Assembly (NCBI GenBank): GCA_964413645.1
Contig: CAYPSA010000001.1
Span: 8,389-72,388, forward strand
Direction: 5' to 3'
From: an uncultured Gammaproteobacteria bacterium
Lineage (GTDB): Bacteria > Patescibacteriota > Microgenomatia > UBA1406 > HO2-37-13b
DNA: 64,000 nt
Notes under the pieces: generated by a model
What the model saw: the letters and a program-made list of their open reading frames with translations, nothing else
Told to the model about the DNA's origin: nothing
Databases searched by the model: none
Made by a program: the position numbers and the translations under genes
In this document: positions 1-64,000 of the stretch, piece by piece
Layout of the letters: every line of letters begins with the position of its first letter
Position numbering within the stretch: the first letter of the stretch is position 1

Positions 1-1
1 A

Positions 2-1759
2 GCAAAAGTTACGGATGAAATTGTGTATTTACAACCTGATGACGAAGAAGCATTCTATATTACTCATAGTAGTGTAACCGTTGATGAGAATGGATTTTTA
101 ACCGATGAACGTGTTCCGGTTCGATACAACGGAGACATGGCTCAGGTTCCTGCAGAAAAAGTACAGTTGATTGATATTTCACCTCGACAAGTCGTTGGTT
201 TGGCCGCAGCATGTATTCCTTTCTTGCAACACGACGACGCATCACGTGCTCTTATGGGCACGCACATGTTATGTCAGGCAGTACCGCTCGTGAAACCACA
301 AGCTCCTGTCGTGGGTACAGGTATGGAAGGTAAAGTAGCGAGTGCACTTGGTCGAACCATGCAAGCTCCGGAAGACGCAAGTGTTGAATATGTAGATGCA
401 ACAAAGATCCTGCTTAAAGGAAAGAGTGGAAAATCATACCAATATGATTTAGAACGATTCAACAAGACGAACAAAGACGTTGTATTTGATCAACGACCAC
501 TTGTGTCATTGGGACAATCAATCAAAAAGGGACAAACTATTATCGATGGACCAGCAACCGACCACGGTGAACTTTCATTAGGCCAAAACTTAGTTGTCGC
601 ATATGCTTCACTTGACGGACTTGGATACGAAGACGGTTTCGTAATTTCTGAACGACTCGTAAAACAAGACTTGTTTACATCGGTAGTTATGGAAGAATTC
701 ATTGCTGATGTTGTTGATACAAAACTTGGAGCTGAAGAATTGACTCGAGATATTCCAAATGTTCGAGAAGAAATTTTGGCTAACCTTGATAAAGACGGTT
801 TAGTAACAATTGGAGCTGAAATGCACCCAGGTGACGTATTAGTTGGAAAAGTTGCTCCAAAAGGTGAAAAAGAATTATCAGCCGAAGAACGATTGCTACG
901 TGCAATTTTCGGAGAAAAAGCAAAAGACGTAAAAGATACATCATTACGTATGCCATATGGTAAAAAGGGAACCGTTGTTGATGTTCAAATTATTGACGCT
1001 AAAAAAGATCCAAATGAACTTGAACCAGGTGTATTAAAGAGAATTATTGTTACACTTGCACAGCTTCGAAAGATTAAAGTTGGAGACAAATTGGCAGGAC
1101 GACACGGAAACAAAGGTATTATTTCAAAGATTTTGCCAGAACATGACATGCCATATTTGGAAGATGGAACACCGGTCGACGTTGTTCTTTCACCACACTC
1201 GGTATTGGCACGTATGAACCTTGGTCAACTTTACGAGACAATGTTAGGACTTGCAACCATGGGAACAGATAAGAAATTCGCATTACCAGTATTTGATCCT
1301 GATAGTGAAAAAGTCATTCGAACACAGCTTACATTAGCGGGCAAAGCAGAAGATGGAAAAGTAAAATTATACGATGGTCGAACCGGTATGGAATATGAAA
1401 AATCAGTATTAGTAGGAATTGGATACATTTTGAAATTGGTTCACATGGTGGAAGATAAATTCCACGCACGATCAACCGGACCATATTCATTGGTTACCCA
1501 ACAGCCACTTGGAGGAAAGAGCCAAATGGGAGGACAGCGATTTGGAGAAATGGAAGTTTGGGCGCTTGAAAGCCATCGAGTTCCATATGCATTACAAGAA
1601 ATGTTGACGATTAAATCAGACGATGTTCAAGGACGACGCAAAGCATTTGAAGCAATTATTAAAGGAATCGATATTCCACAATCAGCAGTACCAGAATCAT
1701 TTAATGTTCTTACAAAAGAGCTTAATGCGCTGGGGTTACATATAGAAGCAATTCAATAA
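2..1759 (+). CDS. rpoB: DNA-directed RNA polymerase beta subunit, C-terminal ~585 aa (5' end upstream of window)
   Basis: Frame open to window edge; conserved beta motifs GDKLAGRHGNKG and GGQRFGEMEVWALE; rpoC starts 1 nt after the stop. Confidence 0.97.
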   Translation, partial: AKVTDEIVYLQPDDEEAFYITHSSVTVDENGFLTDERVPVRYNGDMAQVPAEKVQLIDISPRQVVGLAAACIPFLQHDDASRALMGTHMLCQAVPLVKPQAPVVGTGMEGKVASALGRTMQAPEDASVEYVDATKILLKGKSGKSYQYDLERFNKTNKDVVFDQRPLVSLGQSIKKGQTIIDGPATDHGELSLGQNLVVAYASLDGLGYEDGFVISERLVKQDLFTSVVMEEFIADVVDTKLGAEELTRDIPNVREEILANLDKDGLVTIGAEMHPGDVLVGKVAPKGEKELSAEERLLRAIFGEKAKDVKDTSLRMPYGKKGTVVDVQIIDAKKDPNELEPGVLKRIIVTLAQLRKIKVGDKLAGRHGNKGIISKILPEHDMPYLEDGTPVDVVLSPHSVLARMNLGQLYETMLGLATMGTDKKFALPVFDPDSEKVIRTQLTLAGKAEDGKVKLYDGRTGMEYEKSVLVGIGYILKLVHMVEDKFHARSTGPYSLVTQQPLGGKSQMGGQRFGEMEVWALESHRVPYALQEMLTIKSDDVQGRRKAFEAIIKGIDIPQSAVPESFNVLTKELNALGLHIEAIQ

Positions 1760-1760
1760 T

Positions 1761-4700
1761 ATGGATGAAAATATAAAGGATGCAAAATTTGTAGATTTTT
1801 CAGGATTGAAAATTACGTTAGCTTCACCAGAAGTAATGACGCAATGGTCATATGGAGAAGTTACCAAACCTGAGACGATTAATTATCGAACATTTAAGCC
1901 TGAAAAAGACGGTTTGTTTGATGAGCGCATTTTTGGTCCTACCAAAGATTACGAATGTTATTGTGGAAAGTACAAACGAATTCGATACAAAGGTATTATT
2001 TGTGACCGATGTGGAGTCGAAATTACTACTAATACTGTTCGTCGTGAACGAATGGGACACATTAAATTAGCTGCTCCGATTGCTCATATTTGGTACTTTA
2101 AGGGAGCTTCATCACCATTGAGTGTATTGCTCGATATTACTTCTAATAACTTAGAAAGAATTATTTACTACGCGTTGTACCTTGTTAAAGATGTTGATGA
2201 AACCAAGCGAGAAACGTCCTTGAATATTGTAACCGCTCTTAAAGACGATGAAATAAAAGTTCTTGAAGAATGGAAAAAAGTTGAAGAAGATAAAGTAGAG
2301 GTTGAACTTCAAAAAGCCAAAGAAGGCGTTGAAAAGAAGGTAAAAAATGTAGAGCAACGAGAATTGATGATGCATGAAACTGAATTTAAATTCCGTGAAC
2401 GCATTACATCAATTACGCAAGTATTTAACGAGAAAAAAACTGAAAAAGGTATTTTCTATGAAAGAATTTTGAAAGTCATTAAAGGCGCTATGCCATTGGC
2501 TGTAGTTGAAGAAGAAGATTTTATGTTCTTACGTGAACATGAAGCGCATGAATTCTTGCAAGTCGGTATGGGTTCTGAAGTAATTTTGGAAGTACTTTCT
2601 GCTATGAATTTAGAAGAAATGTACAGTGAATTTGTAAAAAAGTTGATTAAGGCCAAAGGTGACAAGCGAACACGATTATTGAAAAAAGTACGATTAGTTG
2701 AATCATTCATGAAATCAGGCGTATCGCCAAAATGGATGGTGTTGGTGGTACTTCCAATTATTCCTCCCGATTTGCGCCCTGTTGTACAACTTTCAGGTGG
2801 AAAATTTGCAACAAGTGATTTGAATGATTTTTATCGACGAGTTATTAACCGAAATAATCGTTTGAAGCATTTGATTGAACTCGGGGCTCCAGAAATTATT
2901 TTGCGAAACGAAAAACGAATGTTACAAGAATCAGTCGATTCACTTATTGACCTTTCAAAGTCACGAGGAGGAAAAACTGCACAATCACGAAGCAAAGCAT
3001 TAAAGTCACTTTCTGATGTTCTTAAAGGAAAGAGCGGACGATTTAGACAGAACTTGCTTGGAAAACGTGTTGACTACTCAGGTCGATCGGTCATTATTGT
3101 TGGGCCAGAATTAGCGCTTAATCAATGTGGTATTCCAAAAGAAATGGCGCTGGAACTATTTAAGCCATTCTTATTGCGAGAAGTAATTATTCGTGGACAT
3201 GCCCAAAACATTAAGAGTGCTAAAAACTTTTTGGAAACAAAAGATCCAATCATTTATGATATTTTGGAAGAAATTACTCGAAATCATCCGGTTATTTTGA
3301 ACCGAGCTCCAACCTTGCATAAATTGTCAATCTTAGCATTCTACCCTGTACTAACTGATGATTATGCTATCAAACTGCATCCAACTGTATGTCAGGGATA
3401 CAACGCTGACTTTGACGGAGATCAAATGGCTATTTTCGTTCCACTTTCTGAGAAATCTATTGAAGAAGTAGAAACACGAATGATGCCTCAGCAAAATTTG
3501 CTTAAGCCTTCAGACGGAACGCCAATTGTGGTGCCAAACAAAGAAATGGCTTTGGGAGCATATTACTTGACAACTTTTGATGCTTCGTATGACAAAGTAC
3601 CCGATGAAGAATTGATGGCTTTCAGTGGTGCAAATGAAGCGCTTTTGGCTCATGCAACCGGTGCAATTGAAACTCGACAACCAATGAAGGTTAAAATTGG
3701 TGATGAAATCTTAAAGACAACCGTTGGACGAATTATTTTCAACTCACGGCTTCCAGAAGCATTACAATTCCATAATGAACCAGTAAAAGCGGCTGATTTG
3801 AAGAGTATCGTCGTTGCAGCAACAACCTTGTTTGCAGGCGATGAGACACTTCTTATTACGCTTATCGATAACTTGAAGGCTATTGGATTTATGGGAGCTA
3901 CTATTTCAGGAGGAGTTTCAGTATCACTGTTTGACTGTGTTACCGTTCCTGAGCGAGAAGGCTTGATTAAAATCGCAGAAGGAAAAGTAAAGGAAATTGA
4001 AGATAATTACTTGAACGGTCTTATTACTGAAGAAGAGAAAAAAAGACTTTCAAACAATGTATGGATTGATGTAACTGAAGATATGGCAAACCGAACATGG
4101 GATGCTATTGATGAAGAAAATCCTGTAAAGATCATTATTAACTCAGGAGGAGCTCGTGCATCACGTGAAAACATGAAGCAACTTTCAGCTATGAAAGGAC
4201 TTGTTATTGATCCGTTGGGTAAGATTATTGAAGTTCCAACAAAATCAAACTACCGTGCAGGACTTACCATCTTCGAATACGTAATTAATGCTCGAGGAGC
4301 TCGAAAAGGACTTATCGACTCAGCGCTTAAGACTGCTGATGCTGGATACTTGACCCGCCGATTGGTTGACGTTTCGCATGACATGATTATTCGTGAAGAA
4401 TTATGTACTACAACCGAAGGTTTGACCATTACCAAAGAAGGCGAACGAGGAGAAAAGTTTAATGATCGAGTAAAAGGACGAATGTTGCTTAAGGATGCTA
4501 CGGGTGCAAAGGGCAAGGTCGTTGTTAAGGCGGGAACTGTTATGACTGATTCGGAACTTGCCGATTTGGCAAAAGCAGAAGTTTCACGTGTAACAGTACG
4601 AAGTGCATTGCATTGTAAAACTGAATATGGTGTTTGCCAGGGCTGTTACGGAGTTGATTTATCAACTCATAAGCTAGCCGATGTTGGAGTTCCAACTGGA

Positions 4701-5828
4701 GTAGTTGCCGCACAATCAATTGGAGAACCTGGAACACAGTTGACGATGCGTGTTCGACACTTTGGAGGAATTGTAATTGCCGACGTTACGCAAGGATTAC
4801 CACGAGTTGAAGAATTATTTGAAATTCGAACACCAAAGGTATTCTCACCAATTTCAGACGTGTCGGGTAAGGTAAGTATTCTTGAAGATACTGACCGAGC
4901 AGTATTTGTAGTCAAAGTACAATCGGACGTTGATGGAGCAGGTAATGAACGAGAATTCATTGTTCCTTCAAACCGAAAATTGAAAGTAAAACATGGACAA
5001 CTTATTGCATCAGGTCAATCGCTTTGTGAAGGATACCTGGACATTAAAGAAGTTCTTTCGATCAAGGGACTTGAAGAAGCACAAACATACTTGTTAAACG
5101 AAATTCAAAAAGTGTATGAATCGCAAGGAATTGCAATTCACGATAAGCATTTTGAAGTCATTATTCGAAAGATGAGTGATAAAGTTATTATTGAAAACGA
5201 AGGAGACACCAAATTCATTGTTGGAGAAGTCGTTTCAATGTATCGATTCGAACGAGAAAACAAAAAAGTATTGGCTCAGGGTGGACGACCAGCTGTTGGA
5301 CGCGTCTCAATTCTTGGAATTACACGAGCAGCTATGTATTCTGACTCATGGTTGTCATCGGCATCATTCCAAGGTACTACAACCATTCTTACCGAAGCCT
5401 CAATTAAGGGTCAAGTTGATGGGTTGCTGGGACTGAAAGAAAATGTTATAATTGGGCGTTTGATACCAGTAACTGCGCAACTATTAGATAAATATTATGG
5501 TGCAGGTGGAACTTCGGAACTTTCCAAAAGTTTTCCGGTAGAAACCGTGGTCCCAAGTGCGGATGTGATTTCAGAACTCTCACAAACCGGAGTCGAAGAA
5601 GGAATGGATGGCGAAACCCTTCTACAAGACCAAGGTGGGGAAGTTGAAGCAGGAACCGAAATGGTTGATAACGATGGAGCACCATTGGAAGAGAATTTAG
5701 ACGAAGATGTTGCTGTTGACGCTTTAGATGACACAGGCGACTCTCTTGCGGACGCTGATGGAGACATGACTCAGGCTGAGGTTGCAGAAGAGGTTGCCGA
5801 AGGAGAAGAAGAGGTAGAAGCAGTATAA
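1761..5828 (+). CDS. rpoC: DNA-directed RNA polymerase beta' subunit, 1355 aa with acidic C-terminal tail
   Basis: Zn-finger CYCGKYKRIRYKGIICDRCGVE, catalytic NADFDGDQM; last ~110 aa are D/E-rich low complexity. Confidence 0.97.
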   Translation: MDENIKDAKFVDFSGLKITLASPEVMTQWSYGEVTKPETINYRTFKPEKDGLFDERIFGPTKDYECYCGKYKRIRYKGIICDRCGVEITTNTVRRERMGHIKLAAPIAHIWYFKGASSPLSVLLDITSNNLERIIYYALYLVKDVDETKRETSLNIVTALKDDEIKVLEEWKKVEEDKVEVELQKAKEGVEKKVKNVEQRELMMHETEFKFRERITSITQVFNEKKTEKGIFYERILKVIKGAMPLAVVEEEDFMFLREHEAHEFLQVGMGSEVILEVLSAMNLEEMYSEFVKKLIKAKGDKRTRLLKKVRLVESFMKSGVSPKWMVLVVLPIIPPDLRPVVQLSGGKFATSDLNDFYRRVINRNNRLKHLIELGAPEIILRNEKRMLQESVDSLIDLSKSRGGKTAQSRSKALKSLSDVLKGKSGRFRQNLLGKRVDYSGRSVIIVGPELALNQCGIPKEMALELFKPFLLREVIIRGHAQNIKSAKNFLETKDPIIYDILEEITRNHPVILNRAPTLHKLSILAFYPVLTDDYAIKLHPTVCQGYNADFDGDQMAIFVPLSEKSIEEVETRMMPQQNLLKPSDGTPIVVPNKEMALGAYYLTTFDASYDKVPDEELMAFSGANEALLAHATGAIETRQPMKVKIGDEILKTTVGRIIFNSRLPEALQFHNEPVKAADLKSIVVAATTLFAGDETLLITLIDNLKAIGFMGATISGGVSVSLFDCVTVPEREGLIKIAEGKVKEIEDNYLNGLITEEEKKRLSNNVWIDVTEDMANRTWDAIDEENPVKIIINSGGARASRENMKQLSAMKGLVIDPLGKIIEVPTKSNYRAGLTIFEYVINARGARKGLIDSALKTADAGYLTRRLVDVSHDMIIREELCTTTEGLTITKEGERGEKFNDRVKGRMLLKDATGAKGKVVVKAGTVMTDSELADLAKAEVSRVTVRSALHCKTEYGVCQGCYGVDLSTHKLADVGVPTGVVAAQSIGEPGTQLTMRVRHFGGIVIADVTQGLPRVEELFEIRTPKVFSPISDVSGKVSILEDTDRAVFVVKVQSDVDGAGNEREFIVPSNRKLKVKHGQLIASGQSLCEGYLDIKEVLSIKGLEEAQTYLLNEIQKVYESQGIAIHDKHFEVIIRKMSDKVIIENEGDTKFIVGEVVSMYRFERENKKVLAQGGRPAVGRVSILGITRAAMYSDSWLSSASFQGTTTILTEASIKGQVDGLLGLKENVIIGRLIPVTAQLLDKYYGAGGTSELSKSFPVETVVPSADVISELSQTGVEEGMDGETLLQDQGGEVEAGTEMVDNDGAPLEENLDEDVAVDALDDTGDSLADADGDMTQAEVAEEVAEGEEEVEAV

Positions 5829-5841
5829 GAAAAGTTGAGCA

Positions 5842-5859
5842 GCGGAGATGCTTCTCCGC
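5842..5859 (+). terminator. Stem-loop after rpoC (GCGGAG-ATGCTT-CTCCGC), no U tract
   Basis: 6-bp GC-rich inverted repeat 14 nt after the rpoC stop. Confidence 0.3.
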
Positions 5860-5892
5860 CAGCCGGCGGATCAGAATTACAAATAAAATAAT

Positions 5893-6315
5893 ATGCCAAC
5901 AATTAATCAATTAATTAAACATAAAAGAAAACCAAAAGTTCGACATGGACGTGCTATGGCGTTAAAAACGACCATTAACACTGTTCGCCGAACTAAAAGC
6001 ATTGTGCCTTCTTCGCTTAAACGTGGAGTATGTGTAGTTGTGCGTACCATGACACCTAAAAAGCCTAACTCAGCACTTCGAAAAGTAGCTCGTGTGAAGC
6101 TTTCAAACGGAATGGAAGTAACAGCTTACATTCCTGGTGCAGGACATCAATTATCGGAACACTCAATTGTATTAGTTCGAGGCGGTCGTGTGAAAGATTT
6201 ACCAGGAGTAAAATATCACATTGTTCGCGGAGTGTACGATACAACTGGTGTTGACGGACGAAAAGTTTCACGTTCTAAATATGGAACGCGTCTACCAAAA
6301 GCTAAAACAGCGTAA
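5893..6315 (+). CDS. rpsL: 30S ribosomal protein S12
   Basis: MPTINQLI N-terminus, KKPNSALRK motif. Confidence 0.97.
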
Positions 6316-6320
6316 TACTT

Positions 6321-6794
6321 ATGCCACGACGATCATATAAACGAGTTCCAACAAAAAAAGATGCAGTCTATGACTCATTAGAAGTTTCAAAGCTCATTAA
6401 TTATGTAATGGTTGACGGAAAGAAAACCGTTGCTACTAAATTAGTGTACCGAGCATTGGAAGCAATTAAAGCTGAAGATTTGAATCCTTTGGAAATCGTT
6501 TCACAAGCTTTGTCAAATGTTGCTCCACAATTTGAAGTAAAACCAAAACGAGTTGGAGGAGCTTCTTACTTAGTTCCAATTGAAACTCGAGCAGCTCGAA
6601 AAATATTTTTAGCATTCAACTGGATTGTAGATGCTGCAAATGCTCGTTCAAACAAAGAATTCCATTCATTTGATAAAAAATTAGCTGCAGAATTGACCAG
6701 TGCTGCACGAAGTGAAGGGGAAGCATTTAATAAGCGTAAGCAAGTAGAAAAGTTGGCTGAACAAAACAAAGCGTTCGCACATTTTAAGTGGTAA
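6321..6794 (+). CDS. rpsG: 30S ribosomal protein S7
   Basis: S7-like sequence (VKPKRVGGASYLVPIE), position after rpsL. Confidence 0.96.
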   Translation: MPRRSYKRVPTKKDAVYDSLEVSKLINYVMVDGKKTVATKLVYRALEAIKAEDLNPLEIVSQALSNVAPQFEVKPKRVGGASYLVPIETRAARKIFLAFNWIVDAANARSNKEFHSFDKKLAAELTSAARSEGEAFNKRKQVEKLAEQNKAFAHFKW

Positions 6795-6801
6795 GGCGCT
6801 C

Positions 6802-6865
6802 GATATCGTATTTTGCTCGCAATTCACCCCAAAGGGGCCCCAATTGACTTCGCAAAATAGATATC
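6802..6865 (+). promoter_or_regulatory. Long imperfect hairpin in the rpsG-fusA spacer
   Basis: GATATC.TATTTTGC..GCAATT.ACCCC / GGGG.CCAATT..GCAAAATA.GATATC inverted repeat. Confidence 0.35.
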
Positions 6866-6903
6866 TTCGCTACTTACTAATAAACAAATAATTAAACAAA
6901 TAT

Positions 6904-9000
6904 ATGGCAAACATCGTAACAAAAGATCGAGTTGTTTCTTCTGACAAAATCCGAAATATTGGAATTATTGCTCATATTGATTCAGGTAAAACTACCACTA
7001 CTGAACGAATCCTTTTTTACACCGGACGGTCATACAAAATTGGAGACATTGATGACGGAGATACACAAATGGACTGGATGGAACAAGAACGTGAACGCGG
7101 TATTACCATTGTTTCTGCTGCTACCACCACATTCTGGAAAGACATGCGTATTAACATTATCGACACTCCTGGTCACGTAGATTTTACTGCTGAAGTAGAA
7201 CGTTCGCTACGTGTTCTTGATGGTGGTGTTATGATTTTTGATGCGGAAGAAGGCGTACAATCACAGTCGGAAACCGTATGGCGACAAGCTGATAAATATA
7301 AAGTACCTCGAATTTGTTTCATTAACAAAATGGATAAAATTGGAGCAGACTTTTTTAAGACCGTTGACGATATTAAAACCCGATTAGGTGCAAAACCAGC
7401 AGTAATGGTGTATCCAATTGGTGCTGAAAATGACTTTGTAGGAGTTATCGACCTTATTACACTTCAATCATACGTATGGGGAGAAGATCCAACCGGAGTA
7501 AAATACAAGATTTCTGATGAAATTCCAGCCGATTTGAAAGATGACGTCATGAAGAAACGTGCGGAATTGATTGAATTAGTTGCCGAAAATGATGATTCAT
7601 TACTTGAAAAATTCTTGGCTGGAGCTGAAATTAGTAATGAAGAATTAAAAGCTGCGCTGCGACGAGTAACGATTGCATACAAATTGGTTCCGGTTTATGC
7701 GGGAACATCGCTTCGAAACAAAGGTGTACAACCAGTGTTGGATGCTGTTGTTGACTATTTACCTTCCCCAGAAGACTTGAAAGAAATTACTGGTATTAAT
7801 CCTGATACCAAAGAAGAAGAAAAACGACAATTAACTAATGATGAAGATTTAACCGCTATTGCGTTTAAGATTCAACTTGATCCACACGTAGGAAAACTAA
7901 CCTATGCGCGTGTATATTCAGGAACACTTGAATCTGGTTCATATGTATACAATGTAAATCGCCGAACACGTGAACGTGTTGGTCGAATTCTTTTGATGCA
8001 TGCAAATCAGCGTGAAGAAATTGATAAGGCATATGCCGGAGAAATTGTAGGACTTATTGGTCCAAAAGAAACCCGAACAGGTGATACATTAGCTGCTGAA
8101 GGAAAACCAATTGTTTTGGAACAAATTACCTTCCCAGAACCAGTTATTTCGCTAGCTATTGAACCAAAAACTAAAGCCGATCAAGAAAAGCTTTCATACA
8201 CTTTGCAGCGATTGTCGGAAGAAGATCCTACTTTCCATGTAAAAGTTGACCAAGAAACTGGACAAACTATTATTTCAGGAATGGGAGAATTGCATTTGGA
8301 AATTTTAGTTGATCGAATGAAGCGTGAAATGGGCATGAATGCAAATGTTGGAAAACCTCAAGTTGCGTACCGAGAAACAATTACTAAGAATGCACAGGCT
8401 GAAGGTAAATACATTAAGCAATCAGGAGGACATGGACAATACGGACACTGTTTGATTAAGGTTGAACCACTTGCTCGTGGAGAAGGATTTAAATTCGTAA
8501 ATGCTATTAAGGGAGGATCAATTCCAAGTGAATTTATTGCCCCAGTTGAAAAGGGAGTTATTGAAGCGCTTGATAAGGGTGTGTTGTTAGGATTCCCAAT
8601 GAGTGACGTTCAGGTAACACTTTACGACGGAACGTATCATGATGTCGACTCTTCTGACTTGGCATTTAAGATTGCAGGTTCTATGGCTATGCAAGCTGCT
8701 GCAAAATTGGCAGGTATGGCATTGTTGGAACCAATCATGAAGATGGAAGTCGTGGTTCCTGATGAATTCATGGGAACTGCTATTGGAGACTTATCTTCTC
8801 GAAGAGGTAAAGTATTAGGAACCGATAAACGAGGAAATGTAACCGTTATTAAAGCATATGCTCCGTTGGCTGAAATGAGTGGATATGCAACAACCATTCG
8901 ATCACTTACCCAAGGACGAGGATTTTTCTACATGGAACCTTCACACTACGAAGAAGTTCCACAAGCTATTGTTGCAAAACTTCAGAGCGAGCGAGCATAA
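6904..9000 (+). CDS. fusA: Elongation factor G
   Basis: GTPase motifs [21 protein letters not shown]; full-length 698 aa. Confidence 0.97.
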
Positions 9001-9033
9001 GAATCTCCACTTAGCACTTTAAGCATTAGTCTG

Positions 9034-9774
9034 CTAATTCTTTGTTCCTGGGTTGAAACCGGTTAACGTTGCAGTTACTCCGGCCATTGTCATGGAACTG
9101 ACTCCGACACCTTTGGTAAGCGTGTATTGAAGAATATCACCATTTTTATCGGGGGTTACGGTACCAGGAAGAAAGCTTGCGCCCATATTGATGCTTGAGC
9201 CGATTGTAATTGTATTTTCGGTGAGAGTACGGACTTTACTGAGAACCTTAATACCGTCTGACACAAGAGGAATTTGTACGCCTATGTCGATTGTACTGTC
9301 CCAAACCGCATCTTTAGTAAGTTTGGAATCGTTGGGTATGAAAAGGATCGCATCTATGATTGATGTAGGAATACTTTTTGAGGTAATTGGAATAAATGGC
9401 AGGCCGTAAACGCCGCTTTTTTTGCAGGTTAGAGTGGAGATAATTGCTTCTTTGGTAGTGGGGAGTTTAGTGGAAATAGTAACCGACGAATCTACGTTCT
9501 GTAGGACAGTGCTGGTAAAAGTAGTTCCCCCGGTCATTTTATATTTCCACGAGTTTCCTTTTTGAAAGTTGAAATATGAGCTTTGGCAGGGAATCAGGGA
9601 GTCGGGTTCTTGTGTCGGAACTGCCTCTACTGCGCTCGCCTGGGCACTTGCAACTTGGGCGCCGCCCAGAGGACTGAGCCCGGCGGGTGCGGGAAAAAAC
9701 CGTTCTTTAAGTAATATGCCGGTAATACCTACAAGCGAAACGAAAATTACAAAATTAAGAAATCGAGGTGACAT
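9034..9774 (-). CDS. Hypothetical secreted/membrane-anchored protein
   Basis: N-terminal hydrophobic helix, no recognisable domain; -10 box 6 nt upstream of ATG. Confidence 0.7.
   Translation of the reverse strand: MSPRFLNFVIFVSLVGITGILLKERFFPAPAGLSPLGGAQVASAQASAVEAVPTQEPDSLIPCQSSYFNFQKGNSWKYKMTGGTTFTSTVLQNVDSSVTISTKLPTTKEAIISTLTCKKSGVYGLPFIPITSKSIPTSIIDAILFIPNDSKLTKDAVWDSTIDIGVQIPLVSDGIKVLSKVRTLTENTITIGSSINMGASFLPGTVTPDKNGDILQYTLTKGVGVSSMTMAGVTATLTGFNPGTKN
9658..9687 (-). repeat. 30-nt GC-rich segment shared with the rplV 3' end (encodes PAGLSPLGGA)
   Basis: 24 of 30 nt identical to 36754-36783, in sense orientation in both genes. Confidence 0.7.
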
Positions 9775-9780
9775 GAAATA

Positions 9781-9786
9781 AGTATA
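9781..9786 (-). promoter_or_regulatory. -10 box TATACT, 6 nt before ATG at 9774 (leaderless design)
   Basis: Read directly on the minus strand. Confidence 0.5.
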
Positions 9787-9808
9787 GCCGATTTATCAAT
9801 CGAAATGG

Positions 9809-10018
9809 TTATTCGTCATCGCCAACGTCATAGGGAGATCGACGAGAAGGCGCGGTTTCACCAGATTTTTTAGTTGAGTTATTTATTAGGACATCCCAGT
9901 GCTCATTGTCCAAAGGCGCTGATCCTCCCGATCGTGTGGCTTGGGCTTCAGCAACATCTCGTGCATCTCGAGCATCTTCTGGTAATTGACCCGGTAATGG
10001 TCCGCCTTCAATTGACAT
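9809..10018 (-). CDS. Hypothetical small protein (69 aa)
   Basis: ORF only; low-complexity charged sequence. Confidence 0.3.
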   Translation of the reverse strand: MSIEGGPLPGQLPEDARDARDVAEAQATRSGGSAPLDNEHWDVLINNSTKKSGETAPSRRSPYDVGDDE

Positions 10019-10095
10019 AATTATTTCTTATAAATGAATAATAGCCTATTCTAGTTAAAAATACACTTTATTGTCAAGCTCTAAATAGTTTTTGT

Positions 10096-10344
10096 TTAAA
10101 ACACCCAGTAATTCAATACGCCGTATCCAATAATAATGGTAAGAATTATAGTTGTAATAAATATTCCAATTTGTCCGGCGGTTTTCCATGCAACGTACGA
10201 AGAGTATAGCCAAAAGATTTCTGAAATTAAGTTAAAAACTAGCCCTAGTTCTGGCTTTTTCATAGCGGTAAGTGTGAATCCTACTATGGTTGTTGTTGGA
10301 AGCATTACCTGCGTTAGCTTGTCGAACCAATTTTTTTTGTTCAT
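10096..10344 (-). CDS. Small integral membrane protein (82 aa, about 3 TM)
   Basis: Hydrophobic segments; no family recognised. Confidence 0.55.
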   Translation of the reverse strand: MNKKNWFDKLTQVMLPTTTIVGFTLTAMKKPELGLVFNLISEIFWLYSSYVAWKTAGQIGIFITTIILTIIIGYGVLNYWVF

Positions 10345-10358
10345 ATGTACTGGGATTC

Positions 10359-10412
10359 TTCGTTCTGCTCAGAATGACGACTGAGATCCTTCGGCTACGC
10401 CTCAGGATGACG
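10359..10412 (+). repeat. Two tandem TTCG..CTCAGRATGACG units (GTCATYCTGAG-type repeat family, reverse orientation)
   Basis: Units at 10359-10379 and 10390-10412; related copy at 27059-27106. Confidence 0.5.
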
Positions 10413-10433
10413 GATAGCTCAAGTGCAACGGCA

Positions 10434-10456
10434 TTACGAGCTCCGGGGGCTCGTAA
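10434..10456 (-). repeat. REP hairpin copy (TTACGAGCTCCGGGGGCTCGTAA)
   Basis: Reverse complement of the core CGAGCCCCCGGAGCTCG found next to the RAYT gene; lies directly after the HAD gene stop. Confidence 0.8.
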
Positions 10457-10457
10457 A

Positions 10458-11051
10458 CTATAATTTATATTCCGTTTGCATAACTTTCATAAAATCATCA
10501 AACGTCGTATATACATGGGCGTGAATACCAAAATGCTTTGCAGCGGCAACATTTTTTTCACTGTCATCCCAAAACAAAATTTGATCTTTTTTTAACTTTA
10601 ATGAAGCGACGACCATTTCATAAAATTGGAGCGTTGGTTTTTTGTGACCAATATGTGAAGAAGCGAATATTCCATCAAACGAATCGGCAAATCCTACATT
10701 TTTCAACATGTATTCGATGCGATTTTTTTCTTGATTAGTAGCGACATAGCAGTGAATATTGCGAGCACGTAGCTTTTGAATGTAGTCTATTAGGGCTTCA
10801 TCAATTTTCTGCTCTGATTCAAACCAATACTGCATAAATGCATCAACGCTTCCGTGCCATTTCCAATGAGCTAAATAAGGAGGTAAAATATCGCGTAGAT
10901 CCTTCTTTCCAATAATTGCATCTTGGAAAGGACCGGTAAAAAAATCGCGAATAGATTCTTCGGGAATGTTCTTTTCTTTTGCCAGAACTTTCCCAAACAT
11001 TTCACCATTGAACAGAACCCCATCTGCATCAAACAAAATTGTTTTTATCAT
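10458..11051 (-). CDS. HAD-superfamily hydrolase
   Basis: N-terminal DxDGV motif (ILFDADGVLF), HAD-type motif order. Confidence 0.85.
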   Translation of the reverse strand: MIKTILFDADGVLFNGEMFGKVLAKEKNIPEESIRDFFTGPFQDAIIGKKDLRDILPPYLAHWKWHGSVDAFMQYWFESEQKIDEALIDYIQKLRARNIHCYVATNQEKNRIEYMLKNVGFADSFDGIFASSHIGHKKPTLQFYEMVVASLKLKKDQILFWDDSEKNVAAAKHFGIHAHVYTTFDDFMKVMQTEYKL

Positions 11052-11058
11052 GCAAAAA

Positions 11059-11064
11059 ATTATA
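11059..11064 (-). promoter_or_regulatory. -10 box TATAAT, 7 nt before ATG at 11051
   Basis: Read on the minus strand; sits just beyond the 3' end of the ABC transporter gene (stop at 11067). Confidence 0.45.
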
Positions 11065-11066
11065 CA

Positions 11067-12812
11067 CTATTCAACTAAAAATCCACTCACTTGGTGATCC
11101 CACATGCGTTTGAATTCACTATTGGGCTTTTTAAGAAGTTGCTCGACTGATCCATCTTCAATAATTTTTCCATGGCGTAAAATTACAATACGATCCATTT
11201 CTTTTAATGTAGAAAGACGATGTGCAATAGCAATGACGGTGCGGCCTTTCATAAGGGTTCTAAGTGACTTTTGAATAAGCTGTTCGCTTTCGCTGTCTAA
11301 ACTACTGGTGGCTTCATCAAGTACCAAAATAGGGGAATTCTTTAGAAACGCGCGTGCTATGGCAATGCGCTGTCGTTGCCCACCCGATAATTTAACGCCC
11401 CGTTCGCCGATAATAGTGTCGTAGCCTTTGGGAAGTTTTAAAATAAATTCGTGTGCCAGGGCTTGCTTTGCAGCTAAATGAACATCTTGTAGGGTTGCGT
11501 TGGGCATACTTGACACAATATTCTCATATATAGTGCGATGAAAAAGGCTGGTGTCTTGTGGAACAACCGCAATAGAACGACGCAAACTTTCTAAGGTAAG
11601 TGACGTAATTTCATGCCCGCCAATGATGATGTTTCCGGAATCGGTGTCGAAATGACGCAGAAGAAGTGAGACGAAGGTTGTTTTGCCTGCTCCGCTGTGA
11701 CCAATAAGTCCGACTTTTTGACCCGCAGGTATGTGAAGTGAGAAATTTTTGTAAATAGGAGAGCGTTCGTAACTAAATGAAACAGAAGAAAATGTGATTT
11801 CGCCATGTTCTATTTGGGCATTGTATGCGTCGGGTGCTGAAACAATATCGTGTTCTTGAAGTATATTTTGCAGGCCTTCAGTAATTTTCCCATACATTTT
11901 TCCAAACTCCTTAAGTTCTTGGCCTAGGAAAAAGAGACGGCTTGAAAGATCGCGAACGATGGCGATGATCATAATGACGACTCCGACTGAAATGACACCG
12001 AGCTGTAATAAATAGGTTGAGGTAATCATCATGATTGCCGTAAAAGCAAATACCGCGATTCCGTTTGCCGTTAGAAACCATTCTGAAAGTGTCCATTCGC
12101 GTAAGTCGGCTATGCGAGAACGTTTAATAAAAGAAGAAATGTGTTGATGTTCATTTGGAACGTACGCATTTTCGTGTACGAGAGAAATATTTGATAATGA
12201 ATCAATTACCACACCGCGTAAGCGCGAACTGGTGCGAGCGAGTTCGCGACTCCGTACGCGCATTTTAAGCGCAAAAAATATATTCATGGTAATATACAAA
12301 ACTGTCCAGACCAAAATTATGGCGCCCAAACGATAGTCACTCGTCCATGCAAACGTTATATAAATGATTATTCCGATTATCGTGGGCGAAAAATGCCACA
12401 AAAACTTGTCGGCTAAGTTGGCGCTTCCATCGGCGGCCTGGTAAATATAGTTTTCCAGAGAGCCGGCAAATCGATTATTAAAGTAATCTTTACTGTGGTT
12501 TGTAATGTATTCGTACAAATCGCGATATGCGGTAGTTTTAATATTCGCAATCCATCGCATACCTGAAAATCCACTGAGACGCCAAATATTTGCCTTGACT
12601 AAATTAAAGATGGAATAGAAAATAACCCAATACCACACATCGGACGCGTCGGCGGTAAATGCGATGAGCGCATCGGTGAGATTTTTAATAATGATAACCG
12701 TATAACTTTCGAGCAAAGTAGCAATAATAACAATTCCATTGCTCAAAATCGCCCATCGCTTGTGAAAGCGGGAAGCATACGCTACAAATGAAAAGGGATT
12801 TTTAGGAAGCAT
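11067..12812 (-). CDS. ABC transporter, fused permease/ATPase (MsbA-like exporter)
   Basis: Walker A GHSGAGKTT, signature LSGGQRQR, Walker B ILVLDEATS; start moved to ATG 12812, which has TGGTATACT 6 nt upstream (ORF track starts at 12866). Confidence 0.9.
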   Translation of the reverse strand: MLPKNPFSFVAYASRFHKRWAILSNGIVIIATLLESYTVIIIKNLTDALIAFTADASDVWYWVIFYSIFNLVKANIWRLSGFSGMRWIANIKTTAYRDLYEYITNHSKDYFNNRFAGSLENYIYQAADGSANLADKFLWHFSPTIIGIIIYITFAWTSDYRLGAIILVWTVLYITMNIFFALKMRVRSRELARTSSRLRGVVIDSLSNISLVHENAYVPNEHQHISSFIKRSRIADLREWTLSEWFLTANGIAVFAFTAIMMITSTYLLQLGVISVGVVIMIIAIVRDLSSRLFFLGQELKEFGKMYGKITEGLQNILQEHDIVSAPDAYNAQIEHGEITFSSVSFSYERSPIYKNFSLHIPAGQKVGLIGHSGAGKTTFVSLLLRHFDTDSGNIIIGGHEITSLTLESLRRSIAVVPQDTSLFHRTIYENIVSSMPNATLQDVHLAAKQALAHEFILKLPKGYDTIIGERGVKLSGGQRQRIAIARAFLKNSPILVLDEATSSLDSESEQLIQKSLRTLMKGRTVIAIAHRLSTLKEMDRIVILRHGKIIEDGSVEQLLKKPNSEFKRMWDHQVSGFLVE

Positions 12813-12818
12813 AATTTT

Positions 12819-12827
12819 AGTATACCA
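12819..12827 (-). promoter_or_regulatory. Extended -10 TGGTATACT, 6 nt before ATG at 12812
   Basis: Read on the minus strand. Confidence 0.5.
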
Positions 12828-12917
12828 GAGGAGTGGGGATAGCGGTTTATGCAAAGGACAGTGCAAATGGGTTAATTTTGCAATTATTCCATCCCCATAG
12901 ACGCTCAGCCACTTTTT

Positions 12918-12926
12918 TGGTACAAT
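12918..12926 (+). promoter_or_regulatory. Extended -10 TGGTACAAT, 14 nt upstream of the tRNA-like 5' end
   Basis: Read directly. Confidence 0.5.
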
Positions 12927-12940
12927 AGAGGGGTAAATTC

Positions 12941-13017
12941 GGGCCGGTAGCTCTCCGCCTGAAGGCGGAGGTAGAGCAGTCCCGATGCCGTTTTCGCATC
13001 GGGATTGGTCGTGGGTT
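12941..13017 (+). pseudogene. Truncated tRNA-like gene (acceptor 5' strand through first half of the T-arm), with a hairpin in the D-loop and a 10-bp anticodon stem
   Basis: GGGCCGGTA-GCTC[TCCGCCTGAAGGCGGAG]GTAGAGC-A-GTCCCGATGC-CGTTTTC-GCATCGGGAT-TGGTC-GTGGGTT, then the GIY-YIG ATG; a matching 3' acceptor strand CCGGCTC occurs at 13542-13548. Confidence 0.55.
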
Positions 13018-13275
13018 ATGAATCAATATTTTGTTTATATATTGAGAAGCGCCAAAGATGGTTCATTTTACATCGGATATTCACAGAATATCGAAGATCG
13101 GTTATGGGAACATAACATTGGAAGAACAGGGTATTCAAGTAAAAGAAGACCATGGGAATTGATATATAAAGAAGAATATGCTTCATCGACAGAAGCTTTA
13201 AAAAGAGAGAAGTATTTGAAGAGTTTAAAGAGTAAAAAGTACATTGAAAAGTTAGTTTTACTTTCGGGTCGGTAG
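13018..13275 (+). CDS. GIY-YIG nuclease superfamily protein (small URI-domain type)
   Basis: MNQYFVYILRS..GSFYIGYSQNIEDRLWEHN..REKYLK motifs; ATG immediately follows GTGGGTT of the tRNA-like T-arm; last 10 nt overlap tRNA-Lys. Confidence 0.85.
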   Translation: MNQYFVYILRSAKDGSFYIGYSQNIEDRLWEHNIGRTGYSSKRRPWELIYKEEYASSTEALKREKYLKSLKSKKYIEKLVLLSGR

Positions 13276-13340
13276 CTCAGTGGTAGAGCAGGAGCCTTTT
13301 AAGCTCTTGGTCGTGGGTTCGAACCCCACCCGACTCACCA
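13266..13340 (+). tRNA. tRNA-Lys (anticodon UUU), CCA encoded
   Basis: Hand-folded cloverleaf: acceptor GGGTCGG/CCGACTC, D GCTC/GAGC, anticodon loop CTTTTAA, T GTGGG-TTCGAAC-CCCAC, ACCA end. Confidence 0.9.
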
Positions 13341-13446
13341 AAATTTCCCTTTCTAAGAACAATTGGATTTGCTCAGTGGTAGAGCAGTCCCGATGCCGTT
13401 TTCGCATCGGGATTGGTCGTGGGTTCGAACCCCACCCGACTCACCA
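13341..13446 (+). repeat. 106-nt tRNA-like unit 1: 30-nt spacer plus tRNA-Lys body lacking the 5' acceptor strand, with a 10-bp anticodon stem (loop CGTTTTC)
   Basis: D-arm and the variable/T/acceptor 3' part are identical to tRNA-Lys; anticodon arm replaced by GTCCCGATGC-CGTTTTC-GCATCGGGAT. Confidence 0.75.
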
Positions 13447-13552
13447 AAATTTCCCTTTCTAAGAACAATTGGATTTGCTCAGTGGTAGAGCAGTCCCGAT
13501 GCCGTTTTCGCATCGGGATTGGTCGTGGGTTCGATCCCCTCCCGGCTCACTA
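13447..13552 (+). repeat. 106-nt tRNA-like unit 2; 3' end diverges (TTCGATCCCCTCCCGGCTCACTA) and complements the GGGCCGG acceptor at 12941
   Basis: Identical to unit 1 up to GTGGGTTCGA. Confidence 0.75.
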
Positions 13553-13562
13553 AAAATAGAAA

Positions 13563-13571
13563 TGGTATAAT
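13563..13571 (+). promoter_or_regulatory. Extended -10 TGGTATAAT, 6 nt before ATG at 13578
   Basis: Read directly. Confidence 0.55.
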
Positions 13572-13577
13572 AAGGCT

Positions 13578-14111
13578 ATGGCAGAGCTCTATATGCCGAC
13601 TCCACTTGAATTCATTCCAAAAAATCTTGCTTTGAGTAGTGTTCCTTTGCCTGAAAATCGCCTTGGAGGACTAGAAGGATACGAAAAAGTTATGGCGCAT
13701 GAATTAAATCATGTCTTGGCAGCTCGTGAACAAGGAAATACCATTGCTTCTGTTACTGCGCTACCAGGTGTTGGATATTTAGGTCTTACCGTTCTTGATG
13801 GGAATAAATCATTAGAGAGTTTTGCTGTTACCGCGGCGGCCGGTTCGGTAGACACCGTTTTTGGAGAAGCGTATGGATACGGAAGCGATATGAATAAAGT
13901 AACAGTTATTGCAGGATTTGACGAAGGTACTATTTATGACTATAGAAAACAAGCAAGAGATGCGATTGGACAGTATTCACCGGCATTACGAGCTCGGTTG
14001 GCGGAGCTTTTAACGTACATGGAAGTTGAAATGGGTATCGAAATAACCGGAGATGTTTTTGAAGAAGCACTCACCCGTGCACAACAGGAGCTGGCACATC
14101 AGAGCGGATAA
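13578..14111 (+). CDS. Stand-alone FtsH-peptidase-like (M41-like) zinc metalloprotease domain protein
   Basis: HELNH (HExxH), then the pattern V..LPG.GYLG.T and GYGSDMNKV, which parallel the FtsH protease domain; no AAA module. Confidence 0.45.
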   Translation: MAELYMPTPLEFIPKNLALSSVPLPENRLGGLEGYEKVMAHELNHVLAAREQGNTIASVTALPGVGYLGLTVLDGNKSLESFAVTAAAGSVDTVFGEAYGYGSDMNKVTVIAGFDEGTIYDYRKQARDAIGQYSPALRARLAELLTYMEVEMGIEITGDVFEEALTRAQQELAHQSG

Positions 14112-14130
14112 TAAGCGCGTGTTATTTTTT

Positions 14131-14139
14131 TGATATACT
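14131..14139 (+). promoter_or_regulatory. Extended -10 TGATATACT, 7 nt before ATG at 14147
   Basis: Read directly. Confidence 0.5.
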
Positions 14140-14146
14140 TCTTGCT

Positions 14147-14638
14147 ATGGAAGAATTTGATTTAGTTGATATCCATGATGCTGTTATTGGAGTAACTACT
14201 AAAGACGAAAGTCATGCTACTGCAGGTATTCACCGAGTTGTTGCTGTGTTCGTCTTCAACAATAAAGGAGAATTATTTATGCAATATCATGAACGGAGCG
14301 GTTTATGGGATCACTCGGTTGGGGGTCATGTGGGAAAAGGCGAAACGTATGATGTAGCCGTTGTGCGTGAGGCATTTGAAGAACTTGGATTGAATGGGCC
14401 GTTTATCAAGCTTGCGCATTTCTTTTCAGATGAAACATCTCGAGAAAAACCAATTAAACATTTTTTTACGTTGTATGAATGCACTCCAAAGAACTGGAAA
14501 TTTATTCCAAATGAGGAGGTGAAACAAGTACAACCGTTATCCATAGACGCTATCACAGTGCGTATGAAAAATAATCCAAGCGAATTCACCCCGGGATTTA
14601 TTAATACCATGAAAGAGTATCTAAGAATACGAAAGTAG
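14147..14638 (+). CDS. NUDIX hydrolase
   Basis: Nudix box GGHVGKGETYDVAVVREAFEELGL. Confidence 0.85.
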   Translation: MEEFDLVDIHDAVIGVTTKDESHATAGIHRVVAVFVFNNKGELFMQYHERSGLWDHSVGGHVGKGETYDVAVVREAFEELGLNGPFIKLAHFFSDETSREKPIKHFFTLYECTPKNWKFIPNEEVKQVQPLSIDAITVRMKNNPSEFTPGFINTMKEYLRIRK

Positions 14639-14718
14639 GTTTAGTTAAATAAGTCATCGGGAAAAGTCTGGCGATGTCTTTCGTGGCGAATGGCTCGTGG
14701 TGCTAGGTGGTTGGTAAA

Positions 14719-15363
14719 TTATATCGCACTCTCAATTTCTCCCATATTCTGAATTCGTAGTGTTTTGCTGCAGCTGTCGTAGTTGCCGGTAATGAATACT
14801 TTCTGCCCGTTGTACATAAGAAGATCTGCTTCTTTAACATACGGAACGTAGAGCGTTTCGCTTCCACCGATGTGGAGTATTGCGCGAGGGTGGCGCGAAT
14901 TAATACGTTGGGGGTTCATAAAATTTCGATAATACTCCACGACCGGTTCAATAAGCGGCCATCGGTAATCGATTTGGTCGGGGGTTCCCAAAACTCGAAC
15001 TACCCCTACATGTGTTTGGCGGCCTTTGTCGCAAAGCAATTTGGCTCCTCCAAAAATTCCAAATGTGGAAAGAACGAGGCCGACTCCCATAATTCCCAAT
15101 GAACCTTTTAGGGTAAATGAGAAGGCTTTTTGTTTTTTAATATCTTGCAGCAATTGGGTTATTCGCGCGAGAGGATTTCCGACGTGAATGTCGAGCAGGT
15201 CGTCGTGTTTCTTGTCGTAATGCGTGTTTTTGTTAACGTATTGATAGAGGGGGTTGCTGTTTTGAGAATCTTGATTATCAATTGGAAGCTTGGGAGCAAA
15301 GTGACCGCTTTCGTCGCGCGGCTGGGATTGGGCCGCCTTTTCATGATTTGAAAGATCGTCCAT
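14719..15363 (-). CDS. Hypothetical membrane protein (start trimmed to MDDLSNHEKAA)
   Basis: One TM (SLGIMGVGLVLSTFGIFGG); the longer ORF-track start would overlap the upstream gene. Confidence 0.6.
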   Translation of the reverse strand: MDDLSNHEKAAQSQPRDESGHFAPKLPIDNQDSQNSNPLYQYVNKNTHYDKKHDDLLDIHVGNPLARITQLLQDIKKQKAFSFTLKGSLGIMGVGLVLSTFGIFGGAKLLCDKGRQTHVGVVRVLGTPDQIDYRWPLIEPVVEYYRNFMNPQRINSRHPRAILHIGGSETLYVPYVKEADLLMYNGQKVFITGNYDSCSKTLRIQNMGEIESAI

Positions 15364-15424
15364 GAAATAGTTGTACTGGAAATGTGGGGAGAAATCAAGA
15401 TGGGGAAGGATGAGGGACGCTGAG

Positions 15425-16258
15425 TTAAATCGGATTGGGGAGTCCGCATGTTGAAGGGACAGTAACTGGAGTACCAGAAGCTCTAAATCCCCAATCGATA
15501 CGACGTGGTATGTTATTGGGCATCCGTCCAAATGGGATTACTGCTTGATCTGAGTTAGAAAGTCGTTGTAAACGTTTAAAAACCCATTCTTCAGATTCGG
15601 ATGCTCCTTTTGGCTGGAATCTTGCTGCAAAAACTGTATGCTTTTGGTCGAGCCACTGTGCTTGGTATGTTGTGATGTCGGTAGCGGTACTGGCAATGCG
15701 TGCAAAAAGTGAAAGCTGCGCGAGTAGTGAGTCTTCGGTAAAACCGATAAGTGTTTGAACCAGAAAATCTACATCATCGAGTTTGGCGTGAGGTTGAAAA
15801 AGCGCGATACGTGCAACTTCAATATCACCTGGGCCAAAAATAGATTGACCAGTAATATGTCCGTTTTGAGTAGCCGATTCAATATCTCCTGTACCTGCAA
15901 GCCCTAAGACTTGAAGATAATTGTCGTATTCACCAATGAGCGCTGTGGCTTGAGGACTGGAAGAAATACGCGTGATCGTTGCATTCTCTGGTTTTTGGTC
16001 ACCTTGCGTTGTATATCCGTTGAAGTCTAGGTATGGATTGTCGTCTAAGGGTTGTAGTTCCCCGGGTTCTGCGAGAATTGATAGGACAAGGCGGGCTAAT
16101 CGCTCCTGTTTATCATTATATCCGAGTTCTTTGAAAAGATCGGGACGCTGTAAAAGAGAGCCGTAGTGACCTTTTGCTAACAGTAAATCATGATAGTATG
16201 GCGCGATTTCAGTTTCTCTAAGAGTTTGTTGGGATGGGCTAATATCAGGCAATGACAT
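15425..16258 (-). CDS. Hypothetical protein (start trimmed to MSLPDISPSQQ)
   Basis: TATAAT box 6 nt upstream of ATG 16258; no recognisable domain. Confidence 0.6.
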   Translation of the reverse strand: MSLPDISPSQQTLRETEIAPYYHDLLLAKGHYGSLLQRPDLFKELGYNDKQERLARLVLSILAEPGELQPLDDNPYLDFNGYTTQGDQKPENATITRISSSPQATALIGEYDNYLQVLGLAGTGDIESATQNGHITGQSIFGPGDIEVARIALFQPHAKLDDVDFLVQTLIGFTEDSLLAQLSLFARIASTATDITTYQAQWLDQKHTVFAARFQPKGASESEEWVFKRLQRLSNSDQAVIPFGRMPNNIPRRIDWGFRASGTPVTVPSTCGLPNPI

Positions 16259-16264
16259 GTAGAT

Positions 16265-16270
16265 ATTATA
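16265..16270 (-). promoter_or_regulatory. -10 box TATAAT, 6 nt before ATG at 16258
   Basis: Read on the minus strand. Confidence 0.5.
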
Positions 16271-16376
16271 CACTATAAGCTGTGTATTTTCGAATTTGAA
16301 GAGAGAATGCATATTTGCTAGATATTGCATGAATTAGTTGCTAATAATTGTAATTACCTCTTCACAAAGCTCCGTA

Positions 16377-16385
16377 TGGTATAAT
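16377..16385 (+). promoter_or_regulatory. Extended -10 TGGTATAAT, 5 nt before ATG at 16391
   Basis: Read directly. Confidence 0.55.
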
Positions 16386-16390
16386 TTCGC

Positions 16391-17260
16391 ATGTCAAGCG
16401 AATTTGTAACCCCGATCCCACTCGAAGCGGAAATTGCAGATAATCAAAGAAGATTTGATGAAGGAGCTATTGATTGGCGTGCTTTTTCTCGAGGCGCGCT
16501 TGTTTTAGCCGCACGCAAGATGGATGAGGAAATGATATCTTCTGATAGTGTAGGGATACATGAAAGCATGTTAATGAGATATTTAGATTCTCCGGAATTG
16601 CAGGAATATGAAGAACCGGGTGCGCGTGGCGAACCAGCACGTGAAATGGGAACAGGGCAAGGTCATGCTGTCGAACTAGATACTATCCAAAGCGTAATTG
16701 AGACAGAGTTTGGATTAGGATTAACTCCTGAAACAATTATGAATTCCATGTTAAAGTCTGGAAATTTGTATGATTTTGCTCCTGAAAAAGTAGGAGCCAT
16801 TATGCGACTGTCACTTCCAGATAATATCCGGGCTCTTTTTTTCGTTCAGATAATGGCAAAAACTAGTGAACAATGGGTACATACAGAATATGAACGTATT
16901 CTTGATCCTAAAATGAAAATAGTTGTTGCTGAAGAAGGTATTGACGTGTATTGGTTACGTAAAGTTGCGAACTTTAGAACGCATACGGCATTTGCTACAC
17001 AAGCGTTTGAGCGTGCTCGTATGAAAGCGAATGAAATATTTAGTGGACAGGGAGATCGAGTATTGGCGGCATTTGATGCAATTATGATTTTGAAAGGGAA
17101 TACATTCAAACGCGGGGATAGAGGCGTACATAGAAGGAAAATATTAGAATTACTTCAAAGAGGAGAGATTGGTGAGGCCGAAAAAGTATTGAGAGGCTTG
17201 GTACAGAGTAATCCACGCTCATTTGATAAGCGTGCTGTTAAACGATATTCTGCTGAATAA
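16391..17260 (+). CDS. Hypothetical protein (289 aa)
   Basis: Long ORF with a leaderless-type promoter; no recognisable domain. Confidence 0.65.
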   Translation: MSSEFVTPIPLEAEIADNQRRFDEGAIDWRAFSRGALVLAARKMDEEMISSDSVGIHESMLMRYLDSPELQEYEEPGARGEPAREMGTGQGHAVELDTIQSVIETEFGLGLTPETIMNSMLKSGNLYDFAPEKVGAIMRLSLPDNIRALFFVQIMAKTSEQWVHTEYERILDPKMKIVVAEEGIDVYWLRKVANFRTHTAFATQAFERARMKANEIFSGQGDRVLAAFDAIMILKGNTFKRGDRGVHRRKILELLQRGEIGEAEKVLRGLVQSNPRSFDKRAVKRYSAE

Positions 17261-17278
17261 ATGTTGCTTTTAGAGGGG

Positions 17279-17396
17279 AACGGTACCGTTTGCAAACGGT
17301 AACGGTATGGGAACGGTTAATAGGTTGCTGCAAAGCTCCGAAAACGGATCCGCCAGTTGGTGGATGAAAGGGTTTGAGGAACCGTTTGGCACCGTT
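17279..17396. repeat. Cluster of seven AACGGT/ACCGTT hexamers, including the 12-nt palindrome AACGGTACCGTT
   Basis: AACGGT at 17279, 17295, 17301, 17312; ACCGTT at 17285, 17381, 17391; between convergent genes. Confidence 0.6.
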
Positions 17397-17401
17397 TCCT
17401 G

Positions 17402-17443
17402 CAACCTGCGGGCTAAGCTAGGCACGTCCAACCTCTTAGGTTG
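17402..17443 (-). repeat. 42-nt conserved 3'-end element, copy gamma (CAACCTAAGAGGTTG..CGTGCCTA..CCCGCAGGTTG)
   Basis: Sense orientation, 4 nt after the stop of the GT2 gene; copies at 49838 and 55974. Confidence 0.75.
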
Positions 17444-17447
17444 AATT

Positions 17448-18929
17448 CTAGGCTTTCTCAGTCACCTTGTATTCCAAATTCTTTCCCAAAATTAGACGCG
17501 TGTGGGCTTCCAAGGCAGGTAGCGAAGAAAATACAAACGAAACAATTGGCATTAAATACCATTGGATAAATAGGAGCGGTACGTTGCGCATGCTCGTTTT
17601 AATGTTTACTTTTTCCCTGAGTTTGTGATCGAAGTAGAGGGTGATAACCATCGTGAGGGTTCCGAGGGTAAGGATTGCTGACGACATTTGGGGTAACAAA
17701 TATCCAAGTACCGTGCGGCCAAACGATGGATTTACTAGTCCTGGCACCCATGCGGAAAGGGTGAGAATAAAAAATGATGTTGGCCAAAGAAGGTGAGGTA
17801 TGGAAAGGAGCAATAGACGGCGAATTTTTGGCATCCATGGAATGTGTGGGGTTTGAAGTGACTGCTTGATTGCATAGGGAATGTCGGTTGCTCCCCACGC
17901 CCAGCGACGTTCTTGTTCGTAGCGATTCACAAACGTACTCATGATACTGCCGGTGTACACCGGATCGCCAATAACAGGTAAATAAATTGGTACAGTGCGT
18001 ACTTTTTCTCCGTGTTTGAAAAATGCTTGCAGCCAAATGTGCCAATCTTCGGGAATAATGTCGACATCCCAAAAATCTACGCTATGTAAAAGCCATAGGT
18101 TGGTGGAGTATGTAGAAACTTGAATTAAATCGTCGCGTTGGGGAAGCATAGAAATGCGGATAATGGAATGCAGAATTGCTTGCATACGAATTGGGAGGCT
18201 GAGTTTCCAGAAATTGTTGTAAAGTAAAATGGGCGCCCAGTAAAAATGGAAATCGCGGTCTTTGTCTTTTAGGAATTCCAAGCTTAAATACGCTAAATAG
18301 GTTGGGGGAAAGAGGCTGTCGGCGTCGGCGATGGTAATGATTGCTTGTTTTGGGTGGATACCACGTTTTGTTGCGTGTTCGTAAATTATCTTTCCTGCGT
18401 ATGCTTCATTACTTGCTTTTCCTACAACTTCCCCTTCGATAAGCGGGTGGTAGGTGGTCATAATTTCTCCAAAAATGTGACCGAATTTTTTATTGAGCTG
18501 ATCGCTTCGTTCGCAAGCTGCCTGGCCTTCTCGATCTTCCATGGCTAGGACGATAATTACTTTTTTTAAATCATATTCCTGCGCGGCAAGTTTTTCTAGG
18601 GAAAGCGTGACTTTTTCAACCGTTTCTTTGTAATTGGCGATAATTATGTAGTGCGCCAATTCTTGCCAACCGGGGGTTTTGAGTAATTTTTTGTGCCAAT
18701 CAATGGTTTCAGCTTTTTCCATAAGCTGATAGGCGAGTGCTGCGTAATAAACTCCCTTGATGGTTTTATAGAGAAAATACAGAAAGTACGCCAAAATGAA
18801 GTAGGAAACTAATGCGGGCCGAAAAGGAGAAAGGTATACAGGCATAAGAATAATGAGCCACGCCAAAATTGGAATCAGCATTTCTGCAAAACGGTAAAAT
18901 AATCGTGTCTCAACAATCTTATTGATCAT
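17448..18929 (-). CDS. Membrane glycosyltransferase, family 2-like
   Basis: N- and C-terminal TM helices around a GT-A-like core with a DAD motif (ITIADADSLF). Confidence 0.65.
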   Translation of the reverse strand: MINKIVETRLFYRFAEMLIPILAWLIILMPVYLSPFRPALVSYFILAYFLYFLYKTIKGVYYAALAYQLMEKAETIDWHKKLLKTPGWQELAHYIIIANYKETVEKVTLSLEKLAAQEYDLKKVIIVLAMEDREGQAACERSDQLNKKFGHIFGEIMTTYHPLIEGEVVGKASNEAYAGKIIYEHATKRGIHPKQAIITIADADSLFPPTYLAYLSLEFLKDKDRDFHFYWAPILLYNNFWKLSLPIRMQAILHSIIRISMLPQRDDLIQVSTYSTNLWLLHSVDFWDVDIIPEDWHIWLQAFFKHGEKVRTVPIYLPVIGDPVYTGSIMSTFVNRYEQERRWAWGATDIPYAIKQSLQTPHIPWMPKIRRLLLLSIPHLLWPTSFFILTLSAWVPGLVNPSFGRTVLGYLLPQMSSAILTLGTLTMVITLYFDHKLREKVNIKTSMRNVPLLFIQWYLMPIVSFVFSSLPALEAHTRLILGKNLEYKVTEKA

Positions 18930-18938
18930 GTTTGGTTA

Positions 18939-18944
18939 ATTATA
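18939..18944 (-). promoter_or_regulatory. -10 box TATAAT, 9 nt before ATG at 18929
   Basis: Read on the minus strand. Confidence 0.4.
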
Positions 18945-18958
18945 CCGCGTCAGGCACA

Positions 18959-19255
18959 CTAAAGGGCGAGCAAACTGATTCCCAAAAGTAAAATGGTGAT
19001 TCCATTTAGAGGTGTAAATACGTGCAAAACGTGAACGGTTAGAAGTAAAAAAACTATTATTCCGGTGATTATTCCAATTTTGCGTTTTTTGTGGGCAAAT
19101 TTTTCGGTTCGTTGAATGATGAGACTAGCTATAAATCCGCATACTGTTGAGATTGCTAACATAACAGCTCCAATTATGGTCCAATGAAATGGGGGAATAA
19201 AAAAAATTGCACATACAATTATCAGTACGAGTACTAGAATGAATATCTTTTGCAT
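18959..19255 (-). CDS. Small membrane protein (98 aa)
   Basis: Three to four hydrophobic helices; TATAAT 6 nt upstream. Confidence 0.6.
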   Translation of the reverse strand: MQKIFILVLVLIIVCAIFFIPPFHWTIIGAVMLAISTVCGFIASLIIQRTEKFAHKKRKIGIITGIIVFLLLTVHVLHVFTPLNGITILLLGISLLAL

Positions 19256-19261
19256 GTGTTT

Positions 19262-19267
19262 ATTATA
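19262..19267 (-). promoter_or_regulatory. -10 box TATAAT, 6 nt before ATG at 19255
   Basis: Read on the minus strand. Confidence 0.5.
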
Positions 19268-19302
19268 GTAACATTCTGGTTGTTGTTACAATAAGGTTTG
19301 AT

Positions 19303-19308
19303 TATAAT
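19303..19308 (+). promoter_or_regulatory. -10 box TATAAT, 6 nt before the metK ATG at 19315
   Basis: Read directly. Confidence 0.5.
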
Positions 19309-19314
19309 CTTCCA

Positions 19315-20418
19315 ATGTCAAAATCGGTTTTTTCATCGGAATCGGTGTGTGCTGGGCATCCTGACAAAGTATGCGACGCGATTTCTGATTCTATTTTAGA
19401 TGCCGTTTTAGCCAAAGATCCATTCGGACGAGTTGCGGTTGAAACACTTGTAACCACCAATCGAGTCGTCATTGCCGGAGAAATTACAACTGATGCAAAA
19501 GTGAATTTCGAAAAAGTTGCGCGCGAGCAAATCAAGCGCCTTGGGTATACAAAAGCATCGTATGATTTTAGCCATAAATCGGAAATTGAAATTTTACTTC
19601 ATCAACAATCCCCTGAAATTGCACAAGGTGTCGATACCGATGGAGCAGGTGACCAGGGAATGATGTTTGGATACGCGTGTTCAGAAACTGCCGAACTTAT
19701 GCCGCTTCCAATTACACTTGCGCATCGACTTGCACAACGAATTGACCACGCCCGCGAAAAAGAATTAATTCCCTATTTGCGCCCCGATGGAAAAAGCCAA
19801 GTTTCGGTAATTTACGAAAATGGAAAGCCAATCGGAATTTCAGCAGTCGTTATTGCTGTACCTCATGCTGAAAAAATTTCCCTCGATGAAGTAAAACACG
19901 ATATTTATAAAAAAGTCGTCGCCCCAATTCTTTCAAAATATGGCTATTCGTTTCCTGAAAGTGACATTATTGTAAATGGAACTGGCGCTTGGTACAAAGG
20001 TGGGCCAGCAAGCGACACAGGTCTTACCGGTAGAAAAATTGTAGTCGACACGTACGGAGGCTATGCGCCCGTTGGAGGTGGCGCATTTTCTGGAAAAGAT
20101 CCTACTAAAGTTGATCGTTCTGGAGCATATGGCGCTCGATATATAGCAAAAAATATTGTCGCAGCAGGTTTGGCTCAAAAAGCTGAAGTGCGTTTGGCCT
20201 ATTGTATTGGAATTAAAGAACCGCTTATGCAGGAAGTAGAAACGTTTGGGACCGAAAAAAAATCTAAAAAAGTAATTAACGACTTTGCCGCCTCGCTTCT
20301 TGACACATCTGTACGGGGAATTATTGAAAAGCTCAAGCTACGCAGACCCTTGTATTTACAAACATCAGCATACGGGCACTTCGGCCGCGACCAATTCCCG
20401 TGGGAGAAGGTAGCTTAA
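19315..20418 (+). CDS. metK: S-adenosylmethionine synthetase
   Basis: SESVCAGHPDKVCDAISD, GAGDQGMMFGYA, GGGAFSGKDPTKVDRS motifs. Confidence 0.96.
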   Translation: MSKSVFSSESVCAGHPDKVCDAISDSILDAVLAKDPFGRVAVETLVTTNRVVIAGEITTDAKVNFEKVAREQIKRLGYTKASYDFSHKSEIEILLHQQSPEIAQGVDTDGAGDQGMMFGYACSETAELMPLPITLAHRLAQRIDHAREKELIPYLRPDGKSQVSVIYENGKPIGISAVVIAVPHAEKISLDEVKHDIYKKVVAPILSKYGYSFPESDIIVNGTGAWYKGGPASDTGLTGRKIVVDTYGGYAPVGGGAFSGKDPTKVDRSGAYGARYIAKNIVAAGLAQKAEVRLAYCIGIKEPLMQEVETFGTEKKSKKVINDFAASLLDTSVRGIIEKLKLRRPLYLQTSAYGHFGRDQFPWEKVA

Positions 20419-20419
20419 T

Positions 20420-21067
20420 TTATTGCTGATCACCAGGAGCAGATTGGAAGGATAAATCTTGTGTCACAGTAGTATTAGGAAATACTTGACCCGATGTAGC
20501 AATTTCTCGTTCATCAGGCATTCTTAATGCTTGTAGTTTCTCAAAGTTTGCGAAGTCCGCATCAGAAAATTCAGTTTCAAGTATGGCCTTGATCATTAGT
20601 TGTTCTTCGAGTGTAGCTAAGTCTGTTTCAGGAATGAGCGGGTAGGTAGTGATTTGAGCAACTTCCTGTGCATTTCGAGGATCTACCATTCGTGAATATG
20701 TGGCGAGTACTCCGTCAACAGTAGTTGTAGCGGGGCATGAAGGATGGCCTGGTTTAAGATTTGGAGCATGTCGAAGAGCTAGTATTCCATTGACGGCTTT
20801 TAAAATTGATGAGCCATCGAACTCGCCATTGAAAGAAATACCTTGAGTACGACGCGCAATAATTCTTTCCGTAGCAATCGGAGAACTTGATAATACCGCT
20901 CTCCCAACATAATTGGCTTTACTCACTGCACCTGATTTCCTAAGTAATCTGTAGCGTTTGGTACAAGCAGCATTTTCATGAGCTTTGCGAAGATTTCTGG
21001 CTCGAATTTCTGCCTCGTCCCGAGATATGCCTAGTTGTCTCACTAACAATTCTGCCTCTGTACTCAT
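20420..21067 (-). CDS. Hypothetical protein (start trimmed to MSTEAELLV)
   Basis: ORF only; no recognisable domain. Confidence 0.55.
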   Translation of the reverse strand: MSTEAELLVRQLGISRDEAEIRARNLRKAHENAACTKRYRLLRKSGAVSKANYVGRAVLSSSPIATERIIARRTQGISFNGEFDGSSILKAVNGILALRHAPNLKPGHPSCPATTTVDGVLATYSRMVDPRNAQEVAQITTYPLIPETDLATLEEQLMIKAILETEFSDADFANFEKLQALRMPDEREIATSGQVFPNTTVTQDLSFQSAPGDQQ

Positions 21068-21164
21068 TGTAAATATTTCCTTTATAAATGGTAGATTAAT
21101 AGTAAACCAAAAGATCATTCTAGCATACTCTAGGCCTAAAGTAAAGCGAATTTAATCAGGAGTC

Positions 21165-22223
21165 TCACATTTCCAACTTCTTTATTTTCTCAATTATCAG
21201 AATAAAAAATGCCAATGATACTACAACAATACTTCCTGCTAATAATTTCTCCTGTCTGTGTAGTAATAACGATGATGCTCCAAACAATAGCGACACACCC
21301 CAATAAAACACCGCAATTCGACGTTTTCCCCAGCCAATTTGAAGCAACCGGTGGTGAAAATGTCCGCCGTCACCTCGAAATGGCGATTTTCCAGCACTAA
21401 TCCGACGTATAAACACATACATCGCATCTACAAGCGGTATCGAGAGTACTAACGCAAGTGTTCCTAGCTTTCCAAATGCTAAAATCGAAAGCACGCCCAA
21501 AAAATATCCGGCAAGCGAACCTCCACTATACCCAGGCATAATTTTCTGAGGAAAAAAGTTCCACGGTAAAAATCCAGCATACGCACCCGCTACAATGAAT
21601 GAAAGCAGTGCAACGTCGGCCGCGGCAATACTGTATGCGGAAAATTGGTACGCTAAGACTCCCAAAAAAAATGCTGAAACAGCTACAAATCCGGGTAATT
21701 GTCCATCAACACCTTTGCTCCAATTTACAAAATTCATTAACGCCACAATCCAAATTAATGAGAATAAATTAGCGATCGGCAAAAAACTGTGTCTGCCGTA
21801 AAAATCAAACGTCCAAACCACGCTATCTAATCGAATCACTTCTCCAAACGGATTACTTACATACGGCGTTCCCAGTCCAAACATAATAACCGTTCCCACG
21901 GCTACCATATTCAAAAAAAACCGCAAATAAGGCGATAAATCCACCGCGTCATCAATAATACCCACAATTACTGTAATCAAAGCCCCCAGTAGAATTCCAA
22001 TAACTAATTTATTTACCGATATAAACAAGCCCACACATATCAAAATTGAAATAAAAATAGGCAGTCCGCCTGCTCGGGGAATTATTCCTACGTGTGTATT
22101 TGCCGGATGCGACCGAAGTTTAGGGTTATCTACCAGCCCCCATCGTTTTGCCAAACGAATTACCACAGGAGTGCTTACATACGAAATCACAAACGCCATG
22201 GTACTGGCAAGAGCAGGAATCAT
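21165..22223 (-). CDS. Polyprenyl-phosphate sugar-1-phosphate transferase (glycosyltransferase family 4, MraY/WecA-like)
   Basis: Multi-TM protein with IIDDAVDL and NFVNW.KGVDGQ motifs. Confidence 0.85.
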   Translation of the reverse strand: MIPALASTMAFVISYVSTPVVIRLAKRWGLVDNPKLRSHPANTHVGIIPRAGGLPIFISILICVGLFISVNKLVIGILLGALITVIVGIIDDAVDLSPYLRFFLNMVAVGTVIMFGLGTPYVSNPFGEVIRLDSVVWTFDFYGRHSFLPIANLFSLIWIVALMNFVNWSKGVDGQLPGFVAVSAFFLGVLAYQFSAYSIAAADVALLSFIVAGAYAGFLPWNFFPQKIMPGYSGGSLAGYFLGVLSILAFGKLGTLALVLSIPLVDAMYVFIRRISAGKSPFRGDGGHFHHRLLQIGWGKRRIAVFYWGVSLLFGASSLLLHRQEKLLAGSIVVVSLAFFILIIEKIKKLEM

Positions 22224-22546
22224 GTTAGTAGAAAAAGAATTTTTAAAAACACAAATGTGCTAATTATCACCGCTCCTACGCTTGCGTAATACAGCAACTT
22301 ACGCACAAATAAATCATGGTTAAAAATTCGTCGATATACAAATATATTTACTCCAATAATAAATAATGAAAGTATTGGTAATAAAAATATGAAGTAGCTG
22401 GGAACGATGGTATCTTCACCTTCAATAAGTGAGTAAAAAAGTGGTAATTCAGGTGGCATTGTGCCTAATTTGAACACATACTCGCCAATCATGACTATCA
22501 AAGCCGAAATATATATCTGAACCAGCAAAAGCTCTTGTTTTCTCAT
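22220..22546 (-). CDS. Small membrane protein
   Basis: Hydrophobic; 4-nt overlaps with both neighbouring genes (operon). Confidence 0.55.
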   Translation of the reverse strand: MRKQELLLVQIYISALIVMIGEYVFKLGTMPPELPLFYSLIEGEDTIVPSYFIFLLPILSLFIIGVNIFVYRRIFNHDLFVRKLLYYASVGAVIISTFVFLKILFLLT

Positions 22547-23871
22547 TGGCTAGAAATTATATCGTATTCATAATCATTCTTCAGGATAAATGCCTTTTTT
22601 GGGTACGATGGAAGTACGTCGGTGTAGGCACTTTCAGGCACAATAGCCAGTCCAATGTAGTAAGGAAGTTCTTCAGGGGGCTGATAAATAAACACTTCTT
22701 TGCCTTTTGCATAATAGGCAGCCGTAAAATACAGTGCCGGATCGGTTACATATAATACATCGTTTGAATCTGATATCGAGTTAATTTCATGCATGGTTTT
22801 TCGAATATTTCCCTTGTGCTTATACAAGGCTGAATTATACGAATAATGGACTGTCGCAATAAGTAAAACAGTCGCAATCACTGCTTTTGCTCGCGAACTC
22901 ACGTGTTCCATAATATATGCCATAAGTGCCAAAAACCCCGGGACCGCAAAAATCAGGTATCGAGGCACAAAGATTGGCTTTACAAAAGAAATTATCGCAA
23001 TGCTAAAATACGCACCAAATGCCCACAGTAAAAGCAATGAAAGAATGTTGTCTTTTTTCACTTTTCTCATGAAAAAATACGCCAGAATCGCCAAAATAGC
23101 CAAGGAAACGTACAATATGTGTCTGTTGTAAAACTGCCACACCATTTCGTAGCCAGTAAAAAGTACGCCCAGAGTGTTAATTGATTCTCCAAAAGATAAC
23201 GGTTTTGTCCAAAAATCATTCGTTTTAGTCGTTATCGTTGGAAAAATGTAGTATAACCACGGTAAAAATGCCACTACAGGTAGCGTTATGGTTTTAACGA
23301 GCTTTTGGAGTATGTTTCGCTCATATAAAAATACGTACAGCAGCTGCGTTCCTAGCACAAACATAAAAAAATAGTGCGTATACATGCCTAAAAACACGCT
23401 AACCGCATACCATCTCCAGCGTCGTGTCATTAAAAAGTAATATGAGCTGAGCGATAGGAGCCCGAAAAGGGAATACATTCGTCCTTCGATTCCATAATAC
23501 AGCATGAATGGGTTCAGTCCGTACAAAAGCACGTAAATCCATGCTTTTTTCTCGGGAATTTTGAGCACATCAATTAAAAGCATCAAAAATACAAATACCG
23601 ACAATGCAAAAAACACCAGCGACATACTTCGAATAGCCACTTCGCTTGCTCCAAATACGTTTATCCAGCCATGAAGTAGTGCGTAGTAAAACGGCGGATT
23701 AAAATCTCGCGCAGTTGTTTTCAACATTTCCAAAAGCGGCATTTTAGCCATTAAGTACGAAAATGCTTCATCTCGCCAAAAACTTTGAGTCATGAAATAA
23801 AGAGGAGTATTTTGGAATAGCCAGTTAATCATACTGTATAATTGTATCATGTACGCGAGAATGAATCGCAC
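22543..23871 (-). CDS. GT-C type membrane glycosyltransferase (ArnT/PMT family 39/83-like)
   Basis: More than 10 TM helices; N-terminal DEAFSY loop typical of GT-C enzymes. Confidence 0.65.
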
Positions 23872-23921
23872 CTTATATAATTTATACCACCTTCCAGGTT
23901 GCCAAAATGGAGGTTAAAACT

Positions 23922-24518
23922 ATGTACACACTACCAGAATTACCATACGACTATGTAGCGCTTGAACCCGTTATCGACGCCGACACTATGAAGTTGCATC
24001 ACGACAAACATCATGCAGCCTACGTTACCAATGTAAACGACGCACTTTCGGGCCTGGTAGAATTTGAAAGCATGCCGATTGAAGAATTAATGAGTAATCT
24101 CGACAAAGTTCCCGAAAATGTACGCACAAAAGTGCGAAACAACGGCGGAGGCCATTATAACCATTCCTTGTTTTGGAAACTCATGAGCCCAACTAAAACT
24201 GAGCCAACAGGAGCGCTACTGGAAGCTATAAATTCCACATTCGGCTCGCTAGAAGAATTGCAAAAAACCATGAACGACGCGGGACTCGCTCGATTTGGAA
24301 GCGGCTGGGTATGGCTTACCAACAAAAATGGAGTATTAACCGTCGAAAGTACCCCAAACCAAGATAATCCGCTTATGGAAGGAAATACGCCAATTTTAGG
24401 CATCGACGTGTGGGAACACGCATACTATTTAAAATACAAAAACGTCCGAGCAGAGTATCTTACCCAGTGGTGGAATGTAGTTAATTGGGATTACGCAAGC
24501 GAACTATTCGGTGCATAA
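23922..24518 (+). CDS. sodA: Superoxide dismutase (Fe/Mn family)
   Basis: [24 protein letters not shown] motifs; GGAGG SD upstream of ATG 23922. Confidence 0.95.
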
Positions 24519-24605
24519 GCCCAAAAAAACGAACATACGATTAATACATCAAAGAGCATCAAACTGCCACATTCCATATATTAATACAATTATATATAAA
24601 ATAAT

Positions 24606-25262
24606 ATGTCAAACTGGATTCTTTACGCCGCACTATTTTTTATCATCGCATACCTCAGTTACCCGCAATACCGCGATCGACTATATTTACCCACAACGCG
24701 TCCTTCGGTGTCATCCACACAGCCTTCCGAGCCCCCTGAGCTCGTAACTTCCGAGCCCCCGGAGCTCGTAATTCCCAAAGAAAAAGTAACCTATCAAAAA
24801 ACTTCCGATGAAGGTCAATGGGGTGTGGCTAAAAAAATTGGAGAACATACCTATACTATTAAAGTTGGGGAAGATTCTCGCATGGCCACTGCTCAAGAAA
24901 TTGTTGATGCGCTCAATGCATATCGACGCACACAAGGAAAAGGAGATCTTACGATCGATTCAAAACTTACTGAATATGCCCAATCCCGAGCCGACTTTTT
25001 TAAAACCCAAAAAACTACCGATGCCCACGCGGGTTTTAGTGCCTATTTAGATAACGAAGATGGCTTTAACAAACTCGGATTTTCCAAGCTCGGAGAAAAC
25101 TCCTATTACGGCGGCCCACTTTTTGGAGTACACCTTATCGAATGGGTTTTTGGAGCAAGTCCTGAACATAATGCGAACCAATTAGACGGATCCTGGAATT
25201 ACGTCGGCGTCGGCGTAAATAATACCGCAGTTAACCTTATCTTCGGCGGGGGAAAGATGTAA
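24606..25262 (+). CDS. CAP/SCP (YkwD-like) domain protein with N-terminal anchor
   Basis: TM helix, then a linker containing duplicated SEPPELV encoded by two REP copies, then a CAP-like core (ALNAYR..GENSYYG..SPEHNANQL). Confidence 0.75.
   Translation: MSNWILYAALFFIIAYLSYPQYRDRLYLPTTRPSVSSTQPSEPPELVTSEPPELVIPKEKVTYQKTSDEGQWGVAKKIGEHTYTIKVGEDSRMATAQEIVDALNAYRRTQGKGDLTIDSKLTEYAQSRADFFKTQKTTDAHAGFSAYLDNEDGFNKLGFSKLGENSYYGGPLFGVHLIEWVFGASPEHNANQLDGSWNYVGVGVNNTAVNLIFGGGKM
24725..24747 (+). repeat. REP copy inside the CAP-gene coding sequence (TTCCGAGCCCCCTGAGCTCGTAA)
   Basis: One mismatch to the core; in frame. Confidence 0.8.
24749..24771 (+). repeat. REP copy inside the CAP-gene coding sequence (TTCCGAGCCCCCGGAGCTCGTAA)
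   Basis: Tandem with the previous copy; in frame. Confidence 0.8.
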
Positions 25263-25263
25263 A

Positions 25264-25286
25264 TTACGAGCCCCCGGAGCTCGGAA
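25264..25286 (+). repeat. REP copy flanking the RAYT 3' end (TTACGAGCCCCCGGAGCTCGGAA)
   Basis: Contains the RAYT stop codon; 1 nt after the CAP gene stop. Confidence 0.85.
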
Positions 25287-25959
25287 AGAGTTTATTTACA
25301 TAAGAAAGTGTTTCCATCCTATCGAGCCCACTTTCTACAAATTGCCGATATAGTTTCGCATCGTTTTTAAAGTAGCTTAAGATTGTAGAGGTTTGAGCAA
25401 GCTCAAAATTATAAGTAGAATTGTTCAAATAAGTTGGATACGAACTCCACGGATATATACATAATTCCTCAGACGTCATGACTATTTTACTAGCAATAGG
25501 ATTGAGATGAACATATCGCGAAGTCACTAACAATTGCTCCTGACTTGTTATTGGTACAGCATGGAAACGATCTTCAAATAATGATCCCTTTCTTTTATGA
25601 ATGATATTATATGCATGGGTAAATGAATTAAGTAGGCCCGCTAAAAAATCCTGAACTCCATTGGTATTATTCTGTTTGAGAATGAAATGAAAATGATTTG
25701 GCATTAAGCAAAACGCAATAATATCGACCCTGAAATTAAAGGGATTATCAAATCTCTTTGCTGCATGATTTTTACTACTAGTATTGAGCCGCTTCCAATC
25801 TGAAAAACTAATGTTAAAGTCAGTTCCCCGATAAAATCGAATTGCTTCTATAAAGAATGTACACATGTGCATATCTAGGAAAGGAGTCTTACGATCAATC
25901 GTTCTGCTAAAAATATGGTAATAGTTGTTAGTAGTAAAAAGTACAGTACGCCGCGGCAT
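25264..25959 (-). mobile_element. REP-associated tyrosine transposase (RAYT; IS200/IS605-type Y1 HUH transposase family)
   Basis: HUH motif in CLMPNHFHFIL and tyrosine motif SRYVHLNPI; flanked by REP copies at 25264-25286 and 26065-26087. Confidence 0.85.
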
Positions 25960-25994
25960 ACGCGGAACTATGCCATATCATGTACAGAATGTCT

Positions 25995-26016
25995 ACGGTC
26001 TATAAGTCCCATAAAT
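25995..26016 (-). repeat. 22-nt segment identical (reverse complement) to 49934-49955
   Basis: ACGGTCTATAAGTCCCATAAAT versus ATTTATGGGACTTATAGACCGT; weaker similarity extends about 20 nt on each side. Confidence 0.7.
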
Positions 26017-26064
26017 AGAGGTCTAGATTGTCACAAAAGCTCAAAGAACGTCTTATGCTACTTG

Positions 26065-26087
26065 TTCCGAGCCCCCGGAGCTCGGAA
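26065..26087 (+). repeat. REP copy flanking the RAYT 5' side (TTCCGAGCCCCCGGAGCTCGGAA)
   Basis: Also 3 nt downstream of the stop of the PEGA/SH3 gene. Confidence 0.85.
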
Positions 26088-26090
26088 TCT

Positions 26091-27002
26091 TCACCGCTCC
26101 ACATACTGCCCACTTACCCATCCCTCCGCACCTTTTACATATTCAATCTTAATCCATCCATTTTCCTCCGAAATTATTACAAATGTATCTCCCGGATTCA
26201 CTTGCCCAACTTCGGCCCCTCCGGTTGAAGGCTTTTCTCGCACCCTTAAAAATCCGGTTGGCGTGTCTTTTATTTTCACCGATTTCATACCGGGTTTTAC
26301 TGTAGGAATCACTTTTCCACTTGGTGCCGGAGTTGGCTCTTCGCTTATTCCCGGTGTTCCCGTGAGTGTTGCCGATTCCGTAGAAATCTTGGGCTCTTCC
26401 ACTTTCTGATAACTTTTATCGATTGCCAGCTTTATTTCCCCCGAAACCACATACCCAGCTTCCACTTTAATTTTTTGCGATCTACGTATAAATCCAGGGC
26501 TATACGCCGAAATTTCATGCTCTCCTGCAGGTACGTTTTCCATTACCAGTGGCGCAATTCCTTTTTCATCATTATCTAAATATATGATTGTCCCAATCGG
26601 ATCTGTCGTAATTTCTATCGCCCCAACGTCTTTCCTATCGAGCTTTTTTTCACTTTTGCGTACCCAAAATACTACACCCGAAGAACTAATATCGCTTTCG
26701 CCTAATTCCCGATCTACATATGTTTTGCTATTTTTAAACGCAGAAATTTTGCCTTGCCACATGGCCGTTTCGGTTGCCACGCCATCAGCTTTCAAAATTA
26801 GCATATGTTCTCCTGCGCTTACCACAAATCCATCAAGGGGAGTTTTTCCAATAATTTTTCCATCAAGGGTTACCGTTGCATTAGGCGATGAGAGTATTTT
26901 CAATTCCGGATCATGCTCTTTTTTAAGAAGAAATACTGAAACAAGCGTGAAGATTACAAATCCCGCAAAGAGGATTACTAAAAACAGCAATTTCTTCTTC
27001 AT
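26091..27002 (-). CDS. Secreted PEGA-domain / bacterial SH3-domain protein
   Basis: N-terminal anchor, two PEGA-like repeats (..VPAGEHEISAYSPGF), C-terminal SH3b-like GFLRVREKPS..GWVSGQYV. Confidence 0.75.
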   Translation of the reverse strand: MKKKLLFLVILFAGFVIFTLVSVFLLKKEHDPELKILSSPNATVTLDGKIIGKTPLDGFVVSAGEHMLILKADGVATETAMWQGKISAFKNSKTYVDRELGESDISSSGVVFWVRKSEKKLDRKDVGAIEITTDPIGTIIYLDNDEKGIAPLVMENVPAGEHEISAYSPGFIRRSQKIKVEAGYVVSGEIKLAIDKSYQKVEEPKISTESATLTGTPGISEEPTPAPSGKVIPTVKPGMKSVKIKDTPTGFLRVREKPSTGGAEVGQVNPGDTFVIISEENGWIKIEYVKGAEGWVSGQYVER

Positions 27003-27010
27003 GGTAGGCT

Positions 27011-27019
27011 ATTTTACCA
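27011..27019 (-). promoter_or_regulatory. Extended -10 TGGTAAAAT, 8 nt before ATG at 27002
   Basis: Read on the minus strand. Confidence 0.45.
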
Positions 27020-27058
27020 CAATTAAACAACCCCGCGACAATATAAACAACCCATTGC

Positions 27059-27106
27059 CATTTCGAACGCCATCTTTTTCATTTCGAACGCAGCGAGAAA
27101 TCTCGG
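27059..27106 (+). repeat. CATTTCGAACGC x2 plus AGCGAGAAATCTCGG (GTCATYCTGAG-type repeat family)
   Basis: Direct repeat at 27059 and 27080; fuzzy similarity to the reverse complement of 10359-10379. Confidence 0.45.
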
Positions 27107-27143
27107 ATCAAGCGAGTGCCTAATTTGATACCAGCCTATAGTT

Positions 27144-27152
27144 ATGATATAC
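27144..27152 (+). promoter_or_regulatory. Extended -10 TGATATACT at the left edge of the island's non-coding region
   Basis: Followed by hairpins at 27175-27191 and 27189-27205 and a T8 run at 27232-27239. Confidence 0.35.
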
Positions 27153-27343
27153 TATACACACTTTTAATTGTCCCAACGCATTAGCTGCGTTACGGACGAT
27201 GTAACAGTTTTTGGCATAATACCCAAAACAGTTTTTTTTGCACTTTAACAACTTGCAGACAAAAAAATTATACGGACGGCTTTTTGGGTATCAAATTCTG
27301 GTATTCAGCAAGCCGTTCGTATTAAAAACAACAATCCCCCCCC

Positions 27344-27387
27344 GACAATCACCCGATTGTCACCAACGACTTCCTAACGGAAGAGAA
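27344..27387 (+). promoter_or_regulatory. Leader block A, copy 1 (two stem-loops plus purine-rich SD), upstream of island ORF1
   Basis: GACAATC-ACCC-GATTGTC, then CTTCC-TAAC-GGAAG; 24-nt identical run shared with copy 2. Confidence 0.7.
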
Positions 27388-27392
27388 AGCGT

Positions 27393-27866
27393 ATGGATAG
27401 AATCATGGGCATCTCGCAGCTCGTGGCCTTTTTCCTGCTTGTCGCGCTAGCCATTTGGACACTCCATCAGAATAGTCGGCTGAAGGCTGATTTGAAGAGA
27501 AGGATAGAAGTGGATAGGGACGTCAAGTTCTATACGTCGCACTTCCTTCACTTCCACATCAATAGAATCATAGAACGTTTCCCACTACAAGGAGATCGGA
27601 AGGAGGTAGTTAAAGCGACTGAGATACGTAAGCTCGTGATGAGGAGACTCATTGAAGAGATCATGCGGTTAAGACCTGCGTCGATCGTACAATGGCTTCC
27701 GATTATTCTCGAGCGGGTACAGAACCTTTCCACCGATGCACGTTGGTGGGATCCAGATCTTGTAATGCTTAGTCGAGATGAGGTTTACAATCTGATCGTC
27801 TACTCGTTAGAACCAACACAACCCGCTCCACAACAGAGCGTACAAGAGGATGGCTCCGCGCAGTAA
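27393..27866 (+). CDS. Island ORF1: hypothetical protein with N-terminal TM helix (157 aa)
   Basis: ORF preceded by leader A; G/C-ending codon preference; no recognisable domain. Confidence 0.55.
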   Translation: MDRIMGISQLVAFFLLVALAIWTLHQNSRLKADLKRRIEVDRDVKFYTSHFLHFHINRIIERFPLQGDRKEVVKATEIRKLVMRRLIEEIMRLRPASIVQWLPIILERVQNLSTDARWWDPDLVMLSRDEVYNLIVYSLEPTQPAPQQSVQEDGSAQ

Positions 27867-27880
27867 TCAGAACTCCCCAC

Positions 27881-27924
27881 GACAATCACCCGATTGTCAC
27901 CAACATCTTCCTAAGGGAAGAGAA
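27881..27924 (+). promoter_or_regulatory. Leader block A, copy 2, upstream of island ORF2
   Basis: 3 mismatches over 44 nt to copy 1; AAGGAG 7 nt before the ATG. Confidence 0.7.
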
Positions 27925-27935
27925 GGAGTAGGACC

Positions 27936-28169
27936 ATGCTTATGCTCGATGCATTGCTCAAGCGGATCTACGATCTGGATAGGGTAGAACAGTTGTTTGC
28001 TGCTGCAATAGTAGTAATAACACTGCTGGAAGATCTGGTCAAAAAGCTTGATGAGCTCAATCTGGTCGAGTCTTACGTCGTGAATCGCATCAACAGCCTC
28101 AAGCTTGATCTGCTGCAGAGCCAATTGGACATGATCACAAGGATAGCTCAAGAAGAAGGAGCTCGTTGA
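27936..28169 (+). CDS. Island ORF2: small Leu-rich, probably helical protein (77 aa)
   Basis: AAGGAG SD at 7-nt spacing; no recognisable domain. Confidence 0.5.
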   Translation: MLMLDALLKRIYDLDRVEQLFAAAIVVITLLEDLVKKLDELNLVESYVVNRINSLKLDLLQSQLDMITRIAQEEGAR

Positions 28170-28179
28170 CGGTTCGGAT

Positions 28180-28237
28180 TTAAGCACTTCGCACCCGCGA
28201 ATTGTCCGCCAGTCGGAAAAAAACAACCATCCGGTCG
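28180..28237 (+). promoter_or_regulatory. Leader block B, copy 1, upstream of island ORF3
   Basis: 16-nt identical core GCGAATTGTCCGCCAG plus flanking similarity (..AAACAAC..TCCGGTCG) shared with copy 2. Confidence 0.7.
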
Positions 28238-28259
28238 TACTGCCAAAAGGAGAATTGCC

Positions 28260-29063
28260 GTGAAGAAGTCGGTCTTGGATCAAGTCAAGCGCGGAACCGC
28301 TGAATGGGTTGTGGGTCATGCCATGTGGCAGAAGAGCCAAGGCAGGAAGCCATCGGAACCCTATGGCAACATCCGCAATCCACAGCACGCGTATCGTGCT
28401 GCATTGTCGGATCTGTTCTACTCGACCCCCCCCGCAGGCAGTTACGTTGATCATTACATCGCATGGATGGTCAAGGTCGCTACCCTCATTCGTTTGCCGA
28501 TGTGCTCGGTTTTCAACGGTGTTAACATCACCGTGTGGCCGGGCGACATCCCTGATGATCTTGCGCGTGCCTATCGCAACGAATGCGAGCGTCGCCACCA
28601 GGAGTACTTGAACTCTCCGGAGTACAAGCTTGCTCTACGGAAAGCCAAGGAAGCCCAGCGTGCACGCAATGCACAGCTAAGGGAATTCCTTGCTGTTGCA
28701 CCCAAGAAGATGACTTGCATTGATGTGCGGTTGTGGCGTGATCTCTACAAGAAGAATACCGACCCCTATGGTCGTGCTATTCTTTCCTACGCCTCACGCT
28801 GGGCTCGAATCATGGAAGGTCAGATCAACAACGGTCGTGTCTTGGAAGACTGTGCTAACGAAGCAAGTCATGTTGGTGATAGCGAAGGCATCACTGGCTT
28901 CATGTATGGCATGGCCGTATTCATCCTGTCACGGGTCTGGGTTCATGGTGACCAGCTTCGACGTTGGCACAACCGCTCAACCCAGATCAGCGACGAAGGC
29001 GATCGTGCAAATGAAGAAGGAGGAGTCTTGAATCCAGCAGTTCTCATCATTGGCGCAAGCTGA
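28260..29063 (+). CDS. Island ORF3: hypothetical protein (267 aa, GTG start)
   Basis: AAGGAG 7 nt upstream of the GTG; Trp/Arg-rich; no recognisable domain. Confidence 0.6.
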   Translation: MKKSVLDQVKRGTAEWVVGHAMWQKSQGRKPSEPYGNIRNPQHAYRAALSDLFYSTPPAGSYVDHYIAWMVKVATLIRLPMCSVFNGVNITVWPGDIPDDLARAYRNECERRHQEYLNSPEYKLALRKAKEAQRARNAQLREFLAVAPKKMTCIDVRLWRDLYKKNTDPYGRAILSYASRWARIMEGQINNGRVLEDCANEASHVGDSEGITGFMYGMAVFILSRVWVHGDQLRRWHNRSTQISDEGDRANEEGGVLNPAVLIIGAS

Positions 29064-29072
29064 TACCAATTC

Positions 29073-29129
29073 TTAGCACTACGCCCCGCGCGAATTGTCC
29101 GCCAGCCGTAATAAAACAACTTCCGGTCG
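29073..29129 (+). promoter_or_regulatory. Leader block B, copy 2, upstream of island ORF4
   Basis: See copy 1. Confidence 0.7.
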
Positions 29130-29153
29130 CATCAATCACGGGAAGGTCCAGTC

Positions 29154-29360
29154 ATGAGAAGTCTCAAGCAGTTCCTCGATGAACACTTCGAGGATAACTA
29201 TGCTGGTCAGCTTGACCAGGCTATCGCCCTTGCACGTGCCTTGTTCGAGACGCTCTCTAAGTTGGGGCGTAATGACGGCATGAGAGATCTCTCCGGACAA
29301 GCCTTCGAGATGATCAAGCGTCTCATTGACGAAATGCACGATCAGTTCGGCTCACGCTGA
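29154..29360 (+). CDS. Island ORF4: small acidic, probably helical protein (68 aa)
   Basis: GGAAGG 7 nt upstream; no recognisable domain; an antisense ORF of equal size also exists. Confidence 0.45.
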   Translation: MRSLKQFLDEHFEDNYAGQLDQAIALARALFETLSKLGRNDGMRDLSGQAFEMIKRLIDEMHDQFGSR

Positions 29361-29406
29361 GTAAACAACCAAATAGCCCACTCCACTGCCCACCCCGGGC
29401 AACTCC

Positions 29407-29427
29407 AATCGTCTTAAAGACGATTTT
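29407..29427 (+). terminator. Hairpin AATCGTC-TTAAA-GACGATT followed by TT
   Basis: 7-bp stem 46 nt after the island ORF4 stop; short U tract. Confidence 0.4.
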
Positions 29428-29456
29428 GCAGAGTCTGCAAGCAACCAAGTGCAATT

Positions 29457-29534
29457 AGAGCACGAGTTTGAAATGGGTAGCTTTCGCTACTTTGTGACTT
29501 CTGTCACCATTTCTATAAACCTCGTGCTCTTTTT
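29457..29534 (+). ncRNA. Branched stem structure ending in a U tract (complex terminator or small structured RNA)
   Basis: P1 AGAGCACGAG/CTCGTGCTCT, P2 GAAATG/CATTTC, hairpins GTAGC-TTTC-GCTAC and GTGAC-TTCT-GTCAC, then TTTTT. Confidence 0.4.
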
Positions 29535-29539
29535 GTATG

Positions 29540-29545
29540 TATAAT
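29540..29545 (+). promoter_or_regulatory. -10 box TATAAT, 6 nt before the radA ATG at 29552
   Basis: Read directly. Confidence 0.5.
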
Positions 29546-29551
29546 ATCCCC

Positions 29552-30838
29552 ATGTCCTACCTGTGTACTTCTTGCGGTGTAACGTCAGCTTCGTGGTACG
29601 GTAAATGCCCTGAATGTAGCAATTGGAACACGCTCGTTGCTCAGGCACCGGTCAACAAAAAAAGTAAAGGATCTGCCAAGTCATCGACCCCTGCAAAAAT
29701 CACTCCTATGTCTAGCATTTCAAGCCTCACCTCAAATCGCATTCCCGTGGGCATTCACGAGGTCGATAGAGTGTTGGGCGGCGGTTTTATGGGTGGGGAA
29801 GTCATTTTGCTTGCTGGCCAGCCAGGAGTAGGAAAATCAACACTCCTTTTATCTGCGCTTACGGGTAAAAGGACACTCTATGTTTCAGGTGAAGAATCTG
29901 GTGAGCAAGTCCGCCACCGCGCCGATCGACTTGGCGTCGATATCAATAATTTCGCCTTTTCCGATACAGTTGCAGTGGAATCATTACTAGAGCTCTTAGA
30001 AAGTAATGCCGCAGACTACGATGTTGTCGTCATCGATTCTATTCAAACCATATACTCAGAATCTATGAAAAACACCTTCGGAAGCACTTCACAAATTAAA
30101 GAAGCAGCAAGCGCGCTTATCGACGTTGCTAAAAAAAAGAACCTCGTTATGATAATTGTAGGCCACATAACCAAAGAAGGCGACATCGCCGGTCCTAAAA
30201 CGCTCGAACATTTGGTCGACTGTGTTCTTTATTTGGAAGGAGCAAAAGACTCGCAATACCGTCTTCTACGAGCCCAAAAAAACCGATTTGGTTCAACCGA
30301 TGAAGTTGGTGTTTTTGAAATGGGCGAGAAAGGACTTAACGAAGTTAAAAATCCTGCGGTTTTCATTAATCAAGCTGCCATCTCCGAGCCTGGCCGAGTA
30401 ATTGTTGCAGTTCCCGAAGGCTCCCGGTCACTTTTTTTTGAAGTTCAATGTCTCGTTGTCCCAACTACCCTCAACTTTCCCCGCCGAGTGGTTTCTGGCG
30501 TTGATTACAATAAAGTACAACTGCTCCTCGCCGTTCTTCAAAAGAATGCGCGCCTACCGCTCGATAAATTTGATGTCTATGTTAATGTTGTTGGGGGAAT
30601 TTCGATTAAGTCTACTGCGGCGGATTTGGGAGTAGTTACCGCAATTTTTTCTTCAATTAAAAATAAGCCTGTTTCTTCAAAATCGGTATTTACCGGTGAA
30701 ATTGGGCTACTTGGGGAAGTGCGTGCGGTTCTTGGAGAAGAAAAGCTGATCAAAGAAGCAAGTCGCTTCGGATTTTCCAAAGTCTATTCTTCAAAAAATC
30801 TCACATCAGTAAACGCCATTGCATCGGTTCTGAAATAG
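29552..30838 (+). CDS. radA: DNA repair protein RadA/Sms
   Basis: Zn finger CTSCGV..CPEC, Walker A GQPGVGKST, KNRFG motif, Lon-like C-terminus; start trimmed to MSYLCTSCG. Confidence 0.93.
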   Translation: MSYLCTSCGVTSASWYGKCPECSNWNTLVAQAPVNKKSKGSAKSSTPAKITPMSSISSLTSNRIPVGIHEVDRVLGGGFMGGEVILLAGQPGVGKSTLLLSALTGKRTLYVSGEESGEQVRHRADRLGVDINNFAFSDTVAVESLLELLESNAADYDVVVIDSIQTIYSESMKNTFGSTSQIKEAASALIDVAKKKNLVMIIVGHITKEGDIAGPKTLEHLVDCVLYLEGAKDSQYRLLRAQKNRFGSTDEVGVFEMGEKGLNEVKNPAVFINQAAISEPGRVIVAVPEGSRSLFFEVQCLVVPTTLNFPRRVVSGVDYNKVQLLLAVLQKNARLPLDKFDVYVNVVGGISIKSTAADLGVVTAIFSSIKNKPVSSKSVFTGEIGLLGEVRAVLGEEKLIKEASRFGFSKVYSSKNLTSVNAIASVLK

Positions 30839-30842
30839 TCCC

Positions 30843-30871
30843 TTGCAAATCCACACATTGTTCGTTATAAT
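30843..30871 (+). promoter_or_regulatory. Sigma-70-type promoter of tuf (TTGCAA - 17 nt - TATAAT)
   Basis: -35 at 30843-30848, -10 at 30866-30871; about 45-nt AT-rich leader without SD. Confidence 0.6.
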
Positions 30872-30920
30872 TCAGTTTTAGTCATTACAAATTATTAATT
30901 TCAATTAATCAAACAAAACT

Positions 30921-32105
30921 ATGGCACAGGACAAATTTGATCGTAATAAACCTCATTTGAACATTGGAACCATTGGTCACGTCGATCATGGTAAAACTAC
31001 GTTAACATCGGCTATTCATACCGTTCTTTCTAAAAAAGGTCTTGCAAAGGCCATGAAATACGAAGAAATTGATAAAGCTCCTGAAGAAAAAGCTCGAGGA
31101 GTAACCATTAACATTCATCACTCTGAATACGAAACCATGAAGCGTCACTATGCTCATATTGATGCTCCAGGACACGCTGATTACATTAAGAACATGATTA
31201 CCGGTGCCGCTCAAATGGACGGTGCTATCTTGGTCGTTTCAGCTCCCGATGGACCAATGCCACAAACCCGAGAACACTTGCTCTTGGCTCAACAGGTTAA
31301 CGTTCCTGCAATTGTCGTTTTCTTAAACAAATGCGACATGGTCAAAGATCCAGAAATTCTCGAATTGGTCGAAATGGAAGTCCGCGACTTGCTTAGCAAG
31401 TATGGCTACCCAGGAGACACCACACCTATCATTCGAGGTTCAGCTCTTAAGGCAATCGAAGGCGATGCAGAAGCTGAAAAAGCTATCGAATCGCTCATGG
31501 ACACAGTTGATGAATTTGTCCCAGAACCAACTCGTGATGTTGATAAACCATTCCTTATGCCAGTTGAAGACGTCTTCACCATTCAAGGTCGAGGAACTGT
31601 CGTAACCGGTCGTGTTGAACGAGGAATCTTGAAACTTAACGAAGAAGTAGAAATCGTTGGGCTTAAAGAAACCCAAAAAACAGTCGTAACTGGTATCGAA
31701 ATGTTCAAGAAATTACTTGACGAAGCTCGAGCCGGCGACAACGTTGGACTTCTTATTCGAGGAATCGAAAAAGAACAAGTCGAACGTGGACAAGTTATTG
31801 CTAAGCCAAAGTCAATCACCCCACATACTGAATTCGAGGCTGAAATCTATGTCTTGAAGAAAGAAGAAGGTGGTCGACACAGCCCATTCTTCACTGGATA
31901 TCGTCCACAGTTCTACATCCGAACTACCGACGTTACCGGAGAAGTTACTTTAGACAAATCAATTGAAATGGTTATGCCTGGTGATAACGTAAAAATTAAC
32001 GCCAAGCTTATCTACCCAGTTGCTTTGGAAGAAGGCCTGAAGTTTGCTATTCGCGAAGGCGGACATACCGTTGGAGCAGGAGTAGTAACCAAGGTTACTA
32101 AATAA
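30921..32105 (+). CDS. tuf: Elongation factor Tu
   Basis: [21 protein letters not shown] motifs; 394 aa. Confidence 0.98.
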
Positions 32106-32117
32106 GAATTTAAACGC

Positions 32118-32146
32118 TATAGGGGGCGGGGAAACCTGCCCCTATA
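32118..32146 (+). promoter_or_regulatory. Hairpin TATAGGGG...CCCCTATA between tuf and rpsJ, no U tract
   Basis: 8-bp stem read directly. Confidence 0.35.
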
Positions 32147-32173
32147 AGCTAATTGCACATTAATAAAACGTAT

Positions 32174-32485
32174 ATGCCAAAAGGCAAAATAAGAATACGA
32201 CTTAAATCGTACGACCACAGACTAATCGATGAAACCTGTCAAAAACTGGTAGATACTGCTACCAAAACAGGAGCATCATTTGTTGGACCTATTCCATTGC
32301 CTACTAAAAAGGAAGTATACGTTGTTCAAAAAGCAACATTCATCGACAAAGATAGCCGCGAACACTTCGGACTCAAAATTCATAAACGCCTGATCGACAT
32401 CGTCAATCCAACCAATCAGACCATCGACTCACTTATGCATCTCGATCTTCCTGCCGGAGTCAATATTGAGGTTAAGATGGGGTAA
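32174..32485 (+). CDS. rpsJ: 30S ribosomal protein S10
   Basis: [19 protein letters not shown].. S10 sequence; start trimmed to ATG 32174. Confidence 0.96.
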
Positions 32486-33541
32486 ATGGAAAATACAGAT
32501 AGAGAATCAAAGGTAGAAACTCATGGATGGCAAACAACTTCTATTGCATTACCTACCGCACAGCAAATACAAGCCTTGACCGAACGCGTAGATGTTAATT
32601 GGCTACCAACTCATGTAAGGAGACCGTTAGATGAATTAAAAAGGTTTGCAGAAACTCCTGATTGTGCTATGATCGTGTTAAGACCGCCTTTAGGTCTTGG
32701 CGATAAAGTAATTCACCTGCGACATGTTGTTGGATATGCTCGCCATTTTCCTGATAAACAGTTTTTTTTACATCCCGAACATATTCCTCTGTATGGACGA
32801 TTTGATTTGCCTTCAAACGTGGTTGTCGAAAATAAAGAACCAGAAAAAAGTGTAATACCTATAGATCTGTATGAGCTCAGTCAGCCATATGAAAGGTCTG
32901 GACAAATGTCAATTTTCCGTGACTTGGCTTTAATGAGTGCATTATCGACCGTTACGGAAATAGACGTTTCTTTATATGATAAGCCGATTGTTAATCTTGA
33001 TGAAAATCTACTAAATATGCCACCGACGCATGATGTCATTATTTTTCCAGATGCATTTGAAATCGAAGAGGACGCTGGTTCATATTTCAAATCACAGAAA
33101 TCAATTGATGCAACAAAATGGCGTATGATATTCGATCGCTTGTCCAAAGAATTACGAATTGCGCTGGTTATAGGTACATCACACGAGGAATATTGTGCAG
33201 ATGTCATTGATCAAGCTGACCGAAGCGGATATGGGGTAACAGTAGTGCGGGGTAATCTTGATCACGTGATGAATGCTATATTGAAAGCTCATAAATTTGT
33301 GGGTATGGATTCTGGAACGACACATCTGGCAGCGCAAGTTATTCGAGCGGCGCAGTTAAAGGGTCGAACCATTGCATTTCGCGAATTAATGGCCCCAATT
33401 TTTTCATTGCAATCGTATGGAATTACTGGTGCAGCGTTTAAGACTCTTAACTATCAAGATGCAGGAAGATGGGATCTTGATTTAAGAGTATCTATGTCCG
33501 ACATTGATCCTCAACTCGCTGCTGATTTTATCATGTCTTAA
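32486..33541 (+). CDS. Glycosyltransferase family 9 (heptosyltransferase)-like protein inserted in the S10 operon
   Basis: ATG directly follows the rpsJ TAA; N-terminal LRPPLGLGDKVIHLRHVVGYARHFPD and C-terminal GMDSGTTHLAAQ resemble GT9 motifs (R.S.LGD...; GNDSGPMHLAAA). Confidence 0.5.
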   Translation: MENTDRESKVETHGWQTTSIALPTAQQIQALTERVDVNWLPTHVRRPLDELKRFAETPDCAMIVLRPPLGLGDKVIHLRHVVGYARHFPDKQFFLHPEHIPLYGRFDLPSNVVVENKEPEKSVIPIDLYELSQPYERSGQMSIFRDLALMSALSTVTEIDVSLYDKPIVNLDENLLNMPPTHDVIIFPDAFEIEEDAGSYFKSQKSIDATKWRMIFDRLSKELRIALVIGTSHEEYCADVIDQADRSGYGVTVVRGNLDHVMNAILKAHKFVGMDSGTTHLAAQVIRAAQLKGRTIAFRELMAPIFSLQSYGITGAAFKTLNYQDAGRWDLDLRVSMSDIDPQLAADFIMS

Positions 33542-33582
33542 CCCCCTGCATTCTTCCCCTTTATTTTCTCGCACTCTTCATG

Positions 33583-33588
33583 TATAAT
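33583..33588 (+). promoter_or_regulatory. -10 box TATAAT in the 168-nt spacer before rplC
   Basis: CATGTATAAT; weak -35. Confidence 0.35.
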
Positions 33589-33661
33589 TTCCATTAATGA
33601 CGAATTGGTTGTCATCAAACGACGTTTAAGACTTTTCAGATTGAGCGAGCCTCAGTAATAA

Positions 33662-33685
33662 GGCCCCAATCTGGGGTCTTTTTTT
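33662..33685 (+). terminator. Intrinsic terminator/attenuator GGCCCCA-ATC-TGGGGTC followed by T7, 25 nt upstream of rplC
   Basis: 7-bp GC-rich stem followed by seven T. Confidence 0.6.
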
Positions 33686-33709
33686 GTGTTACGTATTTAG
33701 CGTACAAAT

Positions 33710-34543
33710 ATGATTGGTTTTATACTAGGAAAAAAAGGAATTACAAAACGAATGTTTGACGAAAAAGGAAATCAAATTCCTGTCACGCATATCAGCACCA
33801 AACCTTGTTACGTGGTGGCTGTTACAAAAAATCCAGCTGGTACTCCTATGTCTGTTAAGTTGGGTTTTTGGGAAAGCAAAAACGTCTCAAAACCACAACT
33901 TGGAGAACTCACCGCAGCGGGCATTAAAACCCCGCTTCGTTTTTTTAAGGAAATCCGTATTGATAAAAAGCTAACTCGTGCCGGACAAACAGTCGAAATG
34001 ATTGAAAGCAATGGTAAAACCGGACTTAAAATTGGACAACATGAATTATTTGCTGGAAGTGAAATTAAACCTTCACAATTGTTTGAGCTTGGAAATCTTG
34101 TTTCAGTTACCGGAACTTCCAAAGGTAAAGGATTTGCTGGCGTTGTAAAACGTCACAAGTTTGCCGGTGGTCCTCGAACACATGGTCAGTCTGATCGTGA
34201 ACGAGCTCCCGGATCAATTGGAATGGGAACCACTCCAGGTCGTGTTTTTAAAGGTAAACGCATGGCAGGTCGTATGGGTTCTGATAGAACAACCGTATTT
34301 GGATTAGCAGTTGTAGAAACCACCGATGATGAATTATGGGTAAAAGGATTAGTTCCAGGCCCTAAAGGAACATTATTGGAAATTGTTACACTTGACGCCA
34401 AACACGAAGCTCCTATTGTTGAAGAAGTAATTGAAGAGCAAGTCGAAGTTGCTGAGCCAGTTGCAGAAGTGGCTCCAGAAGCTCCTGCTGAAGAAGTAAC
34501 AAGTGCAGAACCATCAGAAGTTATATCTGAAGAAAAAGCATAA
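33710..34543 (+). CDS. rplC: 50S ribosomal protein L3, with acidic C-terminal extension
   Basis: L3 core (GKGFAGVVKRHKFAGGPRTHG); about 45-aa E/A/P-rich tail. Confidence 0.96.
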   Translation: MIGFILGKKGITKRMFDEKGNQIPVTHISTKPCYVVAVTKNPAGTPMSVKLGFWESKNVSKPQLGELTAAGIKTPLRFFKEIRIDKKLTRAGQTVEMIESNGKTGLKIGQHELFAGSEIKPSQLFELGNLVSVTGTSKGKGFAGVVKRHKFAGGPRTHGQSDRERAPGSIGMGTTPGRVFKGKRMAGRMGSDRTTVFGLAVVETTDDELWVKGLVPGPKGTLLEIVTLDAKHEAPIVEEVIEEQVEVAEPVAEVAPEAPAEEVTSAEPSEVISEEKA

Positions 34544-34545
34544 TT

Positions 34546-35253
34546 ATGGTAGAAAAAAAGACCGTATCCACTAAAGCAGTAAAATCAACCTCGAAGGTTG
34601 TCAAAAGCGTTTCAAAAGACGTTTCAGCTCCTTTGTATGATCTTGATGGAAAATCAGCCGGAACCGTTTCGCTTCCTGGTGAACTTTTCAATATTACCAA
34701 CTCTCCACAATTACTTGCTCAATATGTACGAGTATATCTTGCAAATCAACGACAAGGAACCGCTTCAACCAAAACTCGAAGCGAAGTTACTGGTTCAACT
34801 CGAAAAATTTACAAGCAAAAAGGAACGGGTCGAGCACGACATGGTGCAGACAAAGCTCCTATTTTTGTAGGCGGAGGAGTTGCTTTTGGTCCTCGACCAC
34901 AAGATCACACCCTTTCACTTACCAAAAAACAACGAACCAAAGCACTTCTTATGACGCTCTCCGCTCATGTCGAAAATAAGTCGCTCTCAGTTGTTACTAT
35001 GGCCAAAGCCACCGGAAAAACTAAACAAATGAATTCATTATTCACTGCACTCAAAGCCCCCAAAGGCACCATGTTTGTATATTCATCAACTGTTTCAAAT
35101 GCAGCGGCCGGAGCATCTAATTTGCCAACAGTGCGAAGTGTTGATGCATCTATCCTGAATGCATACGATGTCATTCGAGCAAAGCATGTTGTTTTTGCGC
35201 AAGAAGCATTAAGCCATTTCTTAGAAGTTCGACAAAAAAACAATGAGAATTAA
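34546..35253 (+). CDS. rplD: 50S ribosomal protein L4
   Basis: L4-like sequence ([11 protein letters not shown]). Confidence 0.95.
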
Positions 35254-35530
35254 CGATATTATCATCCAGCCTCACTTAACCGAAAAAGCAGTCGGTAAAT
35301 CAAAATTGACCGTATATTCCTTTGAAGTTGCACTTTTGGCTTCTAAAGACAATATTCGCAATGCAGTTGAAGAGCTTTTCTCAGTAAAAGTCGATCGTGT
35401 TCGAACGGTTGTTCGCAAAGGCAAATTCAAACGAACCGGTCGTAAGATGATTACCAAACAACGACCAGATCGAAAAATTGCATATGTTACCGTAAAAGAA
35501 GGAACAATTAGTGTATTCCCACAAGCATAA
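35243..35530 (+). CDS. rplW: 50S ribosomal protein L23
   Basis: L23-like sequence; conserved position. Confidence 0.93.
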   Translation: MRINDIIIQPHLTEKAVGKSKLTVYSFEVALLASKDNIRNAVEELFSVKVDRVRTVVRKGKFKRTGRKMITKQRPDRKIAYVTVKEGTISVFPQA

Positions 35531-35531
35531 T

Positions 35532-36320
35532 ATGAAAACAAAAACAAAAGTTATTAGCAAAGTCAGTAAGAAAGTCGCTCGAACCAAGCGATTAACCGAA
35601 ATTCTAAAAAAGCATTCCGGTAGAAATTTCACTGGTACCGTGAGCGTTCGTCATCAGGGCGGTCGTCAAAAACGCATGTATCGACATGTCGATTTTAAAC
35701 GTGCCGGCGATCTTAAAGGTACCGTATTGAGTATTGAATACGATCCAAATCGAACATCACATATTGCATTAGTTGATTTCGGTGATAAAGATCTGCGATA
35801 CATCTTAGCTCCTCACGGACTTGAAGCAGGAGCAACTGTAGAATCCGGGGCAAATGTAGAACTTGTTGTTGGAAACACACTTCCATTATCATCAATCCCA
35901 CTTGGAGCAGAAGTTCATAATGTAGAACTGTATCCAGGTCAAGGAGGACAACTTGCCAAAAGCGCTGGAACACTTGCAATTGTTGTTGCTAAAGATGGTT
36001 TATACGCCGACATTAAGCTTCCATCCAAAGAAATTCGAAAAGTATTATTAACATGCTTGGCAACAATCGGACGTATTTCAAATATTGAACGCAAACACGA
36101 AGTTATTGGAAAAGCCGGACGCGCGCGACTTATGGGTATTCGTCCAACCATTCGAGGAGTTGCTCAAAATCCACGCTCACATCCACACGGTGGAGGAGAA
36201 GGTAAGACCGGAGAAGCAATGCATCCAAAAACACGTCAGGGTAAGTCAGCACGAGGTACTCGAACACGTGATAAGAAGAAATGGAGTTCTAAATTAATCG
36301 TCAAACGACGAAAACCATAA
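35532..36320 (+). CDS. rplB: 50S ribosomal protein L2
   Basis: GGGEGKTG, MGIRPTIRGVAQNP motifs; start trimmed to the ATG in the TAATATG junction. Confidence 0.96.
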   Translation: MKTKTKVISKVSKKVARTKRLTEILKKHSGRNFTGTVSVRHQGGRQKRMYRHVDFKRAGDLKGTVLSIEYDPNRTSHIALVDFGDKDLRYILAPHGLEAGATVESGANVELVVGNTLPLSSIPLGAEVHNVELYPGQGGQLAKSAGTLAIVVAKDGLYADIKLPSKEIRKVLLTCLATIGRISNIERKHEVIGKAGRARLMGIRPTIRGVAQNPRSHPHGGGEGKTGEAMHPKTRQGKSARGTRTRDKKKWSSKLIVKRRKP

Positions 36321-36324
36321 ACAT

Positions 36325-36792
36325 ATGGAATCATTAACATACATTAAATACAACCGAATTTCGCCAAAAAAATTGCGATTTATTCTTGACGATGTCAAGA
36401 AATTCACGCCTGAACAGGCCATTGTACGGCTTGAATACAGTCCACTTCGAACAAGTAAGTTACTTGCTAAAGCTCTTAGTAGTGCGCTATCTAATGCATC
36501 TGCAGCTTTAAAAATAGATAAAAATTTGTTACAATTCAAGACACTGCTTGTGGAAGAAGGCCCACAATTAAAAAGAATGCGTCCAGGATCTCGCGGAATG
36601 GGCAGAATGTTTAAACGCAGAAGTAGTCACATCAAGATTGTATTAGTGGGTAAGGAGAGCGCAAGTGTGTCAACCTCACAGGTTACCAGTGCGCAGACAA
36701 GCCCGGAGGTTGCCGAAAAAGCAGAAGTTATAAAACCAAAAGTTACAAATAAACCCGCCGGGCAGAGCCCTCTGGGCGGCGCCAAAAAATAA
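36325..36792 (+). CDS. rplV: 50S ribosomal protein L22, with C-terminal extension
   Basis: L22 core; follows rplB after 4 nt, with no rpsS in between. Confidence 0.93.
   Translation: MESLTYIKYNRISPKKLRFILDDVKKFTPEQAIVRLEYSPLRTSKLLAKALSSALSNASAALKIDKNLLQFKTLLVEEGPQLKRMRPGSRGMGRMFKRRSSHIKIVLVGKESASVSTSQVTSAQTSPEVAEKAEVIKPKVTNKPAGQSPLGGAKK
36754..36783 (+). repeat. 30-nt GC-rich segment shared with 9658-9687 (encodes PAGQSPLGGA)
   Basis: CCCGCCGGGC......CTCTGGGCGGCGCC. Confidence 0.7.
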
Positions 36793-36793
36793 T

Positions 36794-37447
36794 ATGGGTC
36801 AAAAAGTTCATCCAAAAGGTTTACGGCTCGGAATCACCCAACCATGGGATTCCCGATGGATGTTTGGAAGCAAACGAATGTTCCGTGAAACTTTACTCGA
36901 TGACATTAAAATTCGAGCTGGTCTTATGGAAGCATTTAAATTCGCACATGTAACACGTGTTGAAATTGAACGTGCTATTAACAAAATCGTAATCACGTTA
37001 CATGCTGTTAAACCAGGAATGCTTATTGGCCGAGGTGGAAAAGGCTTGGAAGATGTAAAGAAATTTGTTACCGATATTGTCGGACAAGCTCGAATTGAAA
37101 AAGAAAAAATTAAAATTGATCTTAAAATTGAACCGGTCAAAAAGCCATACTTGAATGCATATTATGTTGCAACCGACATTGCCGGAAAAATTGTCCGAGG
37201 ATTGCCACACCGAATTGTCATTCATCATACACTTGACCGTGTTATGGAATCAGGTGCCAAAGGAGTCAAGATTCAATTGGGTGGACGTATTAATGGAGCA
37301 TCAATTTCACGACGAGAAAAATATTATCAAGGAACCGTGCCAGTTTCTACCATCCGTGAAGATGTAGATTTCGCATTGTTCCCAGCATTAACAAAATCAG
37401 GATATGTAGGAGTTAAAGTATGGATTTCTCGAAAAGAGGAAGAATAA
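36794..37447 (+). CDS. rpsC: 30S ribosomal protein S3
   Basis: MGQKVHPKGLRLG N-terminus; KH domain. Confidence 0.96.
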   Translation: MGQKVHPKGLRLGITQPWDSRWMFGSKRMFRETLLDDIKIRAGLMEAFKFAHVTRVEIERAINKIVITLHAVKPGMLIGRGGKGLEDVKKFVTDIVGQARIEKEKIKIDLKIEPVKKPYLNAYYVATDIAGKIVRGLPHRIVIHHTLDRVMESGAKGVKIQLGGRINGASISRREKYYQGTVPVSTIREDVDFALFPALTKSGYVGVKVWISRKEEE

Positions 37448-37451
37448 AAGT

Positions 37452-37856
37452 ATGTTATCACCAAAACGTCAAAAACATCGTAAAACATTTCGGGGAACAT
37501 GGCGACGAATTGCCGTAAAAGGTGAAGAAGTTAATTTTGGTAGTTTTGGTATAAAGTCAGCCGATCAAGGGTGGATTACTGATCGACAAATCGAAGCGTG
37601 CCGAGTTATTTTGGCCCGATCAACACGAAAAGTAGGAAAATTTTGGATTCGTATTTTTCCTGACAAACCATATACTAAAAAACCACCAGAAGTAACGATG
37701 GGATCAGGTAAAGGAGAAGTATCGCACTTTGTTGCATCAGTCGTTCCGGGTCGCGTAATTTTTGAAGTCGACGGTCTTGATGAAGCATTAGTAAAAAAAA
37801 TGCATAAAAATATTTCATCAAAGTTGCCTATTAAAACCATGATGGTTGCCAAATAA
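37452..37856 (+). CDS. rplP: 50S ribosomal protein L16
   Basis: MLSPKRQKHRK N-terminus. Confidence 0.96.
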   Translation: MLSPKRQKHRKTFRGTWRRIAVKGEEVNFGSFGIKSADQGWITDRQIEACRVILARSTRKVGKFWIRIFPDKPYTKKPPEVTMGSGKGEVSHFVASVVPGRVIFEVDGLDEALVKKMHKNISSKLPIKTMMVAK

Positions 37857-37857
37857 T

Positions 37858-38061
37858 ATGAAAAAAAACGATATTAAAAAATTACATGATGAAACAGCTG
37901 TTTCATTACTCAAAAAAGCGCAAACGCTTAAAAGCGAACTTGCAACGTTGCGAGTAAATGCACGGAATAATCCTCCAAAGGATACAAATACCGTAAGTAA
38001 AAAAAAGAAAGAATTAGCAATTTTATTAACCGTAGCACACTTAAAAGCTACAACAAACTAA
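37858..38061 (+). CDS. rpmC: 50S ribosomal protein L29
   Basis: Position and L29-like helical sequence; start at the TAATATG junction. Confidence 0.88.
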   Translation: MKKNDIKKLHDETAVSLLKKAQTLKSELATLRVNARNNPPKDTNTVSKKKKELAILLTVAHLKATTN

Positions 38062-38062
38062 T

Positions 38063-38305
38063 ATGGCACAAACAGTAGTCGGAAAAGTTGTTTCAACCAA
38101 AATGCAAAACACCGTCGTTGTGTCAGTTGAGCGTTCATTTAAAATGCCAATTTACAAGAAGATCATCCGACGTCATAAAAAATATAAAGCACATAATGAA
38201 GACCTTTCAATTAACGAAGGTGATACCGTAGAAATTGTTCGATCACGACCAATTTCAAAAGATAAGCATTTCAAAGTATTAAAAGTTATCGAAAAAGCCC
38301 AATAA
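38063..38305 (+). CDS. rpsQ: 30S ribosomal protein S17
   Basis: VGKVVSTKMQNTVVVSVER S17 pattern. Confidence 0.94.
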   Translation: MAQTVVGKVVSTKMQNTVVVSVERSFKMPIYKKIIRRHKKYKAHNEDLSINEGDTVEIVRSRPISKDKHFKVLKVIEKAQ

Positions 38306-38308
38306 CAC

Positions 38309-38683
38309 ATGTTGCAATTACGATCAGTCATGACCGTTGCCGATAATACCGGCGCCCGCTTGGCCTATATGATAGGTATTCCAGGTCGTGGAAATAAAAA
38401 AATTGCAAGTATTGGCGATGTTATTATGGTTGTCGTTAAGGAAGCCGATCCTCATGCACAAGTTAAGCGAGGAGACAAATTCCCGGCAGTAATTGTTCGC
38501 ACTGCCAAAGAAGTGGGTAGAAAAGACGGTAGCTATATTCGATTTGATGAAAATGCATGTGTTATTTTGAATGCAAAAGATGAGAAAGATCCAAAGGGAA
38601 CTCGTGTATTTGGACCAGTCGCTCGAGAAGTAAAAGAAGCAGGATTTAACAAAATTGCCAGTTTAGCACCAGAAATTTACTAA
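38309..38683 (+). CDS. rplN: 50S ribosomal protein L14
   Basis: VADNTGAR motif. Confidence 0.96.
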   Translation: MLQLRSVMTVADNTGARLAYMIGIPGRGNKKIASIGDVIMVVVKEADPHAQVKRGDKFPAVIVRTAKEVGRKDGSYIRFDENACVILNAKDEKDPKGTRVFGPVAREVKEAGFNKIASLAPEIY

Positions 38684-38689
38684 AAATAT

Positions 38690-38995
38690 ATGAAATTACG
38701 AAAAGGCGATAACGTTATTGTTACCGCAGGAAAAGACAAAGGGAAAAAGGGAAGTATTGATCGCGTATATCCTAAGCAACACAAAGTGTTGGTTAAAGAT
38801 GTAAATATGTACAAAAAACATATTAAAAAAACCGATCAAAACCCAGCAGGTGGCCTTGTAAGCTTACCTCGTCCTTTAGCTGATGCAAAAGTAGCATTAG
38901 TATGCCCAAAATGCAAAAAAGCAACCAGAGTTGGATATGAAATTGATGGAAAAGCCAAATTCCGTCGTTGTAAAAAATGTGGACAACGAATTTAA
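38690..38995 (+). CDS. rplX: 50S ribosomal protein L24, with Cys4 (CPKC...CKKC) C-terminal knuckle
   Basis: KGDNVIVTAGKDKGKKG KOW motif; CxxC x2 near the C-terminus. Confidence 0.94.
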   Translation: MKLRKGDNVIVTAGKDKGKKGSIDRVYPKQHKVLVKDVNMYKKHIKKTDQNPAGGLVSLPRPLADAKVALVCPKCKKATRVGYEIDGKAKFRRCKKCGQRI

Positions 38996-38997
38996 CT

Positions 38998-39540
38998 ATG
39001 AAATACAAAGATTATTATTTGCAAGAAATTGTGCCAGCACTTAAAAAAGATCTCAAAATTGAGAATATCTTTCAAGTGCCAAAAATGAAAAAAGTCGTCG
39101 TTAACGTTGGAGCAGGTGAAGCGGCAACCGACAAAAAAGTGTTGGATCGTGTAACCGCCGACTTAACTGCAATTACCGGTCAAAAGCCAGTAATTACAAA
39201 AGCGCGAAAATCAATTTCAGCATTCAAGATTCGAAAAGGATTAGCTATCGGAGCAAAAGTCACCTTGCGCGGCGATAAAATGTATGACTTTGTCGAGAAG
39301 TTATTCAAAATCGTATTGCCACGTATTCGCGATTTCCGAGGCGTCAGCATGACTGGTGTCGACGATCGTGGAACCTTTAATTTGGGCATGACCGATCAAA
39401 CCCTGTTTCCTGAGATCGAATATGATAAAATAGACAAGATTCGAGGATTACAAATAACAATTGTCACTACTGCTCAATCTAAAGATGATTTGGTTGCTTT
39501 CTTGAAATTGTTAGGATTACCATTTGAGGTCAAAGTTTAA
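38998..39540 (+). CDS. rplE: 50S ribosomal protein L5
   Basis: L5-like sequence; start trimmed to MKYKDYYLQ. Confidence 0.95.
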
Positions 39541-39541
39541 T

Positions 39542-39727
39542 ATGGCTAAAAAATCAAGCGTTTTAAAATTTCAACACGAACAAAAATTTGCAACACGCAA
39601 TGTGAATCGTTGCCCACTTTGTGGACGTGCACGAGGATACATTCGCCGATTTGGGTTATGTCGCATTTGTTTCCGAACAAAAGCATTACAAGGAGAAATT
39701 CCTGGAGTTACAAAAGTTTCTTGGTAA
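39542..39727 (+). CDS. rpsN: 30S ribosomal protein S14, type Z (zinc-binding, 61 aa)
   Basis: [22 protein letters not shown]. Confidence 0.95.
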
Positions 39728-39730
39728 ATT

Positions 39731-40015
39731 ATGTCACGATCATCTAAAAAAGGACCATACGTCGACGAAAAATTATTGAAAAAAGTACTTTCTCAAAAAG
39801 ATGGTGCTTCTCGAACTGCTATTAAAACATGGCGTCGAGAAAGTCAGATTCCACCTGAATTTGTGGGAGTAACATTTGCAGTACATAATGGCAAGAAATT
39901 TATCGATGTATTAGTTTCTGAATCAATGGTCGGACATCGTCTTGGTGAATTTTCACCATCACGAACATTTAAGGGACACGGAAAAGTTACCAAGCGAGTA
40001 CTTGACAAGACATAA
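39731..40015 (+). CDS. rpsS: 30S ribosomal protein S19 (at a non-canonical position)
   Basis: [33 protein letters not shown]19 signature. Confidence 0.95.
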
Positions 40016-40019
40016 TATT

Positions 40020-40409
40020 ATGAAAAACCAAGCATCAGATTTACCAATCAGAATTAAAAACGGGTATTTAGCTCAAAAGCCATCAATCGTTGTTGATGAC
40101 ACTAAAATGAATCGTGTCATTCTTGACCTTCTTAAATCAGAAGGATACATTGGTGCTTTTGCCCAAAAAGGTGAAGGAGTCAAATCATATATCGAAGTCG
40201 ACTTGTTATATAAAAATAGAATGCCTGCTTTGTCAGGAGTCAAGATTATTTCAAAACCAGGTCGCCGAGTATACGAATCTGTCAGAACTATTAAACCAGT
40301 TTTGGGTGGATTGGGTGTTGCTATTATTTCAACACCAGCCGGTATGATTACCGACAAAATGGCTCGTGAAAAGAAAGTCGGCGGTGAAGTGTTATTTTAC
40401 ATGTGGTAA
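40020..40409 (+). CDS. rpsH: 30S ribosomal protein S8
   Basis: S8-like sequence (IRIKNGYLA.., GGEVLFYMW end); start trimmed. Confidence 0.95.
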   Translation: MKNQASDLPIRIKNGYLAQKPSIVVDDTKMNRVILDLLKSEGYIGAFAQKGEGVKSYIEVDLLYKNRMPALSGVKIISKPGRRVYESVRTIKPVLGGLGVAIISTPAGMITDKMAREKKVGGEVLFYMW

Positions 40410-40413
40410 AACT

Positions 40414-40956
40414 ATGTCTAAAGTAGGAAATAAATTAATTACAATTCCAAGTGGCGTAACCGTTACGATTACTCCCACAGAAGTCACGGTAGCCGGATCA
40501 CACGGTCAGCTTAGTGTGCCCGTTCCAAGTGTTATTACCGTTACCCAAGATGGGGAAAATTTGACCGTAACTCGTTCAAATGAAACGGCTCATACCAAGG
40601 CATTGCATGGATTAACACGAACACTTATTAATAACGCAGTTATTGGCGTTGAAAAAGAATGGGAAAAAAATTTGGAAGTTGTTGGAACCGGATATCGTGT
40701 AAAACAAGCCGGTGAAAATTTAACATTCGAAGTCGGATATTCCCACAATATTGAATTTAAAAAAGTAGATGGAGTTACATTTGTAGTTGGCGGAAACAAC
40801 AAAGTAAAAATTGTTGGAATCGACAAACAACTAGTAGGCGAAGTCGCATTTAAAATTAAGGCATTAAAGAAACCAGATCCATACAAAGGAAAAGGGATCC
40901 GATATGAAGGTGAAGTTATTCGTTTGAAAGCAGGAAAGAAAGCTAAAACAGCATAA
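40414..40956 (+). CDS. rplF: 50S ribosomal protein L6
   Basis: MSKVGNKLITIPSGV N-terminus; start trimmed. Confidence 0.95.
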   Translation: MSKVGNKLITIPSGVTVTITPTEVTVAGSHGQLSVPVPSVITVTQDGENLTVTRSNETAHTKALHGLTRTLINNAVIGVEKEWEKNLEVVGTGYRVKQAGENLTFEVGYSHNIEFKKVDGVTFVVGGNNKVKIVGIDKQLVGEVAFKIKALKKPDPYKGKGIRYEGEVIRLKAGKKAKTA

Positions 40957-40959
40957 CCT

Positions 40960-41301
40960 ATGAAAATTACCGCAGCAAATCGTAGAAAAAAAAGAGTTCG
41001 ATCAAAAATCGTTGGAGTAAGTGTATATCCACGATTAAGTATTTTCCGATCGAACAAGCATATTTCAGCTCAGCTTATTGCCGATGACAAAGGTCATACA
41101 TTAGCTGCAGAAAGTGATTTGACAACCAAAACAGAAAAAGCAACCAAAACAGAAAAAGCAAAAGCAGTTGGTCTTGCACTTGGAAAAAAAATTATGGATT
41201 TGAAAATTAAGCAAGTCGTATTCGATCGTGGTTCATATAAATACGATGGTCGTGTTAAAGCAGTTGCAGAAGGTGTACGTGAAGCAGGAGTTATAATCTA
41301 A
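40960..41301 (+). CDS. rplR: 50S ribosomal protein L18
   Basis: RLSIFRSNKHISAQLIDD, FDRGSYKYDGRVKA motifs. Confidence 0.95.
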   Translation: MKITAANRRKKRVRSKIVGVSVYPRLSIFRSNKHISAQLIADDKGHTLAAESDLTTKTEKATKTEKAKAVGLALGKKIMDLKIKQVVFDRGSYKYDGRVKAVAEGVREAGVII

Positions 41302-41309
41302 ACTAAATT

Positions 41310-41825
41310 ATGGCATACGAAAAAAAACGAGAATCAAAAGACGGCATCGAAGAAAAAGTATTGTTGATTCGCCGAGTTTCTAAAAAAACAACCGGAGGAA
41401 ACCAAATTAACTTTTCAGCGCTCGTCGTTGTCGGCGATCATGCCGGAAAAGTCGGAGTAGGATTGGGTCGTGGTTTGGAAGTCCCACAAGCAATCAAGAA
41501 AGCTATTGCTTATGCTCGAAAACACATGATTATTGTTCCTATGCGAAATGGAACTATTCCTCATGAAGTCAGAACAAAACATCATGCTGCTGTTCTTATT
41601 CTTAAACCAGCCCCAGTCGGAGTCGGTTTGAAAGTGGGAAGTGTCGTTCGATCAATCTTAAGTTTGGCCGGTGTTACTAATGCATCAGCAAAAATTCTCG
41701 GATCCCGAAATCATATTGCTAATGCATATGTCACCATCAAAGCGCTTGCAAGTCTAAAAAGTCACAAAATTTCTGAAACCAAAAAAGGTGCAAAGAAAGA
41801 AACTGTAGTAACTACAGCTAAATAA
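41310..41825 (+). CDS. rpsE: 30S ribosomal protein S5
   Basis: IRRVSKKTTGG.., GVGLGRG motifs. Confidence 0.95.
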   Translation: MAYEKKRESKDGIEEKVLLIRRVSKKTTGGNQINFSALVVVGDHAGKVGVGLGRGLEVPQAIKKAIAYARKHMIIVPMRNGTIPHEVRTKHHAAVLILKPAPVGVGLKVGSVVRSILSLAGVTNASAKILGSRNHIANAYVTIKALASLKSHKISETKKGAKKETVVTTAK

Positions 41826-41830
41826 TACCT

Positions 41831-42256
41831 ATGAATACACTACATACATTACCAAAATTAGTTACTAAATCCGCCGATATCATCGGACGAGGATACGGTT
41901 CACGCCGAGGTGCCAAATCAGGACGTGGAACTACCCGACACCAAGCTGCTCGAGAAAAAATTAAAGAAGATTATGAAGGTGGACAAAACAAACTAACAAA
42001 AAAATTCCCACTTTTACGAGGAAAGGCTCGTAATAAATCAATCCAGCCAATGCGTGTAACGGTTTCATTAACTGAACTTTCAAAAATGCCAGCAAAAAGT
42101 ACCGTTACTCTTGAATCACTCGTGCAAGCGGGGATAATTAGCAAGCAAGATGCCCCTCGCGGTGTTAAAATAGTTAATATCGGAGAAATTACTAAACAGT
42201 TGGACATTCAAGTCCCTATTAGTAAGACAGCGGCTAAAAAAATTGCTAATATATGA
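41831..42256 (+). CDS. rplO: 50S ribosomal protein L15 (directly after rpsE; no L30 gene)
   Basis: GRGYGSRRGAKSGRGTT motif. Confidence 0.93.
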   Translation: MNTLHTLPKLVTKSADIIGRGYGSRRGAKSGRGTTRHQAAREKIKEDYEGGQNKLTKKFPLLRGKARNKSIQPMRVTVSLTELSKMPAKSTVTLESLVQAGIISKQDAPRGVKIVNIGEITKQLDIQVPISKTAAKKIANI

Positions 42257-43542
42257 TTAAAGCGCTTCAAAAAAAACTACGAGCAGTGTGGGCTGATAAA
42301 GCCATTAAACGAAAGATAATTTTTACGTTTTTTATCATTGCATTATTTCGAGTTTTTACCTATCTTCCAGTTCCAGCAGTCGATCTTGCTCGTTTAAAAG
42401 AACTATTTAGTCAAAGTCAGTTTTTGTCATTACTCGACATTTTTTCAGGTGGAACACTTGTTAATTTCTCAGTTATGGCCTTAGGACTTGGCCCCTACAT
42501 TAATGCTTCAATTATTATTCAACTCCTTACAATTGTATTTCCAAAGCTCGAAGAAATTTCCAAAGAAGGTGAATCGGGTCGAGCAAAACTCAATCAGTAT
42601 ACTCGTTTTTTAACGATTCCTATCACACTTATCCAATCGGTTGGAATGTACGTTTTGCTTCAAAATCAGCAAGTTATTGCGCCACTTAATTTCTTAGAAT
42701 TCGTTTCATTTATTACCACGCTAACTGCAGGTACTTTTATCCTTATGTGGTTTGGAGAACTTATTTCAGAGTACGGGTTGGGTAATGGAATTTCACTCCT
42801 TATTTTTAGTGGAATTATTGCCCGCGTCGCAGTACAACTGACAACGCAATCTTTTACCGTTGATCAACAAAATATATTTGGACTCATCGCAATACTGCTC
42901 GTTTCCATCGGAGTTGTGTATGCCGTCGTCTTTATTAACGAAGCCGTTCGTCGCATTCCTATTTTTTATGCAAAGCGCGTACGAGGAAACAAAATGTATC
43001 AAGGAGCAACGAATTATTTACCTCTCAAATTAAATCAGGCGGGGGTTATTCCAATTATTTTCGCAGTTTCTTTTGTATTATTCCCACAAATGATCGGAAA
43101 CTTTTTACTGAACGTAAAAAATCCAGCACTTGCACAATTTGGTACATTTTTAGCTACAACATTTAATCCAAATGGCGTTGTCTATAATGTCATGTATTTC
43201 TTACTCATCGTTGCATTTACATTTTTCTATACTATTATCGTTTTCAGTCCACAAAAGATTTCCGATGATATTCAAAAAAATGGAGGATTTATTCCTGGTA
43301 TACGTCCTGGTTCCAATACCAAGCAATATTTAGAAAAAATCCTATATCGCATTACTTCAGTCGGAGCAGTCTTTTTAGGTCTAATTGCAATCATGCCATC
43401 GATTCTTTCTCAGATGACCGGTGTGCAAAGTATCGCAGTAGGTGGAACAGGAATTCTTATCGTTGTCTCAGTTGTTCTTGAAACATTCAAAACAATTGAA
43501 GCGCAACTCGTTACAAGAAGTTACGACAAATTTATCAATTAA
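42253..43542 (+). CDS. secY: Preprotein translocase subunit SecY
   Basis: 10-TM protein with SecY motifs (LGLGPYINASII, GELISEYGLGNG); ATGA overlap with rplO. Confidence 0.96.
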   Translation: MIKALQKKLRAVWADKAIKRKIIFTFFIIALFRVFTYLPVPAVDLARLKELFSQSQFLSLLDIFSGGTLVNFSVMALGLGPYINASIIIQLLTIVFPKLEEISKEGESGRAKLNQYTRFLTIPITLIQSVGMYVLLQNQQVIAPLNFLEFVSFITTLTAGTFILMWFGELISEYGLGNGISLLIFSGIIARVAVQLTTQSFTVDQQNIFGLIAILLVSIGVVYAVVFINEAVRRIPIFYAKRVRGNKMYQGATNYLPLKLNQAGVIPIIFAVSFVLFPQMIGNFLLNVKNPALAQFGTFLATTFNPNGVVYNVMYFLLIVAFTFFYTIIVFSPQKISDDIQKNGGFIPGIRPGSNTKQYLEKILYRITSVGAVFLGLIAIMPSILSQMTGVQSIAVGGTGILIVVSVVLETFKTIEAQLVTRSYDKFIN

Positions 43543-43551
43543 TAATTAACT

Positions 43552-43725
43552 ATGGCAAAAAAAAGTTCACGAATCAAAGTAGGACTTGAATGCACTGTTT
43601 GCAAAAGCCACAATTACGTGACCGACCGAAATAAGGTCAACACAACTGAGAGCTTAAAACTTCTCAAATTTTGCAGCAGGTGTAATAAACGAACCGAGCA
43701 CAAGGAAAAGAAGAAATTACATTAA
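43552..43725 (+). CDS. rpmG: 50S ribosomal protein L33 (Cys4 form, 57 aa; not in the ORF track)
   Basis: Hand translation MAKKSSRIKVGLECTVCKSHNYVTDRNKVNTTESLKLLKFCSRCNKRTEHKEKKKLH. Confidence 0.88.
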   Translation: MAKKSSRIKVGLECTVCKSHNYVTDRNKVNTTESLKLLKFCSRCNKRTEHKEKKKLH

Positions 43726-43728
43726 TCA

Positions 43729-44853
43729 ATGAAACTCGTTCTTATTGGTATTCAAGGCGCCGGAAAATCTACCCAAGGTAATCTATTATCGAGCCAATTG
43801 GGAATTCCATATTTGTCTACCGGTCATATTTTCCGGGATATCGCAAAAGAAAAGTCTGATCTAGGGCGCTATATTAAAGAAACCATTAATGCTGGCACGC
43901 TTATTCCCGACGATAAAACACTCGAAATTGTTACTAACTACCTTAATAAGCCCGAATATAAGAAAGGCTTTATTATTGACGGTTTTCCTCGTACACTTGC
44001 ACAAGCTCATAAATACGGAGAACATATCGATAAAGTCGTCTACATAAATCTTCCCGATCAAGATGCTCTTTGGCGCATTGCTCATCGCGATGATTCCGAT
44101 CGTGATGATGAAACATTGCCCGCTATTAAACATCGCATCGAGCTTTTCCACAAGCACACAGCCCCAGTAGTTGGTTATTTTGAAGAAAAAAACAAACTCA
44201 TCGAAGTTGATGGTTCTCAAACGGTAGAGCAGGTAAACGAAGCGATCCTCAACGGGCTTGGTAAAGAGATCGTTCATAATCATGTACAAGAATGGAAGCA
44301 AAAACAAGACATTATCATTGGGCTGGTCAGTTTGCCAGGGGCAGGCAAGAGCGAGGCGGTTTCATACTTTAAGTCGCGCGATATTCCCACAGTGTATTTT
44401 GGCCAAGTTCCTGAGGAAGTTACAAAGCGAGGTCTTCCTTCTACAGAAGAAAGTGAAAAAGCCATTCGTACTGAATTACGTGAAAAACATGGTATGGAAG
44501 CATTGGTAAAGCTTAACGAACAGGCAATTATTGAAGCTCTTGAGAAGAAAAAAATCGTGGTACTTGAAAATATGCGCTCATTTCAAGAATTTATCTATCT
44601 AAAAAAGAAATTTCCACATGCAAAGGTGGTTATTGTATCAATTTTCGCTTCTAAGGCTACTCGATATGCTCGAATTACGCAGCGTCCAAATCGTTCACAG
44701 GTTTCGGGTGAATCACGTGATTTAAGTGAGCTTGTCGATGCGAATATGGGCCCAACGTTTGCTTTTGCAGATTACATGGTCATGAATGAAGGTACAAAGC
44801 ACGAACTGTACTCACAGCTTGAATCTATTTATCGGGAAATTTACTTCTCCTAA
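43729..44853 (+). CDS. adk: Adenylate kinase (short-LID type) fused to a second P-loop kinase domain (UPF0200 / dephospho-CoA-kinase-like)
   Basis: N-domain GIQGAGKSTQ..IIDGFPRT; C-domain has a second Walker A LPGAGKSE and resembles archaeal UPF0200 nucleotide kinases. Confidence 0.85.
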   Translation: MKLVLIGIQGAGKSTQGNLLSSQLGIPYLSTGHIFRDIAKEKSDLGRYIKETINAGTLIPDDKTLEIVTNYLNKPEYKKGFIIDGFPRTLAQAHKYGEHIDKVVYINLPDQDALWRIAHRDDSDRDDETLPAIKHRIELFHKHTAPVVGYFEEKNKLIEVDGSQTVEQVNEAILNGLGKEIVHNHVQEWKQKQDIIIGLVSLPGAGKSEAVSYFKSRDIPTVYFGQVPEEVTKRGLPSTEESEKAIRTELREKHGMEALVKLNEQAIIEALEKKKIVVLENMRSFQEFIYLKKKFPHAKVVIVSIFASKATRYARITQRPNRSQVSGESRDLSELVDANMGPTFAFADYMVMNEGTKHELYSQLESIYREIYFS

Positions 44854-44868
44854 AATTCTTTTTTATCT

Positions 44869-45639
44869 ATGATACATCTTAAAACCCCATCACAAATTGA
44901 AGACATGCGTGTTGGCGGTGGTATGCTTGCTACTGCACTACAAGACACCGCAGCATATGTGCGACCTGAAATGACGACTAAAGAAATAGATGACTTTGCA
45001 ACTAACCGTATTAAGGAGTTAGGAGGAGATCTTTCATTTAATAAAGTTCCGGGGTATTCGTGGGCAACGTGCCTGTGTGTAAATGAGCAAATTGTGCACA
45101 CGCCACCGAGTGGTCAAAAGGTCAAAGCCGGCGATATTCTTACTATCGATATGGGTGTTTATTACAAAGGTCTGCATACTGACTCTGCAACAACTATACT
45201 AGTAGGAGGAGTAAAAGACCCGATCAAAGAGAAATTTTTGGAATCTGGTAAAATGGTTCTTGATGAAGCGCTAAAACAGGTCAAGCCAGGTAATCGAATT
45301 GGTCATATTACTGCTGTCGTCGATAGACTAGCCAAACAAGAAAATATCTATATTATTCGCGATCTAACAGGTCATGGAGTTGGAGCGGATTTACATGAAG
45401 ATCCCCTTGTTCCCGGATATATCGAGCGGCCAATCGACAAAACCCCGCTTATAAAGCCCGGAATGGTCTTAGCAATCGAAATTATTTATAGTCCATCAAA
45501 AGCACATTATGTGCCTGAAACTGGCTCAGATTGGAGTTTAATTACGAATAATCGTACCTATACAGCATGTTTTGAAGACTCAATAGCCGTCTTGCAAAAT
45601 ACAGCTTCCATTTTGACCAGAAAGTATGGTAAAATATAG
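44869..45639 (+). CDS. map: Methionine aminopeptidase type I
   Basis: Metal-binding pattern D..D..H..E..E (TIDMGV.., GHGVG, AIEII). Confidence 0.94.
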
Positions 45640-45644
45640 GGTTT

Positions 45645-45866
45645 ATGAAGGAAGAGACGCTCGTAGTGACCGGAGAAGTAACGGAAAATTTACCCAATAC
45701 TTTGTTCCGAGTCAAGCTCGATAGGGAATTTAATGAGCGAATCATTTTGTGCTATCTATCTGGCAAAATGAGAAAGAATTACATTAAAATTCTTCCTGGC
45801 GATCGAGTACGGATAGAAATGTCCAGTTACGATCTTGATAAAGGTAGAATTACGTATAGATTATGA
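45645..45866 (+). CDS. infA: Translation initiation factor IF-1
   Basis: S1-like IF-1 sequence ([24 protein letters not shown]). Confidence 0.96.
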
Positions 45867-45979
45867 AAGTACGATCATCAGTTAAACCAATGTGCGATAG
45901 TTGCGTAGTCGTTAAGCGACGCGGTATGTTATATATAACATGTGCTAAAGATCCAAAGCACAAACAACGACAAGGATAA
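45863..45979 (+). CDS. rpmJ: 50S ribosomal protein L36 (38 aa; not in the ORF track)
   Basis: Hand translation [38 protein letters not shown]; ATGA overlap with infA. Confidence 0.92.
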
Positions 45980-45980
45980 T

Positions 45981-46376
45981 ATGACACGATTAATTGGAAT
46001 TAATTTACCCGAAGATAAACGCATTGAATATGCGCTAACCTTAATATATGGAATTGGTCCAAATCGTGCAAAGATTATTTTGAAAGAATGTGGAGTCGAT
46101 CTTGCAACTCGTGTAAAAGATATGAATGACGACGATATTAAGAAACTGCAAGATTACATCGAAAAAACATTCAAAGTAGAAGGAGACTTAAAAGAAGAAA
46201 TTAATGCTAATATTAAGCGATACCGAGAAATCGGTTCATACCGAGGAATTCGTCATTCCCGAGGATTACCGGTAAACGGACAACGAACCAAATCAAATGC
46301 TCGTACCAAACGAGGTAAACGAAAGACAGTTGGAGCACTTAAGAAAGAAGATGCAGCAAAAGCAGCAGCTAAGTAA
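45981..46376 (+). CDS. rpsM: 30S ribosomal protein S13
   Basis: RLIGINLPEDKRIEYALT..; start trimmed to the TAATATG junction. Confidence 0.96.
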   Translation: MTRLIGINLPEDKRIEYALTLIYGIGPNRAKIILKECGVDLATRVKDMNDDDIKKLQDYIEKTFKVEGDLKEEINANIKRYREIGSYRGIRHSRGLPVNGQRTKSNARTKRGKRKTVGALKKEDAAKAAAK

Positions 46377-46387
46377 AAATTAATACT

Positions 46388-46765
46388 ATGGTAAAAAAAA
46401 CAAAAGAAAAACAAGTAGTACGTGAAGGTCGCATTTACGTATCATCAACATTCAATAACACCGTTTGTACTATTACCGATCTAACCGGTAAACCACTTGC
46501 GGTTGGTTCATGCGGAATGTTTGGCTTTTCAGGAACTCGAAAATCAACTCCTTATGCAGCTAGTACCACCGTTGCTGCAACCCTTAAAAAAGTCGTCGAT
46601 AATCATCAATTAGCCGCTGTTACCGTATTCATTAAAGGAATCGGACCAGGCCGCGAAGCGTCACTTAAAGCTATTCGAGCAAGTGGTGTTGATGTAGACA
46701 AAATTTTAGATATTACGCCTATTCCACACAATGGAGTACGTCCTCCTAAAGAACGCCGAGGATAA
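46388..46765 (+). CDS. rpsK: 30S ribosomal protein S11
   Basis: S11 sequence (GRIYVSSTFNNT, GTRKSTPYAA). Confidence 0.96.
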   Translation: MVKKTKEKQVVREGRIYVSSTFNNTVCTITDLTGKPLAVGSCGMFGFSGTRKSTPYAASTTVAATLKKVVDNHQLAAVTVFIKGIGPGREASLKAIRASGVDVDKILDITPIPHNGVRPPKERRG

Positions 46766-46770
46766 ATCAT

Positions 46771-47391
46771 ATGCGATACACAGGATCAAAAAACAAATTA
46801 GCACGACGAGAAGGAATTGACTTAGGTCTTAAAACACCGGGTTCAAAGGCACAAGCTTCCTTATTGCGTCGCTTAAACATTACTCCAGGTCAACACGGTG
46901 CTTCACGCAAGAAAAAAGTAACTGATTACGGATCACAGCTTCGTGAAAAACAAAAACTCAAAAGAATGTATGGAATTTCAGAGTCTCAAATGCAAAACTA
47001 CTACAACAAAGCTAATCGTATGGAAGGTAACACTGCCGAACTTTTGGTTCAATTCTTGGAACGCCGACTTGATAATGTAATTTACAAACTCAAACTTGCT
47101 CCAACACGAGCAAGCGCACGACAATTAGTTAATCATGGTCACGTAACCGTAAATGGTAAAAAAGCATCAATCGCATCATTCCAAATTAATGTTGGTGATG
47201 TTGTAGCTTTTAGAAACAGTAAAACAGAAAAAATCCCAGCAGTTGCGGAAATTATTGCAAAAAAAGACGATGCGCCTGTCATGTGGATCAAGCGAAAAGG
47301 AACAAGTGGAAAAATTGAATCCATTCCTCCTTTAAGCGAATTCTCAGAAGATGTTGTGTTACAGTCAGTTATTGAATTCTATTCTCGATAA
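46771..47391 (+). CDS. rpsD: 30S ribosomal protein S4
   Basis: MRYTGSKNKLARREG.., S4 domain. Confidence 0.96.
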   Translation: MRYTGSKNKLARREGIDLGLKTPGSKAQASLLRRLNITPGQHGASRKKKVTDYGSQLREKQKLKRMYGISESQMQNYYNKANRMEGNTAELLVQFLERRLDNVIYKLKLAPTRASARQLVNHGHVTVNGKKASIASFQINVGDVVAFRNSKTEKIPAVAEIIAKKDDAPVMWIKRKGTSGKIESIPPLSEFSEDVVLQSVIEFYSR

Positions 47392-47450
47392 TTTGTTTTA
47401 TAAATTTCCACTAAAAGTGGATTAAAATCCTCCAAAAGAGGAACAAAAAT

Positions 47451-48383
47451 ATGATCACACCAAAATTTGTGACAGAAAAAGCAGACATATCTGCAGGGTA
47501 CGGAAAGTTTTTTATCAGTCCGCTTCCAGAAGGCTATGGCCAAACGGTCGGAAACTCGTTGCGACGAGTCCTTCTTTCTTCAATTGAAGGAGTTGGTATT
47601 ACGTACATCAAAATCGATGGCGTTAATCATCCATTCTCAACATTGGAAGGTGTTAAAGAATCAGTTCTTGAAATCATGTTGAATCTTAAATTACTTCGTT
47701 TCACCGTTGCGGGTGAAGGTCCTTTCACCGTTTCATACAGTGGAAAAGGTGTTGGAAAAGTTACCGGCGCCGATTTTAAAGGTGGCGACGTAACCGTTGT
47801 AAATGATTCTCAATATATTGCAGAAGTAACATCAGCTAAAACCAAATTAAACATCGAACTCACACTTGAAAAAGGTATGGGCTACTCGATTGCCGAAGAT
47901 AAAGAAAAACGAGAACTCGGTGTTATGGCAACCGATTCCATTTTTTCACCAGTTTCAAAAGTTAACTATAAAGTCGATGGTGTTCGTGTTGGACGAACCA
48001 GTAAATTTGAAAAAGTTACACTTGAAATCTGGACTGATGGAACTATAAAACCAATCGACGCTCTTGAACAGGCTTCAACAACGCTTCAAGGTTTCTTTGG
48101 TCATGTGTTATCCGATGCACAAGATGCACAAACACAAAGCGATAATGACGCAGCACGAGTTGTGCCAGCTAAAGAAGTCGATAAAAAAGTATATCAAACC
48201 ATTATCGATGAACTCGATCTTCCAACACGAGTAATCAATGCATTACTTCGAGAAAAGATTGAAACTGTTGAAGATTTGTTAGCCCGTGGTAAAGAAGACT
48301 TAGTAGGTCTTAAAGGTGTCGGACGCAAATCTGTCGACTTAATCGAGAAAGAGCTTGAAAAGTTAGGTATTCCATTTGTCTAA
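47451..48383 (+). CDS. rpoA: DNA-directed RNA polymerase alpha subunit
   Basis: GYGQTVGNSLRRVLLSS motif; C-terminal HhH domain. Confidence 0.96.
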   Translation: MITPKFVTEKADISAGYGKFFISPLPEGYGQTVGNSLRRVLLSSIEGVGITYIKIDGVNHPFSTLEGVKESVLEIMLNLKLLRFTVAGEGPFTVSYSGKGVGKVTGADFKGGDVTVVNDSQYIAEVTSAKTKLNIELTLEKGMGYSIAEDKEKRELGVMATDSIFSPVSKVNYKVDGVRVGRTSKFEKVTLEIWTDGTIKPIDALEQASTTLQGFFGHVLSDAQDAQTQSDNDAARVVPAKEVDKKVYQTIIDELDLPTRVINALLREKIETVEDLLARGKEDLVGLKGVGRKSVDLIEKELEKLGIPFV

Positions 48384-48386
48384 ACC

Positions 48387-48923
48387 ATGTTAAACGGAGT
48401 AAAAAAAATAAAATTCAAAGATGGAGCAAACGCTAATCGAAGCTTGGTACGTAAGTGGGTAAATGATTTTATTCGCTATGGTAAGCTTGAAGTTAGTGTA
48501 GCCCGTGCAAAAGTCGTCAAAGGCACCATCGATCGACTTGTGCATAAAGCACAAGAAAACAAAAATTCCGATAATAACATGATGTTGCGAGCTATTAGCG
48601 ATAAAAAACTTATTGCAATTCTCGTTAATGACATTGCGCCTAAGTTCAAAGATCGTCAATCAGGATTTGTAACCATGAAACGACTAGGACGACGATTGGG
48701 CGATGGAGCAGAAATGGCTCGTCTAGAATGGGTAGGCGCTATTGGCGCTGCCAAGAGCGAAGTTGCAGCAGAAGATAGTAAAGATGAAGCTAAAGAGAGT
48801 AAAGATCTTAAAAAAGTCACCCCTCGACAAGCTCGGGGTAAAAAAGTGGACGCAGCTCCAAAACTAGCCAAAACACCTGTTGTTGCAAAAAGCTCAACTG
48901 TTAAAAAGCGAGGAGATCGATAA
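48387..48923 (+). CDS. rplQ: 50S ribosomal protein L17, with Lys/Ala-rich C-terminal extension
   Basis: L17-like core; position after rpoA. Confidence 0.9.
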   Translation: MLNGVKKIKFKDGANANRSLVRKWVNDFIRYGKLEVSVARAKVVKGTIDRLVHKAQENKNSDNNMMLRAISDKKLIAILVNDIAPKFKDRQSGFVTMKRLGRRLGDGAEMARLEWVGAIGAAKSEVAAEDSKDEAKESKDLKKVTPRQARGKKVDAAPKLAKTPVVAKSSTVKKRGDR

Positions 48924-48924
48924 T

Positions 48925-49356
48925 ATGACACACTTAACACACTCAACCACATCAATCAAAGCAGAAGATATTATCTGCGCATGGCACGTCGTTGATGCCA
49001 AAGGAAAAGTATTAGGACGACTTGCTACCGAAATCGCATCGTTACTTACAGGTAAAAACAAAGTAACGTATGTAGATTATCTCGATTGCGGCGATGAAGT
49101 CGTTGTAATTAACGCATCAGAAATCGTCGTTACCGGTAAGAAAGCAACGACCAAAACATACGACAGTTTCTCAGGGTACCCAGGAGGCTTGCGAAAAATT
49201 TCATATAGCCAAATGATGGAAAAAAAGCCAGGAGAAGTTATTCGACATGCAGTTTCAGGAATGTTACCAAAAAATAAATTGCGCGATAAGCGATTAGCTC
49301 GATTACATGTTTTTGCTGGAAGCGAACATACATTTACTCATAAATTTACCAAATAA
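48925..49356 (+). CDS. rplM: 50S ribosomal protein L13
   Basis: WHVVDAKGKVLGRLAT motif; start trimmed. Confidence 0.95.
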   Translation: MTHLTHSTTSIKAEDIICAWHVVDAKGKVLGRLATEIASLLTGKNKVTYVDYLDCGDEVVVINASEIVVTGKKATTKTYDSFSGYPGGLRKISYSQMMEKKPGEVIRHAVSGMLPKNKLRDKRLARLHVFAGSEHTFTHKFTK

Positions 49357-49357
49357 T

Positions 49358-49819
49358 ATGGCAACTGAAAAAAAAGAACCAAAAGTAGCGGCTCCTAAGA
49401 AAGCAAAGGAATTAAAATATTATGAAGCAGTCGGTCGACGAAAAACTGCAGTTGCACGTGTACGATTACACATTGCCGCAAGTGCTACCCTTAAAAAAGG
49501 AGATGTTACCGTAAACGACAAACCATTTACTACATATTTTGCAGCCCAAGGTCAGCAAAATGTATTATTACAACCTCTTCAACTTGCCGATTCTGCCGAC
49601 CGATTTGGCATTTCTATTAAAGTTGCTGGTGGAGGCTCACAAGGACAACTAGAAGCAGTTGTATTGGGAATCGCCCGTGCACTTGAAAAAGTAGATAAAG
49701 GTCATCGTGCAGTACTTAAAGAACATGGACTTCTTACTCGTGATGCTCGTCAACGAGAACGCCGAAAAGTAGGAACCGGTGGACGTGCCCGACGACAAAA
49801 GCAATCACCAAAGCGATAA
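49358..49819 (+). CDS. rpsI: 30S ribosomal protein S9
   Basis: GGGSQGQ..; RRKVGTGGRARRQKQSPKR C-terminus; start trimmed. Confidence 0.95.
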   Translation: MATEKKEPKVAAPKKAKELKYYEAVGRRKTAVARVRLHIAASATLKKGDVTVNDKPFTTYFAAQGQQNVLLQPLQLADSADRFGISIKVAGGGSQGQLEAVVLGIARALEKVDKGHRAVLKEHGLLTRDARQRERRKVGTGGRARRQKQSPKR

Positions 49820-49837
49820 GCTCTCATATACAATATA

Positions 49838-49879
49838 CAACCTAAGAGGTTGAACGTGCCTAGCAAATCCCGGAGGTTG
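49838..49879 (+). repeat. 42-nt conserved 3'-end element, copy alpha
   Basis: CAACCTAAGAGGTTGAACGTGCCTAGCAAATCCCGGAGGTTG, 18 nt after the rpsI stop. Confidence 0.75.
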
Positions 49880-49933
49880 CCAAACTGCGTGGTATAAGGG
49901 ACATTTTACTCTGTCCTATAACTCCAAACCCTC

Positions 49934-49955
49934 ATTTATGGGACTTATAGACCGT
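49934..49955 (+). repeat. 22-nt segment identical (reverse complement) to the RAYT upstream region at 25995-26016
   Basis: ATTTATGGGACTTATAGACCGT. Confidence 0.7.
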
Positions 49956-50024
49956 TGATGCTTCTTCCATAGTCTGTTATTATTTTCTACCGCTTGACAT
50001 AATGATTTATTTGTCATAAAATGT

Positions 50025-50321
50025 ATGGAAGTAACATATCACCCAAAAGTAGAAGAAGAGATTAAAAACCTGCCTGTCAAAGATAGTTCAAAGATTGTTA
50101 TCGACATCGAATTTTTTAAAGAAATAGAGTTCCAGTTGACAGCGGAATATATTAAGAAAATTTCGCCAAAAATCTGGGAATTAAGATCGGGAAGATATCG
50201 ATTACTGTTTGGCATGATAAGAGGAATTTGTGTATTTACGAATATTTTCTACAAAAAGACCCAGAAAACACCGAAGCGAGAATTACAATTGGCAATAAAT
50301 AGATTAAAACAATATATATGA
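50025..50321 (+). CDS. Type II toxin, RelE/HigB (Gp49-like) family
   Basis: IWELRSGRYRLLF...KKTQKTPKRELQLA pattern typical of the Gp49/HigB family. Confidence 0.8.
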   Translation: MEVTYHPKVEEEIKNLPVKDSSKIVIDIEFFKEIEFQLTAEYIKKISPKIWELRSGRYRLLFGMIRGICVFTNIFYKKTQKTPKRELQLAINRLKQYI

Positions 50322-50614
50322 AAAATAAAGTCAAAAAAAAATGGATCACGCATGAAGAACTTCATAATGACATGATGAAGGATCCAGAATATGCTAAAGA
50401 ATACAATAAGCTCAAGACTGAGTTTCAGATTGCACAGATAATGTTTGATATTAGAAAAAAGAATAATATTACTCAAGAAGAATTCGCTCAAAAAATAAAT
50501 ACCGGTCAGGCTGCAATATCTCGTCTTGAATCAGGAAATACGAATACATCTATCGCATTGCTTCAAAGAGTTGCTCGGGCATTTGACACAAAATTCACGA
50601 TAACTATCCAATAA
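50318..50614 (+). CDS. XRE-family HTH antitoxin (HigA-like)
   Basis: ITQEEFAQKINTGQAAISRLESG HTH; 4-nt overlap with the toxin gene. Confidence 0.8.
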   Translation: MKNKVKKKWITHEELHNDMMKDPEYAKEYNKLKTEFQIAQIMFDIRKKNNITQEEFAQKINTGQAAISRLESGNTNTSIALLQRVARAFDTKFTITIQ

Positions 50615-52057
50615 CTAATCCCCAGTTCCAACTAAGAATATTGCCTGCCATGGGCGGTAGTTTGAATAAAAATTCGTATCTTGAATTACGGTATCTCCTT
50701 TAGTTACTTTGTAATGAAACGTCGACTTTGTTCCTGGCGCGGCCCAATCAACCTGCTTTTGTGTTCCACGTTTCATGGTTGGGTCTTCTTGAAATTTGGC
50801 TTCAGGCGCAGATACAATATCCCACAGAGTCGCATCCGTAAGGAGTACTTTTCGATCGTCTTTCTTGCCGTATAAGGCAAATGTCACAATTTGATTTATC
50901 TTATCTACCGATGTTTGTACTAATATCGCAGCACCAGTGTCATTTTTTATTTTCAAATCAATCGACGGAGAAAAAATGGTCGCATCAAATCCAGGCTTTC
51001 GGTCATTTTCATAGTAATGAACTCTGTAGGCATGTGCATGGCGTTCTACGATTGGTAATCCCGTATTCAAGGCGGCTCTAAAAAGTGTTGTAGAAATTTG
51101 ACAAATTCCTCCACCATCGCCTAAAATGGTTTTTCCATCTTTAATAATGTAAGCAGGGGCGTAGCCGGTAGCCGCAGAAATATCTCCAACAGTTCGTACG
51201 AACGAAAAGACTTCTCCTTTTGGAATAATTATCCCATTAAATTTAGAAGCTCCTAAAATAACGTTATGAATTCTTCCTGGAATTGAACCTGAATAATTCG
51301 ACGTTGCTTCTCCAATTTTTTCCTCAATGCCAAATGAATTTGCAGAAGCTAGGGTGATTTTTGGCTTTGTAATCGTATCGGTTACTTCAACTCGAATTAC
51401 CCGCGTGCTGTCCGGATCTTTTACAGCATTCGTAATCTTTTTATTAATTTCTTCAAGTGCTTTTTCACCATTAATACGTATGCCGTTTTTTTCAAATCGG
51501 AATGCGTTCACCCGTCCGTTTTCCATCGTAAATAATGCATTTTCAGGATCTCTGTTGTACGATTCCTGCAAAATCTCCATATGTTGTTCTAAAGCCGTTC
51601 TGTCAACGCGCAAAGGTGTTTCAAATTCAAATTTACCCAGTCCCAAAACTGCGCGTACCTGCTCATATCCCTGGTTTTTCTTGTTTGGATTTCTTCCTAT
51701 GTTATAGGCAGAACGAATACTCGAATCGGTGTCTAAAGCGATTTTTAGTGTTTTTGCAGAAAACGTAGCTTCTTTATCATCGTATTTCACATGTACCAAA
51801 ATTTTGTCTAATGCAATTTCTTTTTGTTCAAGTTGTACTTTTACTTGCGACGGAGTTTTGTAAGCCACAGATTCTCCATCGATAAATACCGTCGGGTACA
51901 TACGATCTCCTACGTCGCGAGCACTTTTTGCAATGTAAAGAGCTATCAGGGATATGAAAACAATCGAGAAGAGTGTTGCAAAAAACAGAGATTTGCCAGT
52001 GAAATATATGGCTTTTTTTGCGTGATGTAACATGTTTGAAATATACGTACCAATCAA
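50615..52057 (-). CDS. VanW-family protein
   Basis: N-terminal TM; VanW core GGGICQISTTLFRAALNTGLPIVERHAH. Confidence 0.85.
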   Translation of the reverse strand: MIGTYISNMLHHAKKAIYFTGKSLFFATLFSIVFISLIALYIAKSARDVGDRMYPTVFIDGESVAYKTPSQVKVQLEQKEIALDKILVHVKYDDKEATFSAKTLKIALDTDSSIRSAYNIGRNPNKKNQGYEQVRAVLGLGKFEFETPLRVDRTALEQHMEILQESYNRDPENALFTMENGRVNAFRFEKNGIRINGEKALEEINKKITNAVKDPDSTRVIRVEVTDTITKPKITLASANSFGIEEKIGEATSNYSGSIPGRIHNVILGASKFNGIIIPKGEVFSFVRTVGDISAATGYAPAYIIKDGKTILGDGGGICQISTTLFRAALNTGLPIVERHAHAYRVHYYENDRKPGFDATIFSPSIDLKIKNDTGAAILVQTSVDKINQIVTFALYGKKDDRKVLLTDATLWDIVSAPEAKFQEDPTMKRGTQKQVDWAAPGTKSTFHYKVTKGDTVIQDTNFYSNYRPWQAIFLVGTGD

Positions 52058-52058
52058 C

Positions 52059-52064
52059 TAATAT
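52059..52064 (+). promoter_or_regulatory. -10-like TAATAT, 6 nt before ATG at 52071
   Basis: Read directly. Confidence 0.4.
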
Positions 52065-52070
52065 TATACT

Positions 52071-53624
52071 ATGGATCCAAAGAAATCAGGCGATGTCGTC
52101 TTTGAAACTATTCCCGAGCCACCAGTACCTCCAGCGCCGGGCATATCGTCAGTACCAGAAGAAATTGACCTTTCGGCCGTCGATGAAACACCTCCTACGC
52201 CCCCCGCATCTCCTAATCCTGTCATTACAGAAGCAGCGGCGCCTCCATCACCTACAGAACCACTACCCAATCCCATTGACATGAATTTCGATCTAGAAGA
52301 TCCACGCGAAGGAGGTAATAAGGCTAAAATCTTTATTATTATTGGAGCAATTGTATTCTTTCTGATCCTTTTCTTCGTAATTTTTAAAGTATTTACTTCT
52401 TTTTTTGGGAGCAAGAGCAGCTCTTCATCTTCAAAAGACATTACACTTACATACTGGGGTTTATGGGAAGACAAAGCAGTCATTGACCCATTAATAGTAG
52501 AGTATAAGAAAAAAAATCCAAAAGTTACGATTAAGTACGAAAAAAAAGATCCGCAAAGTTATCGTGATAAACTACTTGCACGCTCAAAAGACGGTAATGG
52601 TCCCGATATATTCCGGTTTCACAACACGTGGCTTCCAACTATAAAAGATGTTGTAGCGCCTCTTCCCACCGATATTATGACTGTTGCAGAATACGAGACA
52701 ACGTTTTACCCGATTACAAAAAACGATCTGAAGGTAGGCGAACAGTATTTTGGAATCCCGCTTGGAATTGATGGTCTTGTATTGCTATATAATACTGATC
52801 TTTTCAAGCAGGCAGGAATTTCAGTTGGTCCAAAAGGGTGGGATGATATTACCACGTATTCTTCAAAATTAACGGTTGTTGGGCCTTCTGGAATTGTAAC
52901 ATCAGGTATAGCTTTGGGAACTGCAGAAAACATTGAACATTTTTCAGAAATCCTGGGGCTTATGTTGCTTCAAAATGGCGCCTCAATTAACGATTTAACA
53001 TCCAAAGAAGCTATTGATATGCTTTCTGTATATCGACGTATTGCTCAGCAGCCCGAAGCTCGTTGGGATGAAAACATGCCCAATTCAATCTCAGCCTTCA
53101 TTCAAGGTAAAGTGGCTATGATTTTTGCACCTTCCTGGCAAATTCATACAATCAAAAAAGCAGCTCCTGACTTAAATTTCAAAGTCACCACGTTTCCTGT
53201 GGTTCCTGGTCAAAAGCAAATCACCCTTGCAAATTACTGGGTTGAAGGCGTCAGTAAATATAAGCCTGCAGCAAATCAAACCGAAGCGTGGAAATTCCTA
53301 AAATTCCTAAGTCAAAAAGAAAGCCTCACTAAAATGTATGAAAATGCGTCCAAAACACGACTTTTTGGACAACCATACCCTCGTGTAGACATGCGTCCGC
53401 TTCTTGAGCAAGACCCATATGCTGGGCCTGTAATCCAACAGGCTGCCTTTATGCAAAGTATGCCGGTGGTTTCTCGAACATATGATAATGGCATTAATGA
53501 CAATATTGTGCAATACTTAAAGAATGCAGTAAACGACACAAGTAAAGGTGTTGCCGACGAAGCGGCATTAAGTACTGCTAATCAGGGAGTTCAAGAAGTT
53601 CTAAGGCGTTTTGATTTAAAATAA
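52071..53624 (+). CDS. Extracellular solute-binding protein (ABC family 1) with Pro-rich N-terminus and TM anchor
   Basis: TLTYWGLWED.., SBP_bac_1-like body. Confidence 0.8.
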   Translation: MDPKKSGDVVFETIPEPPVPPAPGISSVPEEIDLSAVDETPPTPPASPNPVITEAAAPPSPTEPLPNPIDMNFDLEDPREGGNKAKIFIIIGAIVFFLILFFVIFKVFTSFFGSKSSSSSSKDITLTYWGLWEDKAVIDPLIVEYKKKNPKVTIKYEKKDPQSYRDKLLARSKDGNGPDIFRFHNTWLPTIKDVVAPLPTDIMTVAEYETTFYPITKNDLKVGEQYFGIPLGIDGLVLLYNTDLFKQAGISVGPKGWDDITTYSSKLTVVGPSGIVTSGIALGTAENIEHFSEILGLMLLQNGASINDLTSKEAIDMLSVYRRIAQQPEARWDENMPNSISAFIQGKVAMIFAPSWQIHTIKKAAPDLNFKVTTFPVVPGQKQITLANYWVEGVSKYKPAANQTEAWKFLKFLSQKESLTKMYENASKTRLFGQPYPRVDMRPLLEQDPYAGPVIQQAAFMQSMPVVSRTYDNGINDNIVQYLKNAVNDTSKGVADEAALSTANQGVQEVLRRFDLK

Positions 53625-53625
53625 T

Positions 53626-55968
53626 ATGTTCGATTTTCTAAAAAAGACCAAGAAAGACCCTAATCGAGAAGCGTACATGGGTTTAATTCTAAAAGAGAAC
53701 GAGGGTGAAGTTATTCTGCTCGAAGCAAACAGTGAAACGCGCATTATTCATCCACTTGATCAGAAAAAATTTACATTCACCGATGCTTGGGAACACCTGG
53801 ACGCTGATGTGGATCAAACACTTTTTGAGCTTGAAAAGAGAAGCAATATTGAAATTGAAAAAACCGTCCTTTTTGTATATTCGCATTTTGTTGATCAAGA
53901 AAAAAAGACGATCCGTAACCCGTATAAAGGAAAAATTAAGGCGCTTGCCGAAGAGCTGGGACTAACGCTCATGGGGTTTGTGGAATTTCATGAAGCATTA
54001 GGAATTTATTTTCATTCCGTCGAACAAACGCCACTTTCAGCGATAGTAATAGAGCTCGATGGCCCTGCCGTGAGTATTTTTGTATATAAAGGAGGGAAAG
54101 TTGACCATGCCGAAACTATCGCTCACACAAGTGATCTGGTAGGAGATCTTGAGAGGGTTTTTACGCAACTTAAAGACTCTTCGTATTTGCCTGCTCGTAT
54201 CATTTTGTATGATTCTACCGATCTGCAGGAAACGTCAAGTAAGCTCATGGCGCATGCGTGGGACGAAAAACTTTTTATCCAAATTCCCAAAGTAGAAGTT
54301 GTTGCAGCAGAAAAATTGCAAAGTGCTTTATATAGCTGTTTTGCCAAGCAAGTTTTTGAAGAAGCGGTATCGGTAAATACGGTTGGGGCAACTGGATTAG
54401 CTGGAGCAGCAGGAACTGCGGTCGTCGTTGGAAGAGGAATCGGAGAAGATGATGAAGAGGAAGTGGCAGTCTCGGAGCCACCTACTATCTTGAGCTCCGC
54501 CGCGGGCGAAAGCGAAGGATCTCAGAGCATAGATGATTCCACTAAATCAACAGAAGAAATTTCTGAATCTAATACTGAAGTCGACGCTCCCCCAGAGAGC
54601 CAAAAGAGCGACTTGGATGATCCGGTGTATGACGAGGATGTCAAAGAGGTCTCCTCTAAGAGCGCCGTAAGTGAAGCGGCCGGGTTTGTTATAGGTAAAG
54701 ATATCGCTCGTGAAGACCAAGAGCCGGAGTCCACTCCTGTGTCTCCTGCTGTATACGCCGTCAATCACACTAATATGGAAGCTGAAGTTCCAACGGTGGC
54801 AAAAAAACCTTTTAAACTGCCTTCATTTTCATTACCAAAAATTTCGATGAATGGGTTAAACTTCTCGTTTATGAAGTCGAAAGGATTAATTGTTGCTGCA
54901 ATCGCCCTTCTCCTTTTAGTTGTAGTCGGTGGAGTGTTCGCTTCCGCATATTCTCAGCACAAAGCAACCGTAACACTTCTTTACAAAACGCCAAAAATAA
55001 CGAAAGAGATTGTTATGAACGATGTTCGAACGAAAGATCAATCAAAGACAGTTGAGGTCTCCGATAAAGTGGCGGCAACGGGTAAAAAAACAGTGGGCGA
55101 AAAAGCAAAAGGAAGTATCCAGATTTTTAATGTCGAGAAAGCTGAAAGAAGTTTGAAAAAAGGGGCAGAAGTGAAAACAGATAGCGGTATAGTATTCGTG
55201 CTCGATACAGATGTAAAAGTCGCTTCTGCTTCATCGTCAACCACGAGTGGTGGAGATGTAACTATTACAACCGGAAAGCAAAAAGTTGCGGTAACTGCAG
55301 CCACGCTTGGTACAGAAGGCAATATTGGCAAAGATACCAAACTTACGTTTGCAGGAATTTCAAGCGAAAGCCTTAAAGCTACCGCCGATGGTGCATTTTC
55401 CGGAGGTACAAAACGTGATATTACGACCGTTTCTCGAGAAGACATTGACAAGCTCGATAAAAAGGTCAAAGATGATGCCCGAAACCAAGTAAAAACTGAA
55501 TCAAGTATAACGCAGCTTGCAGTCATAACACTATCCGATGAGGATTATTCGCACGAAGTGGGTCAAGAAGGCAGCGAAGTTTCTATTAAAGCCAATGCTA
55601 CGGTTACAATTCCCCAGTCAGATGAAACAGCTATTAAAAGAGAAATTGTCCGCAAATTAGTAAGCGATGTTGAAAGTGGCTATGCGCTGACTAAGGAATC
55701 TATCAAATACGTAGTTACTAAGGCCAGTGATAAAGGTGGAAAAGTGAATGTTACTCTCAAGGTAAATGCAACTCCGCAATATATACTTAATAGAGAACGA
55801 TTTTTGACTGATACAAAAGGAAAAACGATTCAAGAAGTATCTGATATTGCAAAATCTAATTACCAAGCCGCAGATAGTGCCATTGAAGTTACTACATGGA
55901 TTCCATTCCTTAAATCCCGCCTACCATTTTTTAATAAGAACATTCAGACAGAAGTCAGAAGCATGTAA
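53626..55968 (+). CDS. Large hypothetical single-pass membrane protein (780 aa)
   Basis: Cytoplasmic N-domain, acidic/Ser-rich linker, TM (LIVAAIALLLLVVVGGVFA), beta-rich C-terminal part; TAATATG junction with the upstream gene. Confidence 0.7.
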   Translation: MFDFLKKTKKDPNREAYMGLILKENEGEVILLEANSETRIIHPLDQKKFTFTDAWEHLDADVDQTLFELEKRSNIEIEKTVLFVYSHFVDQEKKTIRNPYKGKIKALAEELGLTLMGFVEFHEALGIYFHSVEQTPLSAIVIELDGPAVSIFVYKGGKVDHAETIAHTSDLVGDLERVFTQLKDSSYLPARIILYDSTDLQETSSKLMAHAWDEKLFIQIPKVEVVAAEKLQSALYSCFAKQVFEEAVSVNTVGATGLAGAAGTAVVVGRGIGEDDEEEVAVSEPPTILSSAAGESEGSQSIDDSTKSTEEISESNTEVDAPPESQKSDLDDPVYDEDVKEVSSKSAVSEAAGFVIGKDIAREDQEPESTPVSPAVYAVNHTNMEAEVPTVAKKPFKLPSFSLPKISMNGLNFSFMKSKGLIVAAIALLLLVVVGGVFASAYSQHKATVTLLYKTPKITKEIVMNDVRTKDQSKTVEVSDKVAATGKKTVGEKAKGSIQIFNVEKAERSLKKGAEVKTDSGIVFVLDTDVKVASASSSTTSGGDVTITTGKQKVAVTAATLGTEGNIGKDTKLTFAGISSESLKATADGAFSGGTKRDITTVSREDIDKLDKKVKDDARNQVKTESSITQLAVITLSDEDYSHEVGQEGSEVSIKANATVTIPQSDETAIKREIVRKLVSDVESGYALTKESIKYVVTKASDKGGKVNVTLKVNATPQYILNRERFLTDTKGKTIQEVSDIAKSNYQAADSAIEVTTWIPFLKSRLPFFNKNIQTEVRSM

Positions 55969-55973
55969 GACGT

Positions 55974-56015
55974 CAACCTAAGAGGTTGACCGTGCCTAAC
56001 TTTTCCCGCAGGTTG
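55974..56015 (+). repeat. 42-nt conserved 3'-end element, copy beta
   Basis: CAACCTAAGAGGTTGACCGTGCCTAACTTTTCCCGCAGGTTG, 5 nt after the stop. Confidence 0.75.
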
Positions 56016-56049
56016 TCATAGGTAAATGAAAGCTCGCTTACATTTCCTG

Positions 56050-56055
56050 TATAAT
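56050..56055 (+). promoter_or_regulatory. -10 box TATAAT, 6 nt before ATG at 56062
   Basis: Read directly. Confidence 0.5.
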
Positions 56056-56061
56056 TAATCT

Positions 56062-56805
56062 ATGGCCCTGTATAGTTACAAAAAAGTATATTATTCGCGT
56101 AAAAAAGCCATCCTAAGTGCAATTTCGTATGTTTCTCTTACCATAGGTTCGCTTTTTCTGTTTTGGTCATTTTATCCAGTTATTTCTTTCGAAGTCTACA
56201 ATCGAATTTTTGAAAATCAGAAATTCTTTTCTGCTGTATCAAACAGTAACACAACGGCTCTTGCTAATGCAAATTCAACACGGGGTAATAATAATATTTT
56301 TTCCACCAATCTTTCCGATTACACAAAGGCTGGAATTTGGTTTCCCACGCTAAAACAAAACCCCGATGAGCCAGTTGCGGTAGCTAAAGATATAAAACAA
56401 TACTTCCTCTCCATACCACGCCTCAATATTACCGATGCTAAAGTTGTTGTCGGCGGGGAAGATCTTAAAAAGGGTCTCGTACACTATATTCCTCGTTCAA
56501 CGCCCGGTGAAGTCGGCAATATTTCAATTTTTGGTCATTCTTCATTGCCTCAAATGTATAACGTAAAAGACTATTCCACGATTTTCACCTATTTACCTTC
56601 ACTTAAGCGTGGAGATAAGGTATATATCGCATACGATGATGCTACGTATGAATATGACATTTCTGAGTCATTTATTGTCACTCCCGAAGAAGTCTCGATT
56701 CTTGATCAAAAATACGATGATTCGTATTTAACGCTCGTCACCTGTGTTCCCCCCGGCACTGCATGGAGTCGTTATGTAGTACGTGCAAAACTTGCAAAAA
56801 TATGA
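56062..56805 (+). CDS. Sortase-family transpeptidase
   Basis: N-terminal TM, catalytic His (IFGHSS), TLVTC Cys motif, downstream Arg. Confidence 0.85.
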   Translation: MALYSYKKVYYSRKKAILSAISYVSLTIGSLFLFWSFYPVISFEVYNRIFENQKFFSAVSNSNTTALANANSTRGNNNIFSTNLSDYTKAGIWFPTLKQNPDEPVAVAKDIKQYFLSIPRLNITDAKVVVGGEDLKKGLVHYIPRSTPGEVGNISIFGHSSLPQMYNVKDYSTIFTYLPSLKRGDKVYIAYDDATYEYDISESFIVTPEEVSILDQKYDDSYLTLVTCVPPGTAWSRYVVRAKLAKI

Positions 56806-56859
56806 TGCCAGCTCGGCTTGTTTTATCCTATAAAATATGGTACAATTCACGCCTGAATC

Positions 56860-59019
56860 ATGGGTATCAAGCAAAAAATCTATCGGCTTATTTCTAATCC
56901 TCTAAAACCTTTCGTACAAGGTCTTTTTTACGGTATGTTGTTCCTCATTTTCATAGGTGATTTTGTCATTGATTCATGTCTATGGGTAGGAAGAATGATT
57001 CTCAAGGCCACAAAACTTATTGCACTTCCTCATAAATTAGTTCCCGCTAAGTTCATTTACTTTTTTTACGGAATTTTAGCAACGCTACTTCTAGTAGTGC
57101 TGTTGCAAAGCTATCGGTTTATTGCCGCGCTTCCTCGACCTTCACAAATTGGCACCATAAATTACCCTGTTTCTACGAAAATAACCGATCGAAACGACAA
57201 TTTGCTCTTTGAAATTTATCGTGATCAAAATCGAACTCCTGTTGCAATAAAAGACCTTCCAAAATATGTAACACAAGCAACAATTGCCGTAGAAGATAAG
57301 GATTTTTACACACATCAGGGAATCTCACCAATTGGAGGTGTTTTGCGAGCTATTAAAGAGACTGTCGTTGAAAAGAAACTACAAGGAGGTTCAACCATTA
57401 CGCAACAGCTTGTTAAGACTGCACTATTGACTCCTGAGCGTACTATTGAACGAAAAATAAAAGAAGCAATTTTGGCGTTATGGACAGAGCAAACATATTC
57501 CAAGGAAAAGATCTTAGAAATGTATTTGAATCAAGTCGCGTACGGTGGATCATCATATGGAATTCAAGAAGCAAGTCGAACGTATTTTGGGAAAGATGCA
57601 AAAAACCTTTCAATAGCTCAAGCTGCTTTTTTGGCTGGTCTTCCACAAGCTCCATCAATATATTCTCCATATGTAAATCCTGATCTTGCCCTTCGTCGTC
57701 GAAATGAAGTTCTCAAGCGAATGTTTGATCAAAAATTCATCAATAAGGAATCATATGACCAAGCTCGGAAATCTACTGTCGACGTGCAGCCAAATTCAAG
57801 TTTTATTCGTGCCCCACATTTCGTTTTTTACGTAAAATCACTTCTTGAAAAAGAATATGGTATTCGGATGGTTGAAGAAGGAGGGTTGACGGTTAAAACA
57901 ACGCTCGATTTGGCTACGCAAGAAAAAACCGAGAAAATTTTAGCGAGCGAAGTCGCAAATATTGCATACTTGAACGTTTCAAATGGGGCCGCGCTCGTAA
58001 CCGTACCTACAAACGGAGATGTTCTTGCAATGGTAGGATCGGTTGATTATTACAAAGAACCGTTTGGAGCATTTAATGTAACTACTGCACTTCGTCAACC
58101 TGGCTCATCCATAAAGCCACTCATGTATGCGTTAGCACTCGAGCGAGATTTTACTGCCGCATCACTCCTTGATGATTCGCCAGCGTCATTTGCCCAGCCT
58201 GGAGCCGCTCCGTATGTGCCGGTAAACTACGATGGCCGTTTCCATGGAAAAGTTCCGTTACGACTGGCTTTAGCGAATTCATATAATTTAACAGCAGTCA
58301 AAACGCTTAACGCGCTTGGAGTACAAAATTTCATCGATCATGCTCAAGATATGGGAATTTCAACCTGGACCGATCGATCACGTTTTGGTTTGTCTCTTAC
58401 CCTGGGCGGTGGGGAAGTTACTATGACTGATATGGCGACGGCATTTGGTGTATTTGCAAATGGTGGAAAGCGAGTCGATCTTGATCCGGTTCTTTCGATT
58501 CATGATTACACTGGCAAGAAGATTTATGAAAAAGATTCGCAGCGTTCTGTTTTCCAGGCAATTCCTGAAGCAGTTGCATACATTATTTCCGATATTCTTT
58601 CCGATAATATTGCTCGTCAAGCTGCATTTGGAATTCGTTCGAGTCTTGAAATTCCGGGTAAAAAAGTTGCCGTAAAAACCGGAACTACTAACGATAAGCG
58701 CGACAACTGGACAGTCGGTTACAATCCACAATATGCAACTACCGTGTGGGTAGGGAACAATAATAATGCTCCTATGAATCCACTTTTAACCTCAGGAATT
58801 ACGGGTGCAGCACCTATATTCAATAAAGTCATGAATATGATCATATCCGACAATCCGCTTAAGTTCCCAGCCCAAACACTGAATTTTACGCAACCTTCAA
58901 ACATTGTCCGTCGCGACTGTTACTACAAAAAAGGGGAGGTATTCATTTCGGGCACAGAAGGTAAAGTGAACTGCATGAGACCAGGCTTAAGCGTAACACC
59001 AACTCCACGCGTTAATTAA
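56860..59019 (+). CDS. Penicillin-binding protein 1A (bifunctional transglycosylase/transpeptidase)
   Basis: GT51 motifs EDKDFYTHQGI, GGSTITQQLVK; transpeptidase SSIKP, KTGTT. Confidence 0.93.
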   Translation: MGIKQKIYRLISNPLKPFVQGLFYGMLFLIFIGDFVIDSCLWVGRMILKATKLIALPHKLVPAKFIYFFYGILATLLLVVLLQSYRFIAALPRPSQIGTINYPVSTKITDRNDNLLFEIYRDQNRTPVAIKDLPKYVTQATIAVEDKDFYTHQGISPIGGVLRAIKETVVEKKLQGGSTITQQLVKTALLTPERTIERKIKEAILALWTEQTYSKEKILEMYLNQVAYGGSSYGIQEASRTYFGKDAKNLSIAQAAFLAGLPQAPSIYSPYVNPDLALRRRNEVLKRMFDQKFINKESYDQARKSTVDVQPNSSFIRAPHFVFYVKSLLEKEYGIRMVEEGGLTVKTTLDLATQEKTEKILASEVANIAYLNVSNGAALVTVPTNGDVLAMVGSVDYYKEPFGAFNVTTALRQPGSSIKPLMYALALERDFTAASLLDDSPASFAQPGAAPYVPVNYDGRFHGKVPLRLALANSYNLTAVKTLNALGVQNFIDHAQDMGISTWTDRSRFGLSLTLGGGEVTMTDMATAFGVFANGGKRVDLDPVLSIHDYTGKKIYEKDSQRSVFQAIPEAVAYIISDILSDNIARQAAFGIRSSLEIPGKKVAVKTGTTNDKRDNWTVGYNPQYATTVWVGNNNNAPMNPLLTSGITGAAPIFNKVMNMIISDNPLKFPAQTLNFTQPSNIVRRDCYYKKGEVFISGTEGKVNCMRPGLSVTPTPRVN

Positions 59020-59717
59020 TTACTGAAGTATTCTTGAGGGATAACCAAAAGCGAAACGGCTGAAACAGTATCTTCTTCATCGGTGCTTGTTACCACGTAG
59101 TGAATCGAATCACCGGCCTTGATTTTAGCTAGTGTTGTTTTCTCAATTTCGAGCGTTTTGCTATCCATAATCTTTGGTCGAATTTTTTTACTAATATCAA
59201 TCGTTAATTCTGCTTTATCCGTAGAAACAATATCAATACTAACCGCATCGGTGTCGACAGCGGTAATTTGTCCTGATCCGACAGTATATGGAGTGTCTTT
59301 ATAAATACCATTTGCTGTAACAGTGCTTTCGACTAACGGTCCTGAAACAAAAATGTAATCACCTTTCTCTAAGTCAGAAAGTTCAATTTCGACTTTTGAA
59401 GACCCCTTGATTTCGGTAAAACTTGTTACCGTGTCATCAATGGCAATTTTATAGATTTTATTTGCTTCCCCTGTAATTTCGATTGTGTCTTTCCCAATAC
59501 TATTAATTGTTCCCGCAATAATACTTCCGCCCTTTTTCAATTCAGAAACTTGATTGGCGATCTTTTCTTTTAAATTTTGGACTTCCTTGTCAATCGGACT
59601 GGCCTTGGTAGGAGTTTTTTCTGGTTCGGTAGGAGTTTGCGCAAAAGCTTGTAACGAGAGTATCGTTCCGGCAAGAACAAACATAAGGCTGGTTATTACA
59701 ATTCTTTTTTTATTCAC
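59016..59717 (-). CDS. Secreted hypothetical protein
   Basis: Signal peptide (..LQAFAQT); beta-rich. Confidence 0.65.
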   Translation of the reverse strand: MNKKRIVITSLMFVLAGTILSLQAFAQTPTEPEKTPTKASPIDKEVQNLKEKIANQVSELKKGGSIIAGTINSIGKDTIEITGEANKIYKIAIDDTVTSFTEIKGSSKVEIELSDLEKGDYIFVSGPLVESTVTANGIYKDTPYTVGSGQITAVDTDAVSIDIVSTDKAELTIDISKKIRPKIMDSKTLEIEKTTLAKIKAGDSIHYVVTSTDEEDTVSAVSLLVIPQEYFSN

Positions 59718-60126
59718 TGCCGAGTTGGTAAATTTTTAATGTTTTACTAGTCGAATCTTTTCCATTGTATGCGGTAACTCGAATTACGTTTTCACCCAAT
59801 ACTAACGGAAATTTTACATCAAATGTATCTTCTTCAATTTTTTCAGTATGATCACCGGCCGATGATGCAATGACGATTAGTGAGCCTTTTGGCGCGGATC
59901 CTTTAATATCGATTTCATCATTCTCGTTACTACTATTATTCTCAGGGGTAGAGATTTTTAAGGTAAATGCTTCTTGTTGTAGAATAGCGACCGTAGGACT
60001 AACGGCCGGAGTAATGACTTTTTTGTCCGAATTTCCCGATGATTTTGAATTGCTAATGAGTAAAATGGCGATAGTGACTCCTGCACCAATTCCCAATACC
60101 ATCGCAATGAGGGATTCCTTTTTCAT
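59710..60126 (-). CDS. Membrane-anchored hypothetical protein (start trimmed to MKKESLIAM)
   Basis: N-terminal TM; overlaps the downstream gene by 8 nt. Confidence 0.6.
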   Translation of the reverse strand: MKKESLIAMVLGIGAGVTIAILLISNSKSSGNSDKKVITPAVSPTVAILQQEAFTLKISTPENNSSNENDEIDIKGSAPKGSLIVIASSAGDHTEKIEEDTFDVKFPLVLGENVIRVTAYNGKDSTSKTLKIYQLGSE

Positions 60127-60162
60127 AAAGCTCAACTATATTACTCCAATCGTGGCTTATTG

Positions 60163-60867
60163 TCAAATCGGGCCAGAAGACAATATATTTTCAAAATCTA
60201 CTAAATCCTGTGCGACATCGGGAAAGAAGCGAAGCGCGTAATTACGTTTCCATTTAAGTCCCTTTCTTTCGGCGGGATGCTGAAAATGCTTTTGCAAAAG
60301 ACTTTGGAGATGATCGACCGGGAAATCTTTTTGAGCAATATCTGGATGATGGGTTACAAAAAGTGAATGAGCCGCTTCTTCAACTCCTATGAGTTCAAAG
60401 AGTTGAAGGATATTTAATTTACGATCGTGATTTACCTCGATAGGTGTAATAGGAGCAGTCCCTTGATTATCTATTGCGTATCGCATAGCAATATCCAGTA
60501 CATCGACGTATGCATAAAAGCCATTTTCGACATGATATGTAAATGTATCAGTATTGAATGGATGTTTCGCCCTTTGTAAATTCATTTGTGCTTCTAAAAG
60601 AGCAAGTGCCTCAGGATCCGTGTATCCAACTTTTCGATATACTTGCCATACTCCTAACTCAAATGCCCCAAGTGCAACGCTTAAATTTGCAATGGACTCA
60701 TCACTAATTCTTGCATTAAGCATCCTTTGCGTACTTGGATCAGATAATTTTTCGACCCAATGATTATATCTATTTGTAATAAATTGTGGTCGAAAAGCAT
60801 CAAGCTCCTGTTTACTTCGTAATGACCATTCACCCAATCTATGCACGCGTGGTCGTGTTTCAATCAT
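60163..60867 (-). CDS. Hypothetical protein (234 aa)
   Basis: ORF only; no recognisable domain. Confidence 0.6.
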   Translation of the reverse strand: MIETRPRVHRLGEWSLRSKQELDAFRPQFITNRYNHWVEKLSDPSTQRMLNARISDESIANLSVALGAFELGVWQVYRKVGYTDPEALALLEAQMNLQRAKHPFNTDTFTYHVENGFYAYVDVLDIAMRYAIDNQGTAPITPIEVNHDRKLNILQLFELIGVEEAAHSLFVTHHPDIAQKDFPVDHLQSLLQKHFQHPAERKGLKWKRNYALRFFPDVAQDLVDFENILSSGPI

Positions 60868-60910
60868 AGCATATACTATATATGCTATAGGATTCTATAG
60901 ATGTATTGGG

Positions 60911-60919
60911 TGGTATAAT
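60911..60919 (+). promoter_or_regulatory. Extended -10 TGGTATAAT, 6 nt before the alaS ATG at 60926
   Basis: Read directly. Confidence 0.55.
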
Positions 60920-60925
60920 ATATAC

Positions 60926-62719
60926 ATGACTCATCAAGAACTTCGACAATTGTGGGCGCAGTTTTGGGAATCTCGTGGTCATAAGCTTGTACCACCTGCT
61001 CCTTTAGTACTACAAAACGATCCAACAACGCTTTTTACGAGCTCTGGCATGCAACCACTCGTTCCTTTCTTGCTGGGAGAGACACATGCGCTTGGCAATC
61101 GTCTATACAACATTCAGCCTAGTTTTCGTGCGCAAGATATTGAAGAAGTTGGCGATAATCGACATACTACTTTTTTTGAAATGATGGGGAATTGGTCGCT
61201 TGGCGACTACTTTAAAAAAGAACAAATTCCATGGATTTGGGAATTTTTTACCGAAGTGTTAAAGATTCCAAAAGAGAAACTGTATGTAACTGTGTACGAA
61301 GGGGGAAGTGGAGTAGCTAAAGATGAAGAAGCAAAAGCATTGTGGCAAAAATTGGGACTCTCAGACGATCATATTCATGAATACGATGCCAAAAAAAACT
61401 GGTGGTCACGTTCGGGTCCTCCTGATAATATGCCCGTTGGAGAGATCGGTGGTCCTGACAGCGAAATATTTTATGACTTTGGAACTGCCCACGACAAAAA
61501 TTTTGGTGAAGAATGTCATCCGAACTGTGACTGTGGACGGTTTATGGAAATCGGCAATTCAGTCTTTATTCAGTATAAAAAGGCAGAAAATGGAGAGTTA
61601 CAAGAGCTTTCTCAACAAAATGTTGATTATGGAGGAGGATTTGAACGGATTTTGGCAGCCGTTGCAAACGATCCCGATATTTTTAAAACAGATGTATTTA
61701 GTGAGGTAATTGCTCAGCTAGAAGAAATTAGCGGGAAAAAGTATGAAGATAACGCAACCGAAATGCGCGTGGTTGCCGATCATATTCGAGCGGCAGTTAT
61801 GATTATTATTTCAGGAGTCGTTCCTTCTAATAAAGAGCAAGGGTATATGTTGCGACGGTTGTTGCGACGGGCTGGAGTTAAACTTCGACAGTTGGCAGGG
61901 GAGCTGCGAGCCAGCGACGTTTCTTCTATGGCGGTACGTATCTTGAATACCTACGACTCATATGCGGGGGTAAGTAAGATCGAACATACGCAATTGGTTA
62001 CAAAAGTGATTACTGATGAAATTGCTAAATTTGCCAAGAGCCTCGATACTGGACTTAAATATTTTAAGAAAGTTTCTAAAGTTGATGAAAAGATTGCCTT
62101 TGACTTATTTCAAAATTACGGGTTTCCGTTTGAAATTACTCAGGAGCTCGTAGCGCAACAAGGCTATTCTCTCGATGCAACGGTCTATGGAGAGTTATTT
62201 GCGGCTCATCAAAATCAATCGCGCACTGCTTCTGCCGGAACATTTAAAGGGGGGCTTGCAGATAGTTCTGAGCAAGTGCTTAAATACCACACCGCCACTC
62301 ATCTCCTTCATCAAGCCTTGCGAGACATACTCGGTCCAACTGTTCGCCAAGAAGGCTCAAACATTACCGGTGAGCGTTTGCGCTTCGATTTCTTTGTAGA
62401 AGAAAAGCCTACCGACGAAATGTTGACAAAAGTTGAACAGATTGTAAATGAAAAAATTGCCCAAAAATTGCCGGTGAGCTTCGCTATTCTTCCTAAGAAA
62501 GAAGCGGAAAAGATCGGTGCCATGTTCTTTTTTAAGGAAAAATATGGAGATGAAGTAAAAGTGTACTTTGTAGGAGGAGGCGCAGACCATCCTGCTGACT
62601 CATATTCTAAAGAATTCTGTGGTGGACCACATGTGCAAAATACGTCAGAAATTGGTAGTATTAAACTGACCAAAGTAAAAAAAATTGGATCAAATTTAAT
62701 GCGCATTTATGCTGAGTAA
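60926..62719 (+). CDS. alaS: Alanine--tRNA ligase, short form (597 aa; catalytic and editing domains, no C-Ala domain)
   Basis: NDPTTLFTSSGMQP, editing HTATHLLH and CGGPHV motifs. Confidence 0.93.
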   Translation: MTHQELRQLWAQFWESRGHKLVPPAPLVLQNDPTTLFTSSGMQPLVPFLLGETHALGNRLYNIQPSFRAQDIEEVGDNRHTTFFEMMGNWSLGDYFKKEQIPWIWEFFTEVLKIPKEKLYVTVYEGGSGVAKDEEAKALWQKLGLSDDHIHEYDAKKNWWSRSGPPDNMPVGEIGGPDSEIFYDFGTAHDKNFGEECHPNCDCGRFMEIGNSVFIQYKKAENGELQELSQQNVDYGGGFERILAAVANDPDIFKTDVFSEVIAQLEEISGKKYEDNATEMRVVADHIRAAVMIIISGVVPSNKEQGYMLRRLLRRAGVKLRQLAGELRASDVSSMAVRILNTYDSYAGVSKIEHTQLVTKVITDEIAKFAKSLDTGLKYFKKVSKVDEKIAFDLFQNYGFPFEITQELVAQQGYSLDATVYGELFAAHQNQSRTASAGTFKGGLADSSEQVLKYHTATHLLHQALRDILGPTVRQEGSNITGERLRFDFFVEEKPTDEMLTKVEQIVNEKIAQKLPVSFAILPKKEAEKIGAMFFFKEKYGDEVKVYFVGGGADHPADSYSKEFCGGPHVQNTSEIGSIKLTKVKKIGSNLMRIYAE

Positions 62720-64000
62720 TATCAAAAAAATAAAGAAACGTTTTTTAACTCGCTACCCAAAGTTTAAAAAAAGATCCTACGTAATCTCTGTCATTGCTGC
62801 TACGATTGGGTTACTAGCCGCGGTCCTTTTCTATATTTTCATTTTGCACGGTCTTCCAAATCCAAAAGGGCTCAAAAACTACAAAGTTATTCCTGTTTCA
62901 ACGCAAATTATGGATCGCAAAGGTCGGTTATTGTATGAAATTTTCCGTGAACAGAATCGCACCACTATTAAGATTAAAGATCTTCCCGATCATGTAAAAA
63001 AGGCAACGATTGCGATTGAAGATAAAGATTTTTATAAGCACGGCGGTATTTCCATTATTGGAGGTATGTTTCGCGCATTCAAAGATAGCGTTATTCTCAA
63101 TCGAGGTGTTCAAGGAGGATCTACCATTACTCAGCAGCTGGTAAAATCTGCGCTTCTTACACCTGAGCGCACCATACAACGAAAAGTACGCGAAATTGTA
63201 TTAGCAGTTTGGACAGAAGAAATTTTAACTAAAGAAGAAATTCTTGAACTATATTTAAATCAGGTTCCCTATGGAGGAGTTTCGTATGGTATCGAGGAAG
63301 CTTCACGAACTTATTTTGGTAAGCACGCCAAAGAACTCGATATCGCTCAAGCAGCCTTTTTGGCTGGTTTACCCCAGGCTCCAAGTTTATATTCTCCCTA
63401 TACAAATCCCAATGCAGCAAAACGCCGACAGGCAGAAGTGCTTAAAGTTATGGCAAGTGAAGGGTACATAACGCAACAGCAACGACAAAAAGCATTATCG
63501 CAGAACCTAGAAATCCTTCCCCCAAAAAAAACCATTCATGCACCACATTTCGTGTTTTATGTAAAAGATATTCTTGATAAAGAGTACGGAGTAACAACAA
63601 TTGAAGAAGGTGGACTTCAAGTGTACACATCGCTTGACTTAGATGTGCAAAAAACTGCCGAACAGGCGGTTAATGAAGAAGTTGCAAAAATTAAATATTT
63701 ACGCGCGGGAAATGGCGCCGCGCTCGTAACCCGTCCTTCAACCGGAGAAATATTGGCGATGGTCGGTTCAACTGATTTTTTTGCTACTGCTTCAGGGTCG
63801 TATAATGTAACGACCGCACTTCGCCAGCCAGGGTCATCTATTAAACCGCTCAATTTCGCTGTTGGAATCGATCGAAAGCTTGTAAGTCCTGCTACACTTT
63901 TTCTTGACTCAAAAACCTGTTTTCCATCACCCGAAAAGCCGTATTGTCCGGTTAATTATGATGGAAAATATCACGGACTGGTAACACTAAGAAATTCGCT
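62709..64000 (+). CDS. Second penicillin-binding protein 1A paralog, N-terminal part (runs off the window)
   Basis: Hand translation MLSNIKKIKK..; EDKDFYKHGGI, GGSTITQQLVK, SSIKP; no stop before the window end; 11-nt overlap with alaS. Confidence 0.88.
   Translation, partial: MLSNIKKIKKRFLTRYPKFKKRSYVISVIAATIGLLAAVLFYIFILHGLPNPKGLKNYKVIPVSTQIMDRKGRLLYEIFREQNRTTIKIKDLPDHVKKATIAIEDKDFYKHGGISIIGGMFRAFKDSVILNRGVQGGSTITQQLVKSALLTPERTIQRKVREIVLAVWTEEILTKEEILELYLNQVPYGGVSYGIEEASRTYFGKHAKELDIAQAAFLAGLPQAPSLYSPYTNPNAAKRRQAEVLKVMASEGYITQQQRQKALSQNLEILPPKKTIHAPHFVFYVKDILDKEYGVTTIEEGGLQVYTSLDLDVQKTAEQAVNEEVAKIKYLRAGNGAALVTRPSTGEILAMVGSTDFFATASGSYNVTTALRQPGSSIKPLNFAVGIDRKLVSPATLFLDSKTCFPSPEKPYCPVNYDGKYHGLVTLRNS

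Follow-up and report, generated by a model that had tools for sequence, protein, structure and literature searches.

A probable selfish GIY-YIG nuclease cassette within a tRNA-Lys(UUU) gene of a Microgenomates-group bacterium

Organization of the locus

The window, by which we mean the whole 64-kb stretch of DNA analysed here, is part of a bacterial chromosome, with rpoB, rpoC, fusA, secY, metK, radA and a penicillin-binding protein gene present. The locus lies among ORFs matching HAD, ABC transporter and NUDIX families and one without a family match, and it comprises the following features.

12898–12926, plus strand: promoter-like site, TAGACG-17-TACAAT with an extended −10 (TG), TGGTACAAT; consensus scan
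12941–13017, plus strand: left pseudo-tRNA arm, the 5' end of the resident tRNA-Lys gene, GGGCCGGTAGCT; aligned to the empty site of the relative L090
12953–12970, plus strand: D-loop hairpin, CTCCGCC-TGAA-GGCGGAG; RNA fold −14.5 kcal/mol, z −3.9
12979–13005, plus strand: first of three copies of the family hairpin, GTCCCGATGC-CGTTTTC-GCATCGGGAT; RNA fold −21 kcal/mol, z −6.7
13018–13275, plus strand: GIY-YIG nuclease gene, 85 aa; Pfam PF01541, E = 1.4e-16
13266–13340, plus strand: functional tRNA-Lys(UUU) within the cassette; ARAGORN, Rfam 73.5 bits; CCA encoded
13341–13446, plus strand: tandem unit 1, a 30-nt spacer (13341–13370) and a right pseudo-tRNA arm (13371–13446); TRF, repeats
13447–13552, plus strand: tandem unit 2, spacer and right pseudo-tRNA arm with hairpin at 13493–13519; TRF, repeats

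Re-reading of the window confirmed every sequence feature of the first-pass annotation at its coordinates, namely the promoter, the D-loop hairpin, the 10-bp stem with its CGTTTTC loop, the GTGGGTT/ATG junction, the 106-nt units and the end of the GIY-YIG ORF 10 nt inside the tRNA-Lys(UUU), where the TAG stop (13273–13275) occupies tRNA positions 8–10. The left arm begins with the GGGCCGG acceptor strand and the D-arm, has the hairpin where an anticodon arm would be, goes on with the variable loop and the 5' strand of the T-stem, and breaks off in the T-loop at GTGGGTT, immediately 5' of the ATG at 13018. The stem of the family hairpin has 10 bp in the window, its CCCGA/TCGGG base being lengthened by TGC/GCA. 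In the arm of unit 1 the D-arm, the hairpin (13387–13413) and the T-arm are followed by a cassette-type 3' acceptor strand with its CCA; a 5' acceptor strand is missing. The arm of unit 2 switches within the T-loop to resident tRNA-Lys sequence, the 3' end of that gene (approximately 13535–13550, TCCCCTCCCGGCTCAC), and its own 3' end, CCGGCTCA, is the complement of GGGCCGG. The promoter-like site, whose TTTTTTGGTACAAT is also found upstream of the uninterrupted tRNA-Lys gene of L090, probably belongs to the resident gene and would function as its promoter; the pseudo-tRNA arm, the nuclease ORF and the functional tRNA now lie downstream of it.

According to TRF, a tandem repeat with a period of 106 nt extends over 13307–13555 (2.3 copies, 97% matches), and a 48-nt block containing the hairpin is present in three copies that are 100% identical. 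L091, a short-read contig identical to the window, breaks within the repeat, so the assembled count of tandem units is uncertain. The insert of ~540 nt holds the GIY-YIG ORF and the tRNA and no other gene.

The tRNA-Lys(UUU) at 13266–13340 is the sole true tRNA that ARAGORN detects across the 64-kb window. The tandem units had been described as tRNA-Lys bodies, and while the layout of such bodies is there, no tRNA caller accepts them: ARAGORN makes no call, and the Rfam model RF00005 gives 28.4 bits for unit 1 and 23.7 bits for unit 2 against a threshold of 29. These matches cover model positions 10–63 only and contain a 17-nt insert where a 7-nt loop is expected. The left arm (12941–13017) yields neither an Rfam tRNA match nor an ARAGORN call. 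Permuted readings were also discarded, both as a YrlA or Y RNA-like molecule (RF02553; 22.0 and 18.2 bits vs. a gathering score of 69) and, for the repeat, as a permuted tmRNA (16 bits vs. a threshold of 47).

The nuclease

The 85-residue protein consists entirely of a GIY-YIG catalytic domain, which covers positions 1–77 of the 78 in the PF01541 profile. A second, weak Pfam match (T5orf172) overlaps the first, and no further domain was found. The residues Tyr-7, Tyr-18 (in Y18-I-G20), Gly-20, Arg-28, His-32 and Glu-64 are invariant or nearly so among 19 relatives, which places the protein in the GIY-YIG superfamily with an intact catalytic set. The AF2 model (pLDDT 91.6) has three strands and four helices. 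A profile comparison with the PDB gave E-values of 3e-15 for 1zg2, 3e-13 for 1ywl, 3e-7 for SLX1, 7e-3 for I-TevI and 0.14 for UvrC; Foldseek ranked the model in the same way, with 1zg2 and SLX1 at 3e-5 to 1e-3 (r.m.s.d. of 2.2 Å to 6seh) and UvrC and I-TevI at about 0.4–1. The best matches in sequence and fold are thus UPF0213 proteins (YhbQ, BH0048/1zg2, EF2693/1ywl) and SLX1, with which the protein shares a minimal GIY-YIG core. Judged by profile and predicted fold, the nuclease is a member of the SLX1/UPF0213 (YhbQ) branch and not of that of I-TevI and SegB, the type of nuclease to which the first-pass annotation had likened it.

Neither Pfam nor the AF2 model reveals a sequence-specific DNA-binding module (I-TevI zinc finger, helix-turn-helix or NUMOD type) in the 85 residues, and site-specific homing is therefore hard to picture. 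Between positions 5 and 58 the tRNA within the cassette does not differ from the resident gene, so that a nuclease recognizing the body of the tRNA gene would cut its own locus as well.

Empty and occupied sites

What was the gene that the insert split? The relative L090 carries, at the same site, one uninterrupted normal tRNA-Lys(UUU) gene with a 5-bp anticodon stem. Its neighbours match those of the window: to one side an ABC transporter gene, on the minus strand, and to the other a homologue (80% protein identity) of the ORF at 13578–14111. The 5' end of this tRNA, with TTTTTTGGTACAAT, aligns to the left outer end of the window locus, while its 3' end, TTCGATCCCCTCCCGGCTCAC, and the downstream AATGGTATAAT align to the right outer end. 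A second relative, L098, likewise has an uninterrupted normal tRNA-Lys(UUU) gene, of the type found inside the window cassette. It had been proposed that a long-stem tRNA-like gene was split by about 520 nt. A tRNA gene was indeed split by inserted and duplicated material with the GIY-YIG gene at its centre, but the uninterrupted versions for which a comparison across genomes had been suggested turn out to be normal tRNA-Lys(UUU) genes. Because the long stem and the D-loop hairpin are both absent from the empty site of L090, they arrived with the insert or arose later. A contig scan for a tRNA-Lys body with a 27-nt anticodon arm, as a conserved long-stem gene would have, returned a single match, an unrelated tRNA of a Paludibacteraceae MAG; the long stem by itself is no conserved gene. 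No complete hairpin-bearing tRNA gene was found.

The tRNA inside the cassette, GGGTCGG...GAACCCCACCCGACTCACCA, has the same sequence as the tRNA-Lys of L002 and L003 and the resident tRNA-Lys of L098; pair 4-69, the T-loop and the T-stem set it apart from the resident gene of the window lineage. Conversely, the left arm of L002 is of the GGGCCGG type of the window lineage. Such swapped tRNA types in the window and L002 would be the reciprocal co-conversion expected if the cassette moves between both lineages.

The site is occupied in the window, L002, L003 and L092–L095 and empty in L090 and L098, and thus displays the presence/absence polymorphism at one site by which a homing endonuclease gene is recognized; an empty site could represent loss instead of the ancestral state. 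The flanking genes of the window and L002 share 72–82% nucleotide identity, while by direct reading their nuclease ORFs differ at ~3 of 258 nt (proteins 99% identical), and this near-identity across diverged genomes suggests a recent spread of the cassette. Decayed, frameshifted copies occur as well: the ORF of L092 has a 28-nt deletion and that of L095 a 25-nt duplication. Empty and occupied sites, ORF near-identity, frameshifted copies and the serial invasions described below are signs of a selfish mobile element.

We therefore consider it probable (about 0.8) that a small selfish cassette invaded a Microgenomates-group (CPR) bacterium at a normal resident tRNA-Lys(UUU) gene. This cassette would consist of the 85-residue nuclease, a complete replacement tRNA-Lys(UUU) that keeps the host viable, and tRNA-derived arms with a hairpin in place of the anticodon arm. 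Entry would have been homing-like, by recombinational repair with the tRNA-like arms as homology, after a break most likely made by the nuclease, and pieces of the previous host's tRNA would have been dragged along. Recombination or gene conversion among tRNA copies, as already supposed in the first-pass annotation, explains the repeats, and the 106-nt units are probably products of unequal recombination between repeated arms. Transcription from the tRNA promoter would make the nuclease gene a 5' leader of the tRNA precursor; with the stop codon located within the tRNA, RNase P processing would remove this codon and so limit expression.

Related cassettes at other tRNA genes

The family of the nuclease amounts to 10,728 clusters at 50% identity (E ≤ 1e-10). 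The relatives are metagenomic contigs; a Microgenomates (CPR) genome and a Prolixibacteraceae (Bacteroidota) genome have members, and the remaining contigs are untyped. In a locus scan built on a 6-sequence alignment, 62 of 91 related nuclease gene copies have a tRNA gene on the same strand within 200 nt, with identities that include Lys, Asp, Pro, Arg, Gln, Met, Ile and Ser. At most of these loci a partial duplicate of the neighbouring tRNA lies beside or across the nuclease gene, and the pseudo-tRNA parts around the hairpin are mostly 100% identical to the adjoining tRNA. The ORF often ends on the U8-A9-G10 (TAG) of the tRNA: 15 copies have an overlap of exactly 10 nt between the ORF end and the tRNA, and 7 have one of 21–23 nt. 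Many of the called proteins have an N-terminal extension that is translated tRNA T-arm. Several loci contain two or three nuclease genes, some from different lineages. A YhbQ-type housekeeping gene at unrelated loci had been named as the case that would speak against the proposal; the nuclease is no such gene, and its close relatives are tied to tRNA genes. A phage or plasmid origin was ruled out, as the window is bacterial chromosome and nuclease relatives are nearly absent from plasmid records and reach only 2 weak matches in 50,697 phage records.

Taken together, this shows that a large SLX1/UPF0213 subfamily behaves as a selfish element colonizing tRNA genes of many identities. The prokaryotic members of this branch have until now been regarded as vertically inherited, non-selfish housekeeping genes (PMC1564403), a view which calls for reassessment. 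A full-text literature search, with most subscription journals outside its coverage, returned no account of tRNA gene duplications with small GIY-YIG genes nested in them.

The hairpin and its possible roles

The CCCGA-loop-TCGGG motif occurs 69 times in 204 kb of loci, where 2.2 occurrences are expected (~30-fold enrichment). The window contains three copies vs. 0.7 expected, all within the cassette locus. The hairpin recurs in pseudo-copies of Asp, Pro, Ile, Gln, Met and Leu tRNAs beside related nucleases, and most relatives have one copy where the window has tandem units. The stem covaries at the sixth and outer pairs and is extended with complementary bases, while the loops of the relatives (2–7 nt; e.g. 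TTT, TTAA, TGA, TTA) are conserved in neither length nor sequence. Half-sites are spaced by 4, 5, 6, 7, 13 or 18 nt. A B-form DNA site for a protein dimer was ruled out, since this spacing varies while complementarity is kept. The second, D-loop hairpin is found among L092–L095, L002 and L003 only in L093, as CTCCGCCAGAAGGCGGT, and its inner stem TCCGCC..GGCGGA also in L039.

In the preferred reading, the hairpins would be cis-acting parts of the cassette. A nuclease of the structure-specific type may recognize them as stem-loops, and they may also be locks that leave the flanking copies uncleavable, or unable to restore a working tRNA upon deletion of the cassette. SLX1 cuts branched and stem-loop DNA by structure, and by analogy such cutting would fit recognition of the hairpin. 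The idea that the hairpins purely hinder recombination, by shortening homology, suits the window, whose longest unbroken stretch of identity is 14 nt, and is only partly consistent with the data overall; other loci keep 38–65 nt of perfect identity between pseudo-copy and tRNA, and a pure anti-deletion role is therefore not general. Inversion between two hairpins, considered for L007/L010, was also ruled out, as the entire pseudo-tRNA unit is inverted, beyond the segment between the hairpins.

The hairpin-bearing pseudo-tRNA could instead be a functional RNA partner of the nuclease, acting as a translational operator, a type III-like RNA antitoxin or an adaptor or guide that matches the target, with the tandem units as dosage repeats next to the nuclease gene. 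Where the hairpin is upstream, it mostly lies 13–40 nt before the ATG, as suits such a partner; so do the covarying, extended stem, the variable spacing, which favours a folded single strand, and the identity of the flanks to the neighbouring tRNA. However, some hairpins follow the ORF or are on the other strand, the strict motif is found within 200 nt of only 45 of 91 nuclease gene copies, 85 residues are very few for guided cleavage, and a perfect palindrome fits a role at the DNA level equally well. On balance we regard an RNA partner as unlikely.

How, then, does an 85-residue nuclease without a DNA-binding domain come to lie so consistently in tRNA genes? A speculative answer, to which we assign little probability, is that the SLX1-type nuclease finds them via nucleic-acid shape (an extruded cloverleaf or stem-loop, the CCCGA hairpin) or via the transcribed hairpin and pseudo-tRNA as an adaptor or guide. 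In the latter version a fragment would be copied from the target at each insertion, and the cassette would thereby reprogram itself for each tRNA gene it enters. If true, either would amount to a new and minimal principle of targeting in a family of mobile nucleases with more than 10,000 clusters.

It was also proposed that the long-stem units are expressed tRNA-Lys variants or decoys, e.g. against PrrC-type anticodon nucleases, and that a functional long-stem gene was split and duplicated. The hairpin is highly stable, the units keep a T-arm and a 3' acceptor strand (with CCA encoded in unit 1) and lie downstream of a tRNA promoter, and the loops of the Lys lineage are T-rich and frequently contain TTT. 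But UUU at the anticodon position, though present in the window loop, is not conserved among relatives; an anticodon kept in the loop (TTT in several Lys copies, CGG in one Pro copy) fails elsewhere. The units have neither an anticodon loop nor a 5' acceptor strand and fall below the tRNA threshold, the uninterrupted gene at the site is a normal tRNA-Lys, and a complete hairpin-bearing gene did not turn up. Because the same hairpin is found in pseudo-copies of Asp, Pro, Ile, Gln, Met and Leu tRNAs, nothing about it is specific to Lys or PrrC, and decoys are very improbable. Equally improbable is passive debris, in which slippage or an integrase-type island left tRNA duplicates that decayed, and the GIY-YIG gene, whether passenger or YhbQ-like housekeeping gene, had no part in the rearrangement: integrative elements do leave partial tRNA copies (PMC9897764), the UPF0213/YhbQ branch is held to be non-selfish (PMC1564403) and an element with a serine recombinase gene adjoins the same tRNA-Lys in L098, but the ~540-nt insert contains no tyrosine or serine recombinase gene of the kind that marks a recombinase-driven island, the association of nuclease, tRNA and pseudo-tRNA recurs over dozens of unrelated contigs and many tRNA types, and the stop on tRNA positions 8–10, the near-identity across diverged genomes and the serial insertions of different nuclease lineages are further signs of an active element.

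Comparison with known mobile elements

A documented parallel to the invading cassette is provided by the mORFs (mobile ORF elements) of fungal mitochondria, in which a LAGLIDADG or GIY-YIG ORF is accompanied by a foreign copy of the end of the target gene and the native end is left as a duplicate; targets are atp6 in Allomyces and atp6, atp9, cox2 and nad3 in Glomus (PMC3630166). Both are free-standing endonuclease genes in an essential gene that bring a replacement part, leave the native part nearby and spread horizontally. Unlike mORFs, the cassette sits in a bacterial chromosomal tRNA gene, encodes an SLX1/UPF0213 domain without a DNA-binding module, has a conserved hairpin in the displaced copies and ends its ORF on the UAG of the tRNA.

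The Seg proteins are free-standing GIY-YIG homing endonucleases of T4-like phages, with SegB in a tRNA gene cluster; they belong to the I-TevI/UvrC lineage and have C-terminal DNA-binding domains. As with SegB, the GIY-YIG gene has tRNA genes for neighbours and presumably spreads through repair of a break, with the flanks being co-converted. The window protein, however, matches I-TevI by fold only at E ~0.5–1 and has relatives that are almost absent from phage records, and we know of no pseudo-tRNA arms or hairpins described for Seg genes. SLX1, for its part, has a RING domain and a partner, SLX4. The window subfamily departs from UPF0213 proteins as generally regarded in behaving as a mobile element tied to tRNA genes.

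IS200/IS605 (TnpA) and REP/RAYT elements also place short conserved stem-loops, probably read as folded single strands, by a small nuclease gene. Their HUH transposases form covalent intermediates, whereas a GIY-YIG nuclease only hydrolyses, and the cassettes show no such target-site rule or end structure. In type III toxin–antitoxin systems (ToxIN-like), the toxin processes tandem RNA repeats by which it is inhibited. The window has tandem units, but most relatives have only one hairpin copy. Islands and prophages that integrate by tyrosine or serine recombinases share with the cassette the choice of a tRNA gene as target (PMC9897764). The cassette differs in having no recombinase, in its size (~0.3–0.55 kb vs. 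10–100 kb) and in its partial copy, which can be a 5' or 3' fragment and is altered by hairpins.

Cassettes of this kind have practical consequences. They create pseudo-tRNAs and tandem repeats at which assemblies break and tRNA annotation is misled, and they give rise to protein calls with N- or C-termini translated from tRNA sequence. They also move tRNA alleles between species. In small CPR genomes the sole tRNA-Lys(UUU) gene may sit in such a cassette, as is the case within the 64-kb window.

Architecture of the tRNA-Lys locus

The locus consists of tRNA-like pieces arranged around a small GIY-YIG nuclease gene:

12898-12926: promoter-like site with an extended -10 element (TGGTACAAT), from a consensus scan
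12941-13017: 5' tRNA-like fragment, acceptor strand GGGCCGG
13018-13275: GIY-YIG open reading frame (ORF) of 85 aa (Pfam GIY-YIG, E=1.4e-16)
13266-13340: tRNA-Lys(UUU), the sole tRNA of the 64-kb window (ARAGORN, Rfam)
13307-13555: tandem repeat, 106-nt period, 2.3 copies (Tandem Repeats Finder)

Reading of 12700-13800 confirmed every sequence feature listed in the first-pass annotation. The D-loop of the 5' fragment holds a perfect hairpin (CTCCGCC-TGAA-GGCGGAG), its anticodon arm is a 10-bp stem (GTCCCGATGC/GCATCGGGAT) with the loop CGTTTTC, and the fragment ends in GTGGGTT, directly next to the ATG at 13018. Both hairpins are far more stably folded than shuffled sequence (z of -6.7 and -3.9). 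The TAG stop of the ORF lies 10 nt into the complete inner tRNA, which is followed by unit 1 (13341-13446) and unit 2 (13447-13552) of the tandem repeat. A 48-nt block containing the hairpin is present in the window in three copies that are 100% identical. Neither unit was recognised as a tRNA by any caller (28.4 and 23.7 bits, threshold 29), and their match to the tRNA model covers only positions 10-63.

A mechanical ORF list offered an alternative nuclease start at an ATG inside the hairpin (12985-13017; 96 aa). This start is an artefact; homologues align from the ATG at 13018. The short-read contig L091, 100% identical to the window, begins inside the tandem repeat, its positions 1-51 corresponding to window 13505-13555. 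Assemblies break in this repeat, and the number of 106-nt units is therefore uncertain.

The uninterrupted site

For comparison, contigs were fetched via homologues of the downstream neighbour ORF (13578-14111). One of them, L090, shares the synteny of the window, with a minus-strand ABC transporter gene, an intergenic region and the homologue of the neighbour ORF (80% identical protein). Its intergenic region contains a single, uninterrupted, ordinary tRNA-Lys(UUU) (GGGCCGGTAGCTCAGTGGTAGAGCAGGAGCCTTTTAAGCTCTTGGTCGTGGGTTCGATCCCCTCCCGGCTCAC). In the alignment, the left border of the window locus matches the promoter region of L090 and the opening 12 nt of this tRNA, and the right border its last ~16 nt and the L090 downstream flank (AATGGTATAAT...ATG). 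Because both borders match the ends of the L090 tRNA-Lys, a normal tRNA-Lys gene has received an insert of about 540 nt between its D-arm and its T-loop. The D-loop hairpin and the long anticodon-arm hairpin are both absent from the empty site, and therefore the “long-stem tRNA-like gene” that the first-pass annotation took to be the split gene does not exist in uninterrupted form; the uninterrupted gene is a normal tRNA-Lys(UUU). The further idea that the units are tRNA-Lys decoys was not supported. A second empty site was found in L098, where an uninterrupted tRNA-Lys is accompanied by an upstream flank of the type seen in L002, a related cassette-bearing contig.

An encoded CCA (ACTCACCA) ends both the inner, cassette-type tRNA and the tRNA-like body of unit 1 (13371-13446); the resident-type 3' end without encoded CCA is found in that of unit 2 (13477-13552) and in L090. 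Downstream, TGGTATAAT (13564-13580) is placed ~5 nt before the ATG (13578) of a 177-aa ORF, an arrangement that is kept in L090 and suggests a leaderless or near-leaderless mRNA.

Exchange between lineages and decay

The inner tRNA departs from the resident type in its 4-69 pair, T-loop and T-stem, and has exactly the sequence of the tRNA-Lys adjoining a 99%-identical nuclease gene in L002 and L003 and of the uninterrupted tRNA-Lys of L098. The left pseudo-arm of L002 has the GGGCCGG acceptor of the window lineage, and therefore each copy contains part of the tRNA of the other lineage. Such reciprocal pieces are the expected outcome of break repair with co-conversion of flanks. Nucleotide identity between the window and L002 is 72-82% in the flanking genes, whereas the nuclease ORFs differ at only ~3 of 258 positions. 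Within the L002 population the ORF carries a 28-nt deletion in one contig and a 25-nt duplication in another, and the D-loop hairpin is present in L093 only. As read from these sequences, the identity contrast, the ORF lesions and the hairpin polymorphism are the traces of an invading, spreading and decaying element. The part of the earlier interpretation that invoked insertion and gene conversion around the GIY-YIG gene is supported. What the alignments show is a cassette (nuclease gene, tRNA and hairpin-marked tRNA arms) lying where relatives have an intact tRNA-Lys gene; on the same evidence, this cassette has moved between lineages and decays.

Genes of the window include rpoB, rpoC, fusA, secY, metK, radA and one for a penicillin-binding protein, and its EF-G and SecY cluster at 90% identity with proteins of a ‘Microgenomates group bacterium’ MAG. 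The window is CPR bacterial chromosome and not phage. Relatives of the nuclease were almost absent from the phage and plasmid records searched.

A class of tRNA-associated mini-nucleases

A metagenome scan with alignment of close relatives yielded at least 80 loci, with 505 of 600 candidates confirmed, and a profile search of 1.84 billion cluster representatives returned 10,728 clusters at E<=1e-10. One family member comes from a Prolixibacteraceae (Bacteroidota) genome; the family is therefore not confined to CPR. In the scanned loci, a same-strand tRNA lies no more than 200 nt from 62 of the 91 nuclease gene copies, with identities including Asp(GTC), Lys(UUU), Pro, Arg, Gln, Met, Ile, Ala, Ser, Tyr, Gly and Leu. 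Most tRNA-associated loci also contain a partial copy of the neighbouring tRNA: where the full tRNA lies downstream, a 5' fragment typically precedes the nuclease gene, and where it lies upstream, a 3' fragment typically follows. In 15 copies the end of the ORF reaches exactly 10 nt into the tRNA, the conserved U8-A9-G10 being read as TAG; in 7 more the overlap is 21-23 nt, with a D-arm TAG as the stop in the copies inspected. Translated T-arms form N-terminal extensions of many called proteins (e.g. GREFESRHSRH, GSSPV, RFESLHPS), and translated tRNA 5' ends apparently form the C-termini of some. Several loci have two or three nuclease genes in series, some of clearly different lineages, which indicates repeated invasion. 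The window case exposes a large class of tRNA-gene-invading mini-nuclease cassettes with a conserved hairpin, of interest beyond the window and not found described in the literature searched.

Whole cassettes of a nuclease gene and a hairpin-bearing pseudo-tRNA-Asp also occur in tandem with a period of ~360-394 nt (three copies in locus L031, two each in L025 and L035). Compared with L046, L041/L042 (1740-1840) have an extra ORF-less pseudo-tRNA, hairpin and 5' leader between nuclease gene and tRNA-Asp, which could be an ORF-less cassette derivative or a product of unequal crossover. In L073 (29-201), split 22-nt pieces of tRNA-Arg(ACG), positions 1-22 and 23-44, lie ~28 nt apart in two tandem copies upstream of the full tRNA and nuclease gene.

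The conserved hairpin

In the window, the stem found in place of the anticodon arm is an extended version of a motif common to the relatives, [T/C]CCCGA[N]-loop-[N']TCGGG[A/G]. The loci, 204 kb in all, contain 69 copies of this motif where dinucleotide shuffles predict 2.2, and all three of its occurrences in the window lie in this locus. It may replace the whole anticodon arm of the pseudo-tRNA, the 3' half of that arm or the variable region, and is also found in the D-arm, D-loop or T-loop; upstream hairpins usually end 13-40 nt before the nuclease ATG. Both the sixth pair (G-C 25, T-A 15, C-G 8) and the outer pair (T-A 42, C-G 10, G-C 4) covary. A duplex site for a protein dimer is argued against by the half-site spacing, which varies between 4, 5, 6, 7, 13 and 18 nt. 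Because complementarity is kept in the longer versions, this variation favours a single strand that folds (RNA, ssDNA or cruciform).

The D-loops of pseudo-copies contain further recurrent hairpins that are perfect and GC-rich: TCCGCC..GGCGGA in the window, L093 and L039, CCTGCCTGC..GCAGGCAGG in L014 and L024 (different tRNA types), and CCCGC..GCGGG in L004 and L018. Pseudo-copies collect still more perfect hairpins, as in L012 (1850-1930), with a 26-nt T-loop insert, and in L039 (1276-1345), with two adjacent nested hairpins.

The nuclease and a possible mechanism

A profile built from 19 relatives scored far better against two UPF0213 proteins (BH0048, EF2693) and the nuclease domain of SLX1 than against I-TevI or UvrC, and the fold ranking of a confident AF2 model (pLDDT 91.6) agrees. 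The protein has no second domain, and its GIY, YIG, Arg and Glu positions are all conserved. Prokaryotic Slx1-like proteins have been described as minimal and vertically inherited, with selfish GIY-YIG enzymes derived from another, UvrC-like lineage (Dunin-Horkawicz et al., PMC1564403), a picture that the tRNA-invading subfamily does not fit. The entire SLX1/UPF0213 branch may have a tRNA link. In two plasmid-collection matches (H4, H5; Radiobacillus, Bacillus subtilis), yazA, a housekeeping UPF0213 gene, directly adjoins or overlaps trmNF (tRNA m6A37 methyltransferase), and the 2006 GIY-YIG survey reported a prokaryotic Slx1-like domain fused to a TrmH-like tRNA Gm18 methyltransferase (PMC1564403).

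We propose that the cassette enters by recombinational repair with its tRNA-like arms as homology, most likely triggered by a nuclease-made break, as in homing. Because tRNA genes are conserved, those of new hosts would offer ready homology, and the spare tRNA would render the insertion harmless. The 106-nt units would stem from unequal recombination between repeated arms; comparable right-hand units are single copies in L011, L012 and L016. The ORF would be read off the tRNA promoter as leader of the tRNA precursor, and RNase P cleavage at the tRNA 5' end would take off the stop codon, thus capping ORF expression. A nuclease recognising the tRNA gene body would also cut the functional tRNA beside its own gene; structure-specific recognition is suggested instead by the SLX1-type fold and by the hairpin with its variable spacing. 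The hairpins would also make most ORF-deleting crossovers leave a dead tRNA, stabilising the cassette, but this can be only part of the explanation, since long perfect repeats persist at other loci.

Comparison with known systems

Phage Seg endonucleases share the tRNA-cluster setting but belong to another GIY-YIG lineage and, unlike the cassette nuclease, have DNA-binding domains. A full-text literature search, whose coverage left out most subscription-journal papers, found no published account of such an arrangement. The closest documented analogue is provided by mobile ORF elements of fungal mitochondria, in which an endonuclease ORF brings along a foreign version of the end of its target gene, the native end staying behind as a duplicate (PMC3630166). 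Partial tRNA copies are also left by recombinase-driven islands (PMC9897764), but a recombinase is absent at the window locus. In L098 (11528-16525), genes for a 605-aa serine recombinase, an HTH protein and a TraG/VirD4-like protein lie immediately downstream of the uninterrupted tRNA-Lys(UUU), which the recombinase gene call overlaps. This tRNA gene region is therefore in use by a second mobile element, one unrelated to the cassette.

What the first reader, a model, noticed from the sequence alone, without database searches (positions are those of the whole stretch)
25264..26087. RAYT (REP-associated tyrosine transposase) flanked by its cognate REP hairpins; five REP copies in the window
Seen: the 231-aa minus-strand ORF has the HUH motif (PNHFHFIL) and the catalytic-Tyr motif (RYVHLNPI) of IS200/IS605-type Y1 transposases. 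It is bracketed by 23-nt elements with the core CGAGCCCCCGGAGCTCG (25264-25286 and 26065-26087). Further copies lie at 10434-10456 (inverted), 24725-24747 and 24749-24771. The extragenic copies sit within 1-3 nt of stop codons (the HAD gene, the CAP gene and the PEGA gene). Established: this is the canonical RAYT/REP arrangement described in proteobacteria. Inference: an active or recently active REP system in a reduced CPR-like genome is worth noting, and the REPs probably double as 3'-end hairpins.
Basis: partly seen in the sequence, partly recalled or inferred. Interest (0 to 1): 0.55.

Follow-up and report, generated by a model that had tools for sequence, protein, structure and literature searches.

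The report
Hairpin-flanked RAYT-like nuclease gene in CPR
A small candidate-phyla-radiation bacterium carries one conserved copy of a domesticated transposase-like nuclease gene, flanked by its own 23-24-base DNA hairpin, and copies of that hairpin have also landed after one gene and, in frame, inside another, which extends a system known mainly from proteobacteria to ultra-small genomes in a non-canonical form.

Summary
All five copies of CGAGCCCCCGGAGCTCG sit at the stated coordinates (0.02 expected by chance). The 231-aa ORF is a Y1/HUH protein whose model is closest to E. coli TnpA_REP (4ER8).

The RAYT/REP reading is supported and extended:
- Orthologues at 72% and 60% identity sit in the same PEGA-Y1-CAP-SOD neighbourhood.
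- dN/dS is about 0.09.
- The 17-nt core is identical at three orthologous sites although synonymous sites are saturated.
- More distant orthologues carry compensated palindrome variants.
- Among 70 metagenomic homologue loci, 76% share a lineage-specific repeat between the two gene flanks, against 3% of control positions. Most of these repeats are hairpins.

It is not the canonical proteobacterial arrangement:
- The two flanking copies are direct, not inverted.
- There is no GT[AG]G foot.
- The copy number is low.
- The NCBIfam RAYT cut-off is missed.
- The motifs fit TnpA_Y1 subclass 2.1 (Group 1/TIRYT-like), which is reported as REP-less.

The 24725-24771 doublet lies in frame inside the CAP gene (2, 1 and 0 copies in three lineages). 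The 25264 copy encodes the nuclease's own last codons and stop. The HAD-gene copy is a precise 24-nt insertion absent from relatives.

Verdict: a new variant of a known kind, of moderate interest.

The parts
25264..25959 (-). Single-copy Y1/HUH nuclease gene (RAYT/TnpA_REP-like, 231 aa). HUH is at H89-F-H91 and the catalytic Tyr at Y149 (RYVHLNP). A WSSY motif lies at residues 171-174.
   Evidence: all 17 family-invariant residues are present; AF2 pLDDT 90.8; 4ER8 E=6e-8; single copy; dN/dS ~0.09.
26065..26087 (+). REP hairpin upstream of the Y1 gene (TTCCGAGC-CCCCGGA-GCTCGGAA). It lies 105 nt before the start codon and 3 nt after the PEGA stop.
   Evidence: ssDNA dG -8.2/-9.3 kcal/mol, z -3.5/-3.9. 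The orthologous copy in L122 has the compensated foot TTAC..GTAA.
25264..25286 (+). REP copy that forms the last 8 codons and the stop codon of the Y1 ORF. It lies 1 nt after the CAP stop, between convergent genes.
   Evidence: The same position is occupied in L122 (identical core) and in L124/L127 (variant GAACTCCCGGAGTTC).
24725..24771 (+). Tandem doublet of the 24-nt REP unit, in frame inside the CAP-domain gene. It sits in the linker between the N-terminal membrane anchor and the CAP domain and encodes SEPPELVT SEPPELVI.
   Evidence: (spacing 24). The N-terminus MSNWILY is conserved in orthologues. The window has two units, L122 one and L124 none.
10434..10456 (-). Isolated REP copy in the opposite orientation, 1 nt after the stop of the HAD hydrolase gene. 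It is a precise 24-nt insertion relative to relatives.
   Evidence: L208/L209 (HAD 87% identical) and L210 (77%) have no REP at this site.
25967..25995 (-). Promoter-like site of the Y1 gene (TAGACA-17-TGgCATAGT). The -10 element ends 7 nt before the ATG. The sequence is conserved in orthologues.
24606..25262 (+). Host gene (membrane-anchored CAP-domain protein) that carries the in-frame REP doublet.

Best explanation
This is a REPtron-like unit in a Microgenomates-type CPR bacterium. It consists of one vertically inherited Y1/HUH single-strand DNA nuclease gene of the TnpA_REP (RAYT) class, kept under purifying selection, together with its cognate 23-24-nt G+C-rich hairpin.

One hairpin copy lies 105 nt upstream of the gene. 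A second overlaps its stop codon. Hairpin-only copies have been seeded elsewhere: after the HAD gene, and as an in-frame doublet in the CAP gene.

Shown:
- The hairpin potential of the repeat.
- The gene-repeat association across about 70 related loci.
- Identity of the repeat copies within a lineage, against compensated divergence between lineages.
- Presence/absence and copy-number polymorphism of the repeat.
- A TnpA_REP-like fold with the HUH and Tyr motifs intact.

Inferred:
- The protein binds the folded hairpin on single-stranded DNA. It cuts at or near the foot of the hairpin through Tyr149, which forms a 5'-phosphotyrosine link while the HUH histidines hold the metal ion, and then rejoins the strands.
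- This activity occasionally pastes the 24-nt unit into new sites, keeps the copies uniform, and promotes local rearrangement between copies.
- The direct orientation of the two flanking copies and their fixed distances from the gene suggest that the unit descends from an IS200-like element (left-end hairpin, tnpA, right-end hairpin) that lost autonomous mobility.
- Copies next to stop codons may be tolerated there, or may also protect mRNA 3' ends.
For: Protein:
- Pfam Y1_Tnp is above its cut-off.
- NCBIfam REP_Tyr_transpos is the only Y1/transposase-type hit (E=2e-13) and no IS200 model appears.
- A profile of the family against PDB gives 4ER8 as best hit, aligned from the HUH region through the Tyr motif and on to the WSS region.
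- The AF2 model (pLDDT 90.8) matches 4ER8 best (E=6e-8, TMt 0.73), ahead of the ISDra2 and IS608 TnpA structures (~5e-5).
- All family-invariant residues are present.
- dN/dS is 0.088 (window vs L122) and 0.091 (L124 vs L127).

Vertical inheritance:
- The gene is single-copy in 64 kb.
- Orthologues at 72% and 60% identity lie in the same PEGA-Y1-CAP-SOD context.

Cognate repeat:
- The 17-nt core is 100% identical at three orthologous sites in L122, although dS is 1.5-2.2.
- At the orthologous upstream site the hairpin foot changed from TTCC..GGAA to TTAC..GTAA.
- L124/L127, L125 and L126 carry compensated variants (GAACTCCCGGAGTTC, GAACCTCGGGGGTTC, GACCCCCGGGGTC) flanking their orthologues and elsewhere on the same contigs.

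Family-wide:
- 76% of 70 loci share an exact repeat of 13 nt or more between the up- and downstream flanks, against 3% at control positions (Mann-Whitney p=3e-26).
- 64% of those repeats hold a perfect stem of 6 bp or more, against 5% of controls.

Mobility:
- A 24-nt insertion after the HAD stop is absent in relatives with 87% and 77% identical HAD.
- The CAP linker holds 2, 1 or 0 units in three lineages.
- L122 has a partial extra half-copy.
- The gene segment between the REPs is inverted relative to PEGA in L125.
Against: - There is no biochemical evidence.
- Only 5 copies occur in 64 kb, four of them within 1.4 kb of the gene. The genome-wide count could not be obtained.
- In the wider family most loci show only the two flanking copies. 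Distal copies occur in 6 of 22 long loci.
- The flanking copies are direct, there is no GT[AG]G guide, and no conserved flanking tetranucleotide exists across the family.
- The NCBIfam equivalog cut-off is not reached.
- Conservation of the core could reflect a host function of the hairpin rather than recognition by the nuclease.
- The covariation count used sequences that had been selected for palindromy, so it is circular for the inner pairs.
Confidence: 0.7

Rival explanations
1. It is an autonomous IS200-like insertion sequence. The two hairpins would be the left and right ends of an ~820-bp element that carries only tnpA, and the whole unit would transpose.
For: - The two flanking copies are in direct orientation, 801 nt apart.
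- Across the family the hairpins sit at fixed distances from the gene: median 39 nt before the ATG and 53 nt after the stop.
- They often share asymmetric outer flanks in direct orientation.
- Most loci have just these two copies.
- The fold is shared with the IS608 and ISDra2 TnpA structures.
Against: - The gene is single-copy in the window.
- Only 4 of 88 related loci hold a second Y1 gene. Where compared (L164, L154, L204), those pairs are only 71-82% identical at nucleotide level over the aligned segments.
- The neighbourhood is conserved at 72% and 60% protein identity while synonymous sites are saturated.
- The Tyr motif is Y-x3-NP and the HUH is H-F-H. These are class 2 features, not the Y-x3-Q and H-[VI]-H of subclass 1.1 (PMC6006769 Table 1).
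- Hairpin-only copies exist away from the gene.
- No TnpB is adjacent.
Confidence: 0.15
2. The hairpins are host regulatory elements, such as mRNA 3'-end protectors or terminators. On this reading their proximity to the Y1 gene is incidental, or the gene merely sits in a hairpin-rich spot.
For: - Three copies lie 1-3 nt after stop codons.
- A second repeat family also lies just after stop codons.
Against: - The association of lineage-specific palindromes with both flanks of the gene holds in 76% of 70 loci against 3% of controls.
- Copies occur in frame inside coding regions.
- No T-tract follows the hairpins and none is scored as terminator-like.
- The orientation relative to the adjacent transcripts is not consistent.
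Confidence: 0.08
3. The palindromes are double-stranded operator sites bound by a dimeric regulator, possibly the Y1 protein itself, to control the locus. On this reading no DNA cleavage is involved.
For: - The sequence is nearly perfectly dyad-symmetric.
- One copy lies just upstream of the promoter-like site.
- Copies flank the gene at fixed distances.
Against: - The HUH and Tyr catalytic residues are invariant across the family, which points to catalysis.
- Compensatory stem changes with free choice of base pair fit a folded hairpin better than a protein-read duplex.
- The distal and intragenic copies have no regulatory rationale.
Confidence: 0.05

Closest known systems
E. coli TnpA_REP (RayT/YafM) REPtron; TnpA_Y1 subclass 2.2 / RAYT Group 2 (PDB 4ER8)
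   Same: - A single-copy Y1/HUH gene flanked by a cognate hairpin repeat that also occurs elsewhere.
- It is the best fold and profile match.
- Both have the Y-x3-NP motif and are vertically inherited.
- In both, REPs abut stop codons.
   Different: - Only 14% sequence identity.
- 231 aa against 165 aa.
- The W of the W[EQ] motif is replaced by F (LFEDRF).
- There is no GTAG foot, and there are no inverted REP pairs or BIMEs.
- 5 copies per 64 kb, clustered at the gene, rather than hundreds dispersed over the genome.
- The NCBIfam cut-off is not reached.
TnpA_Y1 subclass 2.1 (Quentin et al. 2018, PMC6006769) = RAYT Group 1 (Bertels et al. 2017, PMC5581495), roughly the TIRYT/TIRtron of Di Nocera et al. 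2013 (PMC3733652)
   Same: - The motif signature matches: NH[YF]H, FQ-type motif in place of W[EQ], Y[IV]HLNP, an SS motif in the tail, and a length of ~238 aa (against Table 1 of PMC6006769).
- Copy number is low.
- Some TIRs of TIRYTs are self-complementary and form small repeat families.
- The repeat in L126 contains GGGGTCAC, which fits the TIR consensus GGGGWSAS.
   Different: - This subclass is reported as having no REP-like sequences nearby.
- Here short hairpins flank the gene, in the window and across the CPR family.
- The window repeat does not fit GGGGWSAS.
- No C-terminal HTH domain (Bac_DnaA_C, HTH_23, HTH_28) was detected by Pfam.
- CPR genomes were not part of those surveys (no mention in PMC6006769).
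- My assignment rests on motif signatures only, not on a phylogeny.
IS200 (IS200/IS605 family, TnpA only)
   Same: - The layout hairpin - tnpA - hairpin, with both hairpins on the same strand, and a unit of ~0.8 kb.
- Presumably the same HUH/Tyr chemistry on single-stranded DNA.
   Different: - The protein is 231 aa rather than ~150 aa.
- It has class 2 motifs.
- It is single-copy, syntenic and under purifying selection.
- Hairpin-only copies exist elsewhere.
Intragenic REPs and Rickettsia palindromic elements (RPE)
   Same: Palindromic repeats are inserted in frame in protein-coding genes, in linkers or tails, without destroying the ORF (PMC3733652). In TnpA_Y1 subclass 2.4, REPs are even inserted in frame in the tnpA_REP gene itself (PMC6006769). 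I saw the same in several CPR homologues.
   Different: - The unit here is only 24 nt (8 codons).
- The host is a CPR bacterium.
- RPEs have no known dedicated enzyme.

Membership tests
RAYT / TnpA_REP (class 2 TnpA_Y1) | Y1_Tnp core with an HUH motif and a Tyr motif of the type Y-x3-NP | tested here: met
   The protein contains MPNHFHF and RYVHLNP. Pfam Y1_Tnp scores 29.7 bits against a cut-off of 23. These residues are invariant in 41 homologues.
RAYT / TnpA_REP (class 2 TnpA_Y1) | Score above the curated cut-off of NCBIfam NF047646 (REP-associated tyrosine transposase, equivalog) | tested here: not met
   The score is 50.4 bits against a cut-off of 80, and only profile positions 46-141 are matched.
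RAYT / TnpA_REP (class 2 TnpA_Y1) | Fold of TnpA_REP | tested here: met
   The AF2 model has pLDDT 90.8. The top Foldseek hit is 4ER8 with E=6e-8 and TMt 0.73, ahead of the IS200-family TnpA structures.
RAYT / TnpA_REP (class 2 TnpA_Y1) | The gene is flanked by a hairpin repeat that also occurs at other sites of the genome | tested here: met
   Copies lie on both sides of the gene, plus 3 more in 64 kb. The same holds in orthologue contigs and across the family.
RAYT / TnpA_REP (class 2 TnpA_Y1) | A 5' GT[AG]G tetranucleotide at the foot of the hairpin | tested here: not met
   The feet are TTAC/TTCC ... GTAA/GGAA and form part of the stem. No conserved flanking tetranucleotide is found in 29 family loci.
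RAYT / TnpA_REP (class 2 TnpA_Y1) | REPs arranged as inverted pairs (REPINs/BIMEs) around the gene | tested here: not met
   In the window the flanking copies are direct and the CAP doublet is a direct tandem. The flanking copies are inverted in L127, and L126 has clusters of copies.
RAYT / TnpA_REP (class 2 TnpA_Y1) | Single copy, vertically inherited, housekeeping-like | tested here: met
   There is one copy in the window. The neighbourhood is conserved at 72% and 60% identity. dN/dS is ~0.09. Only the 64-kb window, not the whole genome, could be checked.
RAYT / TnpA_REP (class 2 TnpA_Y1) | High genome-wide abundance of the flanking repeat (tens to hundreds of copies) | not testable with these tools
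   Only 64 kb of the genome is held. The genome-contig scan returned only chance hits in high-GC genomes. The metagenome scan returned none.
RAYT / TnpA_REP (class 2 TnpA_Y1) | The protein binds and cleaves its REP as single-stranded DNA | not testable with these tools
   This needs a biochemical assay.
IS200 TnpA / IS200 insertion sequence (subclass 1.1) | Tyr motif Y-x3-Q, HUH with V or I, protein of ~150 aa without extra domains | tested here: not met
   The protein has YVHLNP and H-F-H, is 231 aa long and has a conserved WSSY tail. No IS200 NCBIfam model is hit.
IS200 TnpA / IS200 insertion sequence (subclass 1.1) | Several near-identical copies per genome at variable locations | tested here: not met
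   There is a single copy in the window and the location is syntenic. The few paralogue pairs compared in related loci are 71-82% identical at nucleotide level over the aligned segments. The whole genome was not available.
IS200 TnpA / IS200 insertion sequence (subclass 1.1) | Subterminal hairpins at both ends on the same strand | tested here: met
   Direct copies lie at 25264-25286 and 26065-26087. The family-wide pattern agrees.
TnpA_Y1 subclass 2.1 / RAYT Group 1 / TIRYT | Signature NH[YF]H, FQ-type motif instead of W[EQ], Y[IV]HLNP, SS motif in the tail, ~238 aa | tested here: met
   The window protein has NHFH, LFEDRF (family consensus LFQGxF), YVHLNP and WSSY, and is 231 aa long. These were compared with Table 1 of PMC6006769. 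This is a signature match only; no tree was built.
TnpA_Y1 subclass 2.1 / RAYT Group 1 / TIRYT | C-terminal HTH-like domain (Bac_DnaA_C, HTH_23 or HTH_28) | tested here: not met
   Pfam reports only Y1_Tnp at E<=0.01. The model shows three short C-terminal helices of unassigned type.
TnpA_Y1 subclass 2.1 / RAYT Group 1 / TIRYT | No REPs; instead long terminal inverted repeats, many with GGGGWSAS | tested here: inconclusive
   The window has short hairpins in direct orientation, with GGGGGCTC (no fit to the consensus). The repeat in L126 contains GGGGTCAC (fits), and the flanking copies in L127 are inverted.

The most novel reading that the evidence does not exclude
The CPR-wide Y1 family (~3,000 clusters at 50% identity) may not be a REP proliferator. 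It may instead be a locus-bound single-strand DNA processing system that keeps two to five copies of a lineage-specific hairpin identical by ongoing copy-correction.

The maintained copies would include ones placed in frame inside its own ORF, just after the catalytic Tyr motif, and inside host ORFs. The hairpins would then act as substrates for programmed inversion, excision or autoregulation of the locus, and as a source of linker-length variation in secreted proteins of ultra-small bacteria.
Probability: 0.2. Interest if true: 0.7.

Novelty: new variant of a known kind. Interest (0 to 1): 0.55.

Why it matters
RAYT/REP systems have been characterised almost entirely in proteobacteria. The largest RAYT-like group (subclass 2.1 / Group 1) has been described as lacking cognate hairpins, which left its function open.

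Here a large CPR family with that motif signature is shown to carry lineage-specific hairpins at both gene flanks. There is also evidence for co-evolution, for homogenisation of the copies, and for new insertions, including in-frame insertions into host genes.

This gives a compact, low-copy system (one gene and a handful of 24-nt sites) in which the enzyme-hairpin relationship can be tested directly. It also shows that even streamlined ~1-Mb genomes keep such elements.

Tried and rejected
- **Genome scan with the 17-mer.** Scanning genome contigs returned 119 single chance hits in high-GC genomes (loci GC >= 0.58).
- **Metagenome scan with the 23-mer.** No hits, so a genome-wide count was impossible.
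- **Single-sequence phmmer against PDB.** Nothing meaningful came back; a profile was needed.
- **Covariation count on 23 REP copies.** The result looks strong (80.9% paired; covariation score 0.432 against 0.254). However, the sequences had been picked with a palindrome filter, so I do not rely on it for the inner pairs. I replaced it with the non-circular tests and with comparisons of orthologous sites.
- **Conserved guide tetranucleotide beside the stems.** None was found across the family.
- **Terminator scan.** No REP qualifies as terminator-like.
- **GC skew.** It follows local gene orientation and says nothing about replication direction relative to REP orientation.
- **tblastn against plasmids.** Only 25-34% identical 'transposase' hits were found, which is uninformative for classification.
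- **Rfam.** Nothing matches at the repeats.
- **Literature search.** No paper in the held library describes RAYT/REP systems in CPR.
Full report
**1. Observation**

The minus-strand ORF 25264-25959 encodes 231 aa containing ...CLMPNHFHFILKQ... (HUH) and ...SRYVHLNPIASK... (catalytic Tyr). It passes Pfam Y1_Tnp (29.7 bits, cut-off 23).

The 17-nt core CGAGCCCCCGGAGCTCG occurs four times exactly: at 24752, 25267 and 26068 on the + strand and at 10437 on the - strand. It occurs once more with one mismatch at 24728. Shuffles give 0.02 matches. With its feet the element reads TT[A/C]CGAGC-CCCCGGA-GCTCG[G/T]AA.

As single-stranded DNA the best copies fold into an 8-9-bp stem. For the fully paired copies dG is -7 to -9.3 kcal/mol and z is -3.5 to -4.2. 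The copy at 25264 has a mismatched foot and is weaker. The stated distances to the HAD, CAP and PEGA stop codons are correct.

**2.

- *The doublet is intragenic.* The two copies at 24725-24771 are not extragenic. They form a direct tandem of a 24-nt unit lying in frame inside the CAP-domain ORF 24606-25262. They sit in the linker after the N-terminal membrane anchor and encode SEPPELVT-SEPPELVI. The ORF start is real, because the N-terminus MSNWILY... is conserved in two orthologues. The linker holds two units in the window, one in L122 (CAP 86% identical) and none in L124 (71%).
- *One copy is part of the nuclease gene.* The copy at 25264-25286 supplies the last eight codons and the TAA of the Y1 gene (FPSSGGS*). 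The same holds in L122 (..FTSSGGS*). In L124/L127 a variant palindrome sits at the same place (..SELPEFPKIP*).
- *The flanking copies are direct.* The two copies around the gene are in direct orientation, as at IS200 ends. They are not inverted as in E. coli or Pseudomonas REPtrons.

**3. The protein**

- NCBIfam's REP-associated tyrosine transposase model is the only Y1/transposase-type hit (E=2e-13). It scores below the equivalog cut-off (50.4 against 80), and no IS200 model is hit.
- A 41-sequence alignment shows invariant Y14-H15, M86, N88-H89, H91 (the MPNHFH motif), Y149, H151, N153-P154 (the YxHLNP motif) and Y169, S172-S173 (the YxWSS motif). All are present in the window protein.
- A profile of that alignment finds E. 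coli TnpA_REP (4ER8) as the best solved relative, aligned from the HUH region through the Tyr motif to the WSS region.
- The AlphaFold model is confident (pLDDT 90.8). Its best structural match is 4ER8 (E=6e-8, TMt 0.73), ahead of the ISDra2, IS608 and IS200 TnpA structures (about 5e-5 and weaker).
- Against Table 1 of Quentin et al. 2018 (PMC6006769), the signature is NHFH, an F in place of the W of the W[EQ] motif, Y[IV]HLNP, an SS tail motif and a length of ~230 aa. This fits subclass 2.1 (Bertels Group 1, roughly the TIRYTs of Di Nocera 2013).
- That paper states that neither automatic nor manual searches found REP-like sequences for subclass 2.1. Bertels et al. found only slightly elevated flanking 16-mers for Group 1.
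- This assignment is by signature only. I found no C-terminal HTH domain.

**4. Inheritance**

- The gene is single-copy in the window.
- The exact protein is on two Logan contigs that are 100% identical to the window.
- A 72% identical orthologue (L122/L123) lies in the same PEGA-Y1-CAP-SOD order. A 60% orthologue (L124) lies next to CAP-SOD.
- dN/dS is 0.088 (window vs L122, dS 2.18) and 0.091 (L124 vs L127, dS 0.81). The gene is therefore functional and long-resident, not a recent insertion.
- Local rearrangement does occur. In L125 the gene is inverted relative to PEGA, with the PEGA stop now abutting the hairpin at the gene's 3' end. In L126 the gene abuts metK and is surrounded by a cluster of six or more hairpins.

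**5. The hairpin is the gene's cognate repeat**

- In L122 the 17-nt core is identical at the three orthologous sites: upstream of the gene, at its 3' end, and in the CAP linker. Yet synonymous sites between the two lineages are saturated (dS 1.5-2.2). By my arithmetic, unconstrained sites would be about 35% identical or less under Jukes-Cantor, so 51 identical positions require constraint or homogenisation.
- At the orthologous upstream site the foot changed from TTCC..GGAA to TTAC..GTAA, a double compensatory change.
- More distant orthologues carry different but still palindromic versions at the same places and elsewhere on their contigs. L124/L127 have GAACTCCCGGAGTTC, L125 has GAACCTCGGGGGTTC, and L126 has GACCCCCGGGGTC.
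- Position 3:13 of the palindrome appears as G:C, A:T and C:G.
- The formal pair count agrees. However, it is circular for the inner pairs because I had selected the sequences for palindromy.

**6. Family-wide, non-circular test**

- A scan of JGI metagenomes returned 80 loci encoding 29-45% identical homologues. Homologues carrying source names are labelled Patescibacteria, Daviesbacteria or Berkelbacteria.
- In 70 loci with both flanks present, the longest exact sequence shared between the upstream and downstream flank has a median of 18 nt, against 9 nt at control positions. It is 13 nt or longer in 76% of loci against 3% of controls (Mann-Whitney p=3e-26).
- These repeats were chosen only because they are shared between the flanks. 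Even so, 64% contain a perfect stem of 6 bp or more, against 5% of random 30-mers from the same loci.
- The repeats are lineage-specific. They sit at stereotyped distances: median 39 nt before the ATG and 53 nt after the stop. They often share asymmetric outer flanks in direct orientation. They have no common guide tetranucleotide.
- Usually only the two flanking copies are present. Distal copies occur in 6 of 22 long loci. Second Y1 genes occur in only 4 of 88 loci, and where compared (L164, L154, L204) the pairs are 71-82% identical at nucleotide level over the aligned segments.
- The family is large: 2,998 representatives at 50% clustering with E<=1e-30.

**7. Evidence that hairpin units move**

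- The HAD-gene copy is a precise 24-nt insertion (TTTACGAGCCCCCGGAGCTCGTAA) between the stop codon and TGCC. Relatives whose HAD protein is 87% (L208/L209) or 77% (L210) identical have the uninterrupted sequence and no such palindrome anywhere in 10-20 kb.
- The CAP linker shows 2, 1 or 0 units in three lineages.
- L122 has an extra 3' half-unit beside the upstream copy.

**8. Organism**

Ribosomal protein S9 finds its best named relatives in Candidatus Roizmanbacteria and Woesebacteria and in the Patescibacteria group, at 52-57% identity. The 'CPR-like' label is therefore justified.

**9. Mechanism**

The best-supported reading is a REPtron-like unit. A domesticated Y1/HUH single-strand nuclease recognises its hairpin on single-stranded DNA and cleaves and rejoins through Tyr149. 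This occasionally pastes the 24-nt unit elsewhere, keeps the copies uniform, and provokes local inversions.

The association, the conservation against a saturated background, the compensatory changes, the polymorphisms and the fold are shown. Binding, cleavage and the link between enzyme and insertion are inferred by analogy with TnpA_REP and IS608 TnpA.

The direct orientation and fixed spacing suggest descent from an IS200-like unit.

The rivals are less well supported (see the rival entries): a still-mobile IS200-like element, host 3'-end hairpins unrelated to the gene, and a duplex operator. A 3'-end protective role for the copies after stop codons is possible but untested. None of these copies is terminator-like.

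**10. Comparison and novelty**

- It works like a RAYT/REP system. It meets the core, fold, flanking-repeat and single-copy criteria.
- It fails the GT[AG]G foot, the inverted-pair arrangement and the NCBIfam equivalog cut-off. Its abundance could not be tested.
- In-frame intragenic REPs and REP-supplied stop codons are already known from other bacteria (PMC3733652). So are REPs inside tnpA_REP genes (PMC6006769, subclass 2.4).
- What appears new is the host group, for which I found no paper in the held library. Also new is the consistent hairpin association of a family whose signature matches a subclass reported as REP-less.

Hence: a new variant of a known kind, of moderate interest.

Noticed in passing
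L166, L190, L192, L194, L197/L198, L199, L202, L203, L205, L206 (inside the Y1 genes, about nt 435-490; in L194 and L197 also about nt 140-150): In about ten metagenomic homologues the lineage-specific flanking palindrome is also present in frame inside the Y1 gene. It sits directly after the catalytic Tyr motif (RYIHRNP | palindrome | ..Y.YSSY). Copies within a locus are near-identical, while the palindromes differ between loci. This implies either concerted evolution or repeated insertion at one hotspot.
   Followed up: partly
window 17401-17449 (-), 36671-36715, 49835-49882, 55968-56018: There is a second ~45-nt repeat family (TCAACCTAAGAGGTTG..GTGCC..CCCGSAGGTTGC). Three copies start within 0-16 nt of stop codons: after a GT2 glycosyltransferase gene, after the S9 gene, and after a 780-aa ORF. 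One copy lies inside a coding region. Its half-site resembles REP variants of related contigs.
   Followed up: partly
window 36325-36792 (+); 36753-36786 and 9655-9688: Ribosomal protein L22 has a ~48-aa C-terminal extension built from repeats. It contains the family-2 repeat and a third G+C-rich palindromic repeat. That third repeat also occurs in the N-terminal region of ORF 9034-9774 (-), where it encodes PAGxSPLGGA, as it does in L22.
   Followed up: partly
window 49885-49960, with ORFs 50025-50321 and 50318-50614: This is a paralogous copy of the Y1 gene's promoter/leader (TGGTATAAGGGA...ATTTATGGGACTTATAGACCGTTGA). It is preceded by a family-2 repeat. It is followed not by a Y1 gene but by a Gp49/HigB-like toxin gene and an HTH antitoxin gene. 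It may be a relic of a second RAYT locus or a shared promoter.
   Followed up: partly
window 27338-27393 and 27875-27930; 28260-29063; 26000-32000: A 56-nt direct repeat (89% identical, with two small hairpins) precedes two successive ORFs. The next gene carries a Tad4 (Thoeris inhibitor) domain. The region has 46-47% GC against ~40% elsewhere, which suggests a foreign island next to the PEGA/Y1 locus.
   Followed up: partly
window 12940-13555: A GIY-YIG nuclease ORF (13018-13275, Pfam E=1e-16) sits between a tRNA-like fragment and tRNA-Lys(TTT) at 13266-13340, and its 3' end overlaps the start of that tRNA. Exact 106-nt tandem repeats follow. They carry tRNA-like units whose anticodon arm is replaced by a 9-bp stem (TCCCGATGC-CGTTTTC-GCATCGGGA). 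ARAGORN and Rfam call only the one tRNA.
   Followed up: partly
L125:59-1641 and L126:4830-5800: In L125 the segment between the hairpins, which holds the Y1 gene, is inverted relative to the PEGA gene when compared with the window. In L126 the gene abuts metK and is surrounded by a BIME-like cluster of six or more hairpins. The hairpin sites therefore look like rearrangement breakpoints.
   Followed up: partly
window 25960-25995 (-): The conserved promoter-like site of the Y1 gene (TAGACA-17-TGgCATAGT) ends 7 nt before the ATG. This suggests a leaderless or nearly leaderless mRNA. The GTAGACA box recurs in distant family members such as L164.
   Followed up: no

Follow-up and report, generated by a model that had tools for sequence, protein, structure and literature searches.

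How the synthesis of ribosomal proteins (r-proteins) is balanced is, to our knowledge, poorly understood outside a few model bacteria, and the literature we searched contained no description of it for CPR/Patescibacteria. These organisms have tiny genomes and unusual ribosomes. The locus considered here raises the question in a concrete form. In the window (the whole stretch of DNA analyzed, 64,000 nt), genes are ordered radA, tuf, rpsJ, a GT9-like gene, a spacer, and then rplC-rplD-rplW-rplB and onward, and the spacer contains an intrinsic terminator close to the start of rplC. A sequence-only reading had proposed that this spacer is a promoter-plus-terminator leader, possibly an attenuator analogous to the L4-dependent one of the E. 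coli S10 operon, and had suggested a search of Rfam for r-protein leaders and an analysis of conservation and covariation in relatives. What, then, is this element, and how does transcription of rplC get past it?

Elements of the spacer upstream of rplC

All features given below lie on the + strand. The gene rpsJ (S10; 32174–32485; Pfam PF00338, E = 4e-33) is followed, from the base right after its stop codon, by a GT9-like cargo gene encoding 351 aa (32486–33541; Pfam PF01075, E = 2e-6). The spacer itself spans 168 nt (33542–33709). It contains a –10 box, TATAAT (33583–33588), identified by inspection and by the parse of the family, and at 17-nt spacing upstream a weak –35-like hexamer, TTTATT (33560–33565). 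Next comes a hairpin, ATGAC-GAATTGGTT-GTCAT (33597–33615), the stem of which is extended by RNAfold to 7 bp (AUGACGA/UUGUCAU, loop AUUGG, –5.3 kcal/mol) and which we call P1. The terminator hairpin, GGCCCCA-AUC-UGGGGUC (33662–33678; –11.1 kcal/mol alone), has a GC-rich stem of 7 bp and leads into a U7 tract (33679–33685), where the 3′ end of an attenuated RNA of ∼90 nt is predicted. In the MFE fold a further small hairpin, UACGU-AUUUA-GCGUA (33690–33704), lies just 5′ of the ATG of rplC (L3, 277 aa; 33710–34543; Pfam PF00297), the first gene of the operon that would be regulated.

Inspection thus confirmed the TATAAT box, the ATGAC/GTCAT hairpin and the terminator with its T7 tract where the sequence-only reading had placed them. 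The same reading held that the terminator lies 25 nt before the rplC ATG; the proximity stands, with the distance from the T-run measured at 24 nt. We also agree with its argument that a further promoter would not fit between terminator and rplC, and that transcription of rplC must read through the promoter-plus-terminator leader. Downstream of rplC, ∼20 tightly packed genes extend to 43542, and 28 to 48923. Shine-Dalgarno (SD) motifs are essentially absent genome-wide, and rplC itself has none, so that starting without an SD is the rule here. The source is a Roizmanbacteria-like CPR bacterium, the nearest genomes carrying the labels Candidatus Roizmanbacteria or Woesebacteria (CPR Microgenomates).

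In a scan of 28–46 kb, the leader terminator was the top + strand match, and no terminator was found after rpsJ or after the GT9-like gene, leaving it as the sole one between the two units. The promoter, taken alone, is not significant and was not listed by the scan of the same 28–46 kb because its –35 hexamer is weak. Folding of the whole spacer is no better than that of shuffled sequences (z = –0.83). It is comparison with relatives, and not single-sequence statistics, that raises the putative leader elements above chance.

Conservation of the leader and its attachment to rplC

We compiled two samples of related loci. In the first, relatives were chosen by L3 similarity, and in the eight closest of these (L3 52–85% identical) the leader is invariably found directly upstream of rplC, with the 14-nt terminator core GCCCCA(A/G)TCTGGGG identical in all eight. 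Their upstream neighbours differ: a GT9-like gene in one (L001), rpsJ in two (L002, L008), and a MazG-like gene plus a P-type ATPase in four (L004–L007). For the second sample, metagenomes were searched for the terminator core, which returned 120 places. With the window and the earlier loci included, the core occurs 128 times, in 89 cases just upstream of an L3 gene, and these 89 yield 75 distinct leaders, whose L3 proteins are 45–65% identical. As the core was itself the search pattern, its invariance in this second sample is partly a matter of ascertainment.

The usual layout reads, from the 5′ side, rpsJ stop codon, TTGACn-17-TATAAT, 7–10 nt, ATG and a hairpin, followed by C(A/G)GATTGG, 6–16 nt, GCCCCAATCTGGGGC, a T-run and rplC. 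The –10 box was parsed as TATAAT in 74 of the 75 leaders. The –35 element is TTTACT in L001 and L002 and TTGACn in most relatives, the promoter of the more distant ones being the near-consensus TTGACn-17-TATAAT. Among the 66 relatives with enough upstream sequence, rpsJ adjoins the leader promoter in 42 (67–190 nt from the end of rpsJ to the terminator), while cargo of 0.3–5.7 kb is inserted between rpsJ and the leader in 18. In most relatives the rpsJ stop codon lies 10–20 nt 5′ of the leader promoter.

Comparison with L001, the closest relative, points the same way. The leader/spacer is 87% identical between the two, compared to 64–77% at third codon positions of the flanking genes, 72% for the tuf-rpsJ spacer and 56% for the GT9-like gene; the GT9-like protein is only 37% identical in aa to the L001 copy, with flanks 83–92% identical in nt. 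Homologues of the GT9-like gene occupy the same locus in L001, L201–L207 and L209. A covariance model of the 3′ module, searched against 754 kb, matched only rplC leaders, and the window was matched once. A weak match in L033 (Ratteibacteria) was inspected and set aside, its architecture being different.

Judged by these comparisons, the leader has belonged to rplC from the ancestor of this clade onward, and cargo, the GT9-like gene included, was inserted upstream of the leader promoter. The leader belongs, in our reading of the loci, to rplC, whatever gene stands upstream, and judged by the distribution of its sequence it is widespread in Microgenomates. The sequence-only reading had supposed that a leader was either placed or retained in front of rplC. 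Placement by the GT9-like insertion does not hold, given the leaders that directly follow rpsJ, and retention does; conservation in relatives is likewise borne out by the 75 distinct leaders upstream of rplC. We also considered whether the hairpin merely terminates the upstream gene, and rejected this on the grounds that a conserved promoter precedes the hairpin and that no promoter would fit after it.

An alternative pairing partner for the terminator

Just upstream of the terminator, CAGATTGA (33637–33644) is the reverse complement of CCAATCTG, which makes up the upper 5′ arm, the loop and the first 3′-arm bases of the terminator. This 8-mer forms the core of a candidate antiterminator 5′ strand (33630–33652), an element absent from the sequence-only reading. 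Allowing G-U pairs, an 8-mer complementary to CCAATCTG is present at 8/8 in 57 of the 75 leaders and at ≥7/8 in 69; in 31 control terminators, which have this core but are unrelated, the mode is 5/8 and only one reaches 8/8. The antiterminator core is conserved as C(A/G)GATTGG. In alignment A2, 94% of cells are paired, compared to 13–57% when the partner is slid. Variation in the antiterminator conforms to wobble pairing (A or G facing U; U facing A or G), and just one compensatory change was seen, in L188. At the level of sequence, the proposed antiterminator is thus supported by conservation and wobble changes rather than by covariation. The covariation sought across relatives was found in part: the bottom pair of the terminator stem does covary (AU 46, GC 10), whereas the antiterminator shows the single change just mentioned.

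In the window, the antiterminator 5′ strand pairs with 33661–33678, a stretch that takes in the terminator loop and the two arms around it. The pairing is extended on either side of the core, in that GAC (33630–33632), right after the mini-ORF stop codon described below, pairs with GUC (33676–33678), and GCCU (33649–33652) pairs with AGGC (33661–33664). The MFE structure of the free leader RNA consists of P1 plus the antiterminator (–25.1 kcal/mol). When pairing is forbidden for ≥3 nt past the stop codon, the MFE structure becomes the terminator (–17.0 kcal/mol). Because a 3-nt mask already flips the fold, a ribosome at the stop codon of the window leader is predicted to favour termination under any footprint model.

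Folding of 64 leaders gave a related picture. When the 3′ arm of the terminator was omitted to mimic ongoing transcription, 63 of 64 had the antiterminator as MFE structure; at full length and at equilibrium, the terminator is the MFE structure in 47 of 64, which puts the two states in close balance. For the family as a whole, removal of the antiterminator by a ribosome at the stop codon requires that pairing be excluded for ∼10 nt or more past the stop. As the leader is conserved and carries this alternative pairing, the earlier proposal that it is an attenuator gains support.

A mini-ORF that ends just before the antiterminator

A second element that the sequence-only reading lacked is a 10-codon ORF (ATG to TAA, MTNWLSSNDV; 33597–33629, with TAA at 33627–33629), the frame of which is conserved. 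An ATG lies 7–10 nt past the –10 box (mode 9) in 66 of the 75 leaders, and 8 nt past it in the window. A 5′ UTR of 0–3 nt is therefore predicted, making the mini-ORF leaderless or nearly so, with the putative transcription start placed from the –10 box alone. For an ORF to be strictly leaderless, the modal spacing of 9 nt would be rather long. Nine of the 75 leaders have no ATG at the expected place.

Across leaders, the frame set by this ATG stays open for 8–18 codons. The first in-frame stop ends 2–17 nt 5′ of the antiterminator 8-mer in 63 of 64 leaders, or 26.5 of 27 sequence clusters. The same pattern was seen in 11/64 and 17/64 leaders for the +1 and +2 frames, and dinucleotide shuffles gave a mean probability of 0.18. 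The frame never enters the antiterminator, and the distribution of spacings between stop and antiterminator falls off sharply below 5 nt. Spacings peak at 6–7 nt (30 leaders), with a second class at 13–14 nt (13 leaders). The latter class corresponds to what we term ‘type A’ leaders, in which the stop is too far from the antiterminator for the stop-ribosome model presented below.

The encoded peptide is not conserved among leaders, and no shared codon run or control codons are evident. Moreover, the frame in which the RNA motif GTTCGGGAA is read differs between leaders, with three frames represented. Given this and the variability of the peptide, the constraint would appear to act on translation itself rather than on the peptide, and translation is the only explanation we see for a frame-specific sequence constraint this strong. 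Length variants conform to it: where P1 contains insertions of ∼21–24 nt, the ORF stays in frame and its stop remains at the same spacing from the antiterminator, and in L205, a member of the window's subfamily, indels of +3 and –3 keep the frame. Three short leader forms lack P1; two of these, L147 and L177, have an ORF that runs through the terminator.

In the window, and in many other lineages too, P1 lies inside the mini-ORF and includes its AUG. Relatives have a hairpin of varying sequence at this place, with a modest folding signal (mean z = –0.98, n = 73). P1 may be a pause hairpin, an initiation timer or a kinetic gate for ribosome loading. RNAalifold, applied to 18 type A leaders for P1 covariation, returned instead an anti-antiterminator, with no compensatory changes.

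A model for ribosome-dependent attenuation

We propose that the spacer is probably a trp-like, ribosome-dependent transcription attenuator of the leader-peptide type, which controls the L3-L4-L23-L2-S19... operon by means of a near-leaderless mini-ORF. A σ70-type promoter (–10 box at 33583–33588) would start the RNA at or within ∼3 nt of the AUG at 33597, which would open a 10-codon ORF that holds P1 and ends at UAA (33627–33629). Right after this stop, the antiterminator 5′ strand would pair with the terminator (33662–33678, followed by U7), taking in its top and each of its arms. In ribosome-free RNA, the antiterminator would form first, and RNA polymerase would read into rplC. A ribosome that had translated the mini-ORF and stood at its stop codon would instead remove the 5′ part of the antiterminator, such that the terminator could fold and transcripts would end at ∼33685. 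Few, slow or stalled ribosomes would thus raise transcription of the operon, and ample translation capacity would lower it; the latter follows in the model because antitermination is the default and timely translation to the stop leads to termination.

Translation of the mini-ORF, the polarity of the response in vivo and its physiological signal are what we infer from these features, and the signal sensed is a guess since no control codons are evident. With that in mind, we put forward tentatively, at less than even confidence, a broader idea: in the SD-less Microgenomates, the ribosome itself, rather than an r-protein repressor, may control the main r-protein operon. The near-leaderless ORF of 10 codons would sense free or functional ribosomes. 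Prompt translation to the stop would collapse the antiterminator and abort transcription, while scarce, slow or drug-stalled ribosomes would lead to read-through and more r-proteins.

Comparison with known attenuators

Amino-acid attenuators are the closest analogues in layout. In the E. coli trp leader, only a few nt separate the stop codon from region 2, and the rplC leader has this geometry. The rplC leader shares with the E. coli trp, his, leu, thr and pheA attenuators a short ORF with a hairpin inside it, a stop codon a few nt 5′ of the antiterminator strand, mutually exclusive antiterminator and terminator structures, and an intrinsic terminator that, with its U-tract, precedes the first structural gene. 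It differs from them in that it would control an r-protein operon, lacks a run of control codons and a conserved peptide, and has an ORF predicted to start without a leader or an SD. Such codons, specific to the pathway under control, characterize the amino-acid attenuator subclass only. Because the window leader has no 1:2 anti-antiterminator, its untranslated RNA is predicted to read through and not to super-attenuate.

The E. coli S10 operon is subject to L4-mediated, NusA-dependent attenuation at a leader terminator upstream of rpsJ. Both leaders have an intrinsic, conditional terminator ahead of the L3-L4-L23-L2-S19... block; however, the rplC leader sits after rpsJ rather than before it, shows no detectable homology, and has a mini-ORF and an antiterminator strand for which the L4 mechanism has no use. 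Position, homology and ORF place the rplC leader, on sequence grounds, outside the E. coli S10/L4 leader family. The analogy drawn in the sequence-only reading is therefore not upheld, the leader being downstream of rpsJ, without an Rfam match and equipped with a frame-conserved mini-ORF.

Attenuators that depend on a uORF and ribosome stalling also govern antibiotic-resistance genes, as in B. subtilis vmlR and bmrCD and streptococcal msrD (PMC9226507). These have in common with the rplC leader a short uORF in a 5′ stem-loop, AAT/AT/T logic, and an intrinsic termination event decided by translation status, the last by prediction for the rplC leader (PMC9226507). Their uORFs have an SD, respond to specific drugs and terminate by default (PMC9226507), whereas the rplC leader targets an r-protein operon and its free RNA is predicted to read through by default. 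Mycobacterial polycysteine sORFs resemble what is predicted for it in being leaderless short ORFs in first-cistron position, with the ribosome as sensor for expression of the operon downstream; they act on translation by unmasking a ribosome-binding site and contain runs of Cys codons (10.1101/834739). In contrast, the rplC leader ends in an intrinsic terminator with U7, has no codon run, and occurs in a genome without SD sites to mask.

Among structured r-protein leaders, the only entry upstream of rplC in a survey of ribosomal leaders is an archaeal (Archaeoglobi) L4 candidate (PMC7247131). Like that candidate and the B. subtilis L20 and L10 attenuators (PMC1865079, PMC4538822), the rplC leader would be a cis-regulatory RNA before r-protein genes, and it would share terminator/antiterminator switching with the L20 and L10 leaders (PMC1865079, PMC4538822). 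All three bind an r-protein via an rRNA mimic and do so without a leader ORF (PMC7247131, PMC1865079, PMC4538822). None of the structured r-protein leaders matches the rplC leader sequence in Rfam scans. Our literature search found no description of a CPR rplC leader, or of a leaderless attenuator of an r-protein operon, that matches the element. The rplC leader differs from all the attenuators compared here in its target, its absent control codons and its predicted default state.

Alternative explanations

One could imagine that an operon product, such as excess L4 (or L3, S19 or another), binds the leader and favours the terminator, with the mini-ORF secondary. A site before an r-protein operon would be logical for such autogenous control, and the invariance of GCCCCAAUCUGGGG and C(A/G)GAUUGG, in genomes whose L3 is only ∼50% identical, exceeds what pairing needs; the extreme invariance of GCCCCAAUCUGGGG could reflect a protein-binding site. 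It can, however, also be explained by a four-way pairing constraint, since the terminator top has to form its own stem and also to match the antiterminator strand. A conserved GUUCGGGAAC loop in many relatives has the look of an RNA-level motif, although the window's subfamily lacks it. There is also some resemblance to rRNA. CCGGAUUGG is identical to E. coli 16S 1302–1310, and a CPR 16S has CGGAUUGA at the corresponding site; E. coli 16S contains CCGGATTGG and TTCGGGAAC (h42 and h33 region), and GTTCGGG occurs in 23S near position 2688. Of these, the CPR 16S (L062) keeps only CGGATTGA. Yet when seven representative leaders were locally aligned to E. coli 16S and 23S and to the L062 16S, the similarity was no better than for shuffled leaders, and the different rplC leaders of other CPR lineages gave nothing significant against the E. 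coli rRNAs. Mimicry of rRNA is thus unsupported, though not disproved, by a comparison that covered non-cognate rRNAs, those of E. coli and one CPR 16S (no related locus of the sample contained a 23S). We also searched Rfam 15 with the whole window and 12 related CPR loci at gathering thresholds, and with the spacer at E ≤ 10. The window and the 12 loci yielded a tRNA and one 16S rRNA but no r-protein leader, and the spacer, even at E ≤ 10, gave chance terminator-like matches but again no r-protein leader family, so the search suggested by the sequence-only reading came back empty. As autogenous binding would, in addition, leave the frame-specific constraint on the ORF unexplained, we regard it as unlikely.

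Also improbable, in our judgment, is the opposite polarity, according to which untranslated RNA terminates because a segment within the ORF sequesters the antiterminator strand, and translation of the mini-ORF frees the strand, coupling the operon positively to translation. Type A relatives do conserve such an anti-antiterminator pairing, GUUCGGGAA:UUUCCGGAU, between ORF codons 6–9 and the antiterminator strand, and in 22 of 64 leaders that strand has an upstream partner before the 3′ one has been transcribed. The spacing edge at 5 nt, with an antiterminator that is never entered, looks as if the terminating ribosome must spare the antiterminator. In most leaders the antiterminator survives footprint masks of ≤8 nt. 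But the window and most clusters lack an anti-antiterminator; the free RNA of the window folds into the antiterminator and any ribosome at the stop would give the terminator; and once the partner exists, the antiterminator is the MFE structure in 63 of 64 leaders. Two further readings dispense with regulation by the ribosome. A constitutive, leaky terminator or insulator might fix the ratio of upstream (tuf-rpsJ-cargo) to rplC operon transcription, or stabilize an RNA end, the ORF and complementary strand being incidental. That it is the sole terminator between the two units, and the MFE structure in 47 of 64 full-length leaders, would fit, but a promoter upstream of the terminator, a complementary strand specific to rplC leaders and the frame constraint would all go unexplained, and we consider this very improbable. 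Finally, the stretch from promoter to terminator might be a gene of its own, producing a small RNA of ∼90 nt and/or a 10-residue peptide that acts in trans. It is a complete transcription unit, attenuated RNA would accumulate, and both RNA and peptide of the S. meliloti trpL attenuator are reported to act in trans (PMC6614838, PMC7298713). Against this, peptide sequences are not conserved among leaders, and the element, which no promoter follows, is always fused to rplC; we find a separate gene hardly credible. A ribosome-dependent attenuator of the rplC operon is the reading we prefer.

Implications for Microgenomates

The rplC leader would be a widespread and sharply defined cis-element over ∼20–28 ribosomal and translation genes, and it would put the logic of the amino-acid attenuators to a different purpose. 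Because the promoter is σ70-like and the element is only ∼130 nt long, the proposal is testable in standard coupled transcription-translation systems. For annotation, the leader provides a marker of the transcription-unit boundary between rpsJ and rplC, and this boundary is a hot spot for the insertion of cargo such as the GT9-like gene. If the ribosome is indeed the sensor, the leader would let translation capacity feed back directly on ribosome production in these bacteria.

Insertion of cargo genes upstream of the rplC leader

The junction of rpsJ with the promoter of the rplC leader is an insertion hot spot. Among the 66 leaders with enough upstream sequence, 18 have inserted cargo at this junction, the kind of cargo differs by lineage, and the leader promoter always lies downstream of it. 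In the relative loci L004-L007, the insert (about 2100-4850) comprises a MazG-like gene and a gene for an 800-aa P-type ATPase, while small membrane proteins are encoded at the junction in L201 and L209.

In the window, the gene between rpsJ and the leader encodes a GT9-like protein of 351 aa (32486-33541), for which only seven relatives were found among 5.8 billion clustered proteins. GT9-like relatives are encoded in L001 (3757-4833), L201-L207, L209 and L208 (1869-2948), and all except the L208 copy, which adjoins YidD and toxin-antitoxin genes, occupy the same rpsJ-leader slot. The seven relatives share 33-50% identity with the window protein, compared to 83-92% nucleotide identity for the flanking genes. 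The small number of relatives, their low identity despite similar flanks and the shared slot suggest that the GT9-like gene is cargo riding on r-protein transcription, either fast-evolving or repeatedly exchanged.

A GC-rich island (about 27500-29500; GC 0.48-0.53 versus about 0.41) lies just upstream of radA and contains an ORF (28260-29063) whose product has the Thoeris anti-defence domain Tad4 (PF25186, E = 1.7e-27). The closest relative, L001, carries other genes at this position, and the island is possibly an insert of mobile-element or phage origin.

Translation initiation and the L3 tail

Of about 34 consecutive genes in the window (29000-49000), nearly all lack a Shine-Dalgarno (SD)-like motif. 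Start codons in this region typically follow A-rich sequence or the stop codon of the preceding gene, and the organism appears to initiate translation independently of SD sequences.

Typical L3 proteins are about 210 aa long and lack an acidic tail. L3 of the window has 277 aa, with a C-terminal tail of about 50 residues (34390-34543) that is acidic, rich in Glu, Pro, Ala and Val, and common to the window, L001 and L201.

Variation among rplC leaders

Within the antiterminator strand, CCGGAUUGG / UCAGAUUG (33636-33644) has the same sequence as the conserved 5' strand of helix 42 in 16S rRNA (E. coli 1302-1310). In comparisons with the 16S sequences of E. coli and L062, this identity was not significant against shuffled leaders.

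Hairpin P1 is missing from three short-form leaders (L097, L147 and L177). The frame opened by the ATG passes through both antiterminator and terminator in L147 and L177 and stops beyond the U-tract. The short forms are perhaps degenerate; alternatively, they may function by coupling of the pyrBI type.

In other CPR lineages, the conserved leader 5' of rplC is of a different kind (L030, 4796-4989; L036, 4712-4992; L049, 4666-4989; L073, 4726-4989; also L076 and L062), with a GGAAGAAAGAUC...GAAAACCUUCC stem-loop and, after it, the long hairpin GGCUAGAAG...CUUCUGGCUUUUGUU. This leader had no match in Rfam, was not significantly similar to E. coli rRNA, and may represent a separate, so far undescribed r-protein leader. 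The rpsJ-rplC spacer, 10-40 nt in typical bacteria, is unusually long (550-660 nt) in Bacteroidota and Rhodothermales loci (L031, L035, L038, L039, L060, L061, L066 and L075).

In a more distant lineage of Patescibacteria (L009, about 4870-4990; L011, about 1225-1345), the region upstream of rplC contains TACAAT, an ATG 8 nt on that opens a 12-codon ORF, and a terminator of different sequence (GUGGCC-CGAU-GGCCAC plus U-tract). The mini-ORF-plus-terminator architecture may therefore extend past the clade sharing the GCCCCAAUCUGGGG core.
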